In this document: positions 1-64,000 of the stretch, piece by piece | Position numbering within the stretch: the stretch's first letter is position 1 | Layout of the letters: every line of letters starts with the position of its first letter | Assembly (NCBI GenBank): GCA_965116875.1 | Contig: OZ220733.1 | Location: 224,001-288,000 of the forward strand | Source: Candidatus Latescibacterota bacterium | GTDB taxonomy: Bacteria; Latescibacterota; UBA2968; GCA-2709665 | Direction: 5' to 3' | Length of the DNA stretch: 64,000 nt | Program-made: the position numbers and the translations under genes | The notes under the pieces: generated by a model | Databases searched by the model: none | What the model saw: the letters and a program-made list of their open reading frames with translations, nothing else | What the model was told of the DNA's origin: nothing

Positions 1-130
1 TAATTGAAATCGGAGGGGCGTCCCTTGTGGGCGCCCCTGGACTATTCTGACCACTTGCCACCGGCCACTGCTTTTCGCCTTTGATCTTCTCTCTCTCCTC
101 ACTCCTCTTTTCTCACTCCTCGCCTGCTGC

Positions 131-3100
131 TCACTGAACGTAGAATCCGGTCTCTCTGTTGGATGTCAGCCCGCTGTTCAGATCGGTTACGTCGATTTCC
201 AGAATATACTGTCCGGGTTTTGTGGACTTCAGATCCAGCTCCATGTACACCTCTTCCGATTCCGAATTGCCGATCTGCTCGTATCCAACTGCAAGTTCCT
301 GCTTCTTGCCGGTGAGCACACGTACCAATTGCGAGACGACCCCTCTGGCCTTCCGCCCCTGGACGCCCTTGGGTCGAATGGTATACCCCACCTTGTACCG
401 GGTCTGCCCGAATTCGTCTCTCCTCAGGTGGTAGATCTCATAGTAGACGAATACGCCCTGGTTCCTGCCGAACGTACGCGTAGGAATCGGTATTACGTGG
501 AGACCGCCCTTCCTGAATTTCCCCGCTTCGTCGGACTCCGCTACCGAATACGCCAACTGCAACTCACTCAACTGCAGGAATTCCCTGTCGTAGTTGTCGA
601 TGACCACTTCCTGGCGGTACCTGCCCTGCCTTCCGGACAACCTGTCCCTGACCTGCACCTCCATCCTGTACGTGCCTGGGGGGACGTACAGACCCACCAG
701 GTCGGGGACAAAGCCGCCGCGCATGCCTGTCAGGTCGCCGCCTCCGCGGAATACCAGGTTGCCCTGTCTGCGATAGACCGCGCCGGTACGGGGGTTGTTC
801 AATGCCACGGAACGTTCCAGAAACATCTCGGTTTCGTCGTCGTCCCGCGAGTACTTGCCCAGTGTGTAAGGCGCGCCGAAATACACCTCCAGAACGGACC
901 CGGCCCCCGGGTCGTCCTCCCTGAAGTTGGCCAGATCGTAATAGAACTCCAGCGGCAATTTGTTCTCGGGCGGCTTGTAGTAGTCCGGCGTCACGAGGGA
1001 CGCCTGTTTGGCCACGGACCGTGGATTGAACTGGTTGAACCGCGCCAACTGCTGCATGGGTATGCGCACGTCCATCGGCGGAGGGGCGTAATCGAACTCG
1101 CCGCGCATGTGCTCGTCGGTAAAGGTAATTTCAATTCCGCCATTCACGTCTGTATAGACCCAGACTTCCCACGGAACCATCGAGGCGTCGTCCTGGGAGG
1201 TTACGGCCTTGAATGCAAAATCGTTTCGGGTGTCACCCACCGCCAGGGCGCCCTCATTCATCTGGACATTCTCGAACCGAAGCAATTCCAGGGAAGCATC
1301 CGAAACCTCGTTGTCCGCGGTAATGCCCGATTCGAATGTGATGCCCGTCCGCTGGTTCTGGCCGCCGGAAACCACCCGCGCGGCCTCGGTGTTACGGTCG
1401 GCGATGCTGAGATCCGCGACCTGCCGGTCGGCGGCGAACCCGTCGCCCAGGTTGGCGCCACCGCTGAGATTGGCTTTCAGGCTGCGAACCGCGTACACGG
1501 GCCCGCCCATGAAGGTCATCTGCAGGGCAGCCTGTCCGTACATTTGCCGGGCAATGCGTTCCCGGACCCGCTGCACCTTCAGGCTCTGGTTGTAATTCTT
1601 CATGTCGGAAGTTGACCGGTAATCGGGTTCCCCGAACCGGATGTACACCTCGCCCCGCCGGTCCCACGGCTGCTTGCCGTTCGAATAGGCGCCGAGCGCG
1701 TACCACACCCGCCGGTAGTGTTCCAGCAGACGCTCGTTAATGGTCGTGGTCAGGTCCGGATCGTGCGCCGACCAGAACCGCTTGACCAGTTCGACGCGGT
1801 CCGAACCGTGGGCCTGTTCATAGGCCTCGCGTTCCTCACCGGACATCAGCAGGACCGGATCGCGGTACAGCGCCTGCTCGTGGGGTGTGGCCGCCTGCAG
1901 GTACTCTCTGAAATACCGGTCCGCCCACTCCAATCGTCCCAGCTGTACGCACGCCTGGGCCAGCACGGCCATTACGCCGGTTTCATCCGGATTTTCGTGG
2001 ACGTAATCTGTAAGAAGATTCACGATCCGTTCATAGTTCCGGGACCGCAGATATACCGCGGCCAGGCGCTTCCGTCCCTCCGGATCCTCCGGTTTCAGCG
2101 TCATGTATCGCGCGTAGAGAAGCGCCGCCCGTTCGAAGTCCTCCTCGTGGACCTCGTACCATTCTCCAAGCAGCAGGTAGGCCGGCGCATATGTTGGATC
2201 TATATCGATGACTTTCTCAATGTCGTATTTCGCGTCGTGCTCCCTCAGGCTGCGGCGAAGCCGGGCGATGTTGAAGCGCGCCTCCAGGTAGTCACGGTTG
2301 TACTGCAGCGCCTTTGTATAGAATCGGATCGCGTCGTACCGGGCCTTCGGACGCTTTTCGTAAACCAGACCCAGCCCGTTATACGCTTCGGACAGCCTGT
2401 GATCCAGCCGAACCGCGCGCTCGAACGAACGCAGTGCTGCATCGGGATTCCTGGACTTCAAATAGGCGTATCCCAGCCGGGAATGCCCGCGCGCTGATCC
2501 GGGCGCCATCAGCGTGACCACCTGCAGCACCGGCACGGACGCCGCCGGCGCCGTTTCCAGCACCCGGCTGCCCACGTCCAGCAACGAATCGACCTGTACT
2601 TTTCCGGCGGCCCTGTCCACCACGTCGAAACCGTCCCCGTGGCGGACAAGCTCCAACAGCCGCCCACGGTGATAGGGACTGATCACCATTGCCTCGCCGT
2701 CTGCGGCGCCAGATCGATAGAAATAGCTGACGGTGCGTTGCTCCCGATCTTCAGGAGACCGGAACACCTGTTTGAGGATCCGTTCCTCCGCTTCGTCCAA
2801 TCCGCCAGCGCGAGCAGATGCCATCAAGACCTGCAGGTTGACAGGCGAATTGCCGTTATGAAGTCGCCGGTACTCCCGGATCATCTCACCGATCGCGGAG
2901 AGATTCTCCCTGCCCACCCACCGGGCGCCTTCGGACGCCGCCATCCGAGATCTACCGGCCAACATTTTCGCGTAAGCCATTGCCGGCTTCGAATAAAGCA
3001 GGTGTTCCCTCCCAAGTGCCTCGAATTGCTGGGCCGCATCCCGATAGAGACGTTGTGCCTGGCGAAAATCCCACCGATGCAGGGCCGCGTAGGCCATTTT

Positions 3101-3658
3101 CACGGTCATCATCGCCTTCTCAACGCCCGAGAGAGAGCCGTTGGGCCCATTGCGCGGATCCCCGTTCCGTGCGGATTCCCAAACAACGTCGAGGTATCCG
3201 AACTCGACTTCCCCCGGACGCCGGACCACCGTGCCGTTGACCATCACCTCCCAGACCTGGCTGTCCACCATCGGCACCGCCGCCTGACCCAGCCCGGAGA
3301 GACGATAGTCCCGCAACGGGCGGTCCTTGTAGAACAGCCGCCTCCCGTCCGCGGTCCAGCCCAATTGTCCCGGCGGGCCCGGAAAGGCGCCCAGTTTGTG
3401 CTGGTTTCCTGCCGTATCCGCGGACCAGATCTCGGTCAGAGCCGCCTGCCCGTTTTCGTAGGAAGCTGTCCAGATCCGCCGGTTATCGGACTCTGCCTGG
3501 CCCGGCATCGCGACTCCCGCCAGGAACCACCAGGCAGTGAATACACGCAATGCAATTGGACCGAAGTCTGTTTTTCCTGGGCCCCGCACGACCGGCTCCT
3601 CCCCGAATTTTCGGGGTCTGGTGTGACGCGAGGAATAACCAATTTTAATGGCCATCAT
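131..3658 (-). CDS. GWxTD domain-containing TPR protein (paralogue 1)
   Basis: 1175-aa ORF with TPR repeats (AHSRLGYAYLK..., AYNGLGLVY...), a GWxTD-type block FWSAHDPD...EHYRRVWYA...PWDRRGEVYIRFGEPD and C-terminal Ig-like domains (VFVYYEIYHL). The true start may lie further inside the ORF. Confidence 0.85.
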   Translation of the reverse strand: MMAIKIGYSSRHTRPRKFGEEPVVRGPGKTDFGPIALRVFTAWWFLAGVAMPGQAESDNRRIWTASYENGQAALTEIWSADTAGNQHKLGAFPGPPGQLGWTADGRRLFYKDRPLRDYRLSGLGQAAVPMVDSQVWEVMVNGTVVRRPGEVEFGYLDVVWESARNGDPRNGPNGSLSGVEKAMMTVKMAYAALHRWDFRQAQRLYRDAAQQFEALGREHLLYSKPAMAYAKMLAGRSRMAASEGARWVGRENLSAIGEMIREYRRLHNGNSPVNLQVLMASARAGGLDEAEERILKQVFRSPEDREQRTVSYFYRSGAADGEAMVISPYHRGRLLELVRHGDGFDVVDRAAGKVQVDSLLDVGSRVLETAPAASVPVLQVVTLMAPGSARGHSRLGYAYLKSRNPDAALRSFERAVRLDHRLSEAYNGLGLVYEKRPKARYDAIRFYTKALQYNRDYLEARFNIARLRRSLREHDAKYDIEKVIDIDPTYAPAYLLLGEWYEVHEEDFERAALLYARYMTLKPEDPEGRKRLAAVYLRSRNYERIVNLLTDYVHENPDETGVMAVLAQACVQLGRLEWADRYFREYLQAATPHEQALYRDPVLLMSGEEREAYEQAHGSDRVELVKRFWSAHDPDLTTTINERLLEHYRRVWYALGAYSNGKQPWDRRGEVYIRFGEPDYRSTSDMKNYNQSLKVQRVRERIARQMYGQAALQMTFMGGPVYAVRSLKANLSGGANLGDGFAADRQVADLSIADRNTEAARVVSGGQNQRTGITFESGITADNEVSDASLELLRFENVQMNEGALAVGDTRNDFAFKAVTSQDDASMVPWEVWVYTDVNGGIEITFTDEHMRGEFDYAPPPMDVRIPMQQLARFNQFNPRSVAKQASLVTPDYYKPPENKLPLEFYYDLANFREDDPGAGSVLEVYFGAPYTLGKYSRDDDETEMFLERSVALNNPRTGAVYRRQGNLVFRGGGDLTGMRGGFVPDLVGLYVPPGTYRMEVQVRDRLSGRQGRYRQEVVIDNYDREFLQLSELQLAYSVAESDEAGKFRKGGLHVIPIPTRTFGRNQGVFVYYEIYHLRRDEFGQTRYKVGYTIRPKGVQGRKARGVVSQLVRVLTGKKQELAVGYEQIGNSESEEVYMELDLKSTKPGQYILEIDVTDLNSGLTSNRETGFYVQ

Positions 3659-3888
3659 ATTACAATAAGAAATATGGAGGCAAATTCAAAACTGATTTTA
3701 GGCCTGTTGTGAAAACCGGACTCGACTCTGACTTGGTCAATGCGTCTGAATTTGATGTTTTACAACAGGCTGAATTACGTTTCCTGGACCGACGACAAGC
3801 GATCATTCTCCCGACCAATCCTTCCACTTCAATGTGTTCATTCATAGCCAGTGGTGTGCTTGTCAGCGCGAACTTGCCGAAACGTGGT

Positions 3889-3953
3889 CATTGAGCATGC
3901 CTGCATTGAGCTCGGTCCCTGAGCCTGTCGAAGGGTGTCGAAATGTCGAAATG
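3889..3953 (-). repeat. Nested mini-palindrome cluster (NNN-TTCGACAGGCTCA-N'N'N' units)
   Basis: The minus strand reads catttcga catttcgaca cccttcgacaggctcaggg accga gctcaatg caggcat gctcaatg: three left halves followed by three right halves. Confidence 0.7.
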
Positions 3954-4021
3954 CCCGCGTTTCGCTACCCATTGACTCATCCACAAACTCAGGAATCGAA
4001 AGCTCAGGATCCACCGTTTAG

Positions 4022-4211
4022 CCTTAATTCCGCAAAAGCCGCAACGCGGCACCGCGACGAAACCTTTCGAAACGGGCCGAAATGGTCGTCATGAAGGACA
4101 TTTTTTCCGTTCACGTACAGTGTCCTGGTGTATCCTGGTAATCAGCAGTTAAATCGCCTTTTTAACTGACACATATTCGAATTAACGTCCTCGAAAAATG
4201 AGGAATCAAGG
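4022..4211. mobile_element. 190-bp MITE with IS1380-like ends (copy 1)
   Basis: Terminal IRs CCTTAATTCCGCA / CCTTGATTCCTCA; TTAG direct repeat on both sides (4018-4021, 4212-4215). Homologous copies lie at 37878 and 41413, and the left end matches the IS1380 end at 18801. Confidence 0.85.
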
Positions 4212-4226
4212 TTAGCTTCTTTAGTA

Positions 4227-4290
4227 CCCTTCGCCGACCCTTCGACCCTTCGACAGGCTCAGGGACCGCAAGCTCAGGGAGCGGCTCAGG
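4227..4290 (+). repeat. Nested mini-palindrome cluster
   Basis: cccttcg..cccttcg.cccttcgacaggctcaggg..caagctcaggg..gctcagg. The inner 24 bp (4245-4268) is a perfect inverted repeat of 3913-3936. Confidence 0.7.
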
Positions 4291-4404
4291 TTGCACGCCA
4301 CGGCACCTAAGCCTGCCGAAGGATGCGATCCACGCGAATCATTGACCGGACCTCAAAGATGTATTTCGGGGTCATAACGCGACATTCCGGTCTCGTCCGC
4401 GAAC

Positions 4405-6372
4405 CTACTGGCGCGCCAACAACCGAATTCGGCGACGGGCTTCGGATAGCGCCTTTGGATCGCCCCGCCATTGCTTCAGAAACGCGCGGTAGGCCGCGAT
4501 CGCATCCTCCGACTGTCTCAGGTCCTCAAGCACCGTACCCAGGTTGAAAAACGCCTTTACGTCGCCCAGCGCCGCGGACCTGCGATAGGCCGCCGCGGCC
4601 TCCTCCGGCTTGCCCGTCTTCTCAAGGGCCACACCGAGGTTGAAGTGAGCCTCGCTATCCTTCGGCAGCAGGACAGCCGCCTGCCTGAATCCTTCGGCGG
4701 CTATCGCCGGTTTGCCGGCGCGCATGGCCGTCACGCCCAGATTCATCCATGCCTCTGCATATTGCGGGTCCAGACCCACGGCCTTCCGATACGCCGCGAC
4801 CGCCGGTCCAAAGGAACCTTTCACGCCGTACGCGTTGCCCAGGTTGTTATAGGTCATGGCCTCTTCCCGGATGGACAGCGCCCGTCGAAAGGCCAGAATT
4901 GCCTGATCCATCAGTCCCCGCTCGGCATGCACCTGACCCACTGCCTGGTGCATCTTGGCGCTCTCCGGGTATGCGCTGGCTGCACTCGAAAACAGGCTGA
5001 GTTCGTCTCTCCAATCTTCGTTTCGCGCCACCGTACGCGCGGCATACCCGATGCATACGAGACCCGCCGCGACAACGACGCCGAACCCGAACCTCCGGTA
5101 CAGCCACTCTGTTCCGATCCCGGCCATCGCGAATACACCGAGCACGGGGATATACAGGAACCGTTCCTGGACCATCGAGTTCAGCAGCACAAGGATCTGC
5201 GACACCCCCAAATAGGGAACCCAGAAAAGCGCTCCACAGAAAAACAGATTCGGCCACCTTTCCAGCGACCGCACCCACAACCACAGTCCCGAAAGCCCCA
5301 ACGCCAGTCCCGCAAACACGTCGGGCGCCAAAAGTGAATGGGCAACCGGAATCGCATTGTACGAGTAGTCCACGGAAAGCCGCCACGGCAAAATGAGAAG
5401 CATTGCATAGTGCCAGAAGATCCTCCCGGCGGTCAGAATGCGTGCCTCAACCGGTGCGCCATAGAGCGGATTCACCAGTTCCGTCATCCCGCCGGGTGTA
5501 AAGCCGACCCCCGCCGCGGTGTTGCGCACAACCAGACAGATCGCGAAACCGCCCGCGAAGCCCAGCCACCGTGGCCATCTTGTCCGGCAGACGTACAGAA
5601 TGCTACTGAAAACCCCCTCCCCCCGCGGTTCTCCCCCCGATCGGGCCGGATCCGACGTAGACGGACCTCTCCTTGGACCATTCTCGTCCGATGAATTCCC
5701 GTCCCTTGCGCGCCCCATCCCAACCGCAAGGTCATATACGACAACCAGGCCCAACAGCGCGAGTGCGCTCTCCTTGCTGAGCAATCCAAAGAAGAAAGCG
5801 ACGAGGGAGAGGAGATAGTCCCACCGTGAACCGGATCGACGCATGTAAAACAACAGGCCCGTCAGCAAAAAAGCGCCGGCGAGCAGGTCGGACCGGCCGA
5901 ACGTCACGCCCGCGGCCACTTCCGAGTGGATCGGATGTACGGCAAACAGCAGGCCTGCGAGCCCCGCCGCAAAACGGCTCAGGCCCACGCGCCTGCACAC
6001 CATCCACGCCAGCAGGCTGCAACACACGTGAAGAAGCAGGTTGGTCAGATGAAACCGAAACGGGCTAATGCCTCCAAGGGCGTCCAGCAGAAACGTCAGC
6101 ACCGTCAGGGGACGGTATTGCCCGGTTTCGTTTCCTGGATAACCCGCCCAGTAGTGGGTGGTGAATACGCTCCCGAAATCCATCCGCTCCACGATCCAGC
6201 TTCGCACAATGAGAAACTGGTCGTCGTAAACCAGCCCGTTGTCCAGGGCGTTGGCATAAACCGCAAACGCCGCGACGCCCACCAGAACGGGCCACGCCCA
6301 CGTGTACTTTCCATCCGCGCCGGCGGCCCTAAACGTAGGCGCCTTGTGTTTACGGGAATTGCGTTTCGCCAT
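4405..6372 (-). CDS. TMTC-like GT-C membrane glycosyltransferase with C-terminal TPRs
   Basis: Motifs YANALDNGLVYDD, QYRPLTVLTF, LFAVHPIHSEVA, GRSDLLA, LLSKESA, LSVDYS, ERFLYIP and RNEDWRDE; many TM helices; TPR tail. Confidence 0.85.
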   Translation of the reverse strand: MAKRNSRKHKAPTFRAAGADGKYTWAWPVLVGVAAFAVYANALDNGLVYDDQFLIVRSWIVERMDFGSVFTTHYWAGYPGNETGQYRPLTVLTFLLDALGGISPFRFHLTNLLLHVCCSLLAWMVCRRVGLSRFAAGLAGLLFAVHPIHSEVAAGVTFGRSDLLAGAFLLTGLLFYMRRSGSRWDYLLSLVAFFFGLLSKESALALLGLVVVYDLAVGMGRARDGNSSDENGPRRGPSTSDPARSGGEPRGEGVFSSILYVCRTRWPRWLGFAGGFAICLVVRNTAAGVGFTPGGMTELVNPLYGAPVEARILTAGRIFWHYAMLLILPWRLSVDYSYNAIPVAHSLLAPDVFAGLALGLSGLWLWVRSLERWPNLFFCGALFWVPYLGVSQILVLLNSMVQERFLYIPVLGVFAMAGIGTEWLYRRFGFGVVVAAGLVCIGYAARTVARNEDWRDELSLFSSAASAYPESAKMHQAVGQVHAERGLMDQAILAFRRALSIREEAMTYNNLGNAYGVKGSFGPAVAAYRKAVGLDPQYAEAWMNLGVTAMRAGKPAIAAEGFRQAAVLLPKDSEAHFNLGVALEKTGKPEEAAAAYRRSAALGDVKAFFNLGTVLEDLRQSEDAIAAYRAFLKQWRGDPKALSEARRRIRLLARQ

Positions 6373-6514
6373 GTGTTCTTTCAATTCACCCGGGCGCCCC
6401 TACAACGTCAGGACCCGTTATCGGGAGTCAACGAGAATCGATGAGTTTGCACAGATCAGGCGTCATGCGAAATAGGGTCGTTGGGCTGGTACCTTCATAG
6501 CATCGAGCAAAATG

Positions 6515-6562
6515 AAAAAAGAACGGGCGGCGTCCGGGCTCAGAGTCCCGGTCGCCGCCCGT
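6515..6562 (-). terminator. Rho-independent terminator after the PorV-like gene
   Basis: Stem acgggcggcg...cgccgcccgt followed by a T-tract on the minus strand (aaaaaa at 6515-6520). Confidence 0.7.
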
Positions 6563-6632
6563 CGGTTCATACGCCGACAAAGCGCCGGATTACGTCAGAT
6601 TCGATGGTCTCCAACGCCTTGAAAAGCCAACG

Positions 6633-7625
6633 TTAGAACGTGCCTCCCACGGAGACGCGAATCGGTGGATCGAACATAACGACACCGTCGTTCTTCTGCA
6701 ACAGCGATACCGCTACGTCCGCAGTGACCGTGCGTCCCCCGAACGTCTGCTTCAGCCCGGCGCCCACCGCGATGCTCTCGAGGTCGTAGTTCCACTTCCA
6801 ACCGGCGCGCAACGCGAGCGCATTCTGCAGCCACAACTCGGCGCCGAAGTGCCACCGCTGCTCGAAGTCCACGAAGAACGCGCTCTCCACCGAGGCGGTG
6901 AGGTAGGACGGATCGCCCTTTTCGCCGTATACTTCGGCAGCCACGCCGATATTATAGACGAGCGGCAACAGGTATGCCCGGTCGCCCGATTTGCGGTCAG
7001 GACCGAAATTCTTGAACGCCATTGCAATACGAAGGCTTCTGAAGCCCGTATAGAAGAAACTGCCCACGTCCACCGTGAAGCCCGTGGTCTTTACCGTGTA
7101 GAGCTTCTCCTGGACGTAATTCGCCTTGGCGCTGAACGAGAACTTGTCGGTGAACTTGATCGCATACAGCAGACCGACCGAGATATTGTGTACGACCACG
7201 TCCTGCCCGGTTCCGTTGGGCTGATAGATCGTGGTTTCCTTCGACGGCTTCGGGTTGTGGGACACAACGGTCAACCCCAACACCTCGCCCCTGGCGGAAC
7301 GCGTATTCCAGACAGCAGACGCCGAATAGAGCTGGGTGTCGAGCAGGAAGCGCGTCCAGTTCAACTGGTAGGCCACGCGTTCCACGTGTACGAGCCCCGC
7401 GCCGTTCCAGAAGATCGCGTTGATGTCGTCCGCTACCGCGGTATACGCGTCGCCCATAGCCACCGCGCGGGCGCCCTGGCCGATCTTGAGGAACTGCATC
7501 CCGGAGATATTGACTTTCTTGACACCGTACTCACCGGTCACCCCGCCCCACTTCACGGCCAAAGCCGGTGAAGCGGCAAGCAGCAGGGCCAAGACCGACG
7601 CAATGATTAGCATGCTTCTTTTCAC
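6633..7625 (-). CDS. PorV/PorQ (UPF0164)-family outer-membrane beta-barrel protein
   Basis: Signal peptide, then FLKIGQGARAVAMGDAYTAVADDINAIFWNGAGL typical of this family; amphipathic strands; terminal Phe. Confidence 0.85.
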   Translation of the reverse strand: MKRSMLIIASVLALLLAASPALAVKWGGVTGEYGVKKVNISGMQFLKIGQGARAVAMGDAYTAVADDINAIFWNGAGLVHVERVAYQLNWTRFLLDTQLYSASAVWNTRSARGEVLGLTVVSHNPKPSKETTIYQPNGTGQDVVVHNISVGLLYAIKFTDKFSFSAKANYVQEKLYTVKTTGFTVDVGSFFYTGFRSLRIAMAFKNFGPDRKSGDRAYLLPLVYNIGVAAEVYGEKGDPSYLTASVESAFFVDFEQRWHFGAELWLQNALALRAGWKWNYDLESIAVGAGLKQTFGGRTVTADVAVSLLQKNDGVVMFDPPIRVSVGGTF

Positions 7626-7650
7626 GTCATTTCCTCCTAGTTTGAGCCCG

Positions 7651-10140
7651 CTACTTGATCAGCACGAAGCTGCCTTTTCGGGTCTCTCCGCCGGACACAA
7701 CGACAAAATAGTACAGACCGGTCTGCACTTCGCCGGCGATATTGAACGTGATCTGCCGAAACTCGGTCTCACCCTTGGTGAGCGGGGTCCGGTCCGTGGT
7801 TTCAACGCGGTCGCCTGAGGCCGAGTAAATGTGAATGATCGCGTCTGAGGTCAGGCCCACGATGCGAAGGTTGCGGGAGTTGGGATACTGGTGCACGCCG
7901 TCAACGTAGTACGGGTTCGGCACGATGAGCACCTCATCCGGGAGGCCCGACAACAGGGCCTGGAACGGCTTGCGGTTGTCCCCGTCGTAGGTCCTGGCCG
8001 TGGAGGGGCCCCATCCACTTTCATACCCCCTCTTGATATTGGCCTGCACGCGCGCGCTGGGGATGTCGTCTATGGTCATCCCGCTGTTCCACGTGTACGA
8101 CTCCACGCCCCTGGCATACGGGCGGGCGGAGTAGAAGTAGGAAAAGCCTGCCGTGGTCTCCAGGTCCTCGTATTCATAGACGCCGTCGGCATTGATGCCC
8201 CATTCGCCCCGGGGCAGTCCCGCCGGATTGGTGGAAGATCCGCTCGAACCGTTTTCGATGATCCCGTACAGCTCCCAGGGACCCCATGAAAACCACTCGG
8301 ACTTGTACAGCCTGACCCCGAGGATATCCTGCTCGCCCGTATACGGGTTCACAGCGGACTCGGATTCCCTGCCCCACCGGATCAATTGCTTGGCCCTGGT
8401 GGAAGAGGTAAGGTTGTCGGGCGAAATGTACGCCTCGGTGGGCGAGGTGGGCACCTGGTAGTTGTTGTCATACACCCAATGGGCCAACTTCAGATTCTCC
8501 AGGGCGGCCTTCTCGCCGTCCGTCTTTATCTTCTGGATCTTGTTCTCGGGGCTGTCGCTGGACCGGTCCCACTTGATCAGCCCGATGTCCTGCTCGTTGG
8601 CGGGAATCGGCGCGAGCAAGGAAGGGTGCCCGGCGCCCCAGGAGAACACGAGCTTCACGGACTCATCCACGCCCACGTTGTAGGGCCCGTAAACCGTCAT
8701 GTCGTGGAACACCTTGCGCGTGGAAATGTCGCCCTCGTCCGGATTGGCCTGAAAACCCGTCGTTGTTATGACGCTGGCCAACTGCTCGGCGCTGTGCGTG
8801 GTATAGGTGGGATCGTCGAAGTCACCCGTGGAACGCGCCAGCCACCACTGGAACGAACGCGGCTGCATGTCTTCCCCGGGCTGCACGAATTTCCCGCGGT
8901 CGGCTTCGTTGAACGAGAACTTGCCCGCGTCGTCGGCATAGGCGAGCGGCGCCATGAAATAGGTGCTCGGCGCTCTTGGCTGGCCTTCCGTCTGCAGAAT
9001 GTTGTAGTTGGAGGGCACGATCGCCTTGAAGAACGGATCGCCCGTGTCGTCGTGCGAGGAAAACGGGTTGTCCGAGTCTCTCCGGATGACCGCGCGCATA
9101 TCCTCGCCCGCGAACGCGCCGTTCTGCGAGAATGCATTCGGATAGCCGTCGGCTTCCGTAAACCACAACGTATCGTCCATGCCGCGGGCATTGGACGCGT
9201 AGAAGTTCCACCCGAACTCCTCGAGAATGCCCATTGCCGTCATGGCGGCCACGTTCTTGAACGCGATGTAAAGGTTGTTGATGGGCCCCGGCGCTTCACC
9301 CACGCCGTCGCCATCGAAGTCGCCGATGTTCTTGAAGGTGAGGTCCACGATGTAGAAGTCGTCGAAATCCGGGTTGGACCAACTGTAGACGCGCCGCTGC
9401 ATCAGCAAACCGTTCTGCTTGTCGATCCACTGGGCGATGATCGTCTCTTCCGGAAGGTTCACGTCCACCAGGTTGTGCGCGCCCAGGTTGTAGTTGGCGA
9501 TGTGGGCCGGCGGTGTGCTAACCGGGTCCCAGTTGGCGCCGTAGATGCTGCCCCGATCGTCTTTGGTGACCCCCGGCCAGTAATTGGAGAGGGCACCCTG
9601 ATTATCCAGTTCCCCGGGAGAAATAGCGCTGTTCGGCGTCTCGGCGAGCTCCTGCAGCGGGTTGGGCTGCCCCCAGCTTTCCTCGGGATTGCCCAAGGGA
9701 TCGTAGGGGAACGCCTGGTTGTGTTCCACGATCTGCAGATTCTCACGAGGTCCGGTTACCGTAACGGTACCGGCGTCGGCGTTCAGGATCCAGATGCCCT
9801 CGCCGCCCGAAACCTTGTAGTCGTTGTACATCTGCGACTTCTGGTTGGACGTGAACTGGGAGAGCACGGCGCCGAACGAACCCGGGCCGTTGCCGTTCCA
9901 CGGATAGGCGTTGCGCCGGTAGCCGCGCCCCCACTCCTGGTTTCCGCCCATGCCGCCGATGTTGTTGTAGCTGTTGGAAATCAGCGACCTGAGGTTGTAC
10001 CTGCTGGAAATATTGTCGGGAGTGGCCTGCGCATCGACCGGGACTGGCTGAAATACAACCGCAACCAGCGCAAGGCAGGCGACTGCAACCAGCCCCTTAC
10101 CAATGAAATTCAATCGTTTCATATCCTTCTCTGCCTCCAT
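7651..10140 (-). CDS. Secreted protein with T9SS-like C-terminal sorting domain
   Basis: Signal peptide; C-terminus VLIVPNPYY...IHIYSASGDRV...VQTGLYYFVV...KGSFVLIK resembles a Por secretion CTD. The start may be MKRLNF, 6 codons in. Confidence 0.75.
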   Translation of the reverse strand: MEAEKDMKRLNFIGKGLVAVACLALVAVVFQPVPVDAQATPDNISSRYNLRSLISNSYNNIGGMGGNQEWGRGYRRNAYPWNGNGPGSFGAVLSQFTSNQKSQMYNDYKVSGGEGIWILNADAGTVTVTGPRENLQIVEHNQAFPYDPLGNPEESWGQPNPLQELAETPNSAISPGELDNQGALSNYWPGVTKDDRGSIYGANWDPVSTPPAHIANYNLGAHNLVDVNLPEETIIAQWIDKQNGLLMQRRVYSWSNPDFDDFYIVDLTFKNIGDFDGDGVGEAPGPINNLYIAFKNVAAMTAMGILEEFGWNFYASNARGMDDTLWFTEADGYPNAFSQNGAFAGEDMRAVIRRDSDNPFSSHDDTGDPFFKAIVPSNYNILQTEGQPRAPSTYFMAPLAYADDAGKFSFNEADRGKFVQPGEDMQPRSFQWWLARSTGDFDDPTYTTHSAEQLASVITTTGFQANPDEGDISTRKVFHDMTVYGPYNVGVDESVKLVFSWGAGHPSLLAPIPANEQDIGLIKWDRSSDSPENKIQKIKTDGEKAALENLKLAHWVYDNNYQVPTSPTEAYISPDNLTSSTRAKQLIRWGRESESAVNPYTGEQDILGVRLYKSEWFSWGPWELYGIIENGSSGSSTNPAGLPRGEWGINADGVYEYEDLETTAGFSYFYSARPYARGVESYTWNSGMTIDDIPSARVQANIKRGYESGWGPSTARTYDGDNRKPFQALLSGLPDEVLIVPNPYYVDGVHQYPNSRNLRIVGLTSDAIIHIYSASGDRVETTDRTPLTKGETEFRQITFNIAGEVQTGLYYFVVVSGGETRKGSFVLIK

Positions 10141-10162
10141 TCGAAAGCACTGCGGAACAGAC

Positions 10163-10190
10163 GCGCCGGAAGCGAAACTGCTTCCGGCGC
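10163..10190. other. Intergenic hairpin between TBDR and CTD-protein genes
   Basis: gcgccggaagc-gaaact-gcttccggcgc perfect stem without a clear U-tract. Confidence 0.5.
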
Positions 10191-10199
10191 GCCATTTCC

Positions 10200-13100
10200 T
10201 TACCAGTTAACGCGCAGCCCGAACTGGGCAAGACGCGGCGAATGCGCGTAAGACCGATCCCGGCTGTCGCCGTAATTCAGATAGTTCTTGTCGTCCGGGG
10301 TCGGCCCGTCCAGTCCGATGTACGTCCAGAGGTTTCTGTTCGACGGGCTGGTGCGGTCCTTCTGGTTGAAAACGTTGCGGATATCGGCGAAGAGGGTGGG
10401 CTGCACCCTGCCGGTCACGTTGAACGTCTTTTCGACGGCCAGGTCGGTACGGGAATCCAGCGCGAGGTCGCGGTAATACCGGTTGCCGCCTTCAGGCGGG
10501 GCGTAGTTGAAGATACCGCCCGTCTGGATACGGGAGGTGACGTTCAGACGGAGATTCTTGAGTACGGAACCGATAAAGGAATGGCCGAACTCGAAATCGT
10601 CCGGGAACGACGCCAGGAGCGAGAAACTTCCGAAATTCCGCCGGTCGCCGCTCTTTGGACGGAAGAACAGCGTGGTATAGCTGCCCGAGTTGATCTTGAC
10701 CGAACAGTTCTGGCCGCAGTTCCCAAGGGCGGGGTTGTCGACCGGCCGGAGGCCGTCCCACACGCCCGTGCCCAATTGGCCGCCCTTCGCCCGCGCATTG
10801 TCGTGGAAGTTCTGCCCCTGCTGCGCGTATTTGACGAGGTCGTCGCCCGTCAGCCGGCGAGGCGCCTCGCTGCCGTCCGGAAGCGCATCCCAGTAAATCC
10901 AGAAATTGGGAACGGTAATGCCGCGGTCCGTAAATGCGTTGGTTGTGGAAAGATGGACCACCGTTGCCGAGTCCATATACACGTTGCGGATCACGTTACC
11001 CAGCTTGCCCGTGGTGACCTGCGACCACTGGTAGTTGTAGGAAACGTTGAACGAGAAGTTGTGCGAGAAGGACTTGCGCATGGACAGTTCCACGCCGCGA
11101 GTGTCGCCGTACGCGCCGTTGTCCAGGGTCCGGGAATAGGGAATCCAGAAGTCCCTGGGTCCGACCCACGTCTCGTTGGGATACGATGTGAAGTGGTCCA
11201 CCTCGCTCTTGTAATACGCCGTTAAGGTGGCCGTGTAGTCGCTCACGAAGTTCCAGTCAGCGCCCACCTCGAAGGCCGTAGTCTTGGCGGGTTGCAGCAG
11301 GTGCAGCCCGTTCTGGCCCGAATACGTGGTGCGGAAGTTGTTCATCCGCTCGGTGGCGTCGATCCGGCCGTTCTCGTTCACGTCACGGTCGCCGGCGTCG
11401 CCGGAGGTCCAGTAGTCCTCGCCGAAATAATACCAGAGGTCCGCCCACTGGAGGAACACGCCCGTGGAGAAGCGCATCTGCGACCGCTCGGTGATCGGAT
11501 GGGAAACACCGATCCGCGGGCTGAACTTCACGTGCCAGGGCGCGTCCGTGACCCACAGAGAGCCTTCCTGATACGCCCAGTCGCGTGCGCGGGTATAGTA
11601 GCGGAACATGGAACTCCCGCGGTACGCGCCGAAGGTCAGCTGGCGAGAGTTCGGGTTGAACGTATCCAGGCGGACGCCCAGGTTCACGATCATCCCCTGG
11701 AATTCCATTTTATCCTGGACGTAGGCGTTGAGGAAGAAGGGTTTGACCTTCTCGCCCATCTGACCCTCGTTCATGATCACCCGCAGGTTCCGGGCGGCGG
11801 GGGTGGTGTCGTACCGCAGGATCATCGTGATGGCGCTGGTCTGGTACTCGACCCCCGCCTTCATGAAGTTACCCTTGGTGATCTGGGACGACAGGTCGAC
11901 CTTGGCGCCGATGCGCTGCCGGTCGTACTGGCCGTAACGCGCGGCCTGCCGGCCGATGTTGAACCAGCCCGCCTGGTCCCGGTAGATATCACCGGTCACT
12001 TCATGGGTACCGCTGAGGGTATCCATCTTCGAACGGGAATGCGAAACCCGCACTTCGTAGAACGTCCTTGGGGACAGCGTGTGCGTAAACACCGCGTACT
12101 GCAACTCTTCCCTGAGGTCGTGCAGACCGGCCGCCGACCACTTCTCGGGCAGGAACAGGTTGCGCCCGGAGCCGCGCACCATCGCGCCGCCGCCGCTGCC
12201 GTGACGCCCGCCGAAGAGGTCCGGATTGCCGTTCGAATACCAGTCCCAACCCAGGTACATCCCCCCCACTTTCAACTTGAGGTTGGCGCTCGGCTTGATG
12301 GTGATGCTTCCCGAAACGTTGATATTGCCCGGATCGTCCTGGAAGCTTCCGCGATCATTGTAGAAGCCGATGCGCTCGGCGCGAGGCGTTACGGCCGCAT
12401 AGCGTTCGTGCTTGGCCGTTGCCACGAAGGACGCCCTGTCGCCGATCGGGCCGGACAGGTTGCCTTCGACGCCGAAGCCGGTCCACTCCGTGTAGTTCGT
12501 ACGGACGTGAATCAGTTCGCCCGCGACCTCTTCGAAAATGGGATGGTTGATCTTGTCCGAAAGGTCCGGATATTTCTCGTTGGCCCAGACGGGGTTGTCC
12601 CATTGCACCTTGTCCTGGTGCTGCGGGGAGTCGTAGACGTTTTCGCCCCAGTGCTTCTTGCTGGCGGGCTCGTAGCGGAACTCGCCCCAGCCGTTCACCT
12701 CGCCGCCGCCTTCCTTGGTGATGATCTGGACCACGCCGCCCTGGGCATTGCCGTATTCAGCGGGGGTTACGCCCGTGAGCACGGACAATTCCTGGATGGC
12801 GCCCCGGTTCACCTGGCGGAAGCGTCCGCCTCGCCCGCGGCCGTCGTTGTGGTTCATCCGGACGCCGTCCACCACGTACGCGACGTCGCTGGCGTACCAG
12901 CCCCTGTCGACGTAGGCGCCGCGAATCCGGTTGGACCCGTCAACCGCCACGCCCGGCTGCAACTGCAGCAACTCGGACGTCCTGCGCGCGGCCGCCAGGT
13001 TCCGCTCGGTCTCTTCGAGCGTCACCGTGTATTTGCTGGTGGTCTTGTCGGGCTCCACCAGCGGACGGCCAGCCGTGACCACCAACTCACCCAGTTCGAG

Positions 13101-13433
13101 GGCGGTCTCTTTCAAATTGTAATTGATGGTGGTGGTATGGTCCGTCGATACGTCCACGCCCGTCTGCGACACGGTTTCGTAACCGATGAGGGACGCTGAA
13201 AGGGTATAGACACCGGGCGGGATATTGATGATGACGTAATACCCGTCGGCATCGGCTGTGGAACCCAGATTGAGTTCCTTGATCACCACGTTGGCGCCGG
13301 GCAGGACTTCGCCGGCCTGGTCGCGTACCACGCCGTTGATTTTGCCCGTAACGCCTGCCTGCAGTTCGCCGGCAACAAAACCGACGGCCGCAACGGCAAC
13401 TGCGATTCCGAAAAACAGAAGCTTACGCTTCAT
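10200..13433 (-). CDS. TonB-dependent receptor
   Basis: Signal peptide; CarboxypepD_reg-like N-domain (GKINGVVRD...LPGANV...ADADGYYVIINIPPG); plug (YVVDGV, PAEYGNAQGGVVQIITKEG); terminal PRLAQFGLRVNW. Confidence 0.92.
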   Translation of the reverse strand: MKRKLLFFGIAVAVAAVGFVAGELQAGVTGKINGVVRDQAGEVLPGANVVIKELNLGSTADADGYYVIINIPPGVYTLSASLIGYETVSQTGVDVSTDHTTTINYNLKETALELGELVVTAGRPLVEPDKTTSKYTVTLEETERNLAAARRTSELLQLQPGVAVDGSNRIRGAYVDRGWYASDVAYVVDGVRMNHNDGRGRGGRFRQVNRGAIQELSVLTGVTPAEYGNAQGGVVQIITKEGGGEVNGWGEFRYEPASKKHWGENVYDSPQHQDKVQWDNPVWANEKYPDLSDKINHPIFEEVAGELIHVRTNYTEWTGFGVEGNLSGPIGDRASFVATAKHERYAAVTPRAERIGFYNDRGSFQDDPGNINVSGSITIKPSANLKLKVGGMYLGWDWYSNGNPDLFGGRHGSGGGAMVRGSGRNLFLPEKWSAAGLHDLREELQYAVFTHTLSPRTFYEVRVSHSRSKMDTLSGTHEVTGDIYRDQAGWFNIGRQAARYGQYDRQRIGAKVDLSSQITKGNFMKAGVEYQTSAITMILRYDTTPAARNLRVIMNEGQMGEKVKPFFLNAYVQDKMEFQGMIVNLGVRLDTFNPNSRQLTFGAYRGSSMFRYYTRARDWAYQEGSLWVTDAPWHVKFSPRIGVSHPITERSQMRFSTGVFLQWADLWYYFGEDYWTSGDAGDRDVNENGRIDATERMNNFRTTYSGQNGLHLLQPAKTTAFEVGADWNFVSDYTATLTAYYKSEVDHFTSYPNETWVGPRDFWIPYSRTLDNGAYGDTRGVELSMRKSFSHNFSFNVSYNYQWSQVTTGKLGNVIRNVYMDSATVVHLSTTNAFTDRGITVPNFWIYWDALPDGSEAPRRLTGDDLVKYAQQGQNFHDNARAKGGQLGTGVWDGLRPVDNPALGNCGQNCSVKINSGSYTTLFFRPKSGDRRNFGSFSLLASFPDDFEFGHSFIGSVLKNLRLNVTSRIQTGGIFNYAPPEGGNRYYRDLALDSRTDLAVEKTFNVTGRVQPTLFADIRNVFNQKDRTSPSNRNLWTYIGLDGPTPDDKNYLNYGDSRDRSYAHSPRLAQFGLRVNW

Positions 13434-13476
13434 TGTGATACCTCCTCCGTTGAGTTGTTACCCCGGCTGCGTCAAA

Positions 13477-14196
13477 TTAACGCCAGAAGTAAAACTTCAT
13501 CTGCACGCCGACGTCGACCATGTGAATCGGTCGCACCTTCTCCAGCCCGTAGAACAGCATATTGCGCAACTCCCCCACAACGAAATTGTAGCGCGCGCGC
13601 AGGTCGATGGCCAGGTTCTGGGTGACGAAACCCTCGACACCGGCGCCGGCATTGGCGCCAATGGTGTACCGCTGATCTACCTGGTCTTCCATGACGAAGT
13701 CCAGATCTATGGGATCATTCGTCTGGCGGGAATAAACCAGGTTGCTGTTGATCGCGTAATAGCGATAGAGACCGCCGCCAACCAGAAGATAATACCTGTA
13801 GTCCCTGGCTTTGAACCCGTGGGTGGCGTTCTCTTCGCCGACGAAAAGCAGCCCGTTCACGATCAGGTTGTTCCACGTGATTTCGGACTTGCCGTTCGGG
13901 TGCGGGTACGACTGCTGGTCGATCGGGTATTCCCAGAGATCGGATGCCGGTTTTCCGTTTTCAAACTTCGAGTAATTGTACTCGATTTCAATAACGGTGC
14001 GTTGGCTGGCTACGTAGCTCAACGTGGCGCCGTATTTTCCCGTGGCGTCCCAGCGTTCTCCAAGCCGATGCATCGGGATATTGTAATCGGCGATCCCGCC
14101 AATCCCCCATCTACCTTCCTGGGCCAATGCGCTGTCTGACAGACCCGCTGCCGCCAGCACAAAAACAGCCAGAAAAGCAATACGCACAACTTTCAT
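13477..14196 (-). CDS. Outer-membrane beta-barrel protein (OmpA-like TM domain)
   Basis: Signal peptide, GANAGAGVEGF, aromatic C-terminus MKFYFWR; GGAGG RBS upstream. Confidence 0.75.
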   Translation of the reverse strand: MKVVRIAFLAVFVLAAAGLSDSALAQEGRWGIGGIADYNIPMHRLGERWDATGKYGATLSYVASQRTVIEIEYNYSKFENGKPASDLWEYPIDQQSYPHPNGKSEITWNNLIVNGLLFVGEENATHGFKARDYRYYLLVGGGLYRYYAINSNLVYSRQTNDPIDLDFVMEDQVDQRYTIGANAGAGVEGFVTQNLAIDLRARYNFVVGELRNMLFYGLEKVRPIHMVDVGVQMKFYFWR

Positions 14197-14538
14197 CTAC
14201 TCACCTCCCCATCTGAGAGTGAATGATGCGGAAACCCCCCTCCGCCCATCACTACGTCCCACGAACGGAATTTGCGAAGCGGACACCTCTAATCTCGATA
14301 GACAATCCTCCTTTCGTCAATTCAGGAAACATGGATGCACAGGATGAATTCAGAACCTGCTTGAGACTTGCTTGCACGGGTACATAAAAGGGCGCAATGC
14401 TTCATGATAGGATCATTGCGATTGCGCCCCGGTGTTCGCCAAACATTGGTGTGGAGTGCAGAAGAAACATTATAGAAACCGATTCCACGTGATGTTTTCA
14501 ATATGGCGCACTTCGCCTTTTTTTTACTGATCCCATAA

Positions 14539-14567
14539 AATTTAGTTGGCGCAAATGAATTTGTCAA
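14539..14567 (-). promoter_or_regulatory. Sigma70-type promoter for the OMP-TBDR-CTD-PorV operon
   Basis: Minus strand TTGACA-17 nt-TAAATT with an A-tract immediately upstream. Confidence 0.6.
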
Positions 14568-14680
14568 GTTTTTTTTGTCGGCCGGTTTTGGAAGCGTTTT
14601 GAATGCCCTGCTTTTATTCGAACAGCACCTGACGGCGTTTTGGGAAGCGGCCGGCGAAACCCGGAACTTTGTTCAGCCCC

Positions 14681-14726
14681 AATATAAACAGGGACGAATC
14701 GCAAATCAACCGCGATTCGTCCCTGT
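14681..14726 (-). terminator. Terminator after GWxTD paralogue 2
   Basis: 15-bp stem acagggacgaatcgc/gcgattcgtccctgt followed by TTATATT on the minus strand. Confidence 0.65.
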
Positions 14727-14759
14727 AAGCAAGAACATTTTGACCGGAGGCCGTGTGTT

Positions 14760-17165
14760 CTATTTCTCCAGGATCTGAAAACGACCCTCGCGAACCGTCT
14801 GCCGATCGCTCACGAGATCCTTTACGGTCATTTTCACCCGATAGCGCCCGGGTCTGCCCTTACGCAGATCCAGCTCGACGTAGTCGGACTCGTCCGGCGA
14901 CGTGCCCACCTGCCTGTAGCTGACCGAGACCATTTCGCCCGATCCCTTCCGGGCAAGCGTTTTCAGTTTCTTCCGCCCGCGGCGCACTTCGTACCCCACC
15001 TCATAACGGGTGTTTCCGAAGGAATCCCTCGTCAGATTATATATTTCGAAATATACGTAAACCGGTTCGCCCGAGCGGAAAGCCCGCGACGGCGCCGCGG
15101 CGATTTCCCATCGCCCCCGGACCGATTTCGAATCGGCGTCCGGGCCCGCCTCGACGACCCGGTATGCCACCTGAAGGTCGCTGAGGAGCAACTCCCCGCT
15201 ATCGTAGTCGGGTATTTCGACCTCCTGGTGATACGCCTGAAGCCGGTTCGTATTCATCCTGGACATCTGCAACGCCAGCCTGTAAGCGCCGGGCGCCGCC
15301 GTCAGGTCGACCCGGTCCACGGCCAGCAATCCCGTCCCCCGTGACGACGGCGATATCCGCAGGTCCAGCCGGTCGCGGGTTTTCCGCACCTCCTCGGTCC
15401 GGTCTTCGATCAACGCGATGCGCCTCTCCAGCGTCACGGTCGTGTCGCGGTCGCCGTCCACAAGGACGTTGTCCAGCGGCAGTCCCAGATTCAACTGAAG
15501 GTCCGCTTCACCGTTGCGGCCGCGGAATGAAAGCGCTTCATAGTAAAACTCCATGGGATCCAGATGGGACAGATCGTACCGCTCCGGCAGATCCTTCGAG
15601 ATTCTCGCCACGCGGGCGCCCGGGGCCAGGTTGGGCAACCGCATCATCAGCCGGCGCATGGGACCCATGCGCTGCATGGAGAGTTCGTCCAGATCGTACC
15701 CGTCCGGCGTGGGCTCCGGCGCGAAATCGTAGATGCCGCTGTACAACTCGTCCGTAAACACGACCTCCAGACCGTTCTCGATGTCCGCATAGACCCAGAC
15801 CTCCCAACCCACCTTCGAGTAGTCCATGCTCGTGGTGACCGGCTTGTAGAACGTGAGTCCCACGTCGGTTTCCTCAGGTCCGCCCAGCGGCTTGCTGTTG
15901 GTCCCCCACTCCGACTGGGAAAGCCTTTTTTCGGCCGAACGGTCGGAGCGGATGGGGTACACCGGGCCGATGAACGTCATGTCCATTCCGCGCCGTCCGT
16001 AGAGTTGAAACGCCAGCCTTTCCTGCACGCGCTGCACCTTGATGGGCACCTGCGCGTTGACTTGCTTCCAACTGGACTTCCAGTCGGGCTCTCCGTATCG
16101 GACGAACACGCGGCCGCGGGCGTCGAAGGGCCATGCGATTTCGCCATAGAGCGTCATTGCACGCCAGACGCGGCGGTAATGCTCCACGCGCCGCATCGCG
16201 CCGCCGCTCGTCTGGAACGGGTCGCGCTTCAGCCAGAAGCCCCTCAGAAATGCCTCACGATGTTCCGGCGGTGTGTTCTGGTATGCCGCAACATCCTCCG
16301 GCCCACCGACGTTGGAGATATCGTAATACGCCGACCGCTCCTTTACGGGGAGAAGCGAGATGTACCTTTCGAACACACCGAGGGCCTCTTCGTGATCCCC
16401 CCACGCCGCCAATACCTGGGCCTCGAGTGGCAACCCGCGCTCGCGGCCCATCAGCGCGGTCAGTTGAAGCACTTCGTCGTACCGCTCGATTTTCAGAAGG
16501 TGCACCGCGAAGTCGAACGCCGAGTCCTCGTCGTCGGGTTCGTGCGAAAGGAACTCCCGGAAATACCGGATGGCGTCCGGCGTGTTTCCCAGCGAAAGAT
16601 AATAGTCGGCCAGAAGCATATACGAAGGCGCATGGTCGGGGTCGTGACGGAGCGCCGCCCGCGCCGAGGCAAGCACTTCCTCCTTCTTGCCCATTTTCAA
16701 GTGGGCGCGTCCCATCAGCTGATGGGCGTCCGCGTAGGTGGAATCGATGCGAATGGCGCGTTCGAGGTTCTTCAGCGCCCGCCTGGGATTATTCATCAGC
16801 TCCAGATAGACCCGTCCCAGTCCGTACCTCGCGGCAACGAGCGTTGAATCCTGAACCAGAGCGTCTCTGAAACGCGCGCGCGCGCGCTGGGCGTCCTTCG
16901 CCTCCAAATAGAGCATTCCGATCCGTACCCGCAGCAGCGCAGGATTGGGATATGCATCCAGGGCGCCCTCCAGCTTTCCGATCGCCATCCTGATCGAATC
17001 GGGATCGTCCGATTTCATGCTGCGGATGTAGACGCCGTCGATTTCACCGGGCGCCAGCGCGTCGGCTCGGGCGGATATCGCCCACCATCCATTAACGGCA
17101 AGGACCAAAACAGACAAAAGACCAAGGCACACCAGACTCGCGCGGTCATTTTCAATAAATAACAT
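14760..17165 (-). CDS. GWxTD domain-containing TPR protein (paralogue 2)
   Basis: N-terminal hydrophobic helix, TPRs, FWLKRDP...EHYRRVWRA...PFDARGRVFVRYGEPD, C-terminal VYVYFEIYNL. The start is uncertain (ORF open to 17270). Confidence 0.85.
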   Translation of the reverse strand: MLFIENDRASLVCLGLLSVLVLAVNGWWAISARADALAPGEIDGVYIRSMKSDDPDSIRMAIGKLEGALDAYPNPALLRVRIGMLYLEAKDAQRARARFRDALVQDSTLVAARYGLGRVYLELMNNPRRALKNLERAIRIDSTYADAHQLMGRAHLKMGKKEEVLASARAALRHDPDHAPSYMLLADYYLSLGNTPDAIRYFREFLSHEPDDEDSAFDFAVHLLKIERYDEVLQLTALMGRERGLPLEAQVLAAWGDHEEALGVFERYISLLPVKERSAYYDISNVGGPEDVAAYQNTPPEHREAFLRGFWLKRDPFQTSGGAMRRVEHYRRVWRAMTLYGEIAWPFDARGRVFVRYGEPDWKSSWKQVNAQVPIKVQRVQERLAFQLYGRRGMDMTFIGPVYPIRSDRSAEKRLSQSEWGTNSKPLGGPEETDVGLTFYKPVTTSMDYSKVGWEVWVYADIENGLEVVFTDELYSGIYDFAPEPTPDGYDLDELSMQRMGPMRRLMMRLPNLAPGARVARISKDLPERYDLSHLDPMEFYYEALSFRGRNGEADLQLNLGLPLDNVLVDGDRDTTVTLERRIALIEDRTEEVRKTRDRLDLRISPSSRGTGLLAVDRVDLTAAPGAYRLALQMSRMNTNRLQAYHQEVEIPDYDSGELLLSDLQVAYRVVEAGPDADSKSVRGRWEIAAAPSRAFRSGEPVYVYFEIYNLTRDSFGNTRYEVGYEVRRGRKKLKTLARKGSGEMVSVSYRQVGTSPDESDYVELDLRKGRPGRYRVKMTVKDLVSDRQTVREGRFQILEK

Positions 17166-17540
17166 ATTCTTAAGACTCGTGTAATGAACTCGATTCATTA
17201 TACCTGTGAGGCCAAGCTGACGATGGCTCCGCTCGAATGTGTCCTTCGCGGGTTTCTGCCGAAAGAACAATCGAGTGGACGGGAGATTCTTAGACTGCGC
17301 TTAGAATCTCAAGTCGGCAACCAGCTACGTGAGATCCTCATTTGACGATCGTAGAATGCGGCTGTAACCACTTTCTCAAAGGAATTTAACGCCCCTTGCC
17401 ACGCTGACGGCCCACCGCCTAAACAGATCATGTTGAATTTGCAGAAAATATATACAAGTGGAAAAATAAGGCAATAGTCAGTCTGCCTCCCCAAGCAAAT
17501 GACCTTGAACCATTTTTTAAAGAATCTGGTTCTGCTACTT

Positions 17541-17900
17541 GGATCCCCCCGCGGCCTGGATAGCGCCTTGAGCGTCCCCTCACGACGCGCACGACGCCAT
17601 TGGGTCAACTGCGAGGAATACAACCCTTCGTGACGCAGCAACGCACCGACTTCACCAGGGGCCCGGCAAGCGTCCGCCTCTTCCAGAATGCGAAGCTTGT
17701 ACCGGGCGGTGAACCGGCGACGCTTCGCACGCGCCGGCACCTCCGGATCCGGCCTCGTGTTCCTGGTGGTCCCGTGCGGGACCTCCACAACCAGAGACCC
17801 CTTGCCGCCGTTGTCTCCAACATAGGTTCTTGAATTCACTTCGTGCTCTCATCCCCGCCCAATATACGACGACATTGAACTCGGACAGAAAACTGTCTCA
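17541..17900 (-). mobile_element. Truncated IS3-family element (OrfA 5' part plus left end)
   Basis: [27 protein letters not shown]...[19 protein letters not shown] OrfA, breaking off after RPRG. The putative terminus TGAGACAG... begins at 17900 on the minus strand. Confidence 0.7.
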
Positions 17901-18503
17901 CTCTATATTGGCACGTACGGAAGAAAGCATCCGTCGTAGGGTCAACGCAAAGACGTGCATACCAGGATTGTCTGGAAGTTCGATGGCAGCGAGTGGCATG
18001 CGTGTGTCAATAGGCACTCGTTGTATCCAGATGCCATAGTCAACGCCGAGCCGATCTGTATAAACGTGACGAGTGGGACAGTGAACTCCTGAGCACCTTA
18101 CCGCGACCCTTTCTCCGTATTGAAGGCGGTTGCCCTTATGCCACGAGCTCAGCCCGACAAGAGAGCTAACCCTACACCCATCAGCAGTGATAAACGAAAC
18201 GTTGTCCTCGAAGTCTCGTTCAGCTGCCCCAAGAACGTATAATGTGTCGTACGTGTCTTCAGGAATCGCGATATGTTGACCTTCCATAGAGACGTTGTTG
18301 TTCATGCCGTCTCTCTTATCGGGAAATCGAAACACAATACCATCGCAATCGAACAGCGAATTCGAACTGGGCAGGTCCTCTTCCGGGTAAGTTTGGCCAA
18401 TGCCGTTGAAGTCACCGTCCGTACGATCGGAATCTGAAGACACGGCATCACTATTGTAGTAACGGCGGAGATCTATCATATGATATACGTCAGATTTGCC
18501 CAT
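17898..18503 (-). CDS. Hypothetical protein, stand-alone beta-sandwich/carbohydrate-binding-like domain
   Basis: 201 aa with GDFNGIGQTYP, FRFPD...NNVSMEGQHI, LYVLGAA and LPDNPGMHVFALTL; resembles accessory domains of GH92-type glycosidases. GAGG RBS upstream. Confidence 0.65.
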   Translation of the reverse strand: MGKSDVYHMIDLRRYYNSDAVSSDSDRTDGDFNGIGQTYPEEDLPSSNSLFDCDGIVFRFPDKRDGMNNNVSMEGQHIAIPEDTYDTLYVLGAAERDFEDNVSFITADGCRVSSLVGLSSWHKGNRLQYGERVAVRCSGVHCPTRHVYTDRLGVDYGIWIQRVPIDTRMPLAAIELPDNPGMHVFALTLRRMLSSVRANIE

Positions 18504-18800
18504 ATTTGCCTCTGGATAGGTTCTTGTTCATGGATTGTTGGAAGTTACAGGGGTTATTCACTCGGATGGCGACAGATTCTCGAACCGTTATTAACTTGAT
18601 ATTTATTGAAACTGTCCAATGTTCTCTCTACGAACTTCTCGCACCCATCGGAAAAGGAGAGAACCACCGGACGCGGTCGTCCTCGGAAGCCCATTGTGTT
18701 GTATGACCAGGTCCGTGAGGAATTTTTCTCACTTTAAAGTTCTCGTACGTTGCCGCACCGTCTCGTGTGAAGGGCTATGATTGTCGTGCTGAGCGCCTAA

Positions 18801-20353
18801 CCTTAATTCCGCAAAAATCAGGCGGCGTTGCGTAGGAAGTTGAAGATTTTTCGGTATTGTTTTTCGGTGTGTTTGTTGGGTTGCAGGCGCAGGGTAAGCC
18901 GCCCCTGGAGTCGTAGGAGGAAGCCGGCACGATTGATGAGTTCGAAGCGCAGGGTGCGTATGGATTTGAGTGGCCATCGGTTAGTGATTTTCCAGGTGCG
19001 ATTGCGTTTTGTCAACCCGGTTTCGATCTGGAAGTTGGTCAGGAGGTTGTGGGCGAGAATGACGAACTGTTGCCAGGCACTATTGGCGTTGTAATCGTGT
19101 GTGGGGATGGTATCGAAGCCGAGTCCGGTCTTGAGTTCGCCGATGGCTTTCTCGTGCACGCCGCGCCCTGCCATGAAGCGCCAGAGCGCGCGCAACTTGA
19201 AGGGTAGATTGGTGGCCACCGCACCGTATTCGAAGGTGCCGTCATCGGGATCAAACAGGTCCAACTGGTAGTTCTTGCGGGTTTGATGCATCACGCGTTT
19301 TCGAAAGATGGCGATATTGAGCGTGCGTTTCCATTTTTTGACCGTCAGCGTTGACGTGAAGCCGTCGACGCCTTTCTCGATGCGCTGCCAGTTGCTGCAT
19401 TGACGGATTTTGTGCTGTAGGCACAGGCCTTGCCAGAAGGGCACCTTGATGGCATACGAGGCCTTGTTCTTGATGAGCGTGTTCACCACATCCTCTTTGA
19501 AAAAGTCGCCATCCATGCGGAATCGCAGGGAGTAGGCGTGTCCCAAGCTCTCTTTGATCTGGGAAAACACGTCCTTTAGAAACCCAATGGAGGCACTGCC
19601 ATCGTTGACGTTGCCGGGCCGGTTGTGTACGCCCAGGAAATGACCACTGTCGGCCAGGTAGGCGGTGATGGGATAGTAACTGGGAACTTTGCGATGATGG
19701 GGATTATACCCACGGCGGGCACCGCCGACGCGTTTTCCCGTGCACAATACAGTGCCGTCCACGTCGATCGTCAGTTTTCGGGCGCACAACAGATGGATCT
19801 TATGGGCAACAACGTCGGCGTTGAGGGCTTTCAGGGCGTTGAGACCCTTGTCGGTAAACCGTCTCAGAAACGTGCTCATGCTGCGGGGGGTCGGTAGATC
19901 CGTCAGACCGCAAAACCCCTGCAGCAGGGGATCTCCCTTTAAGAAATCCAGATGTCGCAACCGACGGCCGCCCACCCACAGCAAACCCAACAGAACACGG
20001 CACAGGCTCACCACACCGAAGTCGCCGCCAAAGCCCACACCGCCCAGGTGGCGGCGCAATTGCCTGTTCCAATCCACGTTTCGCAAATATCGCATCAACA
20101 GCTCCAAACCCGCATACGAGGTGAGGCCCTCACCCGGGAATTCCATCTTCAAATTGTCGTTGACACGCGCGTGCAAATCCGCTTTCTTTCGTCTCACTGT
20201 ACGTGGCCTTTCGTTTCGGGTTCATTGGGGGTTTCGACGCTTACCAATATACCCAAATGGAAGGCCTTTTCCTATTGAAAAATATAGACTTACTCGCATT
20301 TTCGCTTAGTATTCAATACACCGAAATTCATCAATATTATTTTCGCATTGAGG
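18801..20353 (-). mobile_element. IS1380-family insertion sequence, apparently intact
   Basis: Ends CCTTAATTCCGCAAAAAT / CCTCAATGCGAAAAT; 4-bp CTAA target duplication (18797-18800, 20354-20357); encodes a 459-aa transposase. Confidence 0.88.
18818..20197 (-). CDS. IS1380-family DDE transposase
   Basis: LTSYAGL, IDVDGT, GYNPHH...SYYP, NRPGN, RMDGDF and RGVHEKAIGELK motifs. Confidence 0.92.
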   Translation of the reverse strand: MRRKKADLHARVNDNLKMEFPGEGLTSYAGLELLMRYLRNVDWNRQLRRHLGGVGFGGDFGVVSLCRVLLGLLWVGGRRLRHLDFLKGDPLLQGFCGLTDLPTPRSMSTFLRRFTDKGLNALKALNADVVAHKIHLLCARKLTIDVDGTVLCTGKRVGGARRGYNPHHRKVPSYYPITAYLADSGHFLGVHNRPGNVNDGSASIGFLKDVFSQIKESLGHAYSLRFRMDGDFFKEDVVNTLIKNKASYAIKVPFWQGLCLQHKIRQCSNWQRIEKGVDGFTSTLTVKKWKRTLNIAIFRKRVMHQTRKNYQLDLFDPDDGTFEYGAVATNLPFKLRALWRFMAGRGVHEKAIGELKTGLGFDTIPTHDYNANSAWQQFVILAHNLLTNFQIETGLTKRNRTWKITNRWPLKSIRTLRFELINRAGFLLRLQGRLTLRLQPNKHTEKQYRKIFNFLRNAA

Positions 20354-20410
20354 CTAATCCTGCCTATCCTATCTATCCATGTAAGTTTGAGTATTGTCAT
20401 GACAGGGAGG

Positions 20411-22927
20411 TCACCGAATAGCAAACGAAACCGACGACGATGCATGGCTTCCCGTGATCTCATCAAAAACCTTGACTTTCAACACCTGATGCCCCGGATC
20501 GGTTTTCGACATATCCAGTTCCAGGTATCCGTACTCATCGGCTCTGTCTCCCTCGTGCGCGTACTCCACGTTCACGACCTCAGCCTTTCTGTCGATGCCG
20601 ACCAGCCTGCCAAGCGCCTTCAGGATCTTCACCGCTACGTTACCTTTATTGAGCGAATGCAGTTCGTACAATACCCGGTACCTTGTCCTGCCGAACTCGT
20701 CCTTCGTCAGGTTGTAGACTTCGTAATAGACAAACACCGGCTGTCCCACGAAATAGAACAGACTCGGATTAGGCACCACCTCGATCTCGCCTTTTGTGAA
20801 TTTGCTGCCACGGCTTGGACGAATCAATGAGGCCATCTCAATATCACTCACCCTCAGCGAGTCATCGGCATATGGATGTAGCACCACTTCGCGGTTGTAG
20901 ACCTGAGACTTATCCGAAGACGAGTCCAGAATCTGCACGGATAGCCGATAAGTGCCAGGCGCGACAGAAAGCCGGTCCATCTCCGGCACAAATGCGATCT
21001 GGGTGGTATCAATCGGTCCCGACGTGTACAGCTCCATATCCTCGCTCGACCGATACACCGGCATGTTATCCTCGTCGTGCAGCGCCAGGCCCCGCTTCAA
21101 GTATGCCGTCAGCCTTCCGTCGGGTCCTTCTTTGTAGTCAAGTTCACGCGTGGGAATACCATAGTACACCTCCAGTTTTACCGAACGGTCATCTGCCTTG
21201 AATCGAGCCGCGTCATAGAAGAAATCGAGGGGGGCAGTGGCAAAGTCCTGTTCGTAAATCGCCGGCGTCTTGCGCGCCGCGCGACGCATCACCAGACCGG
21301 GGTTCATTCGCTGCCATATCAAATTTGACCTGATCGAAGTATCGATCGAAGGATGAAGGATTTCATCCATTGGCTCGTCAGTCGACATCGAAGTATCGAT
21401 CGAAGTATCGATCCAAGCATCAGGGATTTCATCCATTAGCCCGTCAGTCAACAAGGTGGTGCCGGGGTTTCGCCCTGTGATCTCGTCCACCCAGATAGCG
21501 GCGCCCGCATGCGGCACCTCTGCGTACTTGTAGGGGCCTGGGCCTGGCCCGTGTACCTGTACAAAAGTCACTTCCACGCCACCATCGACGTTCGAGTAAA
21601 TCCAGTATTCCCAGACGCCTCGAACGGGGTATACCGGGTAACCAAGAACCGTAGATAGCGTCTCCTGGTCGTCCATACCCTTCTCTACTGATCCACTCAT
21701 CGACCTGTAGAAGCTGACCATGCGCCGGCTCAACAGGAGGTGCTGCAGGGCTTCACCCGCCTGGCTCATCAGCCGGTCCTTAACTGCAAGAACCTTTGGG
21801 TCCGTCTCAAATCGGATGTTCTCCGACGCACTGATGTGATCGGGCCTTCCATAACGTACATACACCTCCCCACGTACGTCCCAGGGGAATTCGTACTCGC
21901 TGAAATGCTCCCGTGCATACGCCACCCGGCGGCAGTGCTCTATCCACCTTTCGTTGGCCGCCGTCACCGGCGCAGGGTCCCGAGTCGCCCAGAAGTTTTC
22001 AGACTGCGCCTTGCGCTCTTCATCTGGCGTCGCCTGGAAGCGGGACAGTTCATCCCTGATAACCACCAGGCTTAGATCATAGTATAATGCCTGCTCGCCG
22101 GGTGGCAGACCCTCCAGGTACGCATCCAGTATCGCATCAAACGGATCGTGGTCCCGCGCATGCTGATACATCTCCGCCAGATCCAGGAACGCGCGCCGCT
22201 GATAGGCATTCGGCGTATCCACGACTGTCCTGAGCATCCCCAACGCTTCATCCGTGCGTCCTTCTTTCTTCAACAACTGTGCAAGATAGGTCCGAGCCCC
22301 GAAATGTGCTCGATTCACCTGGAGTTGCCGGCGGAATGCTTCCTCTGCCTTTCGCGCATTTCGAAATCGACCCGCTCTTCCATCTTTGTAGATCCGACCA
22401 ATCTGGAACCAGACGTCGTGATGGTCCGGGTCCATCTTAACCAGTTTCTTGTACGTGTCCAGTTCCCTCGAATTGCCAATTTCCTGGTACGATTGGGCCA
22501 GGTTGTAGTACGCTTCCACGTAACCTCGGTCAGCCCGAACGGCCCTTCGAAAATACTTGATTGCCCAATCCAGCATTTTCTCAGTATTGCGAAACACGAG
22601 ACCCAGTCCGTTCAGGGCCGGTGCGAAGTTCTTCCGCTTTCGAAGGGCCTCTCGGAACGCTTTCTCGGCATCCTTCAGATTTCCCTTTTTCAGGTGGACA
22701 TGGCCCAGCCCGACGTAAGAAGGCGCATGTTTCGAGTTGATCTCCAGTGCCACCTGAAAACACCTCTCGGCATTCTCATATTTCCCGGATTCGAGATAGG
22801 CCAGCCCAGATTTATACGTGCTATCTACCCGTGAGATGTCCTTTGCAGTCGATCCTTCGGCCGGACTTTCGCCCAAACAAACGACAATCGTGATCGATGC
22901 AATCAAATAGTGCTTGAACCAGTTCAT
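20411..22927 (-). CDS. GWxTD domain-containing TPR protein (paralogue 3, island copy)
   Basis: Signal peptide, TPRs, FWATRDP...EHCRRVAYA...PWDVRGEVYVRYGRPD, VFVYYEVYNL; GGAGG RBS. Confidence 0.88.
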   Translation of the reverse strand: MNWFKHYLIASITIVVCLGESPAEGSTAKDISRVDSTYKSGLAYLESGKYENAERCFQVALEINSKHAPSYVGLGHVHLKKGNLKDAEKAFREALRKRKNFAPALNGLGLVFRNTEKMLDWAIKYFRRAVRADRGYVEAYYNLAQSYQEIGNSRELDTYKKLVKMDPDHHDVWFQIGRIYKDGRAGRFRNARKAEEAFRRQLQVNRAHFGARTYLAQLLKKEGRTDEALGMLRTVVDTPNAYQRRAFLDLAEMYQHARDHDPFDAILDAYLEGLPPGEQALYYDLSLVVIRDELSRFQATPDEERKAQSENFWATRDPAPVTAANERWIEHCRRVAYAREHFSEYEFPWDVRGEVYVRYGRPDHISASENIRFETDPKVLAVKDRLMSQAGEALQHLLLSRRMVSFYRSMSGSVEKGMDDQETLSTVLGYPVYPVRGVWEYWIYSNVDGGVEVTFVQVHGPGPGPYKYAEVPHAGAAIWVDEITGRNPGTTLLTDGLMDEIPDAWIDTSIDTSMSTDEPMDEILHPSIDTSIRSNLIWQRMNPGLVMRRAARKTPAIYEQDFATAPLDFFYDAARFKADDRSVKLEVYYGIPTRELDYKEGPDGRLTAYLKRGLALHDEDNMPVYRSSEDMELYTSGPIDTTQIAFVPEMDRLSVAPGTYRLSVQILDSSSDKSQVYNREVVLHPYADDSLRVSDIEMASLIRPSRGSKFTKGEIEVVPNPSLFYFVGQPVFVYYEVYNLTKDEFGRTRYRVLYELHSLNKGNVAVKILKALGRLVGIDRKAEVVNVEYAHEGDRADEYGYLELDMSKTDPGHQVLKVKVFDEITGSHASSSVSFAIR

Positions 22928-22941
22928 ATGGAACCCTCCAA

Positions 22942-23285
22942 AACGTCCCTCAAAAACTCGATGTGCATCACATTGTCTACAACTATAGTACCCACAGACA
23001 CACCAAGGTGAAACGAAGGCTTTCGCAAAGACTCAGATACCACCTTCACGTTACCCCGACCTAGCATCCTGGCCCAACCAGGTCGAGATCTGGTTCAATA
23101 TCATCACTCAGAAGGCCATCAGGCGCGGCTGCTTCAGATCCATCAAAGAACTCATCGATAGAATACAAAGCTTCACCGACAACTACAACGAGTCGTCGAA
23201 ACCTTTCGTCTGGAACGCCACCGCACAATCCATCATCCAAAAAGCCGAATGTTTTTGTAAAGGTATTTCTGGGACGCAATACTCA
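22942..23285 (+). pseudogene. IS630-family transposase C-terminal relic
   Basis: Reads NVPQKLDVHHIVYNYSTH...HLHVTPT*/ASWPNQVEIWFNIITQKAIRRG...PFVWNATAQSI...ISGTQ, with a stop/frameshift and DNY changed to YNY. Confidence 0.8.
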
Positions 23286-23416
23286 AGTTGGAGATTAAAG
23301 GATACCCCTCACCGAAGCCCCACACCTTGCAAGGCGATCCGTAATGTGCTGCCTCCATACGACAGTGCTGAACTGCGTTCCTAGACGGCATACTGTGTTT
23401 TGGGTATAGGGGAAAC

Positions 23417-26400
23417 TCAGGCTGAGCGGATACGCAAAGAGGCGCGAGGAATCATACAAATGGGTACAACGATAACCAGCAGCGCCGATGAGACAACCAG
23501 CCCGCCGGACGTACCTATCGCGAGGGTGTACCATATTTCGGACCGATCGCCATGCAGCATCAGAGGCAGAAAACCCGCAACGGTGGTCAGTGTTGTGATA
23601 AAGATCGGTCGCAGCCGCTGGGATGCGGCCAAGACAACAGCGTCAATGGGAGACGACGGCCTCGCCTTCAATGTACGAGAAATATTATGGACCAGCAGAA
23701 TGGCGTTGTTCACTGAAATGCCCATCAGAAGCAATAGGGAGGCGTAACCGCCCTTGTTAAAGGACGCACCGAACAGGTAAATCCCAGCTCCGACCCCGAT
23801 GAGCGCCAGCGGCAATGCAATCAATACGAGGATTGGCCGCGTCCATGACTCGAACAGAGCGGACGTGATCATCCACACAAGTAGCACCGAGAGTAATACA
23901 ATGAATATCAGTTCCTTTTTTCCGCCTTCGGTTAGGTCCGTCCTCATATAACCCTTGTTCAGGCTGTAACCGTAAGGCAAGTCCGTTTTTACTATCAGAT
24001 CTTCAACTAACTTTTCGGAATAGTTGTAGTCTGCAAGGACGGTAAATCCAACCTCTTTGACGTAGCGCTGGTTGTCGCGTTCGATTGTCGGCCTCGCAAA
24101 CTGCTTTTCCAGATGGCTGATGTGGCCGATCCGCGCGGCGTGTCCCTCCAGCAAAACATGCCTAAGTTGACGGAGGTCCGTGCCGCCCTCCGCTTTCGCC
24201 GAGACGGCTGCCGGTACTTCGCGTCCGTCCACGGACATGCGCTGAATGGAAGATCCCTCATCCAGGCGGGCCTGTATTTCGTCCACAACCTTGGCGTGAT
24301 CCACGCCCAAGGGGGAGGTTCTCGCATGGTCAATCCGTGCCAGAATTTCATACCTGGGCGGACCGAAAGTGCGGTCGACCTGAATGTCGCGTACTCTCCG
24401 CGATCGGCGCTCTTTCAAGCGCTCTGCAATTCCTTCCGCAATATCTCCCACATTCCGCAGGTTGTAGCCCTGTACCTCCAGTTGTCTGCTCACGCCACTA
24501 GTGCCCAGAGGCTTACCCGACGGATCAATGTCCTGGCCCCATACACGGAATCCCACGCCGCCGATATTGTCGCCATAAACGACCAAGTGTTCATAAAGCA
24601 AATAGGGAATGGCCGACCGTTTATATTCATCCTTCAGCCGGATCTGAATGAGTCCGTACCGCCCCGAACTCTGTGTGATGATGCCACTGATGACGGAGGA
24701 GAAACTGAGAAGCTGCTTCTCGATCCCCTTAAAGATCCCATCCAGTCGACTGATGTGCGCATTGAAGGGCATCTCGAGAAACACGATGAGGGAGAATCCT
24801 TCCGCAATTTCCCTCATGATATGCCTGTGCGGCGCTCCGTCAACCCGGTGGTCTACGTCTTTGAATAGATAGTAGGTAGCGCCCCCGAGAATCAGATTCA
24901 GAGCTGGTCTCAGGAATAAGGCTGTTGGATTGCCCCAGACGTTGTTGTAGAGCCGTGCGGACCCTTCCGAAAGATGTCTCCACGGCGAGCGAGGTGTTTG
25001 TTCTTGTTCGTCTGTCACGCTGCTGTAATTGGCTGATGCGGCCATTGTGTCCCTGCTGGCGAGCCAATCTGTGTATTCCTGCCGCGTCGCGACCATTCCG
25101 GTTGATGCGTACTCATTTGGCCGATTCGCTTGGCGCTGGCCGACTTGCTCCGGGAGGAGCCAAATTGGAAAGCCCACCATCCATGCCAACAGTGCCAGTA
25201 TCAATACTCTGTGTCGGCCACACATGCCCAGGGTCCGCTGATATAGACGAAACATCGGATCAACGCTCCGAACAGCAGATTCCTGCTGGAGCACCGACCG
25301 GTAGAAAAACGTGGGAATCAGGACCAGTGCAATTAGGAGGGAAAGCAGGAGGGTTAAACCTAATGATACAACAAGAGGTTTGAAATACCGCTGCAGGTCT
25401 TCCGATAGAAAGAGAACCGGCAAAAAAGCGCCAATGGTCGTCAGATTCGAAGCCGCGACCGGGTACATAACTCCGCGCAACCCTTGAGCCACTGCCTGTT
25501 TCATGTTGACGTCGGTAGCACGCTCATCTGCGCTACGCCGGACGTAATCGTATACGACAATAGCATTGTCTACACAAACCCCGAAACCGATGGTAAAACC
25601 AGCCAATGTCACCAGGTTCAGGTGCAAACCAAACAAAAAAAACAGGCTCAGGGCCCCAAGTACGGACAATAGGACAGAAGCAAGAATCAGGATCACAGAA
25701 TGAAAGCGCCTGAATACCCCCGCCAACACCAGACATATGAGCAACATAGAGACGGCTGAACGTCGGAGCAGGAACCGCAGCTCCGCATGTATTTCGGCGC
25801 CTGCGTCATTTAGTACGATGATCTCGACACCATCCGGCATTTGCCCGGACAAATCAGAGATCTTTTCCCGAACCCGCCCGGAGGTGCGAATCATATCGCT
25901 TCCGTGCGCTCGCTCAATCCGGACGGCCACTGCGTTTCGTCCATTAATTCGGAACACGGATTCGGGATCACGGTGCCGGTACCGCACATCGGCCACGTCG
26001 CCCAGCGGGATGGCACGGGCCATTCCGGCGCCCGGCAGAGGAATCCGTCTGATCTCATCCAAGTTCTCAAAACCGCTCTTCATCTGGATGCGGCTAACGG
26101 CCCCGTGCGTCTCTGTCGCGTCTAAGGAACGAGTTTGCATTCCTCGGGCGGCCAAGGCGACCCTCAACCGATTCATATCAATACCTCTGCTCCGAGCAAG
26201 GTCCTGATCCAACTCGATCATGACGCCTCGTTCGCCTCCGCCCTGTACCGAGACGGCTCTGACCCCGGGGATAGCCAACAGCGGCAGACGAACCCGCTCT
26301 CGAACCAGGCTCCGCAGTTCCGAGGCATCCGCTTGACCGTGTACAAAGCAGACGAAAAAATCCCTTAATTCTCTGCGAAGACTTGGGGCCGACCGACGAA

Positions 26401-26785
26401 CGACAGGCCACGAGACACGCTCCGGTCTCTCGCGGAAGAAGGTATAGATCCGTTCTTTGATTTCGAGTTCCGCTCGTTCAATGTCTACCGAACGTGCAAA
26501 TTCAGCGACGACACTTGCACCACCCTCGCGGGTTGATGAGCGTATTGTAGCCACATCCCTCACGCCACGTACAAGCGACTCGACCGGGGCTGTGAGCCGG
26601 GACTCGATCGTAAGTGCAGACGCACCGGGCCACGATATGCTTATTGTGAGTTGTGACGCATCTGCTTCTTCACCTATATCGATAGGGATTAGAGGAAAAC
26701 ACATCATTCCAATGGCAAGAATCGCTCCGCAGGCAACCCCCACGGCAACCGGCCGATCCAGCATCTGGTGCGCCAATCCCAGCAT
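23417..26785 (-). CDS. RND efflux permease (AcrB/CzcA superfamily), subunit 2
   Basis: Start taken at MLGLAHQMLDRP; WPGASA, GVCVDNAIVV, ITSALFESWTRP, GISVNNAILLV and RLRPIFITTLTTVAGFLP. Confidence 0.9.
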   Translation of the reverse strand: MLGLAHQMLDRPVAVGVACGAILAIGMMCFPLIPIDIGEEADASQLTISISWPGASALTIESRLTAPVESLVRGVRDVATIRSSTREGGASVVAEFARSVDIERAELEIKERIYTFFRERPERVSWPVVRRSAPSLRRELRDFFVCFVHGQADASELRSLVRERVRLPLLAIPGVRAVSVQGGGERGVMIELDQDLARSRGIDMNRLRVALAARGMQTRSLDATETHGAVSRIQMKSGFENLDEIRRIPLPGAGMARAIPLGDVADVRYRHRDPESVFRINGRNAVAVRIERAHGSDMIRTSGRVREKISDLSGQMPDGVEIIVLNDAGAEIHAELRFLLRRSAVSMLLICLVLAGVFRRFHSVILILASVLLSVLGALSLFFLFGLHLNLVTLAGFTIGFGVCVDNAIVVYDYVRRSADERATDVNMKQAVAQGLRGVMYPVAASNLTTIGAFLPVLFLSEDLQRYFKPLVVSLGLTLLLSLLIALVLIPTFFYRSVLQQESAVRSVDPMFRLYQRTLGMCGRHRVLILALLAWMVGFPIWLLPEQVGQRQANRPNEYASTGMVATRQEYTDWLASRDTMAASANYSSVTDEQEQTPRSPWRHLSEGSARLYNNVWGNPTALFLRPALNLILGGATYYLFKDVDHRVDGAPHRHIMREIAEGFSLIVFLEMPFNAHISRLDGIFKGIEKQLLSFSSVISGIITQSSGRYGLIQIRLKDEYKRSAIPYLLYEHLVVYGDNIGGVGFRVWGQDIDPSGKPLGTSGVSRQLEVQGYNLRNVGDIAEGIAERLKERRSRRVRDIQVDRTFGPPRYEILARIDHARTSPLGVDHAKVVDEIQARLDEGSSIQRMSVDGREVPAAVSAKAEGGTDLRQLRHVLLEGHAARIGHISHLEKQFARPTIERDNQRYVKEVGFTVLADYNYSEKLVEDLIVKTDLPYGYSLNKGYMRTDLTEGGKKELIFIVLLSVLLVWMITSALFESWTRPILVLIALPLALIGVGAGIYLFGASFNKGGYASLLLLMGISVNNAILLVHNISRTLKARPSSPIDAVVLAASQRLRPIFITTLTTVAGFLPLMLHGDRSEIWYTLAIGTSGGLVVSSALLVIVVPICMIPRASLRIRSA

Positions 26786-26787
26786 CT

Positions 26788-29700
26788 TCAGTTCTTCTTC
26801 CTGACCAATACAGCGTAGATGATGGGTACGAAAACCAAGGTTCCCAGCGTTGCCAGAGAAATACCGCCCACGATAGCCCAGGCCAGAGGACGCCGCAGTT
26901 CCGCCCCGCTGCCGCTGGACAGGGCCATAGGCAGCAAACCGCATACCGTTGTCATCGTTGTCATACAGATGGGGCGAAAACGCTTCCGCCCTGCGTCCAG
27001 AATCGCCAGCTGAAGGTCGCCGCTTGTCTGAACACGATGGTGGATAAAGTCCACCTTGACAATAGCGTCGTTCACAACGATTCCCACCAGCACGATGCAG
27101 CCCAATAGGGACATCACATTTAGTGTATTTCCCGTCAGCCAGAGGGTCGTCACAACCCCCGTGGATGCCAGTGGGACCGTCGTGATAATGACCAGAGGAA
27201 CCATAAGTGATTCGAACTGGGCGGCAAGGATGAAATACACCAGTATTAGCGATATCGCAAGAATTGAGAGGATGTTCCGGTATTGCTCAAACATGTGCGC
27301 GTATTGGGAGCCGCTCTCAATCCAATATCCATTTGGGAGGCCGATCTTGTCCACTATCCGGGCAACCAAATCACGTGCCTGGTCTCGATGAATCTCATGT
27401 AATCCGGCCGTAATGGTGACGGTACGTGCTTGTTCCTGGCGATGGATCTCCTCAAAGTCTTCAGCGGGTTCGAGATGAATCAGTTCAGAAAGAGGCACGT
27501 GAATGACACGGCCACGTTTACGTACGGGGTATTTGATGGTCAAGATGCGCTTCAGGTCAAGGTTGCCGCGGCCTTCCGCGAGCACCCGAATGTCGATCTG
27601 CTCGACAAAATCGACAAACCGGGTAGGAATACTGCCATCAAGATGCCGCTCGATAAAAAGGGAAAGTTTCTCGGGACGGACACCGTATATGATAGCGGCG
27701 TCGCGGTCCACACGTACACTATAAGCCCGCCTTCCTTGCGTCAGATCGGATTGCACATTGACAAAGCTCGGTGACTGCCGCATGAATTCGCAGATTCGTC
27801 GACTCAATGCAGCCAACGTATCCAAGTCGGAACCCACAATCTTGACATCGAACTGTGCCTGCTGAACTTGAAACAAGTGTTCAAAGACTGATTCCGGCCG
27901 AGAGAGCGTAAGGGTCAGCCCTCCGAATTCAGTGAATGCGCCCTCGAGTCGACGCGCTACCTCCACTCCCGCGGCGTCTTTCGTCAGTTCTATATCTAGA
28001 AGTGCCTTATTCAGACCCGGCTGATACCTACCGTCCATAGCCTCCCGTGTGATTCCCACCGATGCCAGAACTGACTCAACGCCACGCTCCGTTAAAACGC
28101 GTTTCTCCAGGCGGGTAACTTGCGCCGAAGTCGTCGCCAAACTCGCATCCTGCGGCAATTCGACCTGAGCGATCAGACGTTTCCTGTCCACATCCGGCAT
28201 CAGTTCCCTGTCCATCTTCAGCGCCATCCAACCGCTTACCGGAAGCGGTAAAACCGCTACGCAGATCACCTTCCATCGGTGGCGAAGGGCTATCGACAGG
28301 GCCCTTTCGTAAATTGCGAAAACACCGGCGACAATACGTTGAAAGAGTTCAATAGACCGCACGAACGGGATCAAGCCTATGGATGCATATCGATATACAA
28401 GACGAAACCGGCCTCTGTTGACGCGCTCTGGCTTCCACTGCCGGGAAGCAAGCATCGGTAGCAGCGTAATCGACACTAAGAGGGAGGCTGCCAGCGCTAA
28501 GGAGATTGTTACGGCCTGCTCGAAGAAGAGCACTCCCGCCATTCCTTTGATGTACACCAGCGGCAAAAAAACCGACATTGTGGTAAACGTAGAGGCGGTA
28601 ATCGCTAACCCGACTTCGTTGGTGCCTCTGACGGAAGCTTCTCGAGAATCGGCCTGAAGCTCCCGATGGCGAAAGATGTTTTCCAAAACCACGATAGAGT
28701 TGTCGACCAGTATCCCAATACCCAGAGCCAGTCCACCCAGCGAAATCACATTCAAATGAATATCTAGGAAGTACATACAGATGAACGTCGCAATGATCGA
28801 CACCGGAATGGAGAGACCGATGATGATTGGGTTTCTCAAGTCCCTGAGAAACAGCACAAGAGAAACAAAAGCGAAGAGTCCGCCGAGGTAAAGGGACTGC
28901 AGCACATTGTCTACAGATTCCCGTATGAACTCTGCCTGATCGAATAGCGGCCGCACCTCAAAATCAGGATAATCCCGAGAAAACCGGTAGAGATCGCCGT
29001 AGACTTTTTCCGACGTATCCACCGTGTTGGAACCCGCCTCCTTGAATAGATGCAGGGTGATTACCTCGCTGCCGTTCAAACGTGTATACCCTCTCCGGTC
29101 AGTGAAACCCTTCTCAATGCGGGCGACATCCTTGAGGCGAATCTGTTTGGGCTCATGTCGGACCGGAATACGCCCCATCTCGTCAATGCGGGTGAACTCC
29201 GCCTGAATTCGGAGGGGAAACCGTGAATACCCTTCACGGACCGCTCCACCAAAGCTAACCACATTGAATTGTTTCAGGCTACTTTCCACGTCCTCAAAGC
29301 TAACTCCATATCGCCTGCATTGTTCCGTGTCGAGGTAGACTCGAATCTCTCGCTCCTGGCCTCCTACGACCTGCACATAGGCAACACCGTCGATCTGTTC
29401 AAGGCGACGCTTGACAACGGACTCCGACACCTCCTTTAATTCCATCAGGGCTTCGTTGTAGTCCTGACGCGACCGAGGACGTTCAATTCGCGACCCAGTA
29501 ACGATTAACGTCATGATTGGGGCTGAGGCGGGATCAAAGCGCAAAATAGTTGGACGTCCTGCGGCCTGCGGAAGCATTCCCTGGTCCAAGCTGCTTCGAA
29601 CCTGAACGAATGCCAGATCCATGTCGCTTCCCCAGCGAAACGACACATCCACAAAGGAAAGGCCCTCACGGGAAACCGAACGGATTCTGTGCACTTTGCT

Positions 29701-29931
29701 CACTGCGCTCAGAACGGCTTCGAGAGGGCGAGTGACGTATTCTTCCACGTCACGAGCGTTCATCGTGGGACACTCGGTTCGCACGATAAGTCTTGGTACA
29801 TCGATATCGGGAAGGAAGTCCACGCTCAGCCGGAAGAGTGAATAAACGCCAAGCAGAATGACGGCAAGAAAGCAAACAGTGGTGGCTACCGGCCGGCTGA
29901 CCACAACGCGCACAATTCGCATAAGCGCCAA
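26788..29931 (-). CDS. RND efflux permease (AcrB/CzcA superfamily), subunit 1
   Basis: SRPVAT, GILVDNSIVVLENI, LAAQFES, GIVVNDAIV and RFRPICMTTMTTVCGLLP. Confidence 0.93.
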   Translation of the reverse strand: MALMRIVRVVVSRPVATTVCFLAVILLGVYSLFRLSVDFLPDIDVPRLIVRTECPTMNARDVEEYVTRPLEAVLSAVSKVHRIRSVSREGLSFVDVSFRWGSDMDLAFVQVRSSLDQGMLPQAAGRPTILRFDPASAPIMTLIVTGSRIERPRSRQDYNEALMELKEVSESVVKRRLEQIDGVAYVQVVGGQEREIRVYLDTEQCRRYGVSFEDVESSLKQFNVVSFGGAVREGYSRFPLRIQAEFTRIDEMGRIPVRHEPKQIRLKDVARIEKGFTDRRGYTRLNGSEVITLHLFKEAGSNTVDTSEKVYGDLYRFSRDYPDFEVRPLFDQAEFIRESVDNVLQSLYLGGLFAFVSLVLFLRDLRNPIIIGLSIPVSIIATFICMYFLDIHLNVISLGGLALGIGILVDNSIVVLENIFRHRELQADSREASVRGTNEVGLAITASTFTTMSVFLPLVYIKGMAGVLFFEQAVTISLALAASLLVSITLLPMLASRQWKPERVNRGRFRLVYRYASIGLIPFVRSIELFQRIVAGVFAIYERALSIALRHRWKVICVAVLPLPVSGWMALKMDRELMPDVDRKRLIAQVELPQDASLATTSAQVTRLEKRVLTERGVESVLASVGITREAMDGRYQPGLNKALLDIELTKDAAGVEVARRLEGAFTEFGGLTLTLSRPESVFEHLFQVQQAQFDVKIVGSDLDTLAALSRRICEFMRQSPSFVNVQSDLTQGRRAYSVRVDRDAAIIYGVRPEKLSLFIERHLDGSIPTRFVDFVEQIDIRVLAEGRGNLDLKRILTIKYPVRKRGRVIHVPLSELIHLEPAEDFEEIHRQEQARTVTITAGLHEIHRDQARDLVARIVDKIGLPNGYWIESGSQYAHMFEQYRNILSILAISLILVYFILAAQFESLMVPLVIITTVPLASTGVVTTLWLTGNTLNVMSLLGCIVLVGIVVNDAIVKVDFIHHRVQTSGDLQLAILDAGRKRFRPICMTTMTTVCGLLPMALSSGSGAELRRPLAWAIVGGISLATLGTLVFVPIIYAVLVRKKN

Positions 29932-29934
29932 TCC

Positions 29935-31140
29935 TCAGCGTTGAACCACAATGACGCTGGCGTCGTGGGCGAGATTGAAATGTCCCGATACGATCAATTC
30001 TTCGCCTTCTATCAGACCTTCTTCAATTTCGATTAATTCATCGTTCTCCAACCCAGTTCTTACGTAACGCCATTTTGCCAAACCTCCCTCATGTACGAAA
30101 ATCAGTTTCCGGTCGTCACGGATAAGCAGAGCATCCCTTGGAATGAGTAGACGCTTCCTGAACACACGGGTTTCAACGTCGACCTTCGCGAACATACCTG
30201 GCTTGATCCTGTGTTCGGGGTTGTCGATCCAGATTTGAATGTCACACATACCGCTTTCAGAGTCAACCACCGGGTTAATTACTCGAATCGTTCCGCCGAA
30301 CTTCTCGCCGGGAAACGCGTGGAGACGTATTGATACGGGGGCGCCAATCCTCGCCAACGGCAACTCTCTCTCAAGTATTCCGACTTCAAGTGTCAGGGAA
30401 TCGAGCGCTACCAGCCGCATTAATTCCTGGCCTTGCGCGACCGTACCGCCATTACCGATTTCCAGGTCGGTCACATACGCGCTGAAACGGGCTCTGATGA
30501 CTGTATTGTCTACCTTTAGTTTCGACTCTGCGACATCCAGTCTTGCCCGCGTGAGGCCCGTACTGCTGGCAAGCCACGCCTTGCGCGAATTCTCCGACGC
30601 CAGCGCCAAGGCATCCATATCGTCAACATTGGCACTGTCGACAGTCTCTTCCATTTCCTTCATTAATCGTCCGCCCCTGTCCAAGTGGTTTCCCACAAGG
30701 GCTAGGGCGGCATATTCACGCAATGCACGGGTCATCTGATCCTTCGCCTTCATATAAGCGATACGATAGGGTTCGCCGTCAATCTCAATTACAATGTCGC
30801 CCTCGCGGACAAAACTACCCTCCTCGACATGCAAACGATGGACCTGTCCGGAGACCCGGGCGACGACACGCGTCTCGATACGAGGCCTGAAAACTCCTTC
30901 CGAAGAGATTCTTCTCACGAGATCCCGTTTACGGACCGTCTCCACCACGACTGGCGTATTCGGAGACTCGAATTCGGGAAACGCTTCCAGTGCTTTGTCT
31001 CGCGAAGTCGCGGATGGATTGAGGGCATTCCAAACCACAAACCCCACGGCTCCAAGCCCAAACCCCAGCACAATATAAAATAGACGATTCACTGTTTCGA
31101 CACCCGTACGCGTCCCATAGCGGTTAACCTTTGCAGACAA
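29935..31140 (-). CDS. RND periplasmic adaptor (membrane fusion protein)
   Basis: N-terminal TM, lipoyl halves (VSGQV..LHVEEG..V.EGD; IRARFSAYV), IKPGMFAKV. The start is possibly GTG at 31092. Confidence 0.9.
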   Translation of the reverse strand: MSAKVNRYGTRTGVETVNRLFYIVLGFGLGAVGFVVWNALNPSATSRDKALEAFPEFESPNTPVVVETVRKRDLVRRISSEGVFRPRIETRVVARVSGQVHRLHVEEGSFVREGDIVIEIDGEPYRIAYMKAKDQMTRALREYAALALVGNHLDRGGRLMKEMEETVDSANVDDMDALALASENSRKAWLASSTGLTRARLDVAESKLKVDNTVIRARFSAYVTDLEIGNGGTVAQGQELMRLVALDSLTLEVGILERELPLARIGAPVSIRLHAFPGEKFGGTIRVINPVVDSESGMCDIQIWIDNPEHRIKPGMFAKVDVETRVFRKRLLIPRDALLIRDDRKLIFVHEGGLAKWRYVRTGLENDELIEIEEGLIEGEELIVSGHFNLAHDASVIVVQR

Positions 31141-31545
31141 AGAAGGACACGGTTTTCATAGGTTCAATGTCAGTCAAAAACCATTGATCGAGAGCCGCGA
31201 ATGTGTCAAGTGGGAAGTTTCGCGACGATAATGTAACGGCGCATCGAACCCTTATTCGTCACTCTTCAGCAAACCAGAATCGGACTCTTTCAGAGATTTA
31301 AGTGCGAAATGAGAACCAAGAAGCCTGCAGTCCCAAGTACACCTGCGATATTTAGTCCGAATTGAGAAATAACACTTCCGACGTATCGAAAAGTTGATGG
31401 CAATCCCAATCAGCCGTCTCTTTGACCAGATTCGCAGTATTAGAAAAAAGTCCCCAAATACTCCAATAGTCGAGCATTCGAAGACAATGGGACGTTCAAC
31501 TTGCGGATTTATATGGTACTAATTCATCCTCCGGTCAGTCTTAAA

Positions 31546-32553
31546 TCATTCCGACGGTTCGTAATGATTGCATATTAACTCCAGGTCGTTCAATGCAGCC
31601 TCTTCGAGGTTTGCGATTTCCAAAAGACGTTTGTAAAGTTTTTCTAATGTCGGTATCAAGGCTCTTTTTTGGGCAATATAACAGAGGTTTCGGAATACAA
31701 GCCATTTTTGGGAAATCGTTTTGAATTGCCTCGCCAACTGACACAAACGACGATCTCGCAACGAGACCGCCCCGAATTCCAGAAATTTCGCGTGACCCTC
31801 ACGCTCGGGGATTACCATCTGAGTTTGTCGGAAGACCTGATCTAGCAGCTTACGTGCTTTCTCCTTCTTGAGCCATTTCCAGTGTTCCAAGTCGTTAGCG
31901 AGGGATCGCAGACCCGTCAACCCGAGACAGGTACCAGGTACGTGGAAACTGTCGCCACGCATAAATTGAATATTCTTATTAATCGATCGTTCAGTCTCGT
32001 CGGACGTCAGGTTCCAACGGGGTTCCGAACATTTGATTTCCAGCCACGTAAATTTCGGGATTTCATCTGATCCCCAGGCTTCCTTCAACCCGGAGATCGG
32101 CAGACTTCCTCGGAACAACTTAGTTGGCGATGGATCTACAATATGTACCATGTCCATTTCGTCGTCGTACCCAGCAAGAATAACGGCGTGAGACGAATGA
32201 TGGCCTAGTCCCGGATAGTAGTAACGTTCTAGATAATACGTGTCGGCTACCGCCGGTACCGGAACGCCCTCATCTATTCGCGACTTAGCGCATTTCCAGG
32301 CAGTTTCACCATCTCGTTCGTGATGCACTGTTACATGAATACCACATTGTCTTAATCTCGTCTGAAAATGAGTGATACGTGGACTAATTTTCACTTCTGC
32401 ACTGCCTTCCAGTTGGTATGAGAAATACCACTCGTCGTGCAATACGGTGGCAGTCGTGTACCCAAAAAACTGCAACATTACATCTAATGCCACATAATCA
32501 CAGGGATACGAATCGCAATCGCAGAAAGGAATTCCGGATATAAGTCGTCCCAT
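31546..32553 (-). CDS. BtrH N-terminal domain / DUF4872-like protein (papain-like fold, putative ACP-dependent acyltransferase)
   Basis: Early Cys (YPCDY), IDEGVPV...DTYYL, HSSHAVILAGYDDE..VHIVDP, LKEAW, GLTGLRSLA; helical C-terminus ending IANLEEAAL. Confidence 0.75.
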   Translation of the reverse strand: MGRLISGIPFCDCDSYPCDYVALDVMLQFFGYTTATVLHDEWYFSYQLEGSAEVKISPRITHFQTRLRQCGIHVTVHHERDGETAWKCAKSRIDEGVPVPAVADTYYLERYYYPGLGHHSSHAVILAGYDDEMDMVHIVDPSPTKLFRGSLPISGLKEAWGSDEIPKFTWLEIKCSEPRWNLTSDETERSINKNIQFMRGDSFHVPGTCLGLTGLRSLANDLEHWKWLKKEKARKLLDQVFRQTQMVIPEREGHAKFLEFGAVSLRDRRLCQLARQFKTISQKWLVFRNLCYIAQKRALIPTLEKLYKRLLEIANLEEAALNDLELICNHYEPSE

Positions 32554-33256
32554 GGCAATTCCTTAAGCTTGAAAAAAGTCGACATACGGCAGAGTCGGCG
32601 TATGCATTTATCGTCTTTTCAGTTTTACTATTGCGTAAACGACATTCTGCAATTCAGACGGCATGGCCGTTTCGTTAAGATCGTCTATTGACGATTCCGA
32701 ATCACACAATCCGTAGAAACACTAAGACCATTCATCGGTGCCCTACCCGAGTCTTGAATTAGGTAAAATCACCAGCCATGGTGCTAACCACGCTGCAATT
32801 TCAAAAAAAAATCCTCAAGTTGATCATCCATTGAACTTTCGATTTATGGCGAACATTCGTGAGGCGATTTGTCACCTCCTGCTTTTTTCTTAAGCGAGAT
32901 GTTCTCATTCTGCCGCCTCGACCGGCCGAGAAGACGAAACGCAGACACGATTAGTGAGTAATCACTTATTCTGCATTTATGACTCCAGCAAATCTGAAAT
33001 CTAGGGGATGGTACGAACGCACACCGTCGCGCTGGCAGAAATACGTCGTGGAAATCGCTCGGCGCTTCGGATATTTCCCGGCGAACAAAGTAGCCGTTTC
33101 GACCGAAACGGCGGGCGTCAGATAGGGCCTAAGCAGACGACACCATCTGTTTCGGTTGTCCCCGACCCGCGAAGCCCATAACTACCTATCCCGTTTTTTT
33201 CTCCGTTTTAAGAGTCTGGCAGTGCGACATCTACGCGACAGGGCTGGCGAGGCGGC

Positions 33257-33304
33257 CAGACAGGAATGTCCGCCCCACCTTCAGACCGGCATCCTCAGCA
33301 TAAC
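33257..33304 (+). repeat. REP-like direct repeat (copy 1)
   Basis: cagacaggaatgtccgccccaccttcagaccggcatcctcagcataac, near-identical to 34502-34549. Confidence 0.7.
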
Positions 33305-33325
33305 AGATCAGGTGCGCGGTTACTC

Positions 33326-34462
33326 TCAGGGTGTGAAAATGAAAATCTGATCCGTAGTCGACTCCCAATCTTGACTGTCATCCCTCCACTTGATTCCGCC
33401 GGCGACCATCACGCGGCCGTCTTCAAGGAGCGTGGCCGTAGCGAAAGACCTGCGCGGGCTGATGCTGTATCCGGTATTGGAAAATGCGTGCGTGACGGGA
33501 TCATACAGTACGATATCGCCGTTGTACGAGCGGATAAGAAACACGTTGCCGGACGGCAGCAGCAGGGCGGCACTGGGATCGATCGTTGAGACGCCGGCCG
33601 GTGAAAAGGTATTGGCTTCCGGGTCGTAGATCTCCGCCGTCTGCACGGATGGCCCTCTGCCGGAGGCGCCGCCGCCTATGATCAGGACCCTACCGTCCTC
33701 CAGTAGCACCGCCTTATGATTCCTGCGGTCGAACTGCAAGTTGCCTGCTTCCGAAAGGGCTTCGGTCGAGGGATCATAGATAAGATTCCGTCCCAGCAAT
33801 CCTGGGTCCCGTCCAACATTCTGTCCTCCAACGATCAACACCCTGCCGTCCTTCAACAAAGTGGCCGTATGGCCGATTCGGGAAGGATCCATCCTGAGCA
33901 AGGTGGAGAATGGGCCTGTCGTCGGGTCGAAGACACCCGCGTATAACGTGCTGGTCAAGAAGACCTTTCCGTCGAGAAGCAGAGTGGCAGTAAGAATCCC
34001 AATTCTCCGAGGCAAAACTGCCACAGGGTTGAATCTGCCGGAATGAGCATCGTACCTCTCAATGGGGAGATTGGGATTTCCGGGGATGATCAGGACCCGG
34101 CCGTCGGGAAGCAATATTCCGTGGTCCTCGCTGCGACTGGCAGTCAGGTCTCCCGTTGGCGTTGAGGTCCCGGTTTCAGGGTCGAATATTTCCGCACTGA
34201 TGAGACGCTTCGGCTGAGGAATGGGGGTATCCGGGGGAGGCGGCCCTGCGAGTACCAGCGGCAGTTCTTCGAGGCCGCCAGCGATCAGGACCTTGCCATC
34301 GTTCAGTAACGTCGCGGCATGCCAATACCGGGGTCGGGTCAGGTTTCCAACCTCGTGAAGACCCCTTTCAAGGGCCGGCGGCTCTGATGTGGTTACCGAA
34401 TCGCTTCCGCAAGCCCACAAGCTCGTGACGACGAACAGCGCGACCAAGATTCTGGTGGTCAT
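33326..34462 (-). CDS. Kelch-repeat beta-propeller lipoprotein
   Basis: Lipobox LWAC; repeated H-x-ATLL-x-DGRVLI-x-GG and AEIYDP motifs. Confidence 0.88.
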   Translation of the reverse strand: MTTRILVALFVVTSLWACGSDSVTTSEPPALERGLHEVGNLTRPRYWHAATLLNDGKVLIAGGLEELPLVLAGPPPPDTPIPQPKRLISAEIFDPETGTSTPTGDLTASRSEDHGILLPDGRVLIIPGNPNLPIERYDAHSGRFNPVAVLPRRIGILTATLLLDGKVFLTSTLYAGVFDPTTGPFSTLLRMDPSRIGHTATLLKDGRVLIVGGQNVGRDPGLLGRNLIYDPSTEALSEAGNLQFDRRNHKAVLLEDGRVLIIGGGASGRGPSVQTAEIYDPEANTFSPAGVSTIDPSAALLLPSGNVFLIRSYNGDIVLYDPVTHAFSNTGYSISPRRSFATATLLEDGRVMVAGGIKWRDDSQDWESTTDQIFIFTP

Positions 34463-34501
34463 TTTCTGTCTCCTTCCCGACCGAAGGATACACGATGTGG
34501 A

Positions 34502-34549
34502 CAGACAGGAATGTCCGCGCCACCTTCAGACCGGATTCCTCTGCATGAC
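34502..34549 (+). repeat. REP-like direct repeat (copy 2)
   Basis: cagacaggaatgtccgcgccaccttcagaccggattcctctgcatgac; a shorter core also occurs at 55895-55915. Confidence 0.7.
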
Positions 34550-34651
34550 GGTTCCGCGCAGGCGGCGGACATCCTGCTTCTCAGGTGTCGCCGCGTGTAA
34601 ATAGCGCAGAGATGATCCCATGCTGCAGTAGATCCTTCGTCGGCCTGGGGA

Positions 34652-34719
34652 CCCTTCGACGGGCTCGCTTCGACAGGCCACTTCGGCAAGCTCAGTGCAA
34701 GCAGCACAAGCAGGGCAAG
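34652..34719 (+). repeat. Nested mini-palindrome cluster
   Basis: cccttcgacgggctc[gcttcgacaggc[cacttcggcaagctcagtg]caagc agc]acaagc aggg. Confidence 0.6.
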
Positions 34720-35075
34720 TCCTCTGGATGACAGCCGGAAGCTTCGTGCTCGTGTAACCAGGTTGATCAAACCTTCCTAAACACCATCTCTTAAACGGAT
34801 TTCGCCAATGTTGTTAAAAATGAGGTGCAGGTTTGTAATCCGGTGTCTTCGGACAAATGGGAAACGGTCGCCTGAGATGGTTTAATTAAACTGGGAGAAA
34901 CTGTCACATGCCGCTGATCTTACGTTTGATCAAATCAAAAACGAACACGATTTACAGCGATTGGAAAAACAACTGATGACGAGACATCCTCCCAATATCA
35001 TCTTCATGGTATGTGAAGATCAATAGGGTGCGATTGTCTAAAATCCAACATTTCCGCTAGATGACAAAGCCCAAT

Positions 35076-35339
35076 TTAGCTGCTCGCCAATTTACCGGAC
35101 ACATAACGAACCATAGAATTCACAGAATCGAAGAGGTCGACGCGTAATTCTTCGTCATCCACCTCAATTCCAAACTCCTGTTCAAGAGCAAAGATGATTT
35201 CTAGTGCGGCAATCGAGTCAACTCCCACGCCCTCGAAAAGCAACTCATCATCGGCAATGTCGTTAGGGTCAATACTCAGGCGGAGTGACTGGACGATCGC
35301 AGATTTTACACGCTGTCCAATGAGCGTCAATTCTTCCAT
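35076..35339 (-). CDS. Acyl carrier protein (phosphopantetheine-binding)
   Basis: 87 aa, acidic; GVDSIAALEI (phosphopantetheine Ser) and LEQEFGIEV; overlaps the upstream gene. Confidence 0.9.
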   Translation of the reverse strand: MEELTLIGQRVKSAIVQSLRLSIDPNDIADDELLFEGVGVDSIAALEIIFALEQEFGIEVDDEELRVDLFDSVNSMVRYVSGKLASS

Positions 35340-37243
35340 CCGTTTTTCTTGTCCTCGGTAAAGTGATCGATTGCCACATCAACCGCCTTTTGAATACCCT
35401 CTGCCGACGAAATACATATGGCGGGTAATCCAAAAGACCGTTCCAATTGTCCCAACTTACAGGCTACTTCGGCTTGAGTCAGCGGTCGCGGTCTTATCGA
35501 CGTTCGACCATACCTAGCCTGCACTCCCTTTTCAAAGTCTGACGTGGCTAGCAACAATGTGGGCGCGTGACAAAATGCGCGAATGCCGTTGACCGTGTCC
35601 TGAATATAGTCTTCGGGATCGACACTGTTTACCACCAATATGCAAGCATCAGGCTTCACACCCATTAAAAAAGCAATGGTGGGCAGCGTCAAAGTATGCT
35701 TGTCGCATACGTCATAGGGAACCGTTCCGGATTGGGTACCGACCAAAATGAGATGAGGTCGTGTTTGGTAGCAAATCTCGCGCATCTTCGCATCGAGAAA
35801 CGGAATATAGTATTCAGTCGGAATTCGAACAGAGGGTGCGTAGCCCATTGGAAACCCATAATCCATGCCGAATAGCTCGGAATGATGTTCAGTCCCAATC
35901 TGTGCAATCCGAAACCCTAGTTCTAGCAATCTTCGCCGGAACGCTAATTGAAGGGTAAATTTACCCTGTTGCGAACTCGTACCTACTATAGCCAAAACCG
36001 GAACATCCACTTCGGGGAGCGATGAGCATCCATCGACTGTACGGCTCGCCTCTTCAAACGACAGCTCAGGATAATACAGTCTCAATCCTTTAGAAGCAGC
36101 GACTTCATGCAAGTCACCGTACTCCGCGTGAGGTAGTGCAAGTAGGCTGAACACGTTTACTTCATTATCGAGTGCGACCTGAACGCACTTTCTAAGGAAA
36201 TCGCTCTTACGGATTCGACTCAATTCATCAACGTAACCAAGAATCAGAGTGTCTGCATGCTCCAGACACGCCGACAGCCGGGATGTGATCCGGAGACCCT
36301 TATTACACAGGCCGATTGCTTCCCCTGCATCGCTGCCGACCAATCCCTTTCCGACAGGATCGGATATGCCCACGACCTGAAAGCCCAATAGGTCATTCGC
36401 ACGAACTACGGCGTGCATTTCCTTATTATACGGGTAGAGGCAGGCCTTGCGTATCCACGAGAAGCGATCCTCTGCAGCAGACGGGACCTTGATGGATGAC
36501 GCAGGGTTTGTTACGAGAGGAGGCGCCGTTTCGGATACTGCGTGGTTACTCAGAATCTCACGGATCTGTTGCAAGCAGGCACCAGGGTAAGCCTGCCGGA
36601 TTAGCGCGATCAGACCGGTTATATGTGGCGCAGCGAAACTGGTACCGCCCATCATTATTTCCTTCGGCTCCAACCAACACACCCGTTGGGGGTCGCCGCG
36701 CGCAATGCACTCAATCGGTCGACCGGCGCGATAATAGTAGTCGTACGGGCCAAGCAACGCACCCGAACCGACACCAATGACGTCGGCTAACAACGCAGGA
36801 TACGAGTCACGTCCCTCGTTATTTGCGGATGCTACCAAAAGAGTACCAACGCTGACTGCATTGCGACAGACGTTTGCCAACTCGTCACGATAAGCGATAT
36901 CCGTTGTTCCCAAGCTTAGATTTACAATGTCGATTCCGTGCGCAACTGTCCATTCGATGGCCGCTATGAGCAGTCGTGGTTCCGTCGACAAGGATTCGTC
37001 AAAAACTCGGATACTATAAATTGAGGCGTCCATCGCTTTCCGCCGGATAATACCTGCACAGGCCGTTCCGTGACCCACGCAGTCTTCAAAATCAGAACCA
37101 TAGATTAAATCCCCTGCTTTACCGACTGATATAGAAACCCCGTCTGTCAACGGACCAACCTTCGGGTGGTCCGGCACGATGCCACTATCTATAACTGCGA
37201 CGGCAACGCCGCGTCCGGTCAAGTTTGAAAACGGAAAACTCAT
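35327..37243 (-). CDS. S8 subtilisin-like peptidase fused to a DUF1611/TIGR04066-like P-loop domain
   Basis: Catalytic triad VAVIDSG / GHGTACAG / GTSFAAP. The C-half has LYPYNKE...GLVGSDAG and VPVLAIVGTSSQQGKFTLQL...GFRIAQIGTE. No signal peptide. Confidence 0.85.
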   Translation of the reverse strand: MSFPFSNLTGRGVAVAVIDSGIVPDHPKVGPLTDGVSISVGKAGDLIYGSDFEDCVGHGTACAGIIRRKAMDASIYSIRVFDESLSTEPRLLIAAIEWTVAHGIDIVNLSLGTTDIAYRDELANVCRNAVSVGTLLVASANNEGRDSYPALLADVIGVGSGALLGPYDYYYRAGRPIECIARGDPQRVCWLEPKEIMMGGTSFAAPHITGLIALIRQAYPGACLQQIREILSNHAVSETAPPLVTNPASSIKVPSAAEDRFSWIRKACLYPYNKEMHAVVRANDLLGFQVVGISDPVGKGLVGSDAGEAIGLCNKGLRITSRLSACLEHADTLILGYVDELSRIRKSDFLRKCVQVALDNEVNVFSLLALPHAEYGDLHEVAASKGLRLYYPELSFEEASRTVDGCSSLPEVDVPVLAIVGTSSQQGKFTLQLAFRRRLLELGFRIAQIGTEHHSELFGMDYGFPMGYAPSVRIPTEYYIPFLDAKMREICYQTRPHLILVGTQSGTVPYDVCDKHTLTLPTIAFLMGVKPDACILVVNSVDPEDYIQDTVNGIRAFCHAPTLLLATSDFEKGVQARYGRTSIRPRPLTQAEVACKLGQLERSFGLPAICISSAEGIQKAVDVAIDHFTEDKKNGWKN

Positions 37244-37354
37244 CGCACCTGTTCACGAAAAAGCTAAAGGAGGACGGCGATATTCTCACGAATATCGCAT
37301 TGCCAGGAAATCGGTTAGAGTTGTTTCCCCCAACTTCTCCTAAAAGCAGAAATA

Positions 37355-37846
37355 CTAACCTCCGTCATCGGTCTCGGTTGCCACCGGAAATCCCGCCTCG
37401 GCCCACAACGGCCATCCACCGGAAAGCACCCTGACGTTTGCATATGTGAATTCTCGTGCGAGGCGCCGCGCTACATCATAGCTACTCATACATGTAGCAT
37501 TTGCACAGTAGACGATAATATCGGTATCCGCCGGATAAGGCTCAAGCACACGATGCAATTTGGAAGTCGAATAGTGATATGACAGACGGACAGCACCCGG
37601 AATATGCCCACCATTAAATGCCTCAGCCGAGCGAGCATCTACAAATAACGCTGCTCCCCTGTCATATTGGTGCTTAGCTTCAACTAAATCCAATGTCCCA
37701 ATAGCCTGTTCTTCTAAAGTGCCGACATTTGCAAGAGGAAGTCCAGCCACCGTCCGCCGGGCATAAAACCACTCGGTCAATTGAAGGACGGCACAATACA
37801 TCACAATTAATATGAATACCAGTGAAACTATAACCCATCGCCACAC
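37355..37846 (-). CDS. Membrane-anchored rhodanese-like protein
   Basis: N-terminal TM; FVDARS..AF..GHIPGA, IIVYCANATC and VLSGGWPLW. Confidence 0.85.
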   Translation of the reverse strand: MWRWVIVSLVFILIVMYCAVLQLTEWFYARRTVAGLPLANVGTLEEQAIGTLDLVEAKHQYDRGAALFVDARSAEAFNGGHIPGAVRLSYHYSTSKLHRVLEPYPADTDIIVYCANATCMSSYDVARRLAREFTYANVRVLSGGWPLWAEAGFPVATETDDGG

Positions 37847-37877
37847 GAATTCGTATCCAATTCGGGACTCTTATTAA

Positions 37878-38067
37878 CCTTGATTCGAAAGTCCCCGGGG
37901 ACGTTAATTCGAATATGTGCTTGAAATAAAGGCGATTAGACGGCGGAAACCGAGGATACACCAGGTCACTGGACGTGAAGGGAAAAAACATCTTTCTTTA
38001 TGTCGACAACGCCCCGTTTCGGAGGGTTTTATCGCGTCGCCGCGTTGCTGTTTTTTTCGGATTGAGG
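37878..38067. mobile_element. 190-bp MITE with IS1380-like ends (copy 2)
   Basis: CCTTGATTC...ATTGAGG with TTAA direct repeats (37874-77, 38068-71); diverged homologue of 4022-4211. Confidence 0.8.
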
Positions 38068-39750
38068 TTAATTGCGTGCCGTTGAAAAAAAACTGTTTAA
38101 GAAACTTTGTTTCTGGAGCAACGCCTGAGGTTGACCCTGTTCAACTACGGTGCCGTTATCAATGCAGATCACTTCATCCACATTTCGGACGACGTTTAGT
38201 CTATGACTGATAACTAGGATTGTCTTTCCAGCAAATATCCGTCGGACATTTCGAAGAATCGTGTGTTCATTTTGGGGATCCAAAGCTGCGGTCGCTTCGT
38301 CCATGATTAGCAACTCCGCAGGATTCAACAAGGCTCTAGCAATTGCAAGCCGTTGTCGCTGCCCACCCGACATCTGTACTCCTTGCTCTCCTATAGTTTC
38401 ATGTTGATTCAGATCGTTCAGACCAACCATCTCCATGACGCGGTCGATTTCTGATGAGTTATACCGAGCCGATCCGTACCGGATATTCTCGCCGACGCTA
38501 TCGTGAAATAGGTGGACTCGTTGGCTAACCAAACTGATATTACGCCTCAAGTCCGACAGTTCGAATTCTCGCATTTGAACATTGTCAATGTTGATGCAAC
38601 CTCGATCGGGAAGATGAAGCCCACAAAGCAAATTGGCAATCGTCGACTTTCCACTTCCACTCGCACCTACCAAAGCATACGATTTCCCTTTTGCCATACT
38701 AAATTTCACTCCTCGAAGTACTGTCTGACTCTCAAAACTAAAATAAACATCTTGAAGGTCAATCTGCCTCCCGAAGGTAAACTGTTTTCGTCCAGCAAAA
38801 AAACCAACCTCCGAGGGAATCTGCATAAACTCCAACACGCGACGCATGGAAACCAACCCTCGAACGAGCCCAATGTACATATCGTGCAGGTTCCGGACTG
38901 GCTGGAAAAGACGTACCGAGTACTGTAGGAAGGCAACTAGAGCGCCAAGCGACATGACGTCTTGCATAACCTGATACGCTCCGAATCCCATAATGAAGAG
39001 GGGGGTTAACGCGGCCAACCCTCCTGACACACTATTCATTGAGGCATAGTACAGGACATTGCGCATGATTAATTCAATTAGATCATCCGACATAAAACGA
39101 AATCTATCGGTTTCTCGCCTCGAACTATTCGTAAGTTTAATTAATGAGACGTTTTTAAATCGTTCAATTACGTAGCTGGAGATGTCGGACCCCTTTTTCT
39201 GAATCTTTTCGATATTCCGTCTAATCCTAGGCTGAAAATAGGTCAGATTTAATACAAACAACGGGACGCCGATTACAGTCAGCAAAAAAAGGGAGGCATT
39301 TAGCCACATCAACAATACGATCAGCCCAATCAAAGTCAGGACACTGTGGATCGAGTGCAACGCGCTGGAAGTCAGCATCGACTCAATCACTGCCACATCA
39401 CTATTGAGCCGGTAGACCAAATCTCCTGTCTTTCGATTGTCAAGTGAGCTTATCGGTAAATCCAACAGCTTACGAAACATCCGCACTCGCATATCCCGAA
39501 CAATGCGATTACTGCACCACGCGTAGAGGTAGTTTGATGCGAAAGACAAGATCATATTAGTTAACATCAAACCGCAGAGAAGTCCTATCGCGACTAGAAG
39601 AGTGGTATATTGTTTGGCTGGAATTATGTCATCGATAATCGTCTTCGTAATGTACGGTGGAGCTAAGGAAACCGCAGTGGTAAGGACAAGACAGATCACA
39701 ACGATTAATCCCTTAAAGCGGTAGGGATTCAGGAATTTGGCAAATCGCAC
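38068..39750 (-). CDS. ABC exporter, fused permease/ATPase (no C39 domain)
   Basis: 6-TM domain, GASGSGKST, MSGGQRQR, LIMDEAT and ISHR. Confidence 0.93.
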   Translation of the reverse strand: MRFAKFLNPYRFKGLIVVICLVLTTAVSLAPPYITKTIIDDIIPAKQYTTLLVAIGLLCGLMLTNMILSFASNYLYAWCSNRIVRDMRVRMFRKLLDLPISSLDNRKTGDLVYRLNSDVAVIESMLTSSALHSIHSVLTLIGLIVLLMWLNASLFLLTVIGVPLFVLNLTYFQPRIRRNIEKIQKKGSDISSYVIERFKNVSLIKLTNSSRRETDRFRFMSDDLIELIMRNVLYYASMNSVSGGLAALTPLFIMGFGAYQVMQDVMSLGALVAFLQYSVRLFQPVRNLHDMYIGLVRGLVSMRRVLEFMQIPSEVGFFAGRKQFTFGRQIDLQDVYFSFESQTVLRGVKFSMAKGKSYALVGASGSGKSTIANLLCGLHLPDRGCINIDNVQMREFELSDLRRNISLVSQRVHLFHDSVGENIRYGSARYNSSEIDRVMEMVGLNDLNQHETIGEQGVQMSGGQRQRLAIARALLNPAELLIMDEATAALDPQNEHTILRNVRRIFAGKTILVISHRLNVVRNVDEVICIDNGTVVEQGQPQALLQKQSFLNSFFSTARN

Positions 39751-39789
39751 AATCGCGTTTATTGATGAGATGTGTGGCTCCGCGGAAAA

Positions 39790-40482
39790 CTAAAAGGGAT
39801 CACTGAGGACACCGCGCCCCTTGATTAACTCCAATAGAGACATACCGTGCATTTCTTTCAAGGGTGAATCAGCGAAACCCTCAACATTAATCTCAAAAGC
39901 AGGCATATGATTGTAAACAAGATCAACGAAGAACAAGGATGTGAATTGCTCCGCTTGGATTAGAGGAAGGTGGCATCGAATTATCCTGTTTTCTGGACTG
40001 ACAAGAAAAACCACAGGAGTTCGCACGAACAACCCATCGGAATCCTCTGGTTCTAGCGGAACACCTAACTGAAACGTCAACCTGAAGGCTCGCTTAAATT
40101 TAGTCAATTCTGATTGATCCCCATTTGAAATGGCGTAAATCGGCATCTCTAAGGAGTCCTTTAGGTTGTCGTGGATGTGTTGCAGCGCCCGTAATATTAG
40201 ATTGATGCAAGGTTGGCACGAATTCGGCGAAAACAAAAACACCAAGCCGGTCTTTGATCCTGAAAAGTCAGTACTTACCGTATCATTGCCAGTCGTGCGA
40301 ATTGACAATTTTGGAAATCCGCGACCGACTATCAGATCCTGCCGGTAGGTATTGACCACAAACGTGCGGTAAAACCGTAGATCGGTGAGATGTAATTTGA
40401 ATAACCAGGCGAGGGAGACGACTAGACCAATTAGGAAAAGCAGATTCGATACTACCAATAATCTCGTTATCCGCATAATCAT
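39790..40482 (-). CDS. Membrane-anchored thioredoxin-fold (redoxin-like) protein
   Basis: N-terminal TM; LVFLFSPNSCQPC (CxxC) and RTPVVFLV (cis-Pro motif). Confidence 0.7.
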   Translation of the reverse strand: MIMRITRLLVVSNLLFLIGLVVSLAWLFKLHLTDLRFYRTFVVNTYRQDLIVGRGFPKLSIRTTGNDTVSTDFSGSKTGLVFLFSPNSCQPCINLILRALQHIHDNLKDSLEMPIYAISNGDQSELTKFKRAFRLTFQLGVPLEPEDSDGLFVRTPVVFLVSPENRIIRCHLPLIQAEQFTSLFFVDLVYNHMPAFEINVEGFADSPLKEMHGMSLLELIKGRGVLSDPF

Positions 40483-40819
40483 ACCGAAACTTTACAACAA
40501 CCGTCGTTGCAGTCCATAGAGGTTATTGTAGTTTCTCGAATGAATTCTGTACGGTTCAAAACCACAACAAATCGACGGCCAACGGGTATTTGCCCTACGC
40601 TTCGGCGGCCGTCGCACACAGATGTTCTTGCGGGCACTGGTCATCTTCCGAACGCAGGCGCGCATCCTAAGATCCGGACTCACCCTCGACAAGACCACGC
40701 CAAACCACCTACGCAGCGCATTCGACAGACTCGAAACTTTGATCGACCAACATTGCGATCATGCCAAACTCGCTGCTTGAAGCTTGACTCAAACACCACA
40801 AAAACCGCCGACTAAGCAG

Positions 40820-41003
40820 GCTAGGGCTGCAGAAAGAATGCGCCAACCCAAGCTATTGCCACTGGCTCTCTGTGCTCTTTGCGCTGGATGAAGCCTTCCC
40901 CAAACACGACATCAACCCCGCTGGCCGCGTAAGATCGAAGCGATTTCCCAGCCGCACACTGGCGACAACCAATCCCATAGAATCCACGTTCACCACCGCA
41001 GCA
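40820..41003 (+). pseudogene. IS256 (mutator-family) transposase relic
   Basis: Frameshifted, deleted fragments APTQAIATGSL, ALDEAFP../RHQPRW and DFPAAHW/TTNPIESTFTT match the IS256 C-terminal pattern FPAEHW..LRTTNPIESTF. Confidence 0.6.
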
Positions 41004-41074
41004 GAGGGATTCTTCGATCCAATGAACAGCACCAATATCATACGTTTAACGTACTTACCGAAGTTAACGAAAGA

Positions 41075-41100
41075 CCGAAATACGGATCCGATCCACCATT
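41075..41100. repeat. Downstream arm of the inverted repeat flanking the precursor gene
   Basis: ccgaaatacggatccgatccaccatt, complementary to 41368-41396 apart from 3 single-nt bulges. Confidence 0.8.
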
Positions 41101-41120
41101 TCAGTCAACGAGAGTAATAC

Positions 41121-41342
41121 CTAAATGTTATACCATTCCGACCAATAGGTATCTCCCGAATTACAAAGGGCAACTTCGATCTCATTCGTGGCATCGCAAG
41201 AATAGTGGTCTCTCCGCTGCAACTGACCATTGTGGCACCTTTTTTCGAATTTGTCGTTGAACCATTGATATCCATCGTACCATTCGTACGCGTATATCAA
41301 TGTATCCTGTCGACGGTTCCGTGGTTTTCGTAGCAAGTTCAT
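41121..41342 (-). CDS. Putative RiPP precursor peptide (73 aa)
   Basis: GGGAGG RBS; MNLLRKPRNRRQDTLIYAY-EWYDGYQWFND...C...C...C...YWSEWYNI. Basic leader ending in AY; located between the rSAM/SPASM gene and the exporter/protease genes. Confidence 0.75.
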   Translation of the reverse strand: MNLLRKPRNRRQDTLIYAYEWYDGYQWFNDKFEKRCHNGQLQRRDHYSCDATNEIEVALCNSGDTYWSEWYNI

Positions 41343-41367
41343 GTTGCCTCCCTTTTGAGAGTTTGAG

Positions 41368-41396
41368 AATTGGTGGATCGGAATCCGTAGTTTCGG
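41368..41396. repeat. Upstream arm of the inverted repeat flanking the precursor gene
   Basis: aattggtggatcggaatccgtagtttcgg; pairs with 41075-41100. Confidence 0.8.
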
Positions 41397-41412
41397 CAAA
41401 TCGCAAAGCAAA

Positions 41413-41601
41413 CCTTGATTCCTCATTTTTCGAGGACTTTTATTTGAATATGTGTCAGTTAAAGAGGTGATTAGACTGCTGACTACCAGGATGCATCAGG
41501 ACACTGTACGTGAACGGAAGAAATGTCCTTCCTTAAGACCATTTCGGCACCATTCGGAGAGTTCCGTCGCGTCGCCGCGTTGCGACTTTTTCGGATCGAG
41601 G
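41413..41601. mobile_element. ~190-bp MITE with IS1380-like ends (copy 3)
   Basis: Reverse-complement homologue of 4022-4211 over its whole length; flanks CAAA / CTAA. Confidence 0.82.
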
Positions 41602-41651
41602 CTAATGAATGAGATAGATGCATCGATCGGATAAATCGACACGATTTACAG

Positions 41652-42875
41652 CTAGTTATTTGCACCAAAGTCAAGCGCATAGACAGCCACATTGCCATTG
41701 GAATTTTCCGACTCTGCTGCCGACGGCTCACTCCATACATACAACTGATCCCGCGAAGATGCTATACTATTCCACGGGACCGATATAACTTCGGATTCGA
41801 GGTGCTCCTTTGCTGACCTACTAAAGTCATAGACTCCGACGGCCTCTTCTGTGTCGAGGTCGTAAATCGACCAGTTGGTAATACTTGCGACGGTCGTGTC
41901 CTCGGTCGTGCCAGGGTTTATGTGCGAAACCATCAAAAATCGACCATGGACGATTGTCATGCTACTTACAGTTGTCATTTTCAATCCTCTCATATCTTCA
42001 CGACTCCCTTGTTCAATTCCATGATACCTTGTCGGCAACGGTACATATCCTTTCGGACGACGACCAAATCGCCTGATGGTTATCCCAGTCTCGGCGTCGA
42101 TTTCTCTAACCATGTAGTCGTTTGGTCCCAGGAAATACAGCCTATTCCGTACCACGCTGTAGCATAGATGCGCAAAGGCTTTCATGCGATATGAGATAAA
42201 CCTCTGGGAATTGGTAGAAAGAGCCACGCGATACACAACATCCCATCCGGACGGTTCAAGGCGTCGCAATTCCATTATCTTCATCGGGTTTACCATCAGT
42301 ACGAAGACCTCGCCCAATCTACCCGTTAACACCCTGGTGGCATGTAGTAACCGTGTCGTGTCCACATGTTTCCCGGCTCTGTCATATCGGACAATCTGGC
42401 CATAAGTTGAATCCAACAGGTACACCATACCCTGCGGGTCTATTGACATATAACGAGCACTGCCATATTCGCCTGGTCCGCGACCCTGACGACCAAACGA
42501 CTGGATATAGCGTCCGTCCGAAAGGTCAAATTCATGTGCTCTTTCACCAATCCGGTCGGTAAGCAGTAGAGTGTTATCCCGTGTCACACCTATCCAGTTT
42601 GCCTCACCAATCCCAGGTGTTTTTTCGTTAAAGTCCAGACTAAATTGGCGCTTCAAATCAAGACCGATTTCGCCGATATATTCCAACTTCGTTTCGTGAA
42701 TGGACTCTTCGTTGGCCTCGTGAGGCGAAGACTTCGAATACGTCTCCTTCGACTGGTCCGGCACTTGTGCAACCGCCCGGCCGTTTCCGGAAACAAGAAC
42801 GACCGTAAGTAAAAAAACAAAAAGACTGAACATTCTTTCCGGCCAATGACGTCCAGCTAACGTGCTCTTCTTCAT
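41652..42875 (-). CDS. Exported 6-bladed beta-propeller (NHL-like) protein
   Basis: Signal peptide; FDLSDGRYIQSFGRQGRGPGEY, IDPQGMVYLLD and YDRAGK. Confidence 0.8.
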   Translation of the reverse strand: MKKSTLAGRHWPERMFSLFVFLLTVVLVSGNGRAVAQVPDQSKETYSKSSPHEANEESIHETKLEYIGEIGLDLKRQFSLDFNEKTPGIGEANWIGVTRDNTLLLTDRIGERAHEFDLSDGRYIQSFGRQGRGPGEYGSARYMSIDPQGMVYLLDSTYGQIVRYDRAGKHVDTTRLLHATRVLTGRLGEVFVLMVNPMKIMELRRLEPSGWDVVYRVALSTNSQRFISYRMKAFAHLCYSVVRNRLYFLGPNDYMVREIDAETGITIRRFGRRPKGYVPLPTRYHGIEQGSREDMRGLKMTTVSSMTIVHGRFLMVSHINPGTTEDTTVASITNWSIYDLDTEEAVGVYDFSRSAKEHLESEVISVPWNSIASSRDQLYVWSEPSAAESENSNGNVAVYALDFGANN

Positions 42876-42989
42876 CGTGAACTCCTTTCGAATTTGTGCT
42901 GTGTCATTGTGTAATGGTTACGTGCGTAACCATATTATAATACAATGACTTGGGTACGGAAACCACCTCTTTTGTGAATTATTCAGGCT

Positions 42990-43290
42990 TAGTATGCATG
43001 ACGTCGCCGATACCCCAGCGACACAATTGGATTCTCACGTTCACCTTTTCTCCGACGACGGCGGCCTTCCACCTTCAAAACACCGTTCGCCTCACGCATT
43101 ACCTCTCTCGAGGCCTGCTAAACCTTCACTCGCGTTACGGACTGTATACTTGCAAGTTGCCATGCGACCTATACACCGGAGCTTAGGACAACTCGATGCT
43201 TTCCTGCCTGCTTTACTTGCAACCGACGGCGGCAACATTGGGCTGGTGCGACTCTCTCCCACAAGAGTTCCGCACCTTTTCACGGCGTAT
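42990..43290 (-). mobile_element. Probable degenerate group II intron 5' fragment (domain I)
   Basis: The minus strand begins ATACGCCGTGAAAAGGTGCGG (cf. GTGCGCCGTGAAAAGGCGC) and contains CCGTAACGCGAGTGAA..GGCCTCGAGAGAGG. No RT ORF or domain V was seen. Confidence 0.5.
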
Positions 43291-43361
43291 GGTTGTCGAA
43301 TTAACGCTAATCACACAATAATGTACGAGGAGGCTCGGTTGATCGAGTTTTATAAGTAGCT

Positions 43362-44819
43362 TCACTCGGCATCACCTTGATTAACCAATCTTAGATTGTA
43401 CCTCTCCTGCAACAGTTTCTTGTCCGTGTTTTGAATTTCTATACACATTTCCATGGCGAGTTCATAGCTATAACGGATCTGTTCGCACGAGACAGGGTTC
43501 GGATTTATCGGGTCCCCAGTTGCAGTCCGGGCATCATATATACACCCGCCCCCACACAGGTTTCTTGCCCAGCAACGCCGACAGTCGGAACGGGAATCGA
43601 CATGGAACGAATCTTTGAATCCATCCTGGACATTTTCGTCAAGACCAGAGAAGACGTCGCCCATCTTAAACTCCGGCCGGTCGGCAAGACTTGAACAAAA
43701 ATAGATGTCGCCTTCTACATCCACGGCCAGAAATGTCCTCCCGCCTTGACAGCCATAACATGATTTCGCGCGAGTCATTAATCGTTCGATAAAACGGTCG
43801 AAAAATCCTCTCTCGTGCGACCCTTCCAGAATGTTCGCCGTCTCATGCCGGCTTAAACCGCAAAGTCTGCGCTTTATTTCAGGCAGATGCTCCTCGCGCA
43901 GCGCATAAGGTTCTTCAGGTGCAGCAACGACAGGAGCCACTCTAACACGACATGCGCCAAGTTGCCTCAAATCATCAGCAATGGACTCCCTGTCCAGATT
44001 GTACGAAGTCATTGTTGCGCGTACCGATACCTTATCCGGTGACTCTTTCGTCAATTTCAACAGGTTCTCGGCCACCACATTGTACGTTTCACTGCCATCT
44101 CGAAACTTCCGCAGTCGGTTTTGGTCTCTCGGGTTGCCGTCGACACTAACCTGAATGTGAATTTCCTCATCAATTAGAAACTGTAAGATTTCATCCGAAA
44201 TTAGAGTGCCATTAGTTGCGATACCAAAAGAGACCTGAACCCCAACCCGATGGGCATACTCACGGGCAAAGGGAATGATATCTCGAATTAACTCGAAGTT
44301 CAGGAGCGGTTCCCCACCGAAAAAGTCTATCTGACACCTGCCGAACGAGCGAGCTTCACTCAGTGCCCATCGTACAGCCTGCCTTGCTACATGCGGCGTC
44401 ATAAATCCCGGTACCCTTCCGTAGTCGCCGCCATGTGCGAAGCAATAGGTACATTTGACGTTACAGGCGTGCGAAACGTGTAACGTGATGTGAAATTGAC
44501 TCTCACGGGGCTCGGACTCTGGCAATCCGCAGATCCCTTGATCCGGCCCCTGTGTATCTGAATGAAGTTTCAGCGAGGCATCGTATATGAGCTGGGCTTC
44601 GGCAAGGACCTCAACTGCCTTTAACACGTCCTCGCCAGGAAATTCATCGGCCAATTCAAAAACGACTTCCTGGTCCGTTAGTCCGTCGCAAATCTTGAGA
44701 ATCGACTCATAGAGCGGATTCAGTTCAAAGAACAGTCCCGTGTAAACCTGAAACAAAAACGTACGTTTCGACTGGGATGTTCTGAAAAGATGCATTTCAG
44801 ACTTTGCGATTCGTAGCAC
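43362..44819 (-). CDS. Radical SAM/SPASM peptide maturase with N-terminal RRE (CteB/PapB/QhpD-like)
   Basis: CNVKCTYC, FFGGEPLLN, IATNGT, VSVDG; SPASM Cys set CQGG...IYFC...CRRCWARNLCGGGC...SC; PqqD-like N-terminus. The start is uncertain (44795, 44819 or 44969). Confidence 0.9.
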   Translation of the reverse strand: MLRIAKSEMHLFRTSQSKRTFLFQVYTGLFFELNPLYESILKICDGLTDQEVVFELADEFPGEDVLKAVEVLAEAQLIYDASLKLHSDTQGPDQGICGLPESEPRESQFHITLHVSHACNVKCTYCFAHGGDYGRVPGFMTPHVARQAVRWALSEARSFGRCQIDFFGGEPLLNFELIRDIIPFAREYAHRVGVQVSFGIATNGTLISDEILQFLIDEEIHIQVSVDGNPRDQNRLRKFRDGSETYNVVAENLLKLTKESPDKVSVRATMTSYNLDRESIADDLRQLGACRVRVAPVVAAPEEPYALREEHLPEIKRRLCGLSRHETANILEGSHERGFFDRFIERLMTRAKSCYGCQGGRTFLAVDVEGDIYFCSSLADRPEFKMGDVFSGLDENVQDGFKDSFHVDSRSDCRRCWARNLCGGGCIYDARTATGDPINPNPVSCEQIRYSYELAMEMCIEIQNTDKKLLQERYNLRLVNQGDAE

Positions 44820-45183
44820 TTCCTCTGCCCCCAATACCCGACACACAAACAACCGATATACTATTGGGCTGTATGCTTTTCCCGTGGAGTGGGTCCATTC
44901 TGTGATTTTTTGATTGTGACCGCGTTTGTCATTGGTGGCGGCAGAATGGGGAACCACGGCCATTCGCACAACGTCGCTTCAATAGGAGTCGTCGATCCAA
45001 AGCATCCGCAAATTTTCCCCCTATTGTCTGAAACACCGTTGACCGGGAACAGTGAAGGTTTGGGATTATTCAGTGCCATTATCGTCCTCCTTGCCCGTTC
45101 AGCTTTGCGCGTCTCTATACTACAATGGAGATCAAACACGTGGCGCCAAATCCATCATGCAATTAATGCTATGAATGGGATGC

Positions 45184-45199
45184 TGCAAACCACGTACCC
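45184..45199 (-). promoter_or_regulatory. Candidate sigma54 (-24/-12) promoter facing the rSAM gene
   Basis: Minus strand GGGTACG-TGGT-TTGCA gives GG-N10-GC, with 2 mismatches to TGGCACG-N4-TTGCW; AT-rich DNA lies upstream. Confidence 0.5.
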
Positions 45200-45465
45200 G
45201 AAAAACAAAAAACGCTTGTGTGAGACCACAAGCGAAATAATTACAACGATTTATTTATTTGTTTTTTCTTTTCTATTCACGACGAGAGTTTGTTCTTAAA
45301 TTGTATTCATTGTATACAGAACTCTTCCTATGTGAAAGATATGCGTCAATTCAAACGAACAAAACCTTAAAATACAATACTTTAAATTCTGTCCAACGCC
45401 GTCTACACTTCTCTAGGATCGATGCGCAAGCTATCTACGCTGATGGCGAGGCTTTATCGTGCAAC

Positions 45466-48400
45466 TCAACGCAGACCATAACGCGTCATCATCTTCTGAA
45501 GTCCATTTCGGCTGAGACCTAAATGAGCGGCAGTATGAGAAATGTTCCCCTTGCATTTGTCAAGTGCCGCGGCTATCATCCTTTTTTCAAGGGCAGCCAC
45601 CTCCGATTTTAGATGTCCTCGCGAACCTTGTTCGGCGTCTTGACGATGTTCAATCCTCTTCGAGAATAGATCGACGGAAACCTTCTTTCCTTCTTCAACC
45701 AACGCAACCGCGCGTCTTATCTCATTCTGCAATTCACGGACATTGCCCGGCCACGCGTGATCCATTAATCCCCGCATTGCACCCACTGTAAAGCCCAGTA
45801 CTTCCTTTCCCTGCTCCGAAGAAACACGCTTCAGTATATGTTCCGACAACGAAGGGATGTCCTCAATACGGTCACGCAGTGGAGGCATTTCAATCTGTAA
45901 AACGCGCAGCCGGTAATACAAGTCCTCCCGAAAAAGACCGGCACGCACGTCCGCTTCCAGGTCGCGATTCGTCGCTGCAATCACCCGAACGTCTACGTGG
46001 CGAACATTAGTCTCTCCTACTCGCTGTGTCTCCCCATCCTGCAGTACGCGCAACAGGCTTATTTGCAATTGCGAAGAGGCATCCCCGATTTCGTCTAGAA
46101 ACACGGAACCGCCCTCCGCGGAGGCGAATAGTCCCTTGCGGTCGGATGAAGCCCCGGTAAATGAGCCTCTCTTGTGACCGAACAGCTCGCTCTGAAGCAG
46201 TTCGTGGGTAAGCGCCCCGCAATTTGCGGAGAGAAAGGGTTTCGCCTTGCGGTTGCTCCGGGTATGGATAGCCCGGGCGGCCAGTTCCTTCCCCGTTCCC
46301 GTCTCACCCTGTATAAGCACAGTCATGTCGCTTTCAGCCGCCACGTCGACCAGTTTGAACACTTCCTGCATCAGCTGACTCTGTCCGATAAGTTCTCCCA
46401 TTCGGTAGGTGCCCTCGTATTTTTCCTGGAAAAAAAGTGCCTGCTCCTGGCTCCGGGAGAACATCCGGGCGTTGACAACCGCAATGGAGGCCAAATTCGC
46501 AAATGCCGCAAACAAGGCTGTGTCTTCTTCGCGAAACAAATCTTCTAGCTTTCTATGGTCCAAATACAGCGCGCCGATGACACCCGATTCCGCATGCCGC
46601 AGTGGAACGCAAAGCACCGATCGGATGCCGTAGGCCGAAACGCTGGCCCTTTTTCTGAATCGATCGTCAACGCGAGCATCCAGACTCAATACGGGCTCGT
46701 GCCGCTGCATCGACCACCTGATTATTCCCTCGCTGATCTCCCTTGCAGCTAAGTCATCCAGATTATACTTACGCGCAACCTTGACGCGACCGGCTGCCCC
46801 ATCCTCGATAGCAATCAAAACACGTTCGGCCTGGCTCACCTTCTTCAGTCGGTCCAGAATTCGATCAAGTAGCACATTCAGGTCCAAGACCGACGTCAAA
46901 TCTTCGGATACTTCATAAAGGGTCTGCAGATGCTCTTGGGAAAGCGCCGTAACCTTCGCCTCTGGTGTAATAGTCATCGCAGTTTCCTCAATAACCAGGT
47001 TTAGGAGATCCGCTGCCTTTCGGGCCAGATAACGCAGATTCAAGCGTTCGGCAGCCTCACGGGCATTTTCCAGGCACCCTCGGGCATCGGCAAGACGCCG
47101 CCGTTCCAGATAATACGCGCCCGCTACAACGAACAGGTTTACCTGTTCCAAGCCGTCCGGGGAACCCTGGACTTCCAATGCATGATCAATCAGGGAATCG
47201 ACTTCGTCATGACGGTCGGCCGCGACGAGCGATTTCGCCTTTGCGGTCCATGCAATGGCGCGGACATTCCCGCCGTACTCCACGCCCGGCCAGGCCCGTT
47301 CGGCCCAGGCCAGCGCCTCTTCAACACGGCCGGTTTCCGCGAGTGTCTCGGCCAGCAACGCATGGGCGCGGCACATTTCATCGGAGCGGCCGGTACCCGA
47401 CAGAAGCCGCACTGCGGCACCCGCGTGTGCTTCTGCAGCCTCGGCATCTCCGTTTTCCAAGGCAACCCTGCCCAAAAACACGAGTGATCCTGCCTCCGCA
47501 GGTCTCGAACCGCGTTTGGCCCAAAAGTCTTTAAGCTCAAGGAAAATCTCCTCGGCCCGATCAAAATTACCCAACCGATTCTCTGCACGTCCCAAAAGGA
47601 AAAGACAGTTATGGCGATAAGCTCGATCGCCGTTCCTCTCTAATAGATTTAATGAAGAGTCCAGGAGCTTTTTCGATCTGTCATTACGATAAGTAAACTG
47701 CGCTGCAAACCCCAGATGCATCAAAGCACGGGCTTCGTTGATAGACCCTCCCATTTCGCGGCATTTTTCAGCTGCTGAATGACAAAATCCCGCAGCAACC
47801 TCTTTTTTCCCTAGCGCCACGTAGAGATTTGACAACAGACCCAAAACCCTAAGTTCATTCTCCGCCTCGCCCTGATTCCGGAAGAGTTCCAGCGCTTCTA
47901 ACAACATCGACTCAGCTCTTTGGCAGTCCCCGCCATTCACGTAGGTAATTCCTAAAATCCTCAACACATTCGCCCTTTGCGCGGGCATTTCAAAGGACGC
48001 CCACTGCATGGCACCTTCCAACTCGCGGCGCGCGTCTTCGTACCTGCCGCATCCGCAAAGCGCTTCGGAGTAAGCGCAGAGAAAGTCGAGATGCATCACC
48101 GAACCGCGCGCAATGCAAACGGGGGCATCAGGGGAAAACGCGCCTTTTTTGAGAACAGTTCGGAACTGTTCGAGTGCGTGCGAGAAATATTGCATCCCCA
48201 ATGCAAAGCGGCCGGATAAGGTGACGTACCGCGCCATTTTTTCCAGGTCGTTCGATCTCAAAAAGTGATAGGCCAATTCATCCAATGACTCTGCGGCGCC
48301 GCAATCCAACCGTCTTTCTAAGGCGCTGCCTGCCTCCTGGTGAAGCAACGTACGTCTGTTTAACGATATGCCGTCGTAAACCGCCCGTTGGATCAGTCCA

Positions 48401-50352
48401 TGTGAGAACCGATAACGTCCACGAGGGTCCTGCATATCTCTCAAAAGGCCCAGGCTGACGTTTGCATCCACCGTCTCCAATAACTCCAGTTCATCCTCGC
48501 ACCAGACGTCTGAAATCAGCTCGAACGAAAACGCGCCGCGAAAGATTGATGCATATTCCAGCGCCTGCCTTTGGGCCGAACGAAGTCGTCCCAGGCGCAA
48601 CTTGATGGCCTGCATAATGCCCGACGGCATTGGCCATTCCGTCTCCTTCGGCCACCTCCAAATTCCTGTTGAATCCTTCCATATCAAGCCGTCGGCAATT
48701 GCTCCCCGAACCAATTCTACGACAAACAGTGGATTCCCCCCAGTTTCCTGGAAAACCCTACGATTCTCTTCCTCAGGTACAGCCTGTTCTCCAAGCAGGG
48801 ACGCAGCCAGATTCCCAGTTTCGTCCATATCGAGAGGCTGGAGACGAAAATGTTCAGCTCGAGTTCCAATTGGCCCATCTGTCAGGTCGTCGATTCCAGG
48901 GGGTAGCGGATCTTCGTCCACCTTGCGGCAAGCGAGCCCGAAGACGAGAGGTACGGGATCCGGATCTCTCCTCACAAAGTCCAGGAACCGCAGGGTCAGG
49001 TCGTCGGCCCACTGCACGTCTTCAATGCATACAAGGGTCGGCGTTTCCCTGCTCAGATCGACGAGAAGTTCCGACAAGGTCTCCATCGCCGGGTACGGAT
49101 CCGGCTGATCGGCGGGCGCCGGCCGTTCAATTTGCGTAAGAACTCGCTTGACGGATTCTTCCAGGTCTGGACCCCGAACGCCGGTCTGATCGGCCAGGTC
49201 TCGCAGGATTTCCAGGAATGGCCCAAAGGCTTGGCCCCCGCTCTCATAGCAACGTCCTGATTGTACGCGCATTCCGTTGACGCGGGCGTCGGCCTGGAAT
49301 TCTTCAAGAACTTGGGTCTTCCCGATGCCAGCACTGCCGCTCACGAGAATGATGCGCCCTATACCCTCGCGAGTATCCTGCAGGATCTTCCGTAGAGCCT
49401 TCATCTCACGTTCTCGACCCTGGAACTGGGGTTGGAAAACGGGAACGTCTGGGGCACCCAAGACAGGCCGCATTGAAACGGTAGCTTCGTCACCGTCTCT
49501 ATAGAATCCGCTTTCCTCGTTATTCGTCAAATCATACAGCAAGCTCCCTACCGAACTGTAGCGGTCAATGGGTTCCTTCTCGAGAAGCTTCATTACTGAC
49601 TCTTCGATCCCCGAGAAATCTTCGCCGGTTACAAGGTGCGGAGGGCGCGGCAATTCTTTCAGATGCTGAAGCAATACCGTTGCTGGATCTTCTCCCGTGA
49701 ATGGTGGTTTCCCGGTAAGAATCTCGTAAAGAATGACTCCCAATGAATAAAGGTCGGATCGCTGGTCAACTGCCTTTCCCCGGATCTGTTCGGGGGACAT
49801 GTACTCCAAGGTCCCGGTAGCCGCTCCGGGAGCCGAGAGGCGTTCCTCCCTTACATCTCTAAATCGCGCCAGACCCAGGTCCAGAATCGTAACCTCGGGC
49901 TTACCCTCAATCTCTGAAATCATAATATTTGAGGGCTTCAGGTCTCTGTGCAACACACCCTGTTCATGGATGTATCCCAACCCTTCTACAGTCTGGCGGA
50001 TAAAGGGAACGAGCCACGCGGATTTTAGCTTTTCACGATCATCTACTCCTGAAATCAGGTCGGACAAGGGACGACCATGGACAAAGTCCATGGAAAAATA
50101 CGGACTCCCGTCGTGCGCGCCCCAGCTGTGTGAAATAACAACTCGAGGATGTCGGATTCGAGACAAGATATTAAACTCCCTCAGAAATCGCCTTTGTGCC
50201 CCGTCCCCCGTGAGATCTAATATCTTAAGCGCTGTAATGGAATTTTTCCGTACGTCCCGCGCACGATAGACGGTACCTAAACCTCCATTTCCAACGGTAT
50301 TGAGGATCTCGTAACACCCGTCGACAACCGTGCCAGCCTTTAATTCGGACAT
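45466..50352 (-). CDS. Ser/Thr kinase - AAA ATPase - TPR - GAF - sigma54-dependent Fis-family activator
   Basis: Kinase [25 protein letters not shown]; GSAGIGKT; GAF; b[38 protein letters not shown]; C-terminal HTH. Confidence 0.92.
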
Positions 50353-50642
50353 ATTTAACCCTGCGAAGAATAACTCTCGTTTACGATTCCTGATTCGTTG
50401 ACGTTTTGTCTATTGACACATCAGGAATTGTCCACAGATGCCGACGTTTAAATGACCGTCAAGCATAGCGATTCTTGTGGCTCGACACCGCGTTCAACGA
50501 TTAGCGTTCAACCCCTTCGAACCCACCGCCGAATTGGCCGGGGTTGGGCGGTCTGACGGCTGATGTCTGACAGCTTCTTCCCGTTAAATTCCATTGGAAC
50601 CCATTGGGGGCGCGACGCACCAGTCAGATTTCCATTCAACAA

Positions 50643-51910
50643 TCACTTTGGGTACCGCCGCTCCGCCGGATCCACCCACCTTTCCAGAAAGTCGGTCCAT
50701 CCCGAGGGATACCAATTTACTCCTCGAAACCGCCGGCTGTACGCCGTTACGCCACGGCCCACAAAGAGAAACGTATACGGCTGCTCCTCGTGCAGGATTT
50801 CCTGGAACCTGCGGTAGAGTGAAATCCGCCGTTCAGTGTCAAACGTACGGCGATACCGTTCCAGTAACCGATCCGCCTCTTTATTCTCAAAACACGAATA
50901 ATTCCCGCCGTCCTCGACCTGCGACGAATGCCAACTCGAATAGAGGTAGAGAGGCACCGCCGGATGGCTTCCTCCACCTGAGAACAGCGCGTCGAACTCC
51001 CGCTCTCGCAGCCGCTCCAGGTAGATGGAACGATCGATTTCACGGACCCTGCATTCTACTCCCATGTCCGCGAGTTCGTCTTGTATGACCAGGCCGATGT
51101 CCTTGCTGAGTTGAGAACCTGCCGGTACCAGGAATTCAAACCTGAATGCGATCCTGACACCGTCCACATCCCGATCCAGAACACCGTCGCCGTCCGAATC
51201 GAGCCAGCCAGCCGCCTGAAGCAATTCCGCGGCAGGATCTCGGTCGTATTCGAGTGGTTTCAGGCCGGCGTAGTATCCCGGCCGGGTCATATGCACCGGT
51301 CCGTCGATGGTTACGCCAAGTCCATGGATCAGATCTCGAATAATGCTCTTGCGCGGCGTCAGATGCGTCATCGCCCTGCGGACCCGTCTATCGCGAAAAA
51401 TCGGATGGGTGTTGTTCCAGATGATGTAGTTGACACCGCTGGCGTATCGGATGACCATGAGAAAACGCGACGTAAATTCAGGCGACCAGCTTTTCTCCTT
51501 GAACGGCAGGGGATACATGTTCAAAACGTCCAGGTTTCCATTGGTCAGTTCGAGCAACGCGGCATCCGGATCTATTTTGAAAACAAGCTTGTCCACGTAC
51601 CCTGAGGGTGGAAGATCCTTCCTGCCGCTTCCCGAATGGTTCGGGTCACGGTCCAGAACGGCCTTCCCGGTTGACGCCGCATCTTCGACTGAAGATACCT
51701 GCACGTTGGAGCCGGGCCCCAGCACGCGGCGGTTGAAGTCCCTATTGAACCGCTCCGCGAAACGGCGGACCAGGTCGGCCAGCGGACCCGCTTCCCACGA
51801 ACCGTCGATGAGCGCCTCGATGGATACGCCATCCATCAACCCGTCGGGGTCGTAGAGGTGTTACGGTCCCGTCGAGCACCATCAGCCCCTGATCCTTGGC
51901 CGAAATCTCC
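50643..51910 (-). pseudogene. Truncated peptide ABC transporter substrate-binding protein (family 5)
   Basis: The C-half is recognisable (FRDRRVRRAM, AAELLQAAGW.DSDGDGVLD, EEQPYTFL). The signal peptide and N-half are missing, with an apparent frameshift near 51855. Confidence 0.65.
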
Positions 51911-52065
51911 TCTACTTTCTTCCATATTTCACCGGCGCCAGCCTCTACAACGAAAAAGCTGAGGAAATGCGTGTGAGCGAACAAGACCGTACTTGCAATT
52001 GGTGTGTTAATTGGATCCACCGATGAATGACAAGCTCTATCACTTTTGATCGCATGCTGGCAGTT

Positions 52066-53073
52066 TCATCTAAACTGTAGTATCAACTCGCTCAAATCCG
52101 CGATTTCGGTCTGTCGTAACCTCGTAGCATAGTCACGTAGAGCTGCAAGGAACCGGCGCTGGCGATCATCCAGGTGCAATTCCCGATACCGCATAATGTG
52201 ATCCCGAACGAATTCCAGGTCTCGGATAGTCTCTTCCACCAGCATTCTATTGGCTACGATCCAGGTGCGTTTCAATAGCGCCCTTAACACTTGGGTCGGG
52301 TCGTGTGGCGCTTCGGCCATTTCCGGCGATATTACATCCAAAGGGACTTCCCAATAGATTTTCTGCATTATGATTCGATGATATTCAAGGTGCTTGTCGT
52401 TCAAATGCGTTGTCTCGAACCGATCCTTTTCGGAACCCCGTAATCCATCGTGTTTACGTACTCTTACCAACGGCTGGCGTAAGACGCCTGCTTTATATCC
52501 AGCACGCGCGAGCCGTATCCACATATCGTAGTCCTGAGCGCGAATCAGCCTTTCATCATAGATTCCCACCCGATCATAACACTCTCGGCGAACGACAACT
52601 GAAACACCGCTGATGAAATTTCCGCTCAGGAGTTGACCCACCATTTCTGCTTCCGGATGTGCGGTAGCCTCTACCGTCTCGATCACGTTGTCCGCGTCGT
52701 TTCCTTCAAAAGACGCATATCCGCTATAAACGAACCCGACCTCGGGCTGCAATTTGAAAACCGATATGTGCGACTCTACCAGTTCAGGCAGCGCGACGTC
52801 ATCATCGTCAAAGACCCAGACATAGTTACCGGAGACGTGTTTGAGTCCTAGATTCAAGGCAGACGATTTGCCCCCGTTCGATTTTTCAGAGTACGATATT
52901 CGACCGAGAAAAGGCTCCAACTTCGTTTTCGTTTCATCAGTCGACCCGTCATTGACTACGATTACCTCGAGATTTCGATACGTCTGTGCCAAAACGCTTT
53001 CGAGCGACTCAACCAGATAGTTCGCCCTGTTGTAAGTTGGAATGATGACGGAAACCAAGTCTTGATGGCTCAT
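52066..53073 (-). CDS. Glycosyltransferase family 2
   Basis: VSVIIPTYNR, VVNDGSTD, NGGKSSALN.G, FDDDD and QDYDMW. Confidence 0.92.
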   Translation of the reverse strand: MSHQDLVSVIIPTYNRANYLVESLESVLAQTYRNLEVIVVNDGSTDETKTKLEPFLGRISYSEKSNGGKSSALNLGLKHVSGNYVWVFDDDDVALPELVESHISVFKLQPEVGFVYSGYASFEGNDADNVIETVEATAHPEAEMVGQLLSGNFISGVSVVVRRECYDRVGIYDERLIRAQDYDMWIRLARAGYKAGVLRQPLVRVRKHDGLRGSEKDRFETTHLNDKHLEYHRIIMQKIYWEVPLDVISPEMAEAPHDPTQVLRALLKRTWIVANRMLVEETIRDLEFVRDHIMRYRELHLDDRQRRFLAALRDYATRLRQTEIADLSELILQFR

Positions 53074-53738
53074 GGTCAACACGAAATACGCCCCCGGCGG
53101 TACCGGAGGCGCATTTGGAAAATGGACCTTGTGCGAAGTGCAGGCAAACGGTCGGTTCGGCTTACAAACTGCTCGGGAGATGACGATGCAAAGTCAGCAT
53201 GGAAAGAATACCGCGAGCCTTCAAGCCTCTTCTCTGCAGCCCAGAACTCCTGTGTTTTTAATCTCTCGTTACAAGCATCGGAAATCACACCCATGCTAGA
53301 ATTCTGATCATACATAACGTCTAAGTAAGCTACTTACCCTTTACTTTGCAACCGCCGGCGCTCTTTGGGAGCGTCTCGTTCACGCCAACTCGATACCCAT
53401 CCGCCAGTCTGTGATTGAAAGCCTGCGGCTCAGTTTGCTCAATTTGATGGAACCGTGGGAACCACATCCGGCAGAATATAGGCCGGAAGGCTCGAACTGT
53501 CAAGTACAGGTTAGGGAATATAAAATAGCGCCGTTTTTCAACAGAACCGGGGCGTTCTTGCGATTCTGACGGAAAACGACAACGAGCCGCTATCGCAAGA
53601 AAGCGGACCGGTCGGAGCAGTTCATTCATCTAAGGCGAGGAATAACTAGACTGGATGCCGAATGGATGTGATGTGCAGAATTGCACCGCATTGTATCGGA
53701 AAGGCGTCCCACCCTTGTATCTCGCGACCGGAATGCAA

Positions 53739-54320
53739 TCAACCACGGGCGTCCGCCCTGACCCAGGTCTCGGGGACCCGGAGTTTCCATCTTGTGATCA
53801 AGCGCGTCGACTCAAGCGCCGGATCAAGTATGACCTGACCCTTGGTGAGACGTTCCCGGCAGGGCTCGACCTGCAGGGCGCCATCGGAGTGACTTTCGGC
53901 AAGAAACCGAGCCACTTGAACACTGCGGCGTTTCCGAGACGTGCGGCATAGCTGAGAAGCGCGTCGTCGTTGCGGTTATTGCAGGTAAGGAACGTCGACT
54001 AGGAGTCGGCAACGTGCTGGATTCCTCCGCCCAGGGGCGGATCATCCAGAATGTCGACCATCGTGGGTTGGATGTTGGAGACGAGGATCCCGCCATTGCC
54101 GTGCCAGATTGCTCTGGTACCAAAAATCCTCCCTTCGTCGATATGTTTCAGACTGGACCGTAAGCCCTCGAGTCGCACGGATTTCTTGCGACGCCAGGGC
54201 AACAATATCGTTGAAAGTGTGCTCGGTAAGGTCCCAGTGCTCCACGGCACAGCGCTCTCCGATATAGGCCGGATCGAAAAAGCAGAGTGCCAGAATCCAA
54301 GGATAACAAAGTCATAATAT
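53739..54320 (-). pseudogene. AbiEi-like (type IV TA) antitoxin/regulator pseudogene
   Basis: Fragments across several frames: FDPAYIG, EHWDLTE, IFGTRAIW, VDILDDPPLGGGIQHVADS*, YAARLGNAAVFKWLGFL and CRERLTKG..LDPAL...RWKLRVP. Confidence 0.6.
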
Positions 54321-54569
54321 TCATCCCTTGACCACCAGCAGATATCCCCCAGTCTCCCCTCCTGAACACGTTTGACCCTTTCTGTGAAAATATGGTCCCG
54401 CTAACCTGAGTTCTCGGATCTGTATGCACCACGGATTCTCAATGTTTAACAGCAGCCGAATCTGAAAGACTCAATAATGCGCTGACGACTTACCGAAGAA
54501 ACGCATCCGCCGCCAGCGCACCATAGATTGTGCATCCTGCCTCCATGGTGAACCATTGATTTCAGATAA

Positions 54570-55781
54570 TCAGTGAATGCCCAGGTTCTGCCAGAAGATG
54601 CCCCACGCGAACCAGAATCCGTTGTGGGAGGGCAATTGAGTCAGCTGCCCGCCCTCGTGGGTCCCGTCCACGCCCTCGCCCTTCAGGTTCCACGTTGTCC
54701 CGGTCTCGTTGTCTTTGACCATGAATGGATAGGCGCTGTCGGTCGAATTCACCTTCCCGAACGTCAATGTGGTCTCCTGTCCGTTCACGCTGATCTCTCG
54801 GGAGAAGGGAACGGCCAACTGGGCGTCCCGGTAGAAGACCACCAAGACGGGATGTTGTCTGGGTCCTTCAACGATCGTGTCGTTGATGACGTCCTCGTCG
54901 TGCATGGCCTGGAAGGGATAGGCCTTGACCATCTCCCCGAATCGGACACCCATGGCCAGATCCTTTGCGCCAAAGAGAACCGACGTGTCTGTGTCCATTT
55001 TCGGAAATATGAAATACCCGTTTTCCGTCCGATAATCCAGACCCCGGTCGATATACGGATACTGAGTGTACTGACTGACCGGATAGCCGGCTCCGTTTGC
55101 GTCGATCACACGGGTATCCGGATGTATCCGCTTCCAGTATTCCCAGGTGCACTCGGTCATTGGCAGCAGTTCCAGTTCCTCGCCCTGCCGGGGGCCCAGA
55201 ACGGCCTTGTAGATCATCTGCGGGTATAGCGACTGCCTGTCCCGGCGGTCGTACATGATCAGGTTGTTGTTGAACAGCAATCCGGACACGCCAACGTGTA
55301 TGCGTTCGCCATCGGCGGCCACGCCGTTGAAGACCATACCGGTGCCGGTCAGCGGACAGAGCGTCACAATCACGCTCTCGTCACCGGCCGTATCGTTTAT
55401 GACTTCGTGCCACCAGCCGATGTTGTGAGGATAGGCCCTGGGTTCTCCGTTGATCACGATTCCCATGACGATATCGTCGTCCCGCAGATACCCCGCTCCC
55501 GAGGCGCCGGGACTGACGAAATCCGGATCGGTCACCGCCGGTATGCAATCGGCGCCCGCACATCCCGAAGTGATCGCGTCCAACGGGAATGAATCCACGT
55601 CCAGATAATTGCCGCCGGCACGCGGTGGACGTGCATGCTCGCTGCGGCTGCCCGGAGCAGTACCGGAACCTCCGCCGCCGGTACCTTCGGTTGGACCGCT
55701 TATGTTGCCGCCGCCGTCGTTCCCGCCGCAGGCCGCAATCAGCAGAGCGAGAATCAAGGAAAACGAAAGGAATCGCTTCAT
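54570..55781 (-). CDS. DUF3179-family lipoprotein
   Basis: Lipobox IAAC; DCIPAV.DP.F, PRAYP, HEVIND, TLCPLTGTG, GVSGLLFNNNLIMYDR and FWFAW. Confidence 0.85.
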   Translation of the reverse strand: MKRFLSFSLILALLIAACGGNDGGGNISGPTEGTGGGGSGTAPGSRSEHARPPRAGGNYLDVDSFPLDAITSGCAGADCIPAVTDPDFVSPGASGAGYLRDDDIVMGIVINGEPRAYPHNIGWWHEVINDTAGDESVIVTLCPLTGTGMVFNGVAADGERIHVGVSGLLFNNNLIMYDRRDRQSLYPQMIYKAVLGPRQGEELELLPMTECTWEYWKRIHPDTRVIDANGAGYPVSQYTQYPYIDRGLDYRTENGYFIFPKMDTDTSVLFGAKDLAMGVRFGEMVKAYPFQAMHDEDVINDTIVEGPRQHPVLVVFYRDAQLAVPFSREISVNGQETTLTFGKVNSTDSAYPFMVKDNETGTTWNLKGEGVDGTHEGGQLTQLPSHNGFWFAWGIFWQNLGIH

Positions 55782-55995
55782 TCCGGACCTCCATCAGGGG
55801 TCGCAAAGGGGGTCGCAAATCCGAGAGACGGAATAATATACCCTGTACCGGACCAATTGTAAACCTTCCCGTTTGAGAGTGACGGAACCGGGCTGACAGG
55901 AATATCTGCCCCACCCTGTCGAACTCCGCAAGATCCCCCGGCGGGCGTTCACCGAATTCCATCGGCCTCAGACCACCACTTCATTGGCGCGTTCC

Positions 55996-56024
55996 TTGAC
56001 TAAATTCCAACTTCGATATATTTT
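55996..56024 (+). promoter_or_regulatory. Sigma70-like promoter for the membrane-protein gene
   Basis: TTGACT-17 nt-TATTTT about 65 nt upstream of the ATG at 56090. Confidence 0.4.
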
Positions 56025-56089
56025 ATGCACCCCACAGACAACCCCGTCGTCCATCGGGCGCCTATTGAATCTAACAACAATCCCACCAG

Positions 56090-58081
56090 ATGGCACTCCC
56101 AAAACCGCAGGAACCCTTCATAGAATCGCAAGCCGACCACCGGGACCGGGGCATCACGCTCCGCGCGGTGGGAATCGGCGTGCTCGTCTCCGCCCTCAGC
56201 AGCGGCTGGGTCGCCTACTCCCGCACCGCGGCGGATACGTCTGCCGTCAATATCACCCACCTGCCCGTTTCCTTTTTCGCCGTCTTCGTTGTCGTCCTCA
56301 CGATCAACCTGATCCTTCGCAGTAGGCCCGGTTCGTCCGGTCTGGGTCCCTCGGAAATGCTCACGATCATTGCAATGGGCCTCGTCGCCGCAATGATCCC
56401 CGCGAGGGGCCTCACCGGCATCTGGCTCGGCCTGATGGCGGTGCCGTACTATCGAAGCACCCCCGAAAACGGCTGGATCGACTACGTACAGCCTCACCTC
56501 CCGGACTATCTGTTTCCAACCAACGACGGCAATCAGACGACCCTGCTTTACGAAGGCCTGCCGGGCGGCGCGGCGATACCCTGGAACGTCTGGTATCTTC
56601 CGCTGTTCTGGTGGCTCACGCTCATTCTCGCGGGATTCACGGTTTGCGCCTGCATCACGGTGATACTCCGAAGGCAGTGGGTAGAGTACGAACGCCTGGA
56701 CTACCCGCTGCTGGCGCCCATCCTGGAAACCATCGACGACGTCCACGACACCTCGGGCGGAAACAAGTGGCCTGACTACTTCAAGGGCCGTCTGTTCTGG
56801 ATCGGCTTCGGGATCGCCTTCGGCATCATCGGCTGGAACATGATCTCGTATTTCCAGCCCACGTGGCCGCGCATCAGCATGAGTCCCAACAAGGGCCTGT
56901 TCTATTTCGCCAGGGTTTTTCCGCCGCTGCTCACCCACATCAATACGTACACCATCGGCTTCGGCTATTTCGTGAAACTGGAAATCCTCTTTTCAATATG
57001 GTTCTTCCACTTCCTGCTGATGTCCGAAATCGCGCTGATCCGCAAGACCGGCTTTCAGTTCGGCCGCATGCACCAGTCCGGCGGCGGGTGGGGCGATCCG
57101 CTCGTCCAGTGGCAGTGCCTGGGCGCGTTGTTCGTCTTCGTGGGATGGGGATTCTGGGCGGCGCGACACCACCTCAGGGACGTGTTCCGCAAAGCCTTTT
57201 TCAACGAACCGGGCGTGGACGATTCCAGGGAGATGCTCTCGTACCGCACGGCCGTCATCGGCTTCATCGCGGGCAACCTCTACATTGTCGCATGGCTGCA
57301 CCAGGCGGGGATCGAGCTGGCGTTGATGGCCATCACCGTTCCGGCATCCATCATCATCTACATCGCGCTTGCCAGATTCGTCTGCGAGTCCGGCACCCTG
57401 TACCTGGGCCTGCCCACCAGCCCCCTGGATATGGGCTATCAGATCCTGGGCACGGAGACCATATCCGCGCGGGTCCTTACCGCCTCGGCCACGTCGCACG
57501 CCCTGCGGTGGATGTATTTCATGCCGGCGCTCACCCAGGGCGCAAAGGCCATCGACCGCGTGAAAGGCAACCGCCGCGTACTGTTCTGGGCCGTACTCGG
57601 GGGCCTGCTCACCGCGCTGGCCGTGAACGTCTGGATGGTGCTCTATCTCGGATACAGATTCGGCGCGTTCAACTTCACGGAGTACCCCTTCACGAGATAC
57701 GCGCCGCGCCTCTACGACGCCGTTGTCGCGAATATCAAATCGCCTGAACCCGCCTCGTGGGAACGTCTGGTGCTGTTCGGGTTCGGAGGCATCCTGATGG
57801 CGGCCTTCACGCTCCTGCGTTACCGGCTTCCGTGGTGGCCCCTGCATCCCGTGGGCTTCATCGTGACCACGACCAGCCTGCTGCACGAAATCACCGCCAT
57901 CCTCATCGTCTGGCTGTTCAAGGCCATCGTCATGCGCGTTGGCGGCGTACAGCTGTATCGCTATTTCCGGCCCCTCTTTTTCGGAATCATCGTGGGACGG
58001 GCCACGGGCGTTCTGGTCTCCTTCATCGTCGACCTGATCTGGTTTCCCGGCGGCGGCCACCACGTCCACGGCTGGGCGTAA
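56090..58081 (+). CDS. DUF6785/DUF6784-like polytopic membrane protein (putative transporter)
   Basis: GITLRAV, ILRRQWVEYERLDYPL, RLPWWPLHPVGF and GGVQLYR..RPLFFG; many TM helices. Confidence 0.75.
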   Translation: MALPKPQEPFIESQADHRDRGITLRAVGIGVLVSALSSGWVAYSRTAADTSAVNITHLPVSFFAVFVVVLTINLILRSRPGSSGLGPSEMLTIIAMGLVAAMIPARGLTGIWLGLMAVPYYRSTPENGWIDYVQPHLPDYLFPTNDGNQTTLLYEGLPGGAAIPWNVWYLPLFWWLTLILAGFTVCACITVILRRQWVEYERLDYPLLAPILETIDDVHDTSGGNKWPDYFKGRLFWIGFGIAFGIIGWNMISYFQPTWPRISMSPNKGLFYFARVFPPLLTHINTYTIGFGYFVKLEILFSIWFFHFLLMSEIALIRKTGFQFGRMHQSGGGWGDPLVQWQCLGALFVFVGWGFWAARHHLRDVFRKAFFNEPGVDDSREMLSYRTAVIGFIAGNLYIVAWLHQAGIELALMAITVPASIIIYIALARFVCESGTLYLGLPTSPLDMGYQILGTETISARVLTASATSHALRWMYFMPALTQGAKAIDRVKGNRRVLFWAVLGGLLTALAVNVWMVLYLGYRFGAFNFTEYPFTRYAPRLYDAVVANIKSPEPASWERLVLFGFGGILMAAFTLLRYRLPWWPLHPVGFIVTTTSLLHEITAILIVWLFKAIVMRVGGVQLYRYFRPLFFGIIVGRATGVLVSFIVDLIWFPGGGHHVHGWA

Positions 58082-58184
58082 TGTCGACCTGCGCGCCCAT
58101 TTTCCGGACCCACCTTGACAGTTCTCCTCGTTTCCGCGTTATTTTTCTTCGAAAACTGCCGGGTATTCTACGGAGGAGTTGCCC

Positions 58185-59960
58185 ATGCGAAAAAGCGTTT
58201 CGTTTTTTTTAGCGGTTGCTGTTGTGGGTTTGAATTCCCCGGCCCTGGCGCAGAACGAGGGGCCATTGCTCTACGACTTTCCCCACGAAGTCAGCCCCTT
58301 TGACGAAATGGGCGGGCTGCCGGGGGCCGCGATGTTCGACTACGACAACGACGGCGACCTGGACATCTACGTCGCAAACGGTCAGGGCTTTCGCAACTAC
58401 CTGCTCGAAAACGACGGGAGCGGCAATTTCAGGGATGTCTCCAGGGAGGCAGGCGTCGCTGTCGAGCGTGAAACCCATGGCGTGGCCAGCGCCGATATCG
58501 ACAACGACGGCGACGCGGACCTCTTCGCGGCCACGGACGGGCACAACTATCTCTTTCTGAACAACGGCGATGGGACATTCAGGGACATCACGGAATCCGC
58601 AGGGATCATCTCCAACTATTTCTCATCGACCGTTGCGTTCGCGGACGTGGACAACGACGGCTACGTGGACATCTACGTGGGCGGCGCGGGAGGCGAGGAT
58701 GGCGTTGAGAGGAACCGAATTGTGGGCACAGGGGAACTCTATCTCAACAACGGAGACCTCACGTTCACGGACGTTACCGACGAAACCGGCACGGAGGGGA
58801 CGTACACCTGGTCCGCCCGCTTCTGCGACTACGACGACGACGGGGATCCCGACCTGTTCACCGCCAACGACCAGGGCATCGCGCTTGCGGGCGAATGGTC
58901 TCCCGTACGGCTTCACAGAAACGATGGCGATCTGAGGTTCACCGACGTCACCCGGGAGTCCGGCCTGGGCATCACCGGAAGCTGGATGGGGCTTGCGTTC
59001 GGAGACTACGACCTGGACGGCGACTTCGACCTTTTCGCCACCAACGTCGGCGGTTCGTTTGTGGACAAAAAGGGACATCAGGAATACGATCTGCACGGGT
59101 TCTTCCGCAATGACGGGGGTGTGTTCCGGAACATCGCGGAGGAACTGAAAGTGTCACAGAACAACACATTGGCTGAATTGCACTTCGGCTGGGGCACGGT
59201 CTTTACGGATTTCGACAACGACGGGGACCTGGATCTGTACTTCGTGGGCAACTTCGAGATGCTCGAAGCATATCTCAATCCGGGCTACCTTCTGATCAAC
59301 GACGGCGCCGGCGCGTTCGCCGATTCCACGGCGCGCTTCGGTCTCAAGACGATTGACGGCACCGGCACGAACTCGATCGCGGTGGGCGTCGCTACCGGCG
59401 ACGTGAACGACGACGGCCACGTGGATATTTTCGTCGCCAACGCCGGAACGGATTTCCGGACCGGCTATCCGATGTTGTTTACGGAAAAATTCGACGACAA
59501 CAACTGGATCCGCCTCAAACTGGAAGGTACGGAAAGCAACCGGTCGGCCATCGGCGCCAGAATCCGTCTCTTCGCGGGCGGCAGGATCCAGATCCGCGAC
59601 GTCGCAAGCGGGGGGAGCAGTTTCTCGCAGAACAGCCTGTGGCCCACGTTCGGCATTGGCGAGAACGCCGTTATTGACTCCATCGAAATCCGATGGCCCA
59701 GCGGAATCGTCCAGACAATCCGAGACATCGAGCCGAACCGGACGCTGGAGGTTCTGGAAGAGCGTCCGCCTCCGGTGGTTGTCTACGCCAATCCCCGGGC
59801 TGATTTCAATGGCGACGGCAGGGTCGATTTCGCCGATTTCGTCGCCCTGGCCAGTGCATTCAGCACGGACGACCCGACCTACGATCTGGACGGAAACAAC
59901 GTGGTCGACTTCTCCGACTTCATCGAATTTGCGAAATCATTCGGTCGTCCGCTGCCGTGA
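58185..59960 (+). CDS. CRTAC1-family FG-GAP/ASPIC-UnbV protein with C-terminal dockerin/EF-hand-like domain
   Basis: Signal peptide; repeated DxDNDGDxDL; SNRSAIGARI, IEIRWPSG; tail ADFNGDGRVDFADF...DLDGNNVVDFSDF. Confidence 0.88.
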   Translation: MRKSVSFFLAVAVVGLNSPALAQNEGPLLYDFPHEVSPFDEMGGLPGAAMFDYDNDGDLDIYVANGQGFRNYLLENDGSGNFRDVSREAGVAVERETHGVASADIDNDGDADLFAATDGHNYLFLNNGDGTFRDITESAGIISNYFSSTVAFADVDNDGYVDIYVGGAGGEDGVERNRIVGTGELYLNNGDLTFTDVTDETGTEGTYTWSARFCDYDDDGDPDLFTANDQGIALAGEWSPVRLHRNDGDLRFTDVTRESGLGITGSWMGLAFGDYDLDGDFDLFATNVGGSFVDKKGHQEYDLHGFFRNDGGVFRNIAEELKVSQNNTLAELHFGWGTVFTDFDNDGDLDLYFVGNFEMLEAYLNPGYLLINDGAGAFADSTARFGLKTIDGTGTNSIAVGVATGDVNDDGHVDIFVANAGTDFRTGYPMLFTEKFDDNNWIRLKLEGTESNRSAIGARIRLFAGGRIQIRDVASGGSSFSQNSLWPTFGIGENAVIDSIEIRWPSGIVQTIRDIEPNRTLEVLEERPPPVVVYANPRADFNGDGRVDFADFVALASAFSTDDPTYDLDGNNVVDFSDFIEFAKSFGRPLP

Positions 59961-59962
59961 CG

Positions 59963-59992
59963 AAAAATCCCGGCGGAAAATCCGCCGGGTTT
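59963..59992. terminator. Bidirectional terminator between convergent genes
   Basis: aaaaat-cccggcgga-aaa-tccgccggg-ttt. Confidence 0.65.
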
Positions 59993-60028
59993 GAGAAGCC
60001 GCGGGGAATCCTCTCCTGCATCCGGGCC

Positions 60029-60958
60029 TCAGGGTTCCTCGACGATAACGAAGCCAAGAGAATCCACGGATGCGGACCCGAAGAGTCCGATCCCGCCCTC
60101 CACGTTGAAGAGCGGCTGCCTGAAGTTCTCGCCCGCGAGCCCGCCGTACCAGCTCTGCTGCGCCTCCGGCCCCGAGCGCACGTAGTCGTACCAGTTCCTG
60201 TCCACCGCGTAAATCCGCATCAGGTGACGCCCTGTGTAGTAGATCGCGAACCAGGGCAGCCTGACGCTTCCCTCGGTCGACTCGATCGCCGGTGAACTTC
60301 CCGTTCGTTCCGGCGATTCCTCGGATATTTCCCTTGCGACTTCCTCGGCATCTGCGTCCAGGCTGGCAATGCCGACCTGATAACCGGGAACGTCGATCGG
60401 ATCAAACCTGGCTTCGAGAAACCCGGCCTTGTACACAACTCTGTTTTCCGGAATGCGAAAGACGCCGTCCTCCACTTCGGCGAACGTCTTCAGTCTCCGC
60501 TGAACCGATTCGGTCTCCTGATCCAGAACCACGCCCTCCCGCACCCGGAACGCACCGGGCGTGAACGTCGTCGCCCTTGCCGTCGTGTCGTTTGCGGTTA
60601 CGACCAGGACGTACTCTGTTTCGGGGGCAACCACCGGAGGTCCGGCCGGAGGCGAATACTGAAACGGACCCGCATCCGGATCCCGGACGTACCGAAAGAC
60701 CAGGTCCGCCTGCCGTATCTCGACAACCGCATCCGGCACCACGGCGTGCCTCGGGCTTTCACCATCGCCTGCCGCCACCGTCTGCGTCACGAATATCGGG
60801 GGAAGAGGCCGGCCCACAATCAACAGACCGTCAATCACGAGTTTGCCCGCCGCGTCCGGGCCGAACAACGATTCGGGCGTCCGTTCTGCATGGCATGCCG
60901 CGACCAACAGGCAGGATGCGACCCTCAAAGCCAACGTGACGGCATTCCGCGTTATCAT
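60029..60958 (-). CDS. DUF4249-like lipoprotein (TBDR partner)
   Basis: Lipobox VAAC, LVIDGLLIVG and FNVEGGIGLFGS; directly downstream of a TBDR. Confidence 0.75.
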   Translation of the reverse strand: MITRNAVTLALRVASCLLVAACHAERTPESLFGPDAAGKLVIDGLLIVGRPLPPIFVTQTVAAGDGESPRHAVVPDAVVEIRQADLVFRYVRDPDAGPFQYSPPAGPPVVAPETEYVLVVTANDTTARATTFTPGAFRVREGVVLDQETESVQRRLKTFAEVEDGVFRIPENRVVYKAGFLEARFDPIDVPGYQVGIASLDADAEEVAREISEESPERTGSSPAIESTEGSVRLPWFAIYYTGRHLMRIYAVDRNWYDYVRSGPEAQQSWYGGLAGENFRQPLFNVEGGIGLFGSASVDSLGFVIVEEP

Positions 60959-60982
60959 AGGTTCACCGGACCCGTTTCGATT

Positions 60983-63220
60983 TCAGAAGGCATAATTGAT
61001 ACCCAGCGTCGGCACGACCGGCAGCATATTCACGACCTCAGGATCGGCCTGAATCGCGTCGGGATCGAACTGGACGAACCATTCATTGCGCCGGCTGTAG
61101 ACGTTAAACACCTGAATATATGCCTCGGCATCCACGCCGAAAACACGGATCCCGCGCTTGATGCTCAGGTCCAGCCTGTGGTACGGCAGCAGACGCGCGC
61201 TGTTCCTGTCCGCGGGCAGCGCATAGTTCTCGATCCTGGCTTCGGGCTCGGCGGGCCGCCTCAATCTGTATACGGCCGACGCCGGCGTAAACGCCTGTCC
61301 CGTGGCGTACAGCAGATTGGCGCCAAGGGTCCACCTGCCCGCCCGCCAGTTGCTGACAAAGGAAAGATCGTGCCGACGGTCGTACTTGGGCGGAAAACGC
61401 TTCCCGCCGTTCAACTCCGGGAATCGCCGCCGGGTCCATCCCAGCGTATATCCGATCCAGCCGGTGACCGGTCCGGTGCGCTTCTGCAGAAAGAACTCAA
61501 CGCCCGCCGCGACACCGGTTCCGCCGCTCACAAAGGTGTCTTCGGAAGTGCCCGCGTCCGAGCCAACGGCAACGTTGTTGTCGAATAGCACCAGGTTGGC
61601 GAGATCCGTATAGTACCCCTCCAACGTCAGTTGATACCGCTTCGACGGTTCCCATTCAAGGCCCGCCACGCCCTGCCAGGAACGGCCGGGCTCTACAGTC
61701 TGGTCGAGAGGGATCCAGACGTCACCGCCGCTGAAGGCCTCGGTGGTCACCAACTGCAGGTACTGTCTGTACGATCCGCCTCCCAGTTTCAGCTTCAGCC
61801 CCGGCGCGAATCCGTGGCTGAGGGCGAAACGGGGTTCGGCGTGAAACCTGTTTCCTTCGCTGAAGTAGTTCGTGCGCGCGCCAAGCCTCACGCTCGTCTC
61901 GGGCCGCGGCTGCCACAGGTCCTGTGCGTATGCTGAAAAAAGGAAGGGTTTTTCGCGGATATCCAGTTGATCGTCCTGGTTGAAGCTCTGTTTGTACGCA
62001 AAATCGAACCAGGTACCGATGAACCCGAGATTCAGGGAATGTCTGCTGCTTGCGAAAAAGTCCAGGTCCCCCTTGACCGTGATGTCCGTGATTCCATTGG
62101 AAAACTCGATCGGTGTCTCGATCACGCGCAATTCCGTCCTGCTTTCGTATTTGCTTCCCGATACCACGAAATTGCCGAAGACCGCGGGTGAAAACACATG
62201 GGTCCACCGGCCCGTGAATGCCGTGTTGCCCCACCTTACATTGAAAAAACTTCCGTCATCCAGGTCGAGTTGCAGGTCGTCGCGTCCGAAGTATCCGCTG
62301 AACATCAGCTTGTCGCCATCGCCGATATCGCGATTGAACTTCGCATTGGTATCGTAGAAATAGTAGTACGGTACTTCGGTGTCCTCGTCCCTGATCAGAG
62401 AAAGAACCGGTTCCAGGTAGGTCCTCCGGCCGGAGACCATCCAGGACCCGTCACCCGCGGGTCCCTCCAGCGTCATCCGCGCGGAAATCAGGCTGATCCC
62501 TCCCGATCCCTCGAATCCCTTCCGGTTGCCGTCGCGGTTGCGCACGTCCAGAACGGAGCCGAGCCGACCCCCGTATTGGGCCGGATAGGCGCCCTTGTGC
62601 AGGCTCATATCCTTAATGGCGTCCGGATTGAACGTGGAGAAGAAGCCGAACGCGTGGGTCGGGTTGTACAGCGGGATCTGATCCAGAAGGATGAGCGTCT
62701 GATCCGGTCCGCCGCCGCGGATATACAACCCGCTTGTGAAATCGGAAGCCGCCTGTATGCCGGGCAGCAACTGCAGGCTGCGCAGAAGATCCGTTTCGCC
62801 AACCGCGGGCAATTCCTGCAACTGAGCCGTCTCCAGCGTGACAAAGCCCGTCTGCACGTTCCGTTCCGCCTCGTACGGATCCCCTTCCACAACGATCTCG
62901 CGCGACAGAATCGGTTCCGGGACGAGTTGCACATTCAGTTCCTTCAACTCGGCGCCGGAGAATCGGAGGGTATCCACGAAGCTGCGGTATCCGATATAGG
63001 TGACGACGAACGTGTATTCGCCGGGAGGAATGTGCTGAATCGCGTAATACCCGTCCACGTTGCTCAGCGCGCCCAACGGAGATGCAACCCCTTGCAGAAC
63101 CACGTTCGAGTAGGGGAGCGACTCCCCGCTGGTGCGGTCCGTCACGAATCCGCTCAGCGTTGCAGCCACGACTGAGCCGGGTAGAAGAAGAACCAGTATC
63201 AGAATGCGCACTGCGTTCAC
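60983..63220 (-). CDS. TonB-dependent receptor
   Basis: TLSGFVTD..SGESLP, GETDLLRSLQLLPG, IRGGGPDQ, GAYPAQYGGRLGSVL and PTLGINYAF. Start taken at GTG 63220 (ORF open to 63316). Confidence 0.9.
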   Translation of the reverse strand: MNAVRILILVLLLPGSVVAATLSGFVTDRTSGESLPYSNVVLQGVASPLGALSNVDGYYAIQHIPPGEYTFVVTYIGYRSFVDTLRFSGAELKELNVQLVPEPILSREIVVEGDPYEAERNVQTGFVTLETAQLQELPAVGETDLLRSLQLLPGIQAASDFTSGLYIRGGGPDQTLILLDQIPLYNPTHAFGFFSTFNPDAIKDMSLHKGAYPAQYGGRLGSVLDVRNRDGNRKGFEGSGGISLISARMTLEGPAGDGSWMVSGRRTYLEPVLSLIRDEDTEVPYYYFYDTNAKFNRDIGDGDKLMFSGYFGRDDLQLDLDDGSFFNVRWGNTAFTGRWTHVFSPAVFGNFVVSGSKYESRTELRVIETPIEFSNGITDITVKGDLDFFASSRHSLNLGFIGTWFDFAYKQSFNQDDQLDIREKPFLFSAYAQDLWQPRPETSVRLGARTNYFSEGNRFHAEPRFALSHGFAPGLKLKLGGGSYRQYLQLVTTEAFSGGDVWIPLDQTVEPGRSWQGVAGLEWEPSKRYQLTLEGYYTDLANLVLFDNNVAVGSDAGTSEDTFVSGGTGVAAGVEFFLQKRTGPVTGWIGYTLGWTRRRFPELNGGKRFPPKYDRRHDLSFVSNWRAGRWTLGANLLYATGQAFTPASAVYRLRRPAEPEARIENYALPADRNSARLLPYHRLDLSIKRGIRVFGVDAEAYIQVFNVYSRRNEWFVQFDPDAIQADPEVVNMLPVVPTLGINYAF

Positions 63221-63330
63221 CAGGATGCCCCCATGCGTCATGAGTTCCCTCGCCATGAAACAAACCATCGCCGCCGGCGGGTCTCCCGTGAAACCGGGTC
63301 CCGGCGACCCTCGCACGAGTCCGGACGCAG

Positions 63331-63356
63331 AAAAGCCCGGCGCTGTCGCCGGGCTT
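63331..63356 (-). terminator. Terminator after the epimerase gene
   Basis: aagcccggcg-ctgt-cgccgggctt followed by Ts on the minus strand. Confidence 0.5.
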
Positions 63357-63507
63357 CCCTGTTCAGCAAGCCGTCAGGTTGTTCGAAATACACCCGTCCA
63401 CCCGGTCCAGAATGCCTGATTGGAATGACGACCGAATCCCGCCGGAGTTCCAGGATTCTGCGATCTCGACGCGCCGGCGAAGCTCCGCTTTCAATGCAAT
63501 GCCATTT

Positions 63508-63999
63508 TCAGGACAACCATTTGAGCAGACGGAGTACGCCCTGCTTCACGGGGCCCCGGTGAATCGACCTCGCGCCCGCGTCGTGTTTCTGAGATCCACG
63601 CTCGATGTACCATTCGTACGCCTGGATCATCATCTCCGCGTTGCCGTACCGGGGTTTCCAGCCAAGCTGTTTCATCGGCTCCGAAAGGTCAAAATAGAAG
63701 GGCTTGTGGTAGGTCAGGTAGTGCCAGGGGGCGAGCGGACAGATCTTCAGAACGTCCAGCAGCTTCAGGACCGACACGGTCAATCCCACCGGCAATCCCA
63801 CGATTCCGGACCTGCTGCCGGCGTGTCTGATGGTTGCGCCCAGATCGTCTCGCAGCGTCGAAAACCGGTCCGCGCCGATGTTGAATACGCCCTGTGTCCC
63901 GTGTTCCACGCCGAGCAGCGCGGCCGTGACGAGGTCGTCGACGTGGACAAACTGAAAGGGATTGTCGCCGCTGCCGATGACGTAGATGTTCCTGCCTTC
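63508..63999 (-). CDS. NAD-dependent epimerase/dehydratase, C-terminal part (runs off the window)
   Basis: IGSGDNPFQFVHVDDL, GVFNIG and LGWKPRY. Confidence 0.8.
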   Translation of the reverse strand, partial: EGRNIYVIGSGDNPFQFVHVDDLVTAALLGVEHGTQGVFNIGADRFSTLRDDLGATIRHAGSRSGIVGLPVGLTVSVLKLLDVLKICPLAPWHYLTYHKPFYFDLSEPMKQLGWKPRYGNAEMMIQAYEWYIERGSQKHDAGARSIHRGPVKQGVLRLLKWLS

Positions 64000-64000
64000 G

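Follow-up and report, generated by a model that had tools for sequence, protein, structure and literature searches.

The minus strand of this stretch of DNA, from an uncultured Latescibacterota bacterium, carries two adjacent systems for modified small peptides, and both are uncharacterised relatives of known kinds. By the window we mean the whole stretch that was analysed (64,000 nucleotides). Module 1 spans window 43362-50352 and contains a regulator gene, a sigma-54 promoter, the gene of a first precursor (peptide A) and a gene for a radical SAM-SPASM enzyme (rSAM). Module 2 spans 31546-42875 and contains the genes of a propeller, a second precursor (peptide B), a redoxin, an ABC exporter, a rhodanese, an S8-DUF1611 fusion, an acyl carrier protein (ACP) and a BtrH-like protein. 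The features are as follows:

45466..50352, minus strand: regulator, a 1628-aa Ser/Thr kinase-STAND (AAA_16)-TPR-GAF-sigma-54 AAA+-HTH_8 enhancer-binding protein (Pfam)
45213..45234, minus strand: terminator-like hairpin and T-run after the regulator gene (8-pair stem, 5 GC pairs, tail TTTTTTGTTT)
45184..45199, minus strand, starting at 45199: sigma-54-type promoter GGGTACGTGGTTTGCA (GG-N10-GC; score 13/15)
44861..45079, minus strand: peptide A, 72-aa precursor (AAGGAGG ribosome-binding site, then ATG)
43362..44795, minus strand: rSAM, 477 aa, with RRE-like N-terminal, radical SAM and SPASM domains (family scans)
41652..42875, minus strand: 407-aa 6-bladed beta-propeller with N-terminal signal sequence (DUF5128, 8.1e-10)
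41121..41342, minus strand: peptide B, 73-aa precursor (good ribosome-binding site; 13 family members compared)
39790..40482, minus strand: 230-aa membrane-anchored thioredoxin-fold redoxin with a CQPC motif (AhpC-TSA, 7.6e-5, below gathering)
38068..39750, minus strand: half-size MsbA-like ABC exporter without a C39 peptidase domain (family scans)
37355..37846, minus strand: 163-aa membrane-anchored rhodanese (Rhodanese, 1.3e-17)
35327..37243, minus strand: 638-aa S8 protease-DUF1611/TIGR04066-like fusion (family scans and model)
35076..35339, minus strand: 87-aa ACP with a G-V-D-S phosphopantetheine site (PP-binding, 8e-12)
33326..34462, minus strand: 378-aa Kelch-repeat lipoprotein, between the ACP and BtrH-like genes (Kelch_4, 1.5e-16; Kelch_6, 4.8e-16)
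31546..32553, minus strand: 335-aa BtrH-like papain-fold transacylase (BtrH_N and DUF4872, both above gathering)
31450..31485, minus strand: terminator-like hairpin closing module 2 (14-pair stem, tail TTTTTTCTAA)

The nine genes of the initial annotation are all real, co-oriented minus-strand ORFs at these positions, and the coordinate at which it stops, 45199, coincides with the first nucleotide of the sigma-54-type promoter; the list was incomplete in that it lacked the Kelch lipoprotein gene and the 72-aa ORF of peptide A.

The regulator matches Pkinase (3.3e-47), AAA_16 (1.9e-27), GAF (5.8e-16), Sigma54_activat (8.9e-68) and HTH_8 (4.4e-10), and its gene adjoins an rSAM orthologue in all 10 loci examined, counting a paralogous copy in the same genome (regulator 65% and rSAM 70% identical). 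Only five sigma-54 sites in the whole window, both strands included, score 13 or more, and 9/9 loci have a corresponding site 290-404 nt ahead of the rSAM start, which bears out the proposed sigma-54 control of the rSAM gene. Terminator-like sites in the region number 19, no excess over the 15.2 +/- 4.6 of shuffled sequences. The giant kinase/STAND/GAF activator would act on the sigma-54 promoter to turn on the peptide A and rSAM genes.

The peptide A gene, between this promoter and the rSAM gene, encodes a leader of the form L-x-x-[IV]-N-G-x-x-D-x-x-G-x-I and a core C38-x-W-P-x-F-P-x-L-P-P-P, with N14, G21, C38, P47 and P49 invariant in 10 sequences and a strong ribosome-binding site before the ORF at 10/10 loci. 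It stands directly upstream (50-250 nt) of all 29 full-length rSAM orthologues, across 41 genomes. A peptide A profile matched 20 representative proteins among 1.84 billion (47-121 aa, plus two long outliers), and the family has no counterpart in Pfam or NCBIfam. Module 1 is a unit by regulator adjacency (10/10), sigma-54 site (9/9) and peptide A (29/29).

The rSAM ORF runs from 43362 to 44969, with the likely start at the ATG at 44795. The protein matches Radical_SAM in Pfam (2.4e-15), and its best NCBIfam matches are the nif11 rSAM, SCIFF, PapB and QhpD families (1e-68 to 5e-73), all below their cutoffs. Ten orthologues share C111-x3-C115-x2-C118 and eight further C-terminal cysteines without exception. 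The closest likeness is to thioether-forming rSAM-SPASM enzymes of the ranthipeptide type (CteB/SCIFF, PapB) and extends over the full length, N-terminal domain included: the rSAM profile scores 1.4e-74 against PDB 5wgg, which we take to be CteB, over positions 12-449, and the protein itself scores 1.1e-72 against the SCIFF maturase and 2.4e-70 against PapB. As in these systems, a CX3CX2C motif goes together with SPASM cysteines and a precursor gene lies directly upstream; unlike in them, the scores stay below every equivalog cutoff, the precursor belongs to a family that Pfam and NCBIfam do not contain, peptide A combines a single invariant Cys with a Pro-rich core rather than having six Cys or C-x3-D repeats, and a giant sigma-54 activator goes with the module.

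The RRE-like N-terminal domain of the rSAM would bind the I-N-G-x-x-D-x-x-G part of the peptide A leader. Complex prediction scored peptide A with the rSAM at 0.73, against 0.13 for the best control, and so passed a mark reached by 58/80 solved complexes and by 2/110 mismatched pairs; partner pLDDT was at least 52 and at least 80% of the contacts were common to the runs. In the predicted complex, leader residues 8-17 touch rSAM 19-25 and residues 35-40, with C38, touch rSAM 337-351. This prediction supports the binding of peptide A by the rSAM, with the proviso that the pass may stem from likeness, because a CteB-peptide complex has, we presume, perhaps already been solved. Peptide A rather than the 73-residue peptide seems to be the enzyme's own substrate, and judging from family likeness the rSAM most likely forms a thioether from C38, the sole invariant Cys of peptide A.

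Module 2 centres on other proteins. Peptide B matches no Pfam or NCBIfam family. Its leader reads M-x-x-L-x-K-K-x-x-x-R-R-...-A-Y19, and in 13 members W27, C49 and C60 form a framework within an otherwise variable core (mean column identity 33%). The A-Y at the leader end, pointed out in the initial annotation, is conserved. Fifteen unnamed proteins of this family occur in a 5.8-billion collection, and it is present in 15/168 genomes of the phylum sample, including 9/76 of family f4. Wherever peptide B is encoded, a propeller gene adjoins its gene, and L088 has the pair in duplicate. The exporter matches ABC_membrane (4.6e-47), ABC_tran (2.4e-34) and an MsbA-like family (3.9e-111, below cutoff), and the CxPC motif of the redoxin is kept in relatives (L013, L030).

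The fusion consists of a QhpE-like S8 domain (residues ~1-240) and a two-domain P-loop DUF1611/TIGR04066-like part (~256-638). It matches Peptidase_S8 (2.3e-28), PF07755 (DUF1611_C, 1.1e-9), QhpE (4.7e-42) and TIGR04066 (1e-29), and 24 fusions show no variation in the protease triad (D19, H58, S202) or in the P-loop G421-T430. Its model (pLDDT 85.2) retrieved 2g0t (2.2e-14), 7xrj (N-acetyltransferase DgcN, 3.8e-13) and 2obn (4.6e-12) with Foldseek, and family scans and fold matches agree on the kinship with TIGR04066 and DUF1611 first suggested. The two-domain fold (TM 0.60-0.72 by target) and the P-loop motif are shared with these DgcN/DUF1611 structures; the differences are an identity of 15-17%, the fusion to a protease and the pairing with an ACP, where DgcN presumably works with acetyl-CoA. 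The substrate of DgcN is D-glutamate. The ACP is genuine, with its phosphopantetheine Ser invariant in 20/20, and in the BtrH-like protein (BtrH_N, 2.5e-12; DUF4872, 2.7e-9) C18, H119, H122, H137 and D140 are invariant in 10/10, so that both were rightly recognised in the initial annotation. The Kelch lipoprotein gene is a lineage-specific insertion: of the loci compared, the window and the sister genome G009 alone have it.

BtrH/BtrI of butirosin synthesis, AsbE and CtaG are papain-fold transacylases that use carrier proteins, and BtrH and AsbE take carrier-bound donors and pass them to free acceptors, according to PMC12865890. The protein described here resembles them in its two domains, in its conserved Cys/His/Asp and in the dedicated carrier protein gene nearby; it differs in that the likely acceptor is a ribosomal peptide, not an aminoglycoside or siderophore. 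The butirosin system also has an ATP-grasp loader, BtrJ, and no such loader occurs here. In lipidated RiPPs (goadvionins, lipolanthines, selidamides) an acyl group, in some cases from an ACP, is placed on a ribosomal peptide by GNAT or PKS/FAS machinery; here, the candidates are instead the DgcN-like P-loop domain and the BtrH-like papain-fold enzyme, and acyl-chain synthesis genes are absent from the locus.

From these features we infer, for module 2, leader removal from peptide B, carrier-protein-dependent acylation, export and periplasmic oxidation. The QhpE-like S8 domain would cut off the leader of ~19 residues at the conserved A-Y. A carrier-borne acyl or aminoacyl group would then be attached to an amine of peptide B by the DgcN-like DUF1611 domain together with the dedicated ACP and the BtrH-like transacylase with its Cys, His and Asp. 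The ABC exporter would carry the product to the periplasm, where the CxxC redoxin and the rhodanese, with their putative topology as membrane-anchored proteins, would oxidise the Cys pair C49 and C60, and the secreted propeller would bind the matured product. Our reading of the locus, in which the minus strand carries two distinct modules for ribosomal-peptide maturation arranged head to tail, has in our estimate, the mechanism as a whole included, a probability of about 0.68.

The acylation step could be read differently, with the DUF1611 domain as a P-loop ATP-dependent ligase or kinase, or as the loader of the ACP, and the ACP as carrier of the peptide or of a building block for another product. 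In its C-terminal half the model is similar to ATP-dependent enzymes of the SIMIBI type (dethiobiotin synthetase 3of5, TM 0.60 by target, and Mur ligases), the Walker-A-like motif is invariant, and no loading enzyme is evident, with no other candidate than the P-loop domain conserved in 46 loci. We nevertheless consider this unlikely: the sole activity named among the fold matches is that of an N-acetyltransferase (7xrj, where the name comes only from the PDB title), and protease and DUF1611 domain are fused in the 540 proteins found (E <= 1e-10 among 8000 candidates scored), which argues that both act on the same peptide.

Co-occurrence across genomes separates the two modules. Among 46 related loci with enough flank, an ACP gene is found in 41, an ABC gene in 43, a BtrH-like gene or its distant relative c4 in 33 and an rSAM homologue in 2, one of which is the near-identical sister genome. 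In 37 loci the fusion gene has an ACP gene no more than 1.5 kb downstream (or 3.5 kb upstream); a BtrH-like gene follows the ACP gene in 9 of the 46, with c4 in 24 more; redoxin and propeller occur together in 8, and rhodanese in 12, of the propeller/redoxin type. The order propeller-peptide B-redoxin-ABC-rhodanese-S8-DUF1611-ACP-BtrH recurs in full in L045, L046, L049, L050, L056, L057 and L088 and in part in L047, L048 and L051, all lacking an rSAM gene. Another family belonging to the same taxonomic order has a reshuffled version (ACP, fusion, redoxin, peptide and propeller, then ABC, rhodanese and MauE). Neither the g6-type loci nor the nearest non-sister locus (G010, L013) have BtrH-like genes. 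The unit formed by module 2 does not include the rSAM.

The initial annotation had proposed a single pathway in which the rSAM crosslinks the cysteines of peptide B before cleavage, ACP-dependent acylation and export. Some observations fit this proposal, or a weaker form in which the rSAM acts on both peptides. The rSAM and propeller genes are adjacent and co-oriented with no predicted terminator between them, and propeller/redoxin/peptide sets lie downstream of module 1 in three lineages. Fusions of the S8-TIGR04066 type stand beside other rSAM-SPASM genes in Firmicutes and Bacteroidota MAGs (L095, L101, L104), and the clostridial TIGR04066/04068/04069 genes are likewise clustered (PMC10731318, table 3). 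In the window's peptide B, each of the three cysteines is followed by Q, N or D at +4, and the sister genome preserves this although residues close by have changed; the 11 family members without the rSAM show it at 7/33 Cys. The pattern was noticed post hoc, has a chance of ~0.03 and, for one of these cysteines, is general in the family. Against this, the rSAM orthologues have their own, different precursor at 29/29 loci, where a similar one had been expected, and its conserved core has no C-x3-D motif; PapB follows a C-x3-D rule, and therefore PapB-type logic is not implied. Peptide-B systems do without the rSAM in at least 10 loci examined and likewise in family f4, with peptide A in 0/76 of its genomes. 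The modules are on different contigs in G010 and G028, and their adjacency is not kept within genus g6. The ACP and BtrH-like genes, moreover, track the S8-DUF1611 gene and not the rSAM. Orthologue and co-occurrence data thus leave crosslinking of the 73-aa peptide by the rSAM unsupported, and we regard one pathway as quite improbable; gene content, sigma-54 control, fusion kinship, ACP, BtrH-like protein and A-Y stand from the earlier proposal, and its unity is unsupported.

One of the nearest known systems is the clostridial Cys-rich system (TIGR04065 peptide, TIGR04066, TIGR04068 rSAM CcpM, TIGR04069 ACP-related), for whose family we found no product or chemistry in print. Common to both are a TIGR04066-like domain (1e-29), a small carrier protein, an exporter, a subtilisin-type protease and a RiPP context (PMC10731318, table 3), and the same S8-TIGR04066 fusion occurs beside an rSAM in Firmicutes MAG loci. 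In contrast to the clostridial system, all four family scores are below cutoff or absent here, protease and TIGR04066-like domain form one protein, the ACP is of the ordinary PP-binding kind, the BtrH-like transacylase, redoxin, rhodanese and propeller are extra, and most Latescibacterota loci are without an rSAM.

The qhp operon (QhpC gamma-subunit, QhpD rSAM, QhpE S8 protease, QhpF ABC exporter), in which QhpE cuts the QhpC leader in the cytoplasm before export by QhpF, follows a matching logic (PMC7876137): cytoplasmic S8 leader removal, peptidase-free ABC export and a periplasmic propeller partner. QhpE is the best match of the S8 domain and QhpD is among the best of the rSAM, with scores below cutoff (143.8 versus 165 and 229.1 versus 453); here, QhpA and QhpG equivalents are missing, the rSAM pairs with another peptide and the cores are hypervariable. 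This likeness allows a further reading, that the product of module 2 is a small crosslinked subunit or ligand retained on the periplasmic propeller rather than a secreted antibiotic-like peptide, much as in quinohemoprotein amine dehydrogenase (QhpC with QhpB, QhpE for maturation, QhpF for export) or in methylamine dehydrogenase (small Cys-rich subunit, MauD/MauE helpers). The constant pairing of peptide and propeller genes, the exporter without a peptidase domain, the invariant Trp and two Cys of the peptide B core, and the MauE-like and redoxin genes of related loci agree with it. So does a second set in the same genome, with a Sec-signal Cys-rich peptide, a DUF5128 propeller, a redoxin and what we take, from recognised motifs rather than a scan, to be FMN-binding-like and ApbE-like proteins. 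We see it as doubtful all the same: domain scans of the cluster revealed no QhpG-like flavoprotein, MauG-like haem protein or cytochrome, the hypervariable core is more in keeping with secreted peptides that diversify than with a catalytic subunit, and sister cassettes carry CPBP and Yip1/YknW-like genes with the look of immunity genes.

Under our preferred reading of two modules, these may still be linked. In the 487-bp gap between them no promoter or terminator was predicted, and therefore module 2, adjacent and co-oriented, may be transcribed from the sigma-54 promoter of module 1. Furthermore, two other lineages (the G000 paralogue with G001, and G035 with G027) have a set of redoxin, Cys-rich peptide and DUF5128 propeller genes downstream of module 1, a placement that hints at a link between the modules.

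We found that the rSAM-SPASM enzyme of the region is conserved not with the 73-aa peptide (peptide B) on which the initial annotation had centred a single rSAM pathway, but with a 72-aa peptide (peptide A), whose ORF, by coordinate comparison, lies 50-250 nt upstream of 29/29 full-length rSAM orthologues, plus one N-terminal fragment. The peptide nearest to the rSAM at first sight is not the enzyme's conserved partner, which hid in an apparent 5' leader. The minus strand holds all long ORFs from 26.8 to 50.4 kb, and among them we distinguish module 1 (43362-50352, ending with the rSAM) and module 2 (31546-42875, from propeller to BtrH-like protein). Each gene named by the initial annotation was confirmed by family scans.

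Features of the two modules and their surroundings
Upstream of the cluster: 1628-aa regulator with protein kinase, AAA_16 (STAND), TPR, GAF, sigma-54 AAA+ and HTH_8 domains
45199-45184: sigma-54 site GG-N10-GC, GGGTACGTGGTTTGCA
44861-45079: peptide A ORF, 72 aa, between promoter and rSAM gene
Minus strand: rSAM-SPASM enzyme (family scan)
Minus strand: 6-bladed propeller with signal sequence (family scan)
Minus strand: 73-aa ORF (peptide B), good ribosome-binding site 5' of its start
Minus strand: membrane-anchored thioredoxin-fold protein (redoxin), CQPC (family scan)
Minus strand: MsbA-like ABC exporter without peptidase domain (family scan)
Minus strand: membrane-anchored rhodanese (family scan)
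Minus strand: S8 protease and DUF1611/TIGR04066-like domain in one fused protein (family scan)
Minus strand: ACP (family scan)
33326-34462: Kelch-repeat lipoprotein gene, inserted between ACP and BtrH-like genes
Minus strand: BtrH_N and DUF4872 protein (BtrH-like; family scan)
23417-31140, same strand: membrane-fusion protein and two AcrB-type RND transporters, downstream of the cluster, past a terminator-like hairpin
18818-20197: DDE transposase gene, downstream of the cluster

In every locus examined, a small ORF with a strong ribosome-binding site sits between promoter and rSAM gene. The earlier claim that sigma-54 controls the rSAM was supported: the site is conserved 290-404 nt 5' of the rSAM start in 9/9 loci, and the giant regulator adjoins the rSAM in 10/10 loci examined. 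With both strands counted, no more than five sites in the whole window reach such a score. Ten peptide A sequences have N14, G21, C38, P47 and P49 in common; the leader reads L-x-x-[IV]-N-G-x-x-D-x-x-G-x-I and the core C-x-W-P-x-F-P-x-L-P-P-P, or C...P-P-L-P-F-P-D-D-D-D-W-D in the second genus. Peptide A has the features of a RiPP precursor: a conserved leader, a variable core and a gene beside a tailoring enzyme. A search of 1.84 billion representatives with the peptide-A profile gave 20 matches, the window's own peptide among them; 12 had E <= 1e-10, and two fell outside the length range of 47-121 aa. In the phylum sample the profile found the family in 20/168 genomes, from two genera only. 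Neither peptide A nor peptide B has a Pfam or NCBIfam family match at E <= 1. Four other, fragmentary rSAM matches (G033:C175, G038, G017, G031) have no peptide-A match alongside; G033:C175 begins at a contig end.

Structure prediction supports, short of proof, the binding of peptide A by the rSAM: the predicted complex scored 0.73, vs 0.13 for the best control, with a partner pLDDT of at least 52 and runs sharing at least 80% of contacts. This mark was reached by 58/80 solved complexes and 2/110 mismatched pairs, counts that are only rough because our own alignments were used, and the score may reflect likeness, because a similar complex may already be solved. The model places leader residues 8-17 against residues 19-25 of the rSAM, and residues 35-40, including C38, against 337-351.

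By its motifs, rather than by equivalog score, the rSAM probably belongs with the thioether-forming rSAM-SPASM maturases. Across 10 orthologues, C111, C115 and C118 of the CX3CX2C radical-SAM motif are invariant (Radical_SAM family match 2.4e-15), as are the SPASM-region cysteines C346, C349, C367, C405, C408, C414, C418 and C437; for the window enzyme, Pfam SPASM on its own is below gathering (17.6 vs 21.5). Among NCBIfam families the enzyme scores best with thioether-forming maturases, and it stays under every named equivalog cutoff (nif11, 246.4 vs 518.7; SCIFF, 245.4 vs 425; PapB, 237.4 vs 340; QhpD, 229.1 vs 453). The rSAM profile aligns from position 12 over nearly its whole length to PDB 5wgg (1.4e-74), which we take to be CteB, and the N-terminal domain has no Pfam RRE/PqqD match. 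Elsewhere in this genome is a paralogue 70% identical to the rSAM, and two genera hold orthologues at 52-67% identity. Directly 3' of the rSAM gene, the module-1 loci L033, L034 and L043 carry another, distantly related rSAM-SPASM gene (25-26% identity), and L037 and L041 instead encode a 302-aa protein that, read from its sequence only, could be methyltransferase-like.

To follow the distribution of module 2, we mapped the window proteins to 20 loci in related genomes and to 61 loci taken from named records. The DUF1611 half of the fusion is found in 60 of these 61, of which 46 have flanks reaching 8 kb or more upstream and 3 kb or more downstream. These 46 loci hold the ACP in 41/46, an ABC gene in 43/46, the BtrH-like protein in 9/46, a 340-aa protein of related cassettes (c4) in 24/46, either of the last two in 33/46, the propeller and the rhodanese each in 12/46 and the redoxin in 11/46. 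A homologue of the window rSAM occurs in 2/46, namely the near-identical sister genome (G009) and a Bacteroidetes MAG (23% identity). The fusion and the ACP are thus found together independently of the rSAM. Seven loci (L045, L046, L049, L050, L056, L057 and L088) repeat the gene order propeller, small ORF, redoxin, ABC, rhodanese, fusion, ACP, BtrH-like, and L047, L048 and L051 do so in part, with no rSAM within these ten 20-kb loci; another family of the same taxonomic order has module 2 in reshuffled form (L030, L036, L038, L040, L042). Ahead of the ten module-2-only loci we found no consistent sigma-54 site, and sites scoring at least 13 at a plausible place were confined to L045 and L049. 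Other cassettes contain an AraC-type response regulator, membrane-fusion protein, CPBP protease, TPR, GNAT and Yip1/YknW-like proteins, and also ResA-like and MauE/DoxX proteins and a glycosyltransferase.

The small ORFs of module 2 form one family (13 sequences), which was found through synteny and afterwards by profile; as a single query, peptide B retrieved only itself. Their N-terminal region follows a conserved pattern (M-x-x-L-x-K-K-x-x-x-R-R-...-A-Y); four residues (Y19, W27, C49 and C60) are invariant, and the remainder is variable, with 2-5 Cys. The profile found the family in 15/168 phylum-sample genomes of three families, and the large collection contains 15 members, all unnamed. 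Peptide B also has a conserved leader, a variable core and a gene beside tailoring enzymes, the features of a RiPP precursor, and by its synteny it belongs to module 2. That the rSAM acts on peptide B, as first proposed, is improbable: a C-x3-[D/N/Q] pattern in peptide B is a weak, post-hoc hint of it, to be set against the constant pairing with peptide A and the module-2 loci with no rSAM.

Some functional link between the modules, most likely shared regulation, is less improbable and still unlikely. The modules abut in the window, with a 487-bp gap without predicted promoter or terminator (and, at 42880-43360, no convincing small ORF). At ~1.76 Mb from the window, the same genome carries a paralogous module 1 (L032, G000:C1:2020000-2039999; regulator 65% and rSAM 70% identical to the window's, with its own peptide A), and next come genes for a 224-aa protein, a membrane AhpC/TSA redoxin, a Cys-rich peptide of 76 aa with a signal-like N-terminus, a propeller lipoprotein (DUF5128) and a 354-aa protein; judged from motifs alone, the 224-aa protein may be FMN-binding-like and the 354-aa protein ApbE-like. 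The same redoxin/peptide/propeller set lies 8 kb downstream in G001, and in G035 and G027 module 1 is 3-13 kb from a peptide-B-type cassette. The modules lie apart in G010, G028, G039 and G025, and some chance adjacency is expected because in genomes of this group module 1 is present two or three times and cassettes several times. We favour a reading in which the rSAM would modify peptide A and the enzymes of module 2 would process peptide B.

The fusion joins two domains. In the S8 half, whose best family is QhpE, D19, H58 and S202 are invariant in 24/24 fusions; in the DUF1611 half (PF07755 at 38.4 vs a gathering threshold of 25), the P-loop G-T-S-x-x-Q-G-K-F-T is invariant. The model of this half (pLDDT 85.2, pTM 0.86) matched by Foldseek the two-domain fold of 2g0t (2.2e-14), 7xrj (3.8e-13) and 2obn (4.6e-12), 7xrj being titled 'N-acetyltransferase DgcN-25328', an activity named by the entry title only; weaker matches were P-loop ligases and CoA-binding Rossmann domains. 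TIGR04066 covers residues 266-558 below cutoff (103.7 bits vs 200). At E <= 1e-90 the fusion has matches in 24/41 related genomes, the maximum being nine matching places (in G039), and at E <= 1e-10 it has at least 540 relatives in a 5.8-billion collection. Among these, the ones listed contain both PF00082 and PF07755, and their names go no further than 'S8 family serine peptidase' or 'uncharacterized NAD-dependent epimerase/dehydratase family protein'. The fusion is not restricted to Latescibacterota, because an Erysipelotrichaceae MAG (Firmicutes) has one paired with a Cys-rich-peptide-type rSAM; the order in this locus (L101) is rSAM, ACP-like, S8-TIGR04066 fusion and two ABC genes. In-match TGA/TAG codons at nine loci, considered as selenocysteine or pyrrolysine, turned out to be true stops, 5-8 residues short of the alignment end. 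S8-DUF1611 cassettes are strongly expanded in loci of one genus, g6 (L024, L070 of G029 and others), where GNAT, CPBP-protease and TPR genes form repeated tandem triplets ahead of one fusion gene.

The carrier machinery is also conserved. The phosphopantetheine-site Ser of the ACP, in G-x-[D/N]-S, is kept in 20/20 sequences. The BtrH-like protein scores above gathering for PF14399 (47.6 vs 29.7) and PF16169 (37.5 vs 28), and C18, H119, H122, H137 and D140 are invariant in 10/10 cluster-linked homologues; one of these His and D140 presumably make the triad with the Cys. In the available portion of PMC12865890, BtrH and AsbE have a Cys-His-Asp triad in common with CtaG, accept carrier-bound donors and use free acceptors. 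By analogy, the BtrH-like protein would transfer an acyl group from the carrier to an amine. The c4 protein has no Pfam or NCBIfam match; compared with the window BtrH-like protein as a single sequence it gave a probability of 11%, vs 82% against the BtrH-like family by profile-profile comparison (E 1.1e-5, 228 columns). The label 'DarH' rests on NCBIfam only, because the table in PMC3949708 has darE as the BtrH-like gene.

Both modules are relatives of known kinds, namely the thioether rSAM RiPPs and the TIGR04066 system, which is defined by bioinformatics, and the carrier-protein chemistry could turn out to be the new part. The kinship with the clostridial TIGR04065-69 system suggested earlier holds in part: the fusion has its TIGR04066-like domain, but all family cutoffs are missed or the families absent, the rSAM reaching 150.2 bits vs 500 for CcpM TIGR04068, and TIGR04069 and TIGR04065 being absent from the ACP and peptide-B matches at E <= 0.01. 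In qhp maturation, according to the available text of PMC7876137, QhpE cuts the 28-residue QhpC leader in the cytoplasm before export via the ABC transporter QhpF. The window differs from that system, with QhpE (143.8 vs 165) and QhpD both below cutoff and no dihaem QhpA or flavoprotein QhpG domains in the scanned ORFs of 18.8-55.8 kb. Neither peptide family, the rSAM clade nor the fusion attains a curated family cutoff. The literature searched yielded nothing on products of these peptide, rSAM or fusion families, unrelated papers only for 'DUF1611' and annotation-level mentions only for TIGR04065/66/68/69, including those in the available part of PMC10731318; in the parts available, PMC10845958 gives for DgcN only the name of the pathway, and PMC11832590 and PMC10352776 (Latescibacter/RiPP) contain nothing on these systems.

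Our data consist of gene content, folds, motifs and co-occurrence, from which we infer all chemical steps. In module 1, the activator would switch on the sigma-54 promoter, and the rSAM would crosslink C38 of leader-bound peptide A, probably as a thioether. In module 2, the S8 domain would cut peptide B at its conserved A-Y site; a carrier-borne group would be attached to an amine through the joint work of the fused DgcN-like domain, ACP and BtrH-like enzyme; the peptide would leave through the ABC exporter, its Cys pair would be oxidised by redoxin and rhodanese, and the product would be bound by the propeller. We give a probability of about 0.35 to the following, taken together: that fusion, ACP and BtrH-like protein form a new RiPP route of leader cutting followed by carrier acylation; that this route is common to at least 540 fusions of Latescibacterota, Gemmatimonadota, Bacteroidota and Firmicutes, including the clostridial TIGR04066 systems; and that peptide A represents another new RiPP family, whose core is Pro-rich with a single Cys and which is matured by an rSAM under the control of a kinase-STAND sigma-54 activator. 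If true, this would provide testable functions for a DUF1611-type domain in peptide maturation and for the TIGR04066/ACP pair, long in databases without a known reaction, and RiPP chemistry would gain carrier-protein-dependent acylation via papain-fold and P-loop enzymes. The products are reachable only through heterologous expression, because these uncultured Latescibacterota are known from MAGs alone.

Regarding the surroundings, the clusters have a G+C of 0.46-0.52 over 30-46 kb vs ~0.60 at the window ends (1-14 kb, 56-64 kb), and this low-G+C stretch (30000-46000) may be an acquired island. Terminator-like sites in the region are not above shuffles (19 vs 15.2 +/- 4.6), and the two hairpins at 45213-45234 and 31450-31485 are only weakly indicative of terminators. 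The 640-bp gap between the peptide B and redoxin genes (40483-41120) holds no convincing minus-strand gene; a plus-strand ORF in it (40507-40815) is also present in the sister genome, whose gap is ~1.1 kb. The Kelch lipoprotein, inserted among compared loci only in the window genome and G009, has a weak likeness to the radical copper oxidase GlxA (4.3e-18, well short of the cutoff). The same pump genes (membrane-fusion protein, RND transporters) come after the clusters of G009 and of G010, another compared genome.

Follow-up and report, generated by a model that had tools for sequence, protein, structure and literature searches.

How might a peptide-precursor gene embedded in an operon be expressed in excess over the enzymes that modify its product? 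In peptide natural-product clusters the substrate peptide is needed in large excess over the enzymes, and to our knowledge the ways to achieve this are separate promoters and leaky terminators. The stretch of DNA analysed here (64,000 nucleotides, hereafter the window) comes from a Candidatus Latescibacterota bacterium known from metagenome-assembled genomes only, and it carries a small precursor gene whose two flanks are complementary to each other. A first-pass annotation had read these flanks as the arms of an RNA panhandle that could excise or stabilise the precursor mRNA from a long operon transcript and so raise the peptide-to-enzyme ratio.

The precursor ORF (73 amino acids plus stop, 41121..41342, minus strand) was aligned with five syntenic small ORFs. 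Its leader follows the motif M-x-x-L-x-K...(R/K)R...AY, and the core contains three Cys and many Trp/Tyr residues. The ORF has no Pfam or NCBIfam match, the only candidate from a word-index protein search (1/1) was the query's own cluster, and an exhaustive HMMER search gave two matches at E <= 1e-3, one of them the query. The other, P0002 (E 2.4e-4), is a 732-residue repetitive Ig-like, animal-looking protein and was rejected as a chance match; homologues of the precursor were recovered through synteny only. Upstream on the same strand are genes for an exported six-bladed beta-propeller protein (DUF5128, 41652..42875), which served as the anchor for finding related loci, and for a radical SAM/SPASM maturase (43362..44969), whose best NCBIfam matches (nif11-type, SCIFF, PapB and QhpD) all score under the family cut-offs. 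Domain searches of the downstream genes, also on the minus strand, identified a thioredoxin-like membrane protein (39790-40482), an ABC exporter (38068-39750), a rhodanese (37355-37846) and an S8 protease fused to a DUF1611/TIGR04066-like domain (35327-37243). This downstream gene order (35327..40482) is the same in the related loci L002 and L004; the partly covered locus L009 has a gene of ~230 codons and the ABC exporter, and L005, which is ended by a contig edge, has the ~230-codon gene only. A small leader-plus-core gene thus lies near a radical SAM/SPASM maturase, a protease and an exporter, as is typical of RiPP clusters of this class. Since all equivalog matches are under the curated cut-offs (QhpD-type, 229 bits against 453; QhpE, 143.8 against 165), the cluster falls outside every named equivalog family. 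It also resembles the QhpC/D/E/F maturation set, whose peptide is a stoichiometric subunit, and this resemblance would weaken a rationale based on the peptide-to-enzyme ratio.

The annotated duplex could be reproduced at its coordinates. On the minus strand, a 5' arm (41367..41397, core 41396-41368) pairs with a 3' arm (41075..41102, core 41100-41075, with the U-rich run UCUUUCGUU directly after it) over 26 bp in blocks of 6, 7, 11 and 2, interrupted by three one-nucleotide bulges that are all in the 5' arm. An equally good alternative register, which uses 41367 and 41102-41101, has 27-28 bp with two bulges and one A.A mismatch, and under both registers the extra bases are confined to the 5' arm. 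As annotated, 25 nt separate the 5' arm from the ATG (41342-41340), and 20 nt separate the TAG (41123-41121) from the 3' arm. The Shine-Dalgarno sequence GGGAGG (41352-41347, minus strand), 4 nt 5' of the ATG, falls within the loop, 14 nt away from the 5' arm, and takes no part in the helix; the arm ends at 41367, so that the duplex does not overlap the leader Shine-Dalgarno in the manner of icaR (in hbs the overlapped leader site is a nuclease site). In the minimum free energy (MFE) structure a small local hairpin pairs part of the Shine-Dalgarno with a CUCUC run further upstream.

The arm-arm duplex has a predicted energy of -44.1 kcal/mol (RNAduplex). Folding of the minus strand of 41060-41410, the check proposed for the panhandle, gave an MFE structure that is indeed closed by the helix (-118.1 kcal/mol, z -6.09, matched by 0/100 shuffles), and all 28 arm-arm pairs were retained when 30, 150 or 300 nt of extra context was included. 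Pairing of the upstream and downstream regions around one ORF, as known for hbs and icaR, is therefore predicted by both the MFE structure and the pair probabilities. Double-stranded RNA of about two helical turns (~20 bp or more) is the substrate of RNase III-type enzymes, and this length is reached in the window (26-27 bp) and in the stems of L004 (27 bp) and L005 (~27 bp) described below.

The whole window was scanned by a gapped search for inverted repeats 100-600 nt apart. For the flanks of single loci, gapped local alignment was used since RNAduplex on the full 160-nt flanks was uninformative, allowing very large loops and giving similar scores for shuffled sequence. The helix scored 21.5, whereas 40 dinucleotide shuffles of the complete window peaked at 13.0-19.0, none of them reaching 21.5, and 0/500 shuffles of the flanks matched it. 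Among 4,762 pseudo-sites drawn from the window and the fetched loci, which are mostly coding DNA rather than matched intergenic DNA, 11 scored as high (0.23%), and the helix itself is one of those 11. Inverted repeats with a score of at least 16 number 11 in 197 kb, and long-range repeats are therefore not very rare in these genomes. The sole stronger inverted repeat in the window (3913-3936/4245-4268) forms a second panhandle, which encloses a copy of a structured element of ~195 nt. We conclude that the complementarity of the precursor flanks is real and well past chance.

Another copy of that repeated element, copy C (41406..41595, plus strand), separates the propeller gene from the 5' arm and is outside the helix. 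Its insertion accounts for the unusually long propeller-precursor spacer of 309 nt, compared with 75-115 nt in other loci. The 5' arm was considered as a part of this repeat and rejected, as three copies align only from 41406 on, and no inverted repeat flanks copies B and C or the copy in L005. Searched against Rfam, the complete window gave nothing at gathering thresholds, and 41050-41660 gave nothing even at E <= 1. Sigma-70-like sites were absent from 40400-41750 (0 against 2.0 expected), the patterns used being ones that do not cover the promoter types of this phylum, and a sigma-54 pattern matched the window 89 times against 90.3 expected, with no minus-strand match between the propeller gene and the precursor.

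Sixteen loci (L001-L016) were fetched via the propeller gene. The stem test was restricted to precursor loci and L001; L006-L016, which hold propeller paralogues in different gene neighbourhoods with no precursor beside the propeller gene, were left out. Beyond L003, which is 98% identical to the window with unchanged arms and for that reason uninformative about arm conservation, a recognisable precursor directly follows the propeller gene in four further loci (L002, L004, L005 and L009), and the sample of syntenic loci amounts to four independent lineages. In L004 a stem with a score of 18.75 was found (0/500 shuffles and 42 of the 4,762 real-sequence controls as high, top 0.9%), with its arms 37 nt 5' of the start and 103 nt 3' of the stop. 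The L005 stem, with arms at distances of 23 and 27 nt, scored 18.0 (2/500 shuffles and 75/4,762 controls as high, top 1.6%). The arms of both are unrelated in sequence to those of the window, both stems stay in the MFE structure and pair probabilities with 30-300 nt of extra context, and in both, as in the window, the extra bases are all in the 5' arm. The Shine-Dalgarno is likewise outside the arms in L004, L002 and L005.

The expectation that arms would also be present at homologous precursor loci is thus borne out in L004 and L005, where duplexes occupy the same place, whereas the other two lack a convincing stem. The L002 stem is a decayed homologue of that in L004, with 5/27 pairs broken, among them three A.C/C.A mismatches of the kind that favours the antisense strand, and is gone from the MFE structure once 150 nt of context is added. 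In L009, from Gemmatimonadota, the candidate stem is weak (score 13.0, reached by 99/500 shuffles) and never enters the MFE structure. In L001 no precursor is recognisable and no stem was found in the flanks tested (324/500 shuffles as high). Fisher combination of the empirical fractions for L004, L005 and L009 gives p = 0.0024, or 7.5e-5 with the window added. When flanks of different loci were paired with each other, none of the 18 non-homologous combinations scored above 17.0, which is less than the window, L004 and L005 score with their own flanks. One further candidate bracket, the L015 inverted repeat 3211-3259/3631-3679, was rejected because it is an array of short repeated motifs. The propeller and precursor genes of L002, L004 and L005 are separated by just 75-97 nt, with the arm beginning 8-35 nt past the propeller stop, an arrangement that favours co-transcription. 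Stable hairpins directly follow the 3' arm or candidate arm in L004 (-28.7 kcal/mol), L002 (-26.0), L005 (-25.3) and L009 (-29.2); with z-scores of -4.2 to -8.0, these are separate elements adjoining the arm.

Mismatches within the stems bear on whether the pairing is a property of RNA or of DNA. Counted from an alignment scored without a wobble bonus, the sense-strand mismatches are all G.U in L004 (3/3), and two G.U and one A.G in L005. Pooled, five of the six read as G.U on the coding strand, and A.C is absent; with L002 included, G.U-type mismatches outnumber A.C-type by 7 to 3 (p 0.17). The predicted duplex energies favour the sense over the antisense strand in L004 (-38.3 against -26.9 kcal/mol), L005 (-41.4 against -36.2) and L009 (-27.8 against -19.5), whereas L002 favours the antisense (-25.6 sense, -31.3 antisense) and the window is strand-neutral (-43.6/-43.7). 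The homologous arms of L002 and L004 differ by two compensatory pair changes and four G-C/G.U changes, in a comparison of two sequences, too few for the shuffle control (243/500) to be informative about covariation. The related loci support a predicted panhandle at the RNA level. The first-pass preference for an RNA panhandle over DNA inversion is thereby upheld, through the L004 and L005 duplexes and the G.U bias, although its own argument, that the bulges favour RNA, does not discriminate by itself.

A DNA-level feature, in the form of invertible or mobile cassette repeats or of two operator copies for a DNA-looping regulator, is very improbable. The repeats do bracket an entire small gene, a short palindrome (CGGATCCG or CGGAATCCG) is present in each arm, and a partial third copy of the 3'-arm core (20 nt with one mismatch) occurs in L003, 650 nt downstream, which shows that the motif is open to duplication as DNA. 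However, no tyrosine or serine recombinase domain turned up in the scan of 33 window ORFs, which leaves an inversion switch without support; the sole transposase is 21 kb off, and the precursor segment has the same orientation in the two genomes compared, the window and L003. Each of these has one cassette at an equal position, and in a search of the window and the 16 loci the arm-precursor-arm segment matched itself and the L003 orthologue only, unlike a mobile element. Site-specific recombinases need arm-to-arm identity, which the bulges would break. The arm sequences are wholly different in the window, L004 and L005, which excludes a conserved protein site, and the wobble pattern in L004, L005 and L009 is strand-specific. 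An integron attC-like site was rejected as well, as judged by recall and reading of the sequence rather than with an attC model: attC sites do have extra bases on one arm, but they are short hairpins that follow a cassette ORF and do not surround one, and no integrase was found among the 33 ORFs. It is also improbable that the window helix is a neutral leftover of a local duplication or insertion and that the L004 and L005 matches are background inverted repeats. Such a view can draw on the fairly common repeats with scores of at least 16 (11 in 197 kb), on the missing convincing stem in two of the four precursor-bearing lineages (L002 and L009) and on insertion-prone surroundings, with element C upstream and an extra 470 nt downstream in L003. 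What it leaves unexplained is three independent, non-homologous duplexes at one gene boundary, each among the best-scoring 0.2-1.6% of real-sequence controls, the Fisher p of 0.0024 obtained without the window, bulges always in the same arm in the window, L004 and L005, and mismatches biased to G.U in the sense strand.

Two other explanations accept the RNA structure and differ in what it does. The helix may act with the opposite sign, with cleavage by a double-strand-specific RNase removing or silencing the precursor cistron until some condition opens the helix. This is how the cis duplex of yabJ-spoVG works (bioRxiv 10.64898/2026.09.18.752551), and the like is described for icaR (PMC3868564). 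Our data are compatible with either direction of effect, and a local hairpin in the window MFE structure pairs part of the Shine-Dalgarno; against this, the Shine-Dalgarno and start codon are clear of the arms in every locus. Paired RNA ends are usually protective, and a cistron cut centrally within the helix would keep them. Overall, silencing is unlikely. A termination or read-through device, in which the 3' arm or the following hairpin is an attenuator and pairing of the 5' arm decides read-through into the transporter and protease genes, is quite unlikely. It would account for the very stable hairpin directly past the 3' or candidate 3' arm in L004, L002, L005 and L009, and it has a parallel in the local inverted repeat between cinA and cinM, an attenuator with demonstrated control over the stoichiometry of precursor to enzyme (PMC5408092). 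The 3' arm of the window can fold on itself (-14.6 kcal/mol) and has UCUUUCGUU directly after it, but this fold is within the shuffle range (z -1.55; 12/200 as good), a terminator scan gave no match at the arm, and no stable local stem-loop directly follows the precursor stop. The hairpins of the other loci have no U-run after them and share no bases with the 3' arm. Since a panhandle of -44 kcal/mol would always beat a hairpin of -15 kcal/mol, no switch is evident.

We therefore return to a panhandle in the sense-strand mRNA, one that sets the precursor cistron apart so that it can be processed or stabilised, a reading in which we place about as much belief as doubt. The arms would be the halves of a long-range helix that closes the cistron, from Shine-Dalgarno to stop, into a loop of ~270 nt within a longer operon transcript. 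They would sit just beyond the expected ribosome cover at the start and stop codons, so that translation of the peptide may leave the helix intact. A processing and stability module would be its most likely role: 26-27 bp should suffice for a double-strand-specific endonuclease of the RNase III type, whose cleavage would free the precursor cistron from the upstream propeller gene and the downstream transporter and protease genes, leaving it with base-paired, exonuclease-resistant ends. An uncut helix would still shield both ends of the cistron, and either way the precursor message would be uncoupled from the enzyme messages. No ribonuclease III domain was found among the 33 ORFs scanned in these 64 kb of the genome. 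The helix exists, exceeds chance, and recurs with different sequence in related loci; that it forms in vivo, is acted on by a nuclease and yields a net gain of precursor mRNA we infer from these features. Excision or stabilisation of the precursor mRNA, with a raised peptide-to-enzyme ratio, is a plausible, predicted role, and the helix is probably a genuine RNA regulatory element, of a type with few bacterial examples. More tentatively, and with doubt prevailing, RiPP-type operons of Latescibacterota may maintain a 'cistron excision cassette', a panhandle of ~27 bp with its extra bases always in the 5' arm and mostly with a strong 3' hairpin, from which a double-strand-specific RNase would free an end-protected precursor RNA and so set substrate-to-enzyme stoichiometry post-transcriptionally. 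The one-sided bulges would then direct or limit cleavage, and the second panhandle (3913-3936/4245-4268) would be an instance of the same mechanism.

If conserved, a helix that brackets the precursor cistron alone would be a further, post-transcriptional route to precursor excess, and it would add a clear, sequence-independent case to the very short list of bacterial mRNAs with paired 5' and 3' flanks. Because the precursor has no detectable sequence relatives while syntenic counterparts share the bracket, such flanks could signpost short precursor genes that sequence searches miss. The arms also offer a directly testable construct for a phylum without cultured members.

Among known systems, rRNA processing stems and the RNase III sites of phage T7 early mRNA have at least about two helical turns, often with bulges or internal loops, and their cleavage frees the enclosed RNA; the complementary flanks of rRNA-type stems also lie far apart in a long transcript. 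Unlike the rRNA stems, which enclose rRNA, and the T7 sites, which are local hairpins between phage cistrons, the helix described here encloses a peptide-precursor cistron. Our literature search, which covered few subscription journals, found no report of a stem enclosing a RiPP or bacteriocin precursor gene. The 3' UTR of Staphylococcus aureus icaR reportedly pairs with the Shine-Dalgarno region and blocks translation, whereas the Shine-Dalgarno of the precursor is free of the helix. Base pairing that joins the two ends of a single bacterial mRNA, 5' to 3', is common to both (PMC3868564). In Bacillus subtilis hbs, a long-range duplex likewise joins regions either side of one short ORF; it is a 14-bp duplex on a monocistronic mRNA that acts on an RNase Y site and modulates ribonuclease access and hence message stability, unlike the 26-27 bp with one-sided bulges found here in what is apparently a polycistronic transcript (PMC5737220). 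In S. aureus yabJ-spoVG, an RNase III substrate arises where two separated regions of the operon mRNA base-pair, and control within the operon thereby becomes gene-specific; a duplex between two separated regions of a single operon transcript is likewise predicted here. In yabJ-spoVG the 5' UTR pairs with an intercistronic region and the downstream gene is repressed, whereas the present arms bracket one cistron exactly (bioRxiv 10.64898/2026.09.18.752551). Together, hbs and yabJ-spoVG are precedents for cis duplexes that act on single cistrons. The cinA-cinM attenuator of the cinnamycin cluster is comparable as an RNA structure beside a RiPP precursor gene, and the hairpins past the 3' arm in L002, L004, L005 and L009 resemble it; it is, however, a local hairpin that acts on transcription, whereas the helix here spans ~270-350 nt and the window is without a local hairpin (PMC5408092). 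Set beside these systems, the helix that closes the precursor cistron is a variant on known long-range mRNA duplexes.

The 73-codon precursor ORF (ATG at 41342, TAG at 41123–41121, minus strand) lies 309 nt beyond the β-propeller gene, whose stop at 41652 (minus) marks the upstream end of the region, and has a Shine-Dalgarno sequence, GGGAGG, at 41352–41347 (minus). Its flanks carry complementary arms (41396–41368 with 41100–41075, minus). As the first-pass annotation had proposed, these form a duplex of 26 bp (6+7+11+2) in which the three single extra bases all fall on the 5′ arm, and the spacings of 25 nt to the start codon and 20 nt to the stop codon are exact. An alternative register that includes 41367 and 41102–41101 is equally good, with 27–28 pairs, two bulges and one A·A mismatch. 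The arm–arm duplex has a predicted energy of −44.1 kcal/mol (RNAduplex). Folding of 41060–41410 (minus), the check suggested by the annotation, bore it out: the arm helix closes the minimum-energy structure (−118.1 kcal/mol, z −6.09), no shuffle out of 100 folded equally well, and 28/28 arm–arm pairs were kept when 30, 150 or 300 nt of context was added per side.

In a whole-window scan for gapped inverted repeats 100–600 nt apart, the arm pair scored 21.5, compared with best scores of 13.0–19.0 in 40 whole-window dinucleotide shuffles, and none of 500 shuffles of the ORF flanks reached this score. Since real genomes are richer in inverted repeats than shuffles, a real-sequence null was also compiled, comprising 4,762 pseudo-sites of the same geometry, mostly coding DNA, from both strands of the window and 15 fetched loci; 11 (0.23%) reached the score, the site itself among them. 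Complementarity beyond chance is confirmed in the window.

Neither Pfam nor NCBIfam matches the ORF, and a word search of 5.8 billion proteins gave no sequence relative; exhaustive HMMER searching across 1.84 billion representatives matched it besides only to an animal-like Ig-repeat protein, which was set aside as a chance match. Its neighbourhood is a peptide-maturation cluster (35327–44969, minus). It encodes a radical SAM/SPASM enzyme (best matches nif11-type, SCIFF, PapB and QhpD maturases, all below curated cut-offs), an exported six-bladed β-propeller next to the small ORF, a thioredoxin-like membrane protein, an ABC exporter, a rhodanese and a subtilisin-type protease fused to a DUF1611/TIGR04066-like domain (best match QhpE), all on the minus strand. 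In quinohemoprotein amine dehydrogenase, the cross-linked small subunit is matured by a QhpC/D/E/F set (PMC7876137). The window cluster parallels that set in its QhpD-like radical SAM enzyme, QhpE-like subtilisin, ABC exporter, small Cys/Trp-rich peptide and β-propeller, with all family matches below cut-off and no equivalog threshold reached. Instead of being a free natural product, this peptide could serve as a cross-linked partner to the exported propeller protein. A 1,628-aa Ser/Thr-kinase/sigma-54-activator fusion that also has an AAA/TPR region and a GAF domain (45466–50352, minus) adjoins a sigma-54-type promoter-like site, GGGTACGTGGTTTGCA (two mismatches; 45184–45199, minus), some 215 nt ahead of the radical SAM gene, in a window where matches to this pattern occur at chance level (89 observed vs 90.3 expected).

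The propeller protein has many relatives, and a scan with its profile, one genome per species, gave 16 loci (L001–L016), each in a MAG of Candidatus Latescibacterota or Gemmatimonadota. One of them, L003, belongs to a strain with 98% identity and has the same arms as the window, which makes it uninformative. In L002, L004, L005 and L009 a small ORF directly follows the propeller gene and precedes a gene of ~230 aa; an ABC exporter comes next in three of them (L002, L004, L009), two of which (L002, L004) also have the rhodanese and S8 fusion. The L005 contig ends just past the ~230-aa gene. These ORFs have a common leader, M-x-x-L-x-K...(R/K)R...AY...W, and Cys-containing cores with 22–38% identity to the window peptide, which supports naming the 73-aa ORF a precursor. 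No recognisable precursor was found in L001, which was kept in the stem test and counted as a miss. Propeller paralogues in other contexts (the ten loci of L006–L016 other than L009) were excluded.

For the stem test, 200 nt upstream was compared with 250 nt downstream in every locus, with a small sense-strand G·U bonus and 500 dinucleotide shuffles. The window scored 21.75 (0/500 shuffles as high), L004 18.75 (0/500; arms 7112–7141 and 7489–7515) and L005 18.0 (2/500; arms 7205–7235 and 7550–7577). Scores were 13.0 for both L002 (48/500) and L009 (99/500; a candidate only), and 10.75 for L001 (324/500; no arms). In the real-sequence null, which is mostly coding DNA, the scores of L004 and L005 were reached by 42 and 75 of the 4,762 pseudo-sites and a score of 13 by 1,282. 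Fisher combination of L004, L005 and L009, leaving out the window because it had prompted the question, gave p = 0.0024 (7.5e-5 with it). In a matched control that combined each 5′ flank with 3′ flanks taken from other loci, the window, L004 and L005 scored higher with their own flanks than any of the 18 non-homologous cross pairings (maximum 17.0); L002 and L009 did not. The L004 and L005 stems were kept in full-length folds with up to 300 nt of extra context and that of L002 with 30 nt only; that of L009 was absent at every context tried. Since the window, L004 and L005 have arms with no relation in sequence, what recurs is the pairing itself and no motif. The L002 arms, on the other hand, are homologous to those of L004: of 27 pairs, 16 are invariant, four exchange G-C and G·U, two are compensated on both sides and five are broken in L002, and the covariation control (243/500 shuffles) had two sequences, too few for this purpose. 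The expectation that homologous precursor loci would carry arms thus held in part, with significant stems in L004 and L005 but a decayed one in L002 and none in L009.

Across loci the 5′ arm ends 23–37 nt before the start codon and the 3′ arm begins 15–103 nt after the stop, with the Shine-Dalgarno sequence always inside the loop and outside the helix. Judging by the ribosome footprint, the helix could remain closed through initiation and termination. Extra bases are confined to the 5′ arm (2–3 in the window, three each in L004 and L005), with none in any 3′ arm. The value of 103 nt, from L004, arises because ~89 bases are present there and not in L002 (L004:7386–7488); a 13-bp hairpin can be read within them by eye. 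Only 8–35 nt separate the propeller gene end from the arm in L002, L004 and L005, so judging by this spacing a separate promoter for the precursor is unlikely there and the arm should be within polycistronic RNA. Inside the window loop, the Shine-Dalgarno GGGAG pairs in the minimum-energy fold with a CUCUC run 4 nt upstream (41347–41362, minus), a predicted pairing that could form a small translation-masking hairpin; a pyrimidine run at this place is also seen by eye in L004, L002, L005 and L009. In the L003 strain the spacer that follows the precursor is longer by ~470 bases (L003:8319–8788, vs window ~40562–40565, a junction with 4 nt of microhomology). The added bases include a second 3′-arm core (L003:8435–8449; 20 nt, one mismatch), absent from the window, whose potential pairing with the 5′ arm (−37.3 kcal/mol) would enclose ~930 nt.

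The 309-nt window spacer is due to a ~195-nt repeated element (41406–41595, plus) between the propeller gene and the arm. Further copies lie at 4018–4218 (minus; copy A) and 37875–38071 (plus), in L005:5242–5426, L003:7276–7480 and L003:11288–11478, and partially in L007 and L016. Window copies are 72–86% identical, with 71.5% identity to a copy in another Latescibacterota genome. The element is intergenic, in either orientation relative to its neighbours, and has a highly conserved core and mutually pairing ends, one of which carries a GC hairpin and a T-run. Its consensus folds at −31.9 kcal/mol on the T-run strand vs −20.9 on the other, with four pairs altered in both partners on each strand. 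No Rfam family matches the element, which may represent a family of small-RNA genes or else a miniature mobile element. Copy A alone is enclosed by the strongest long-range inverted repeat in the window (3913–3936/4245–4268; 24 bp, perfect, 308 nt apart), which extends to 3907–3948/4235–4276 and has flanks made up of short-motif arrays, CCCTGAGC and CGAAGGGT, three times each; this may be either a repeat array or a second case of a panhandle enclosing a small RNA. L015:3100–3690, a 600-nt intergenic region packed with short motifs that recur in both orientations (ATCCTGTCCATCCTG and its complement), gave very high inverted-repeat scores and was rejected as a bracket, as it encloses no gene. 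A 62-nt direct repeat (33248–33309 and 34493–34554; 84% identical) lies either side of a Kelch-repeat gene (33326–34462). The sole mobile-element gene seen in the window is a DDE transposase (DDE_Tnp_1_4; 18818–20197, minus), 21 kb off.

The first-pass annotation had preferred an RNA panhandle to a DNA inversion site. In alignments without the wobble bonus, all three L004 mismatches are G·U on the coding strand and L005 has two G·U and one A·G, with no A·C in either; transition-type mismatches are on the sense side in 5/5 cases (p = 0.03), or 7/10 (p = 0.17) including L002, which has two G·U and three A·C/C·A. Sense and antisense duplexes are predicted at −38.3 and −26.9 kcal/mol in L004, −41.4 and −36.2 in L005, −27.8 and −19.5 in L009, and −25.6 and −31.3 in L002; the window duplex is strand-neutral (−43.6 and −43.7). 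No recombinase domain was found among 33 window ORFs scanned, and the arm–gene–arm segment is single-copy in the window and fetched loci. Together, these results give moderate but not decisive support to a sense-strand RNA helix, and we regard a DNA-level role of the arms as very improbable.

Strong, rare, positionally conserved long-range complementarity brackets one cistron, and we infer that the helix is present in the operon mRNA and controls what becomes of the precursor cistron. Double-strand RNases have a duplex size threshold known from rRNA and T7 processing stems, and at 26–27 bp the helix is the size of such a substrate. Cleavage within it would detach the precursor cistron from its neighbours with paired ends left, and an uncut helix would still mask both cistron ends. 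We give about an even chance to the helix being such a processing and stability module. The main alternative, rather unlikely in our view, is that the same helix is a repression signal, as the yabJ-spoVG duplex is reported to be (bioRxiv 10.64898/2026.09.18.752551). It is less likely still that the helix and an adjacent hairpin act in termination or read-through, for which cinA-cinM (PMC5408092) offers a local-hairpin precedent. Hairpins of very high predicted stability (−25 to −29 kcal/mol, z −4.2 to −8.0) occur between the 3′ arm, or candidate arm, and the next gene, right beside the arm, in all four syntenic loci outside the window (L004:7514–7549, L002:7465–7492, L005:7583–7622, L009:7495–7533); no U-run follows any of the four. 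Such a hairpin is missing from the window, where self-folding of the 3′ arm is weak (−14.6 kcal/mol, z −1.55) and 590 nt pass before the next gene begins. A neutral leftover seems to us about as unlikely as repression; the independent lineages number only four, with L009 lacking a stem and the L002 branch carrying a decayed one.

Full-text literature, in which older lantibiotic transcript papers were perhaps missed, yielded no description of a RiPP or bacteriocin precursor gene bracketed in this way. Long-range pairing between both flanks of a bacterial ORF is described for hbs (14 bp, RNase Y; PMC5737220) and icaR (PMC3868564), and a cis duplex within an operon transcript, an RNase III substrate, for yabJ-spoVG (bioRxiv 10.64898/2026.09.18.752551). 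Unlike these three systems, the window helix brackets a complete cistron with its ribosome-binding site, its duplex is longer with one-sided bulges, and the bracket recurs across lineages with changed sequence and belongs to a peptide-maturation cluster.

Follow-up and report, generated by a model that had tools for sequence, protein, structure and literature searches.

The open reading frame at 41121..41342 on the minus strand of the window, the 64,000-nt stretch of Candidatus Latescibacterota DNA analyzed here, is predicted to encode a genuine precursor peptide of an unnamed, fast-evolving family that is patchily distributed in Latescibacterota-type genomes. The precursor probably belongs to a maturation system built on a protease and a carrier protein, with the machinery encoded by the gene set downstream and not by the radical SAM (rSAM) gene upstream. 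An earlier note on this DNA had read the neighboring rSAM as the maturase and had favored ranthipeptide chemistry, with Trp cyclophanes or a mixture as alternatives. According to our analysis the rSAM most likely serves a different precursor; our results do not establish the flagged peptide as either a ranthipeptide or a triceptide, and Trp cyclophanes are unlikely. We file the locus as a new form of the little-studied CLI_3235/TIGR04066-type peptide maturation system. The relevant features of the window are the following:

41121..41342, minus strand: flagged ORF, 73 aa plus stop
41283..41342, minus strand: leader of the flagged peptide, approximately residues 1-20
41124..41282, minus strand: core of the flagged peptide, residues 21-73
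41347..41353, minus strand: Shine-Dalgarno-like AGGGAGG, 4 nt upstream of the ATG at 41342, read from the sequence
41652..42875, minus strand: six-bladed beta-propeller of DUF5128 type (NHL-like) that starts with a signal-like segment; related loci have roughly one per family peptide
39790..40482, minus strand: membrane-anchored thioredoxin-like protein (AhpC/TSA fold, CQPC motif)
38068..39750, minus strand: ABC exporter (ABC_membrane and ABC_tran) without a C39 peptidase domain
37355..37846, minus strand: rhodanese with an N-terminal membrane helix
35327..37243, minus strand: S8 subtilase-TIGR04066-like fusion (DUF1611/DgcN fold), proposed leader peptidase and possibly acyl-transfer enzyme
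35076..35339, minus strand: acyl-carrier-type protein (PP-binding E 8e-12, DS motif), adjoining the S8 fusion in most related loci
31546..32553, minus strand: BtrH_N/C39-like protein, its place behind the carrier gene conserved in the most closely related loci
23417..31140, minus strand: membrane-fusion protein and two RND permeases, kept downstream in the closest related loci
42899..43308, minus strand: spacer between rSAM and propeller gene, with the 5' piece of a decayed group II intron and a hairpin repeat of about 90 nt
43362..44831 (longest ORF to 44969), minus strand: radical SAM/SPASM enzyme of the thioether group (NCBIfam; structure match CteB)
44861..45079 (coding 44864-45079), minus strand: ORF of 72 aa plus stop directly upstream of the rSAM, its likely cognate precursor
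45184..45199, minus strand: sigma-54-type -24/-12 element GGGTACGTGGTTTGCA, 10 of 12 consensus positions
45466..50352, minus strand: regulator of 1628 aa with Ser/Thr kinase, AAA_16, TPR, GAF, sigma-54 activator and HTH regions, always preceding the rSAM module

Translation of the flagged ORF yielded both motif triplets that the earlier note had described, namely EWYD (residues 20-23), QWFN (26-29) and EWYN (69-72) on the one hand and C36-HNG-Q40, C49-DAT-N53 and C60-NSG-D64 on the other, together with a YxxEWY(D/N) at either end of the core (Y17-A-Y-E-W-Y-D and Y66-W-S-E-W-Y-N). The Trp triplet is far beyond chance. When the residues of the flagged peptide were shuffled, three or more (E/Q)W(Y/F)(D/N) motifs did not arise once in 200,000 shuffles, and three or more of the looser W(Y/F)(D/N) arose about 3-5 times per 100,000. 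At least three Cx3(Q/N/D) appeared in about 1 of 100 shuffles, for a pattern that had been defined after inspection of the sequence. The ORF contains no direct DNA repeat of 9 nt or longer and the repetition is therefore one at the protein level. Searches against Pfam and NCBIfam assigned the flagged peptide to no family. In the sister genome (G009) the copy is intact, with 70 of 73 residues identical (96%) and one synonymous and three non-synonymous codon changes. Coding and flanking intergenic DNA of the window's genome (G000) and G009 are alike about 97% identical. Since the flanks are equally similar, this pair is uninformative on selection, and we take the ORF as coding because a wider family exists.

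A single-sequence word-index search with the flagged peptide returned only itself. Full HMMER against 1.84 billion representatives returned the peptide and one 732-aa Ig-repeat protein, whose YNYEWYKGK repeats we judged to be a chance match. Weak genome matches with two in-frame TGA codons had suggested selenocysteine, an idea that was dropped when they turned out to be out-of-frame translations of another conserved gene. Relatives were recovered through the leader and the gene neighborhood. A 65-aa ORF adjoining the thioredoxin-like gene of another genome (G035) carries the N-terminus M..L.KP......IYGYE, like the flagged peptide, and a leader profile followed by iterated profiles on the loci with an S8 fusion gave 25 aligned family members. 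The S8-fusion scan comprised 77 loci, mostly from Candidatus Latescibacterota MAGs and some labeled Gemmatimonadota or Poribacteria. Among the 25 members M1, Y19, C49 and C60 are invariant, and L4, K6 and W27 are kept in at least 90%. The leader, of about 20 residues, follows M-x-x-L-x-K-P/K-x(7-9)-I/V-x-A/G-Y-E. In a large database the family profile found 36 proteins, all called "hypothetical" at most and none with a Pfam domain, and in a scan of the phylum the family was present in 21 of 168 genomes and 4 of 49 genera; degenerate copies occur in G024 and L094. Mean pairwise identity falls from the S8 protein (72%) over the leader (47%) and the propeller (45%) to the core (30%), as is typical of precursors whose leader is conserved and whose core is hypervariable. 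Hence, the existence of the wider family supports the reading of the ORF as a leader-plus-core precursor.

Comparison of homologous precursors had been proposed as a way to see which triplet is conserved, and among 54 non-redundant relatives neither is. Judged from the alignments, the family core is fast-diverging, acidic and Trp- and Cys-containing: all 54 members have at least one core Trp, 53 have at least two core Cys, and the last Cys lies within the final three residues in 35. The motif (E/Q)W(Y/F)(D/N) is found in a single member, the flagged peptide itself, and the same holds for W(Y/F)(D/N) (1/54). The number of core Cys is even in 41 of the 54 members; the flagged peptide has three, an odd count. 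CxxGD is present in 16 of 54 members, mostly from rSAM-less genomes. In a set of 24 members, 10 have it after the last conserved Cys, where shuffled cores lead one to expect 0.74, and none of 5000 core shuffles reached 10, figures that overstate the significance because the relatives are not independent. Neither C-x3-(D/N/Q) (13 of 24 members, shuffle mean 9.9) nor C-x3-(D/E) (16 of 24, shuffle mean 12.6) is enriched. Of the Cys triplet, C60-NSG-D64 falls on the family-wide CxxGD; the general Cx3(D/N/Q) pattern does not stand out. From the conservation within the family it follows that W27 (in QWFN), C49 and C60-NSG-D64 are the family features among the six motif instances. E20 of the first EWYD is part of the conserved family leader. 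The two supposedly competing triplets thus appear to be mostly private to the lineage of the flagged peptide.

Gene content around the peptide is stable. In 17 family loci the peptide gene is found together with genes for the thioredoxin-like protein, propeller, ABC exporter, rhodanese, S8-TIGR04066 fusion and carrier protein, and there is one DUF5128 propeller per family peptide, tandem peptide-propeller pairs included. Carrier-type protein, S8 protease and ABC exporter are all present and conserved across the related loci. In the closest loci (S8 61-65% identical, same gene order) the BtrH_N/C39-like protein and the MFP-RND-RND genes follow, and a PAS histidine kinase and a LuxR-type regulator take the place of the window's kinase/rSAM module. 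Homologues of the rSAM lie within the locus in just 2 of these 17 cases.

The S8 domain of the fusion matched Peptidase_S8 with E 2.3e-28, and across 36 sequences the residues D19, H58 and S202 do not vary; its best NCBIfam match was QhpE with 143.8 bits, below the cut-off of 165. TIGR04066 aligned to residues 266-558 (E 1e-29, 103.7 bits, below the cut-off of 200), and the C-terminal half also matched Pfam DUF1611_C. A structure model (pLDDT 85.8) has two domains. Residues 1-245 are modeled as a subtilase with Z scores of 26-29 to subtilisins and the leader peptidases NisP, EpiP and 4zoq, and comparison with these three peptidases gave Z 26-27 and an rmsd of 2.8-3.1 over 227-233 aligned residues. 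A role in leader removal, as for these S8 lanthipeptide leader peptidases, is proposed. Unlike them, the S8 domain in the window carries no signal peptide and is joined to a DUF1611-fold domain, and no genes for lanthionine enzymes surround it. Residues 256-627 take the DUF1611 fold (2g0t, Z 29.5; 2obn, Z 28.3) and match the N-acetyltransferase DgcN (7xrj) with Z 24.3, at a sequence identity of 15-20% between the C-terminal half and the DgcN/DUF1611 structures. The function that we infer differs from that of DgcN in that the putative substrate would be a peptide and the putative acyl donor a carrier protein. This DgcN-type acyltransferase fold, fused to a likely leader protease and encoded beside a carrier protein, offers a first structural lead on TIGR04066, a component of Cys-rich-peptide systems that is so far uncharacterised. 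Our literature searches on DUF1611/DgcN and on DUF5128/NVEALA returned nothing useful.

The leader type is not confined to the flagged family. A regular expression for L-x-K-P/K ... I/V-x-A/G-Y, with the opposite strand as control, found 58 leader-type ORFs on the strand of the S8 gene (in 42 of 77 S8-fusion loci) and 12 on the opposite strand. In a screen by eye 8 of the 58 look false, and about 51 ORFs in 37 loci remain. Beside other S8-fusion paralogues the cores of these ORFs are hydrophobic and Gly/Ala-rich, Ser/Gly-rich, or acidic and Cys-free. Because the leader recurs there with such unlike cores, its constant partner is the S8 fusion together with the carrier protein. A single HMM over all leader types was too diluted, left its own seed sequences below threshold and was dropped; none of 14 other leader-type peptides matched an NCBIfam precursor model.

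The rSAM in turn is part of a module with its own precursor. On NCBIfam models the enzyme scored 246 bits for nif11, 245 for SCIFF, 237 for PapB and 229.1 for QhpD, all below the curated cut-offs (340 bits for PapB, 453 for QhpD), and its nearest solved structure is CteB (5wgg, E 6.5e-57). Scores on cyclophane families were far lower (YhhB 74.9 bits, cut-off 445; FxsB 61.9, cut-off 370), and the CcpM-type model TIGR04068 gave 150 bits against a cut-off of 500. Homologues with 52-94% identity always lie behind a homologue of the 1628-aa kinase/sigma-54 activator, and between activator and rSAM is a gap of about 500-600 nt. In each of 13 loci examined this gap contains a small ORF that is conserved, and in all 13 a sigma-54 -24/-12 element lies 58-123 nt upstream of the ORF. 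In the window the element GGGTACGTGGTTTGCA lies about 105 nt before the ATG of the upstream precursor, or 120 nt counted from the 5' end of the element. The upstream precursor matched no family in NCBIfam and Pfam. Its own family, unnamed and with 264 database members, has N14, G21, C38, P47 and P49 invariant. The leader combines N14 with I23 (+9) and Tyr or Cys at 26 (+12), with Cys in some copies including that of the window. Compared by eye, the PapA leader LKQINVIAGVKEPIRAY, as given in the available part of PMC12715619, has the same spacing of Asn, Ile (+9) and Tyr (+12). The leader of the flagged family, also inspected by eye, lacks this spacing. The leader had been taken as a hint of ranthipeptide chemistry, and what PapA-like spacing there is belongs to the other precursor. 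A profile comparison of the two precursor families gave an hhalign probability of 1%, that is, no profile similarity.

Related genomes allowed us to ask whether the rSAM accompanies the flagged family. A search with the PapB model in the four genomes with the closest modules (G053, G054, G056 and G057) found no comparable rSAM. Its only match, housekeeping-like and of 76-78 bits, was to a 448-aa ORF distant from the module and also present in G000, whereas the positive control, G000 itself, gave 245 and 239 bits. The rSAM protein as query found nothing in these four genomes and a fifth with closest modules (0/5). In G010, of the same genus as the window, peptide module and rSAM are on different contigs. 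CxxGD is also present in rSAM-less genomes (L091, L144). The flagged family is thus independent of the rSAM in related genomes, and the premise that the neighboring rSAM is its maturase, already weakened by the conserved precursor of the rSAM in 13/13 loci, is not supported.

The most serious competing explanation is that the adjacent PapB/CteB-like rSAM installs thioethers on the flagged peptide, at least between Cys60 and Asp64, before or alongside processing by the S8 and carrier proteins, as in the complete CLI_3235-type system. We consider it doubtful. The rSAM is adjacent to and co-oriented with the flagged ORF, its best family scores and nearest structure are those of thioether enzymes, and C60-NSG-D64 is a CX3D within the enriched CxxGD. 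Still, every one of these scores is below its curated cut-off, CxxGD is commonest in the rSAM-less clade, and only one of the three Cys (C60-D64) has an Asp or other carboxylate at +4. The earlier note had confirmed ground in the PapA leader, which reads ...KEPIRAY, and in the linkage of CX3D by PapB, both as described in the accessible parts of PMC12715619 and PMC9413430. According to the same sources PapB accepts substrates with a foreign leader or with none, and with differing Cys-Xn-Asp/Glu spacing, and reportedly needs little beyond a thiol and a carboxylate. The excerpt of PMC9413430 also states that a carboxylate acceptor is needed, and the proposed Asn/Gln acceptors are therefore without precedent there. 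Juxtaposition of rSAM and peptide modules is recurrent: in G052 and G035 they again neighbor each other, though arranged differently, and in G027 some 13 kb lie between them. Within the window's order the rSAM is found in 8 of 10 peptide-bearing genomes and in 9 of 31 without the peptide, a comparison among kin that are not independent; the two peptide-bearing genomes lacking it hold a weak match and a degenerate copy. In the SacP23 cluster, too, these accessory genes are accompanied by one for an rSAM (PMC10731318). Against this stand the own precursor of the rSAM with its PapA-like leader spacing, missing in the flagged peptide, the unrelated profiles of the two precursors, the lack of a comparable rSAM in the five genomes searched, and the even-Cys bias (41/54), which fits disulfides. 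Furthermore, a scar separates the rSAM from the peptide module. The intron piece in 42899..43308 scores 30.7 bits (gathering score 49) and is 71% identical to a genomic copy scoring 82.6, and the hairpin repeat has at least six further copies in the genome. Such a scar between rSAM and propeller gene fits a secondary junction.

Trp cyclophanes, formed by the rSAM on the three (E/Q)W(Y/F)(D/N) in a triceptide-like manner, alone or mixed with thioethers, strike us as extremely improbable. An aromatic-x-(D/N) resembles triceptide motifs, and the Trp triplet exceeds chance within the flagged peptide by far. A motif restricted to one of 54 family members, an rSAM with 74.9 and 61.9 bits on YhhB and FxsB versus 237-246 on thioether families, a first motif that includes the conserved leader residue E20, and the position of the motifs in predicted beta-strands at both core ends all argue otherwise. 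It is also very unlikely, if somewhat less so, that the ORF is a decaying or silent remnant of an acquired module that a rearrangement placed at the rSAM locus, with the peptide no longer made. Neither in G000 nor in G009 is the ORF, its ribosome binding site or any module gene disrupted, and the flagged peptide keeps the conserved family positions. What speaks for a remnant is the intron/repeat scar upstream, the degenerate copies in G024 and L094, the lower GC content (0.44-0.51 across 35-46 kb of the window, higher in the flanks) and the spacer between the flagged ORF and the thioredoxin-like gene. With 638 nt this spacer is unusually long and unique, compared to about 100-160 nt in relatives, and differs from G009 by a 474-nt indel; it contains no Pfam domain, plasmid match, Rfam family or repeat found elsewhere in the genome.

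The reading that we prefer, and to which we give about an even chance of being right, is leader removal by the S8 protein, export, and formation of a Cys49-Cys60 disulfide in a small beta-sheet, with an N-terminus that is perhaps acylated. The cytoplasmic S8 domain would recognize the leader and cut near IYAYE. The DUF1611/DgcN-fold domain may then, with the carrier protein and possibly the BtrH-like protein, transfer an acyl group from the carrier to the newly exposed N-terminus as a cap; this step is more speculative than cleavage, export, disulfide formation and propeller binding. Next, the ABC exporter would move the 53-residue core out of the cytoplasm, perhaps onward via the RND set. The core is expected to fold as a three-stranded beta-sheet, and the Cys49-Cys60 disulfide, aided by the membrane-anchored CQPC thioredoxin-like protein, is proposed because Cys counts in the family tend to be even, these two Cys are invariant and the module has an oxidoreductase of its own. 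Cys36 would be left free or be available for dimerisation. Finally, the cognate extracytoplasmic propeller may bind the peptide as immunity protein, receptor or chaperone. The EWY(D/N) repeats would be a lineage-private structural feature, aromatic beta-strands rather than enzyme target sites. A model of the flagged peptide based on the 25-sequence alignment is of moderate confidence (mean pLDDT 72), with a poorly defined leader below 60 and strands predicted at 24-35, 41-52 and 65-72. C36-HNG-Q40 forms the first hairpin turn in this model, whose outer strands contain the EWY(D/N)-type segments, and a fold search gave no PDB match at E 0.001 or better.

Among known systems the closest comparison is the CLI_3235 (TIGR04065)/TIGR04066/ACP-related TIGR04069/CcpM system of Firmicutes, for instance the SacP23 cluster of Paenibacillus polymyxa. 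As described in the available excerpt of PMC10731318, that cluster encodes a precursor with the leader MRKLVKRSTNVGDTIEAFG, TIGR04066, an ACP-like protein, an S8 protease, an ABC exporter and an rSAM, and its product has a blocked N-terminus. The flagged locus shares a TIGR04066-like protein (score below the cut-off), a carrier-type protein, an S8 protease and an ABC exporter as neighbors, as well as a short leader M-x-x-L-x-K ... D-T-x-I-x-A-F/Y before a Cys-containing core, a resemblance seen by eye only. The blocked N-terminus of SacP23 fits the proposed capping step; it is consistent with acylation by analogy and is not evidence for the locus in the window. Differences are the fusion of S8 and TIGR04066-like domain, the lack of an rSAM in most flagged-family loci, the additional propeller, thioredoxin-like, rhodanese and RND genes, and cores of about 50 aa that are acidic, Trp-containing and have 2-6 Cys, unlike the dense Cys runs of CLI_3235-type peptides. 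None of the 25 family members matched the relevant NCBIfam models, the CLI_3235 precursor included, at E up to 10, and our literature search on CLI_3235/TIGR0406x returned only SacP23 and annotation listings.

Similarity to PapA/PapB (freyrasin; PMC9413430 and PMC12715619, each in part) consists of the leader end I-x-A-Y, one CX3D and a neighboring rSAM with 237 bits on PapB. However, PapA has six CX3D repeats and the flagged peptide one Cys with Asp at +4, the PapA-like Asn/Ile/Tyr spacing sits in the upstream precursor, and the flagged family occurs without a comparable rSAM, that of the window being below the PapB cut-off. The QhpC/QhpD/QhpE/QhpF set of quinohemoprotein amine dehydrogenase likewise combines rSAM thioethers, an S8 leader protease, an ABC exporter and a small Cys/Trp peptide. 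In the window both the QhpD and the QhpE scores are below cut-off, and no dehydrogenase subunit genes were seen among the annotated neighbors.

A broader proposal, which we think rather unlikely, is a large unnamed peptide superfamily of Latescibacterota and neighboring groups with the leader L-x-K-P...I-x-A-Y, matured without rSAM by "cut-and-cap" subtilase-DgcN-fold enzymes. The fused enzyme would remove the leader and transfer an acyl group from the carrier protein onto the new N-terminus. Within the Trp/Cys subfamily to which the flagged peptide belongs, each hypervariable folded core would co-diversify with its own periplasmic six-bladed propeller, the two forming a toxin-immunity or ligand-receptor pair. 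If true, capping after cleavage would be a new route to N-acylated ribosomal peptides. Genome-mining rules would call the locus a ranthipeptide cluster and choose the wrong precursor for the rSAM; "ranthipeptide" clusters are what antiSMASH reports in PMC12993501, a paper on Latescibacterota whose available part gives no precursor detail. Separating the two modules directs experiments to the right enzyme-substrate pairs and exposes two unannotated precursor families, with about 36 database proteins of the flagged type and 264 of the rSAM-linked type.

The rSAM lies immediately upstream of the peptide module on the same strand, which speaks against the preferred reading, and read-through from the sigma-54 promoter is possible; our analysis revealed neither a promoter belonging to the propeller gene or the flagged peptide gene nor a sigma-54 site upstream of them. 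A further point against the preferred reading is that elsewhere in the same genome a paralogue of the rSAM is likewise followed by a thioredoxin-like gene, a 76-aa Cys-rich peptide with a Sec signal and a DUF5128 propeller.

Directly 5' of the radical SAM/SPASM (rSAM) gene we found a conserved family of small peptides (57-72 aa) that is present at 13 of 13 loci and is preceded by a large regulatory gene.

44861-45199, minus strand: rSAM-linked small peptide family and promoter region, also found at related loci L024-L035
45466-50352, minus strand: one-protein signalling chain of 1628 aa (Ser/Thr kinase, AAA_16, TPR, GAF, sigma-54 activator and HTH)

A sigma-54 promoter precedes these upstream peptides, and their leader shows PapA-like spacing. 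Behind their single invariant Cys comes a stretch rich in Pro, to which one clade adds an acidic tail. Database relatives number 264, all of them unnamed. The upstream peptide is likely the true substrate of the rSAM enzyme. The 1628-aa regulator precedes every rSAM module and is conserved at 40-94% identity.

The same genome carries a second rSAM module. Behind it lie genes for an unknown protein of 224 aa, a thioredoxin-like protein, a peptide of 76 aa with a Sec signal and nine Cys, and a DUF5128 propeller. This gene set is analogous to the flagged triad (thioredoxin-like gene, flagged peptide and propeller), but leaderless.

Locus L025, 8158-8388, plus strand: 76-aa Sec-signal peptide downstream of the second rSAM module (G000:C1, ~2.03 Mb)

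Both spacers around the flagged peptide and its propeller gene contain further elements.

42899-42989, minus strand: hairpin repeat of ~90 nt, within the rSAM-propeller spacer (42899-43308)
43130-43264, minus strand: decayed group II intron D1-D4 fragment (30.7 bits, below gathering)
40483-41120: unique long spacer of 638 nt that separates the thioredoxin-like gene from the flagged ORF
40805-40819, minus strand: terminator-like hairpin inside the 638-nt spacer

The hairpin repeat has at least six further copies in the genome, and a group II intron copy at G000:C1:3786042 looks intact (82.6 bits). The 638-nt spacer is unusually long; the same interval measures ~100-160 nt in relatives. It differs from that of the sister genome G009 by a 474-nt indel. 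A search of this spacer for a domain, RNA family or repeat found none.

GC content across the cluster (35000-46000) is 0.44-0.51 compared to 0.52-0.59 in the flanks, which is compatible with acquired DNA. Degenerate copies of the flagged peptide family show that the module is decaying in some genomes.

Locus L084 (related genome G024), 13795-13983: degenerate copy
Locus L094, 8847-8975: degenerate copy

In one of them the start is truncated or a stop codon lies inside the frame, and the S8, carrier and Trx genes are missing; the second ends prematurely, just past the leader.

Paralogues of the S8 fusion, of which one genome holds at least seven copies, are adjoined by further precursor-like families with the leader style of the flagged peptide (L100-L105, L108-L112, L124-L142, L148-L159), frequently in tandem arrays of 3-4 genes. 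Some have hydrophobic Gly/Ala/Cys cores. Others, of the form LHKPQRE...VLAYE, combine an acidic Trp/Cys core with GAGDC motifs, and a further type has a long core devoid of Cys that is either acidic or Ser/Gly-rich.
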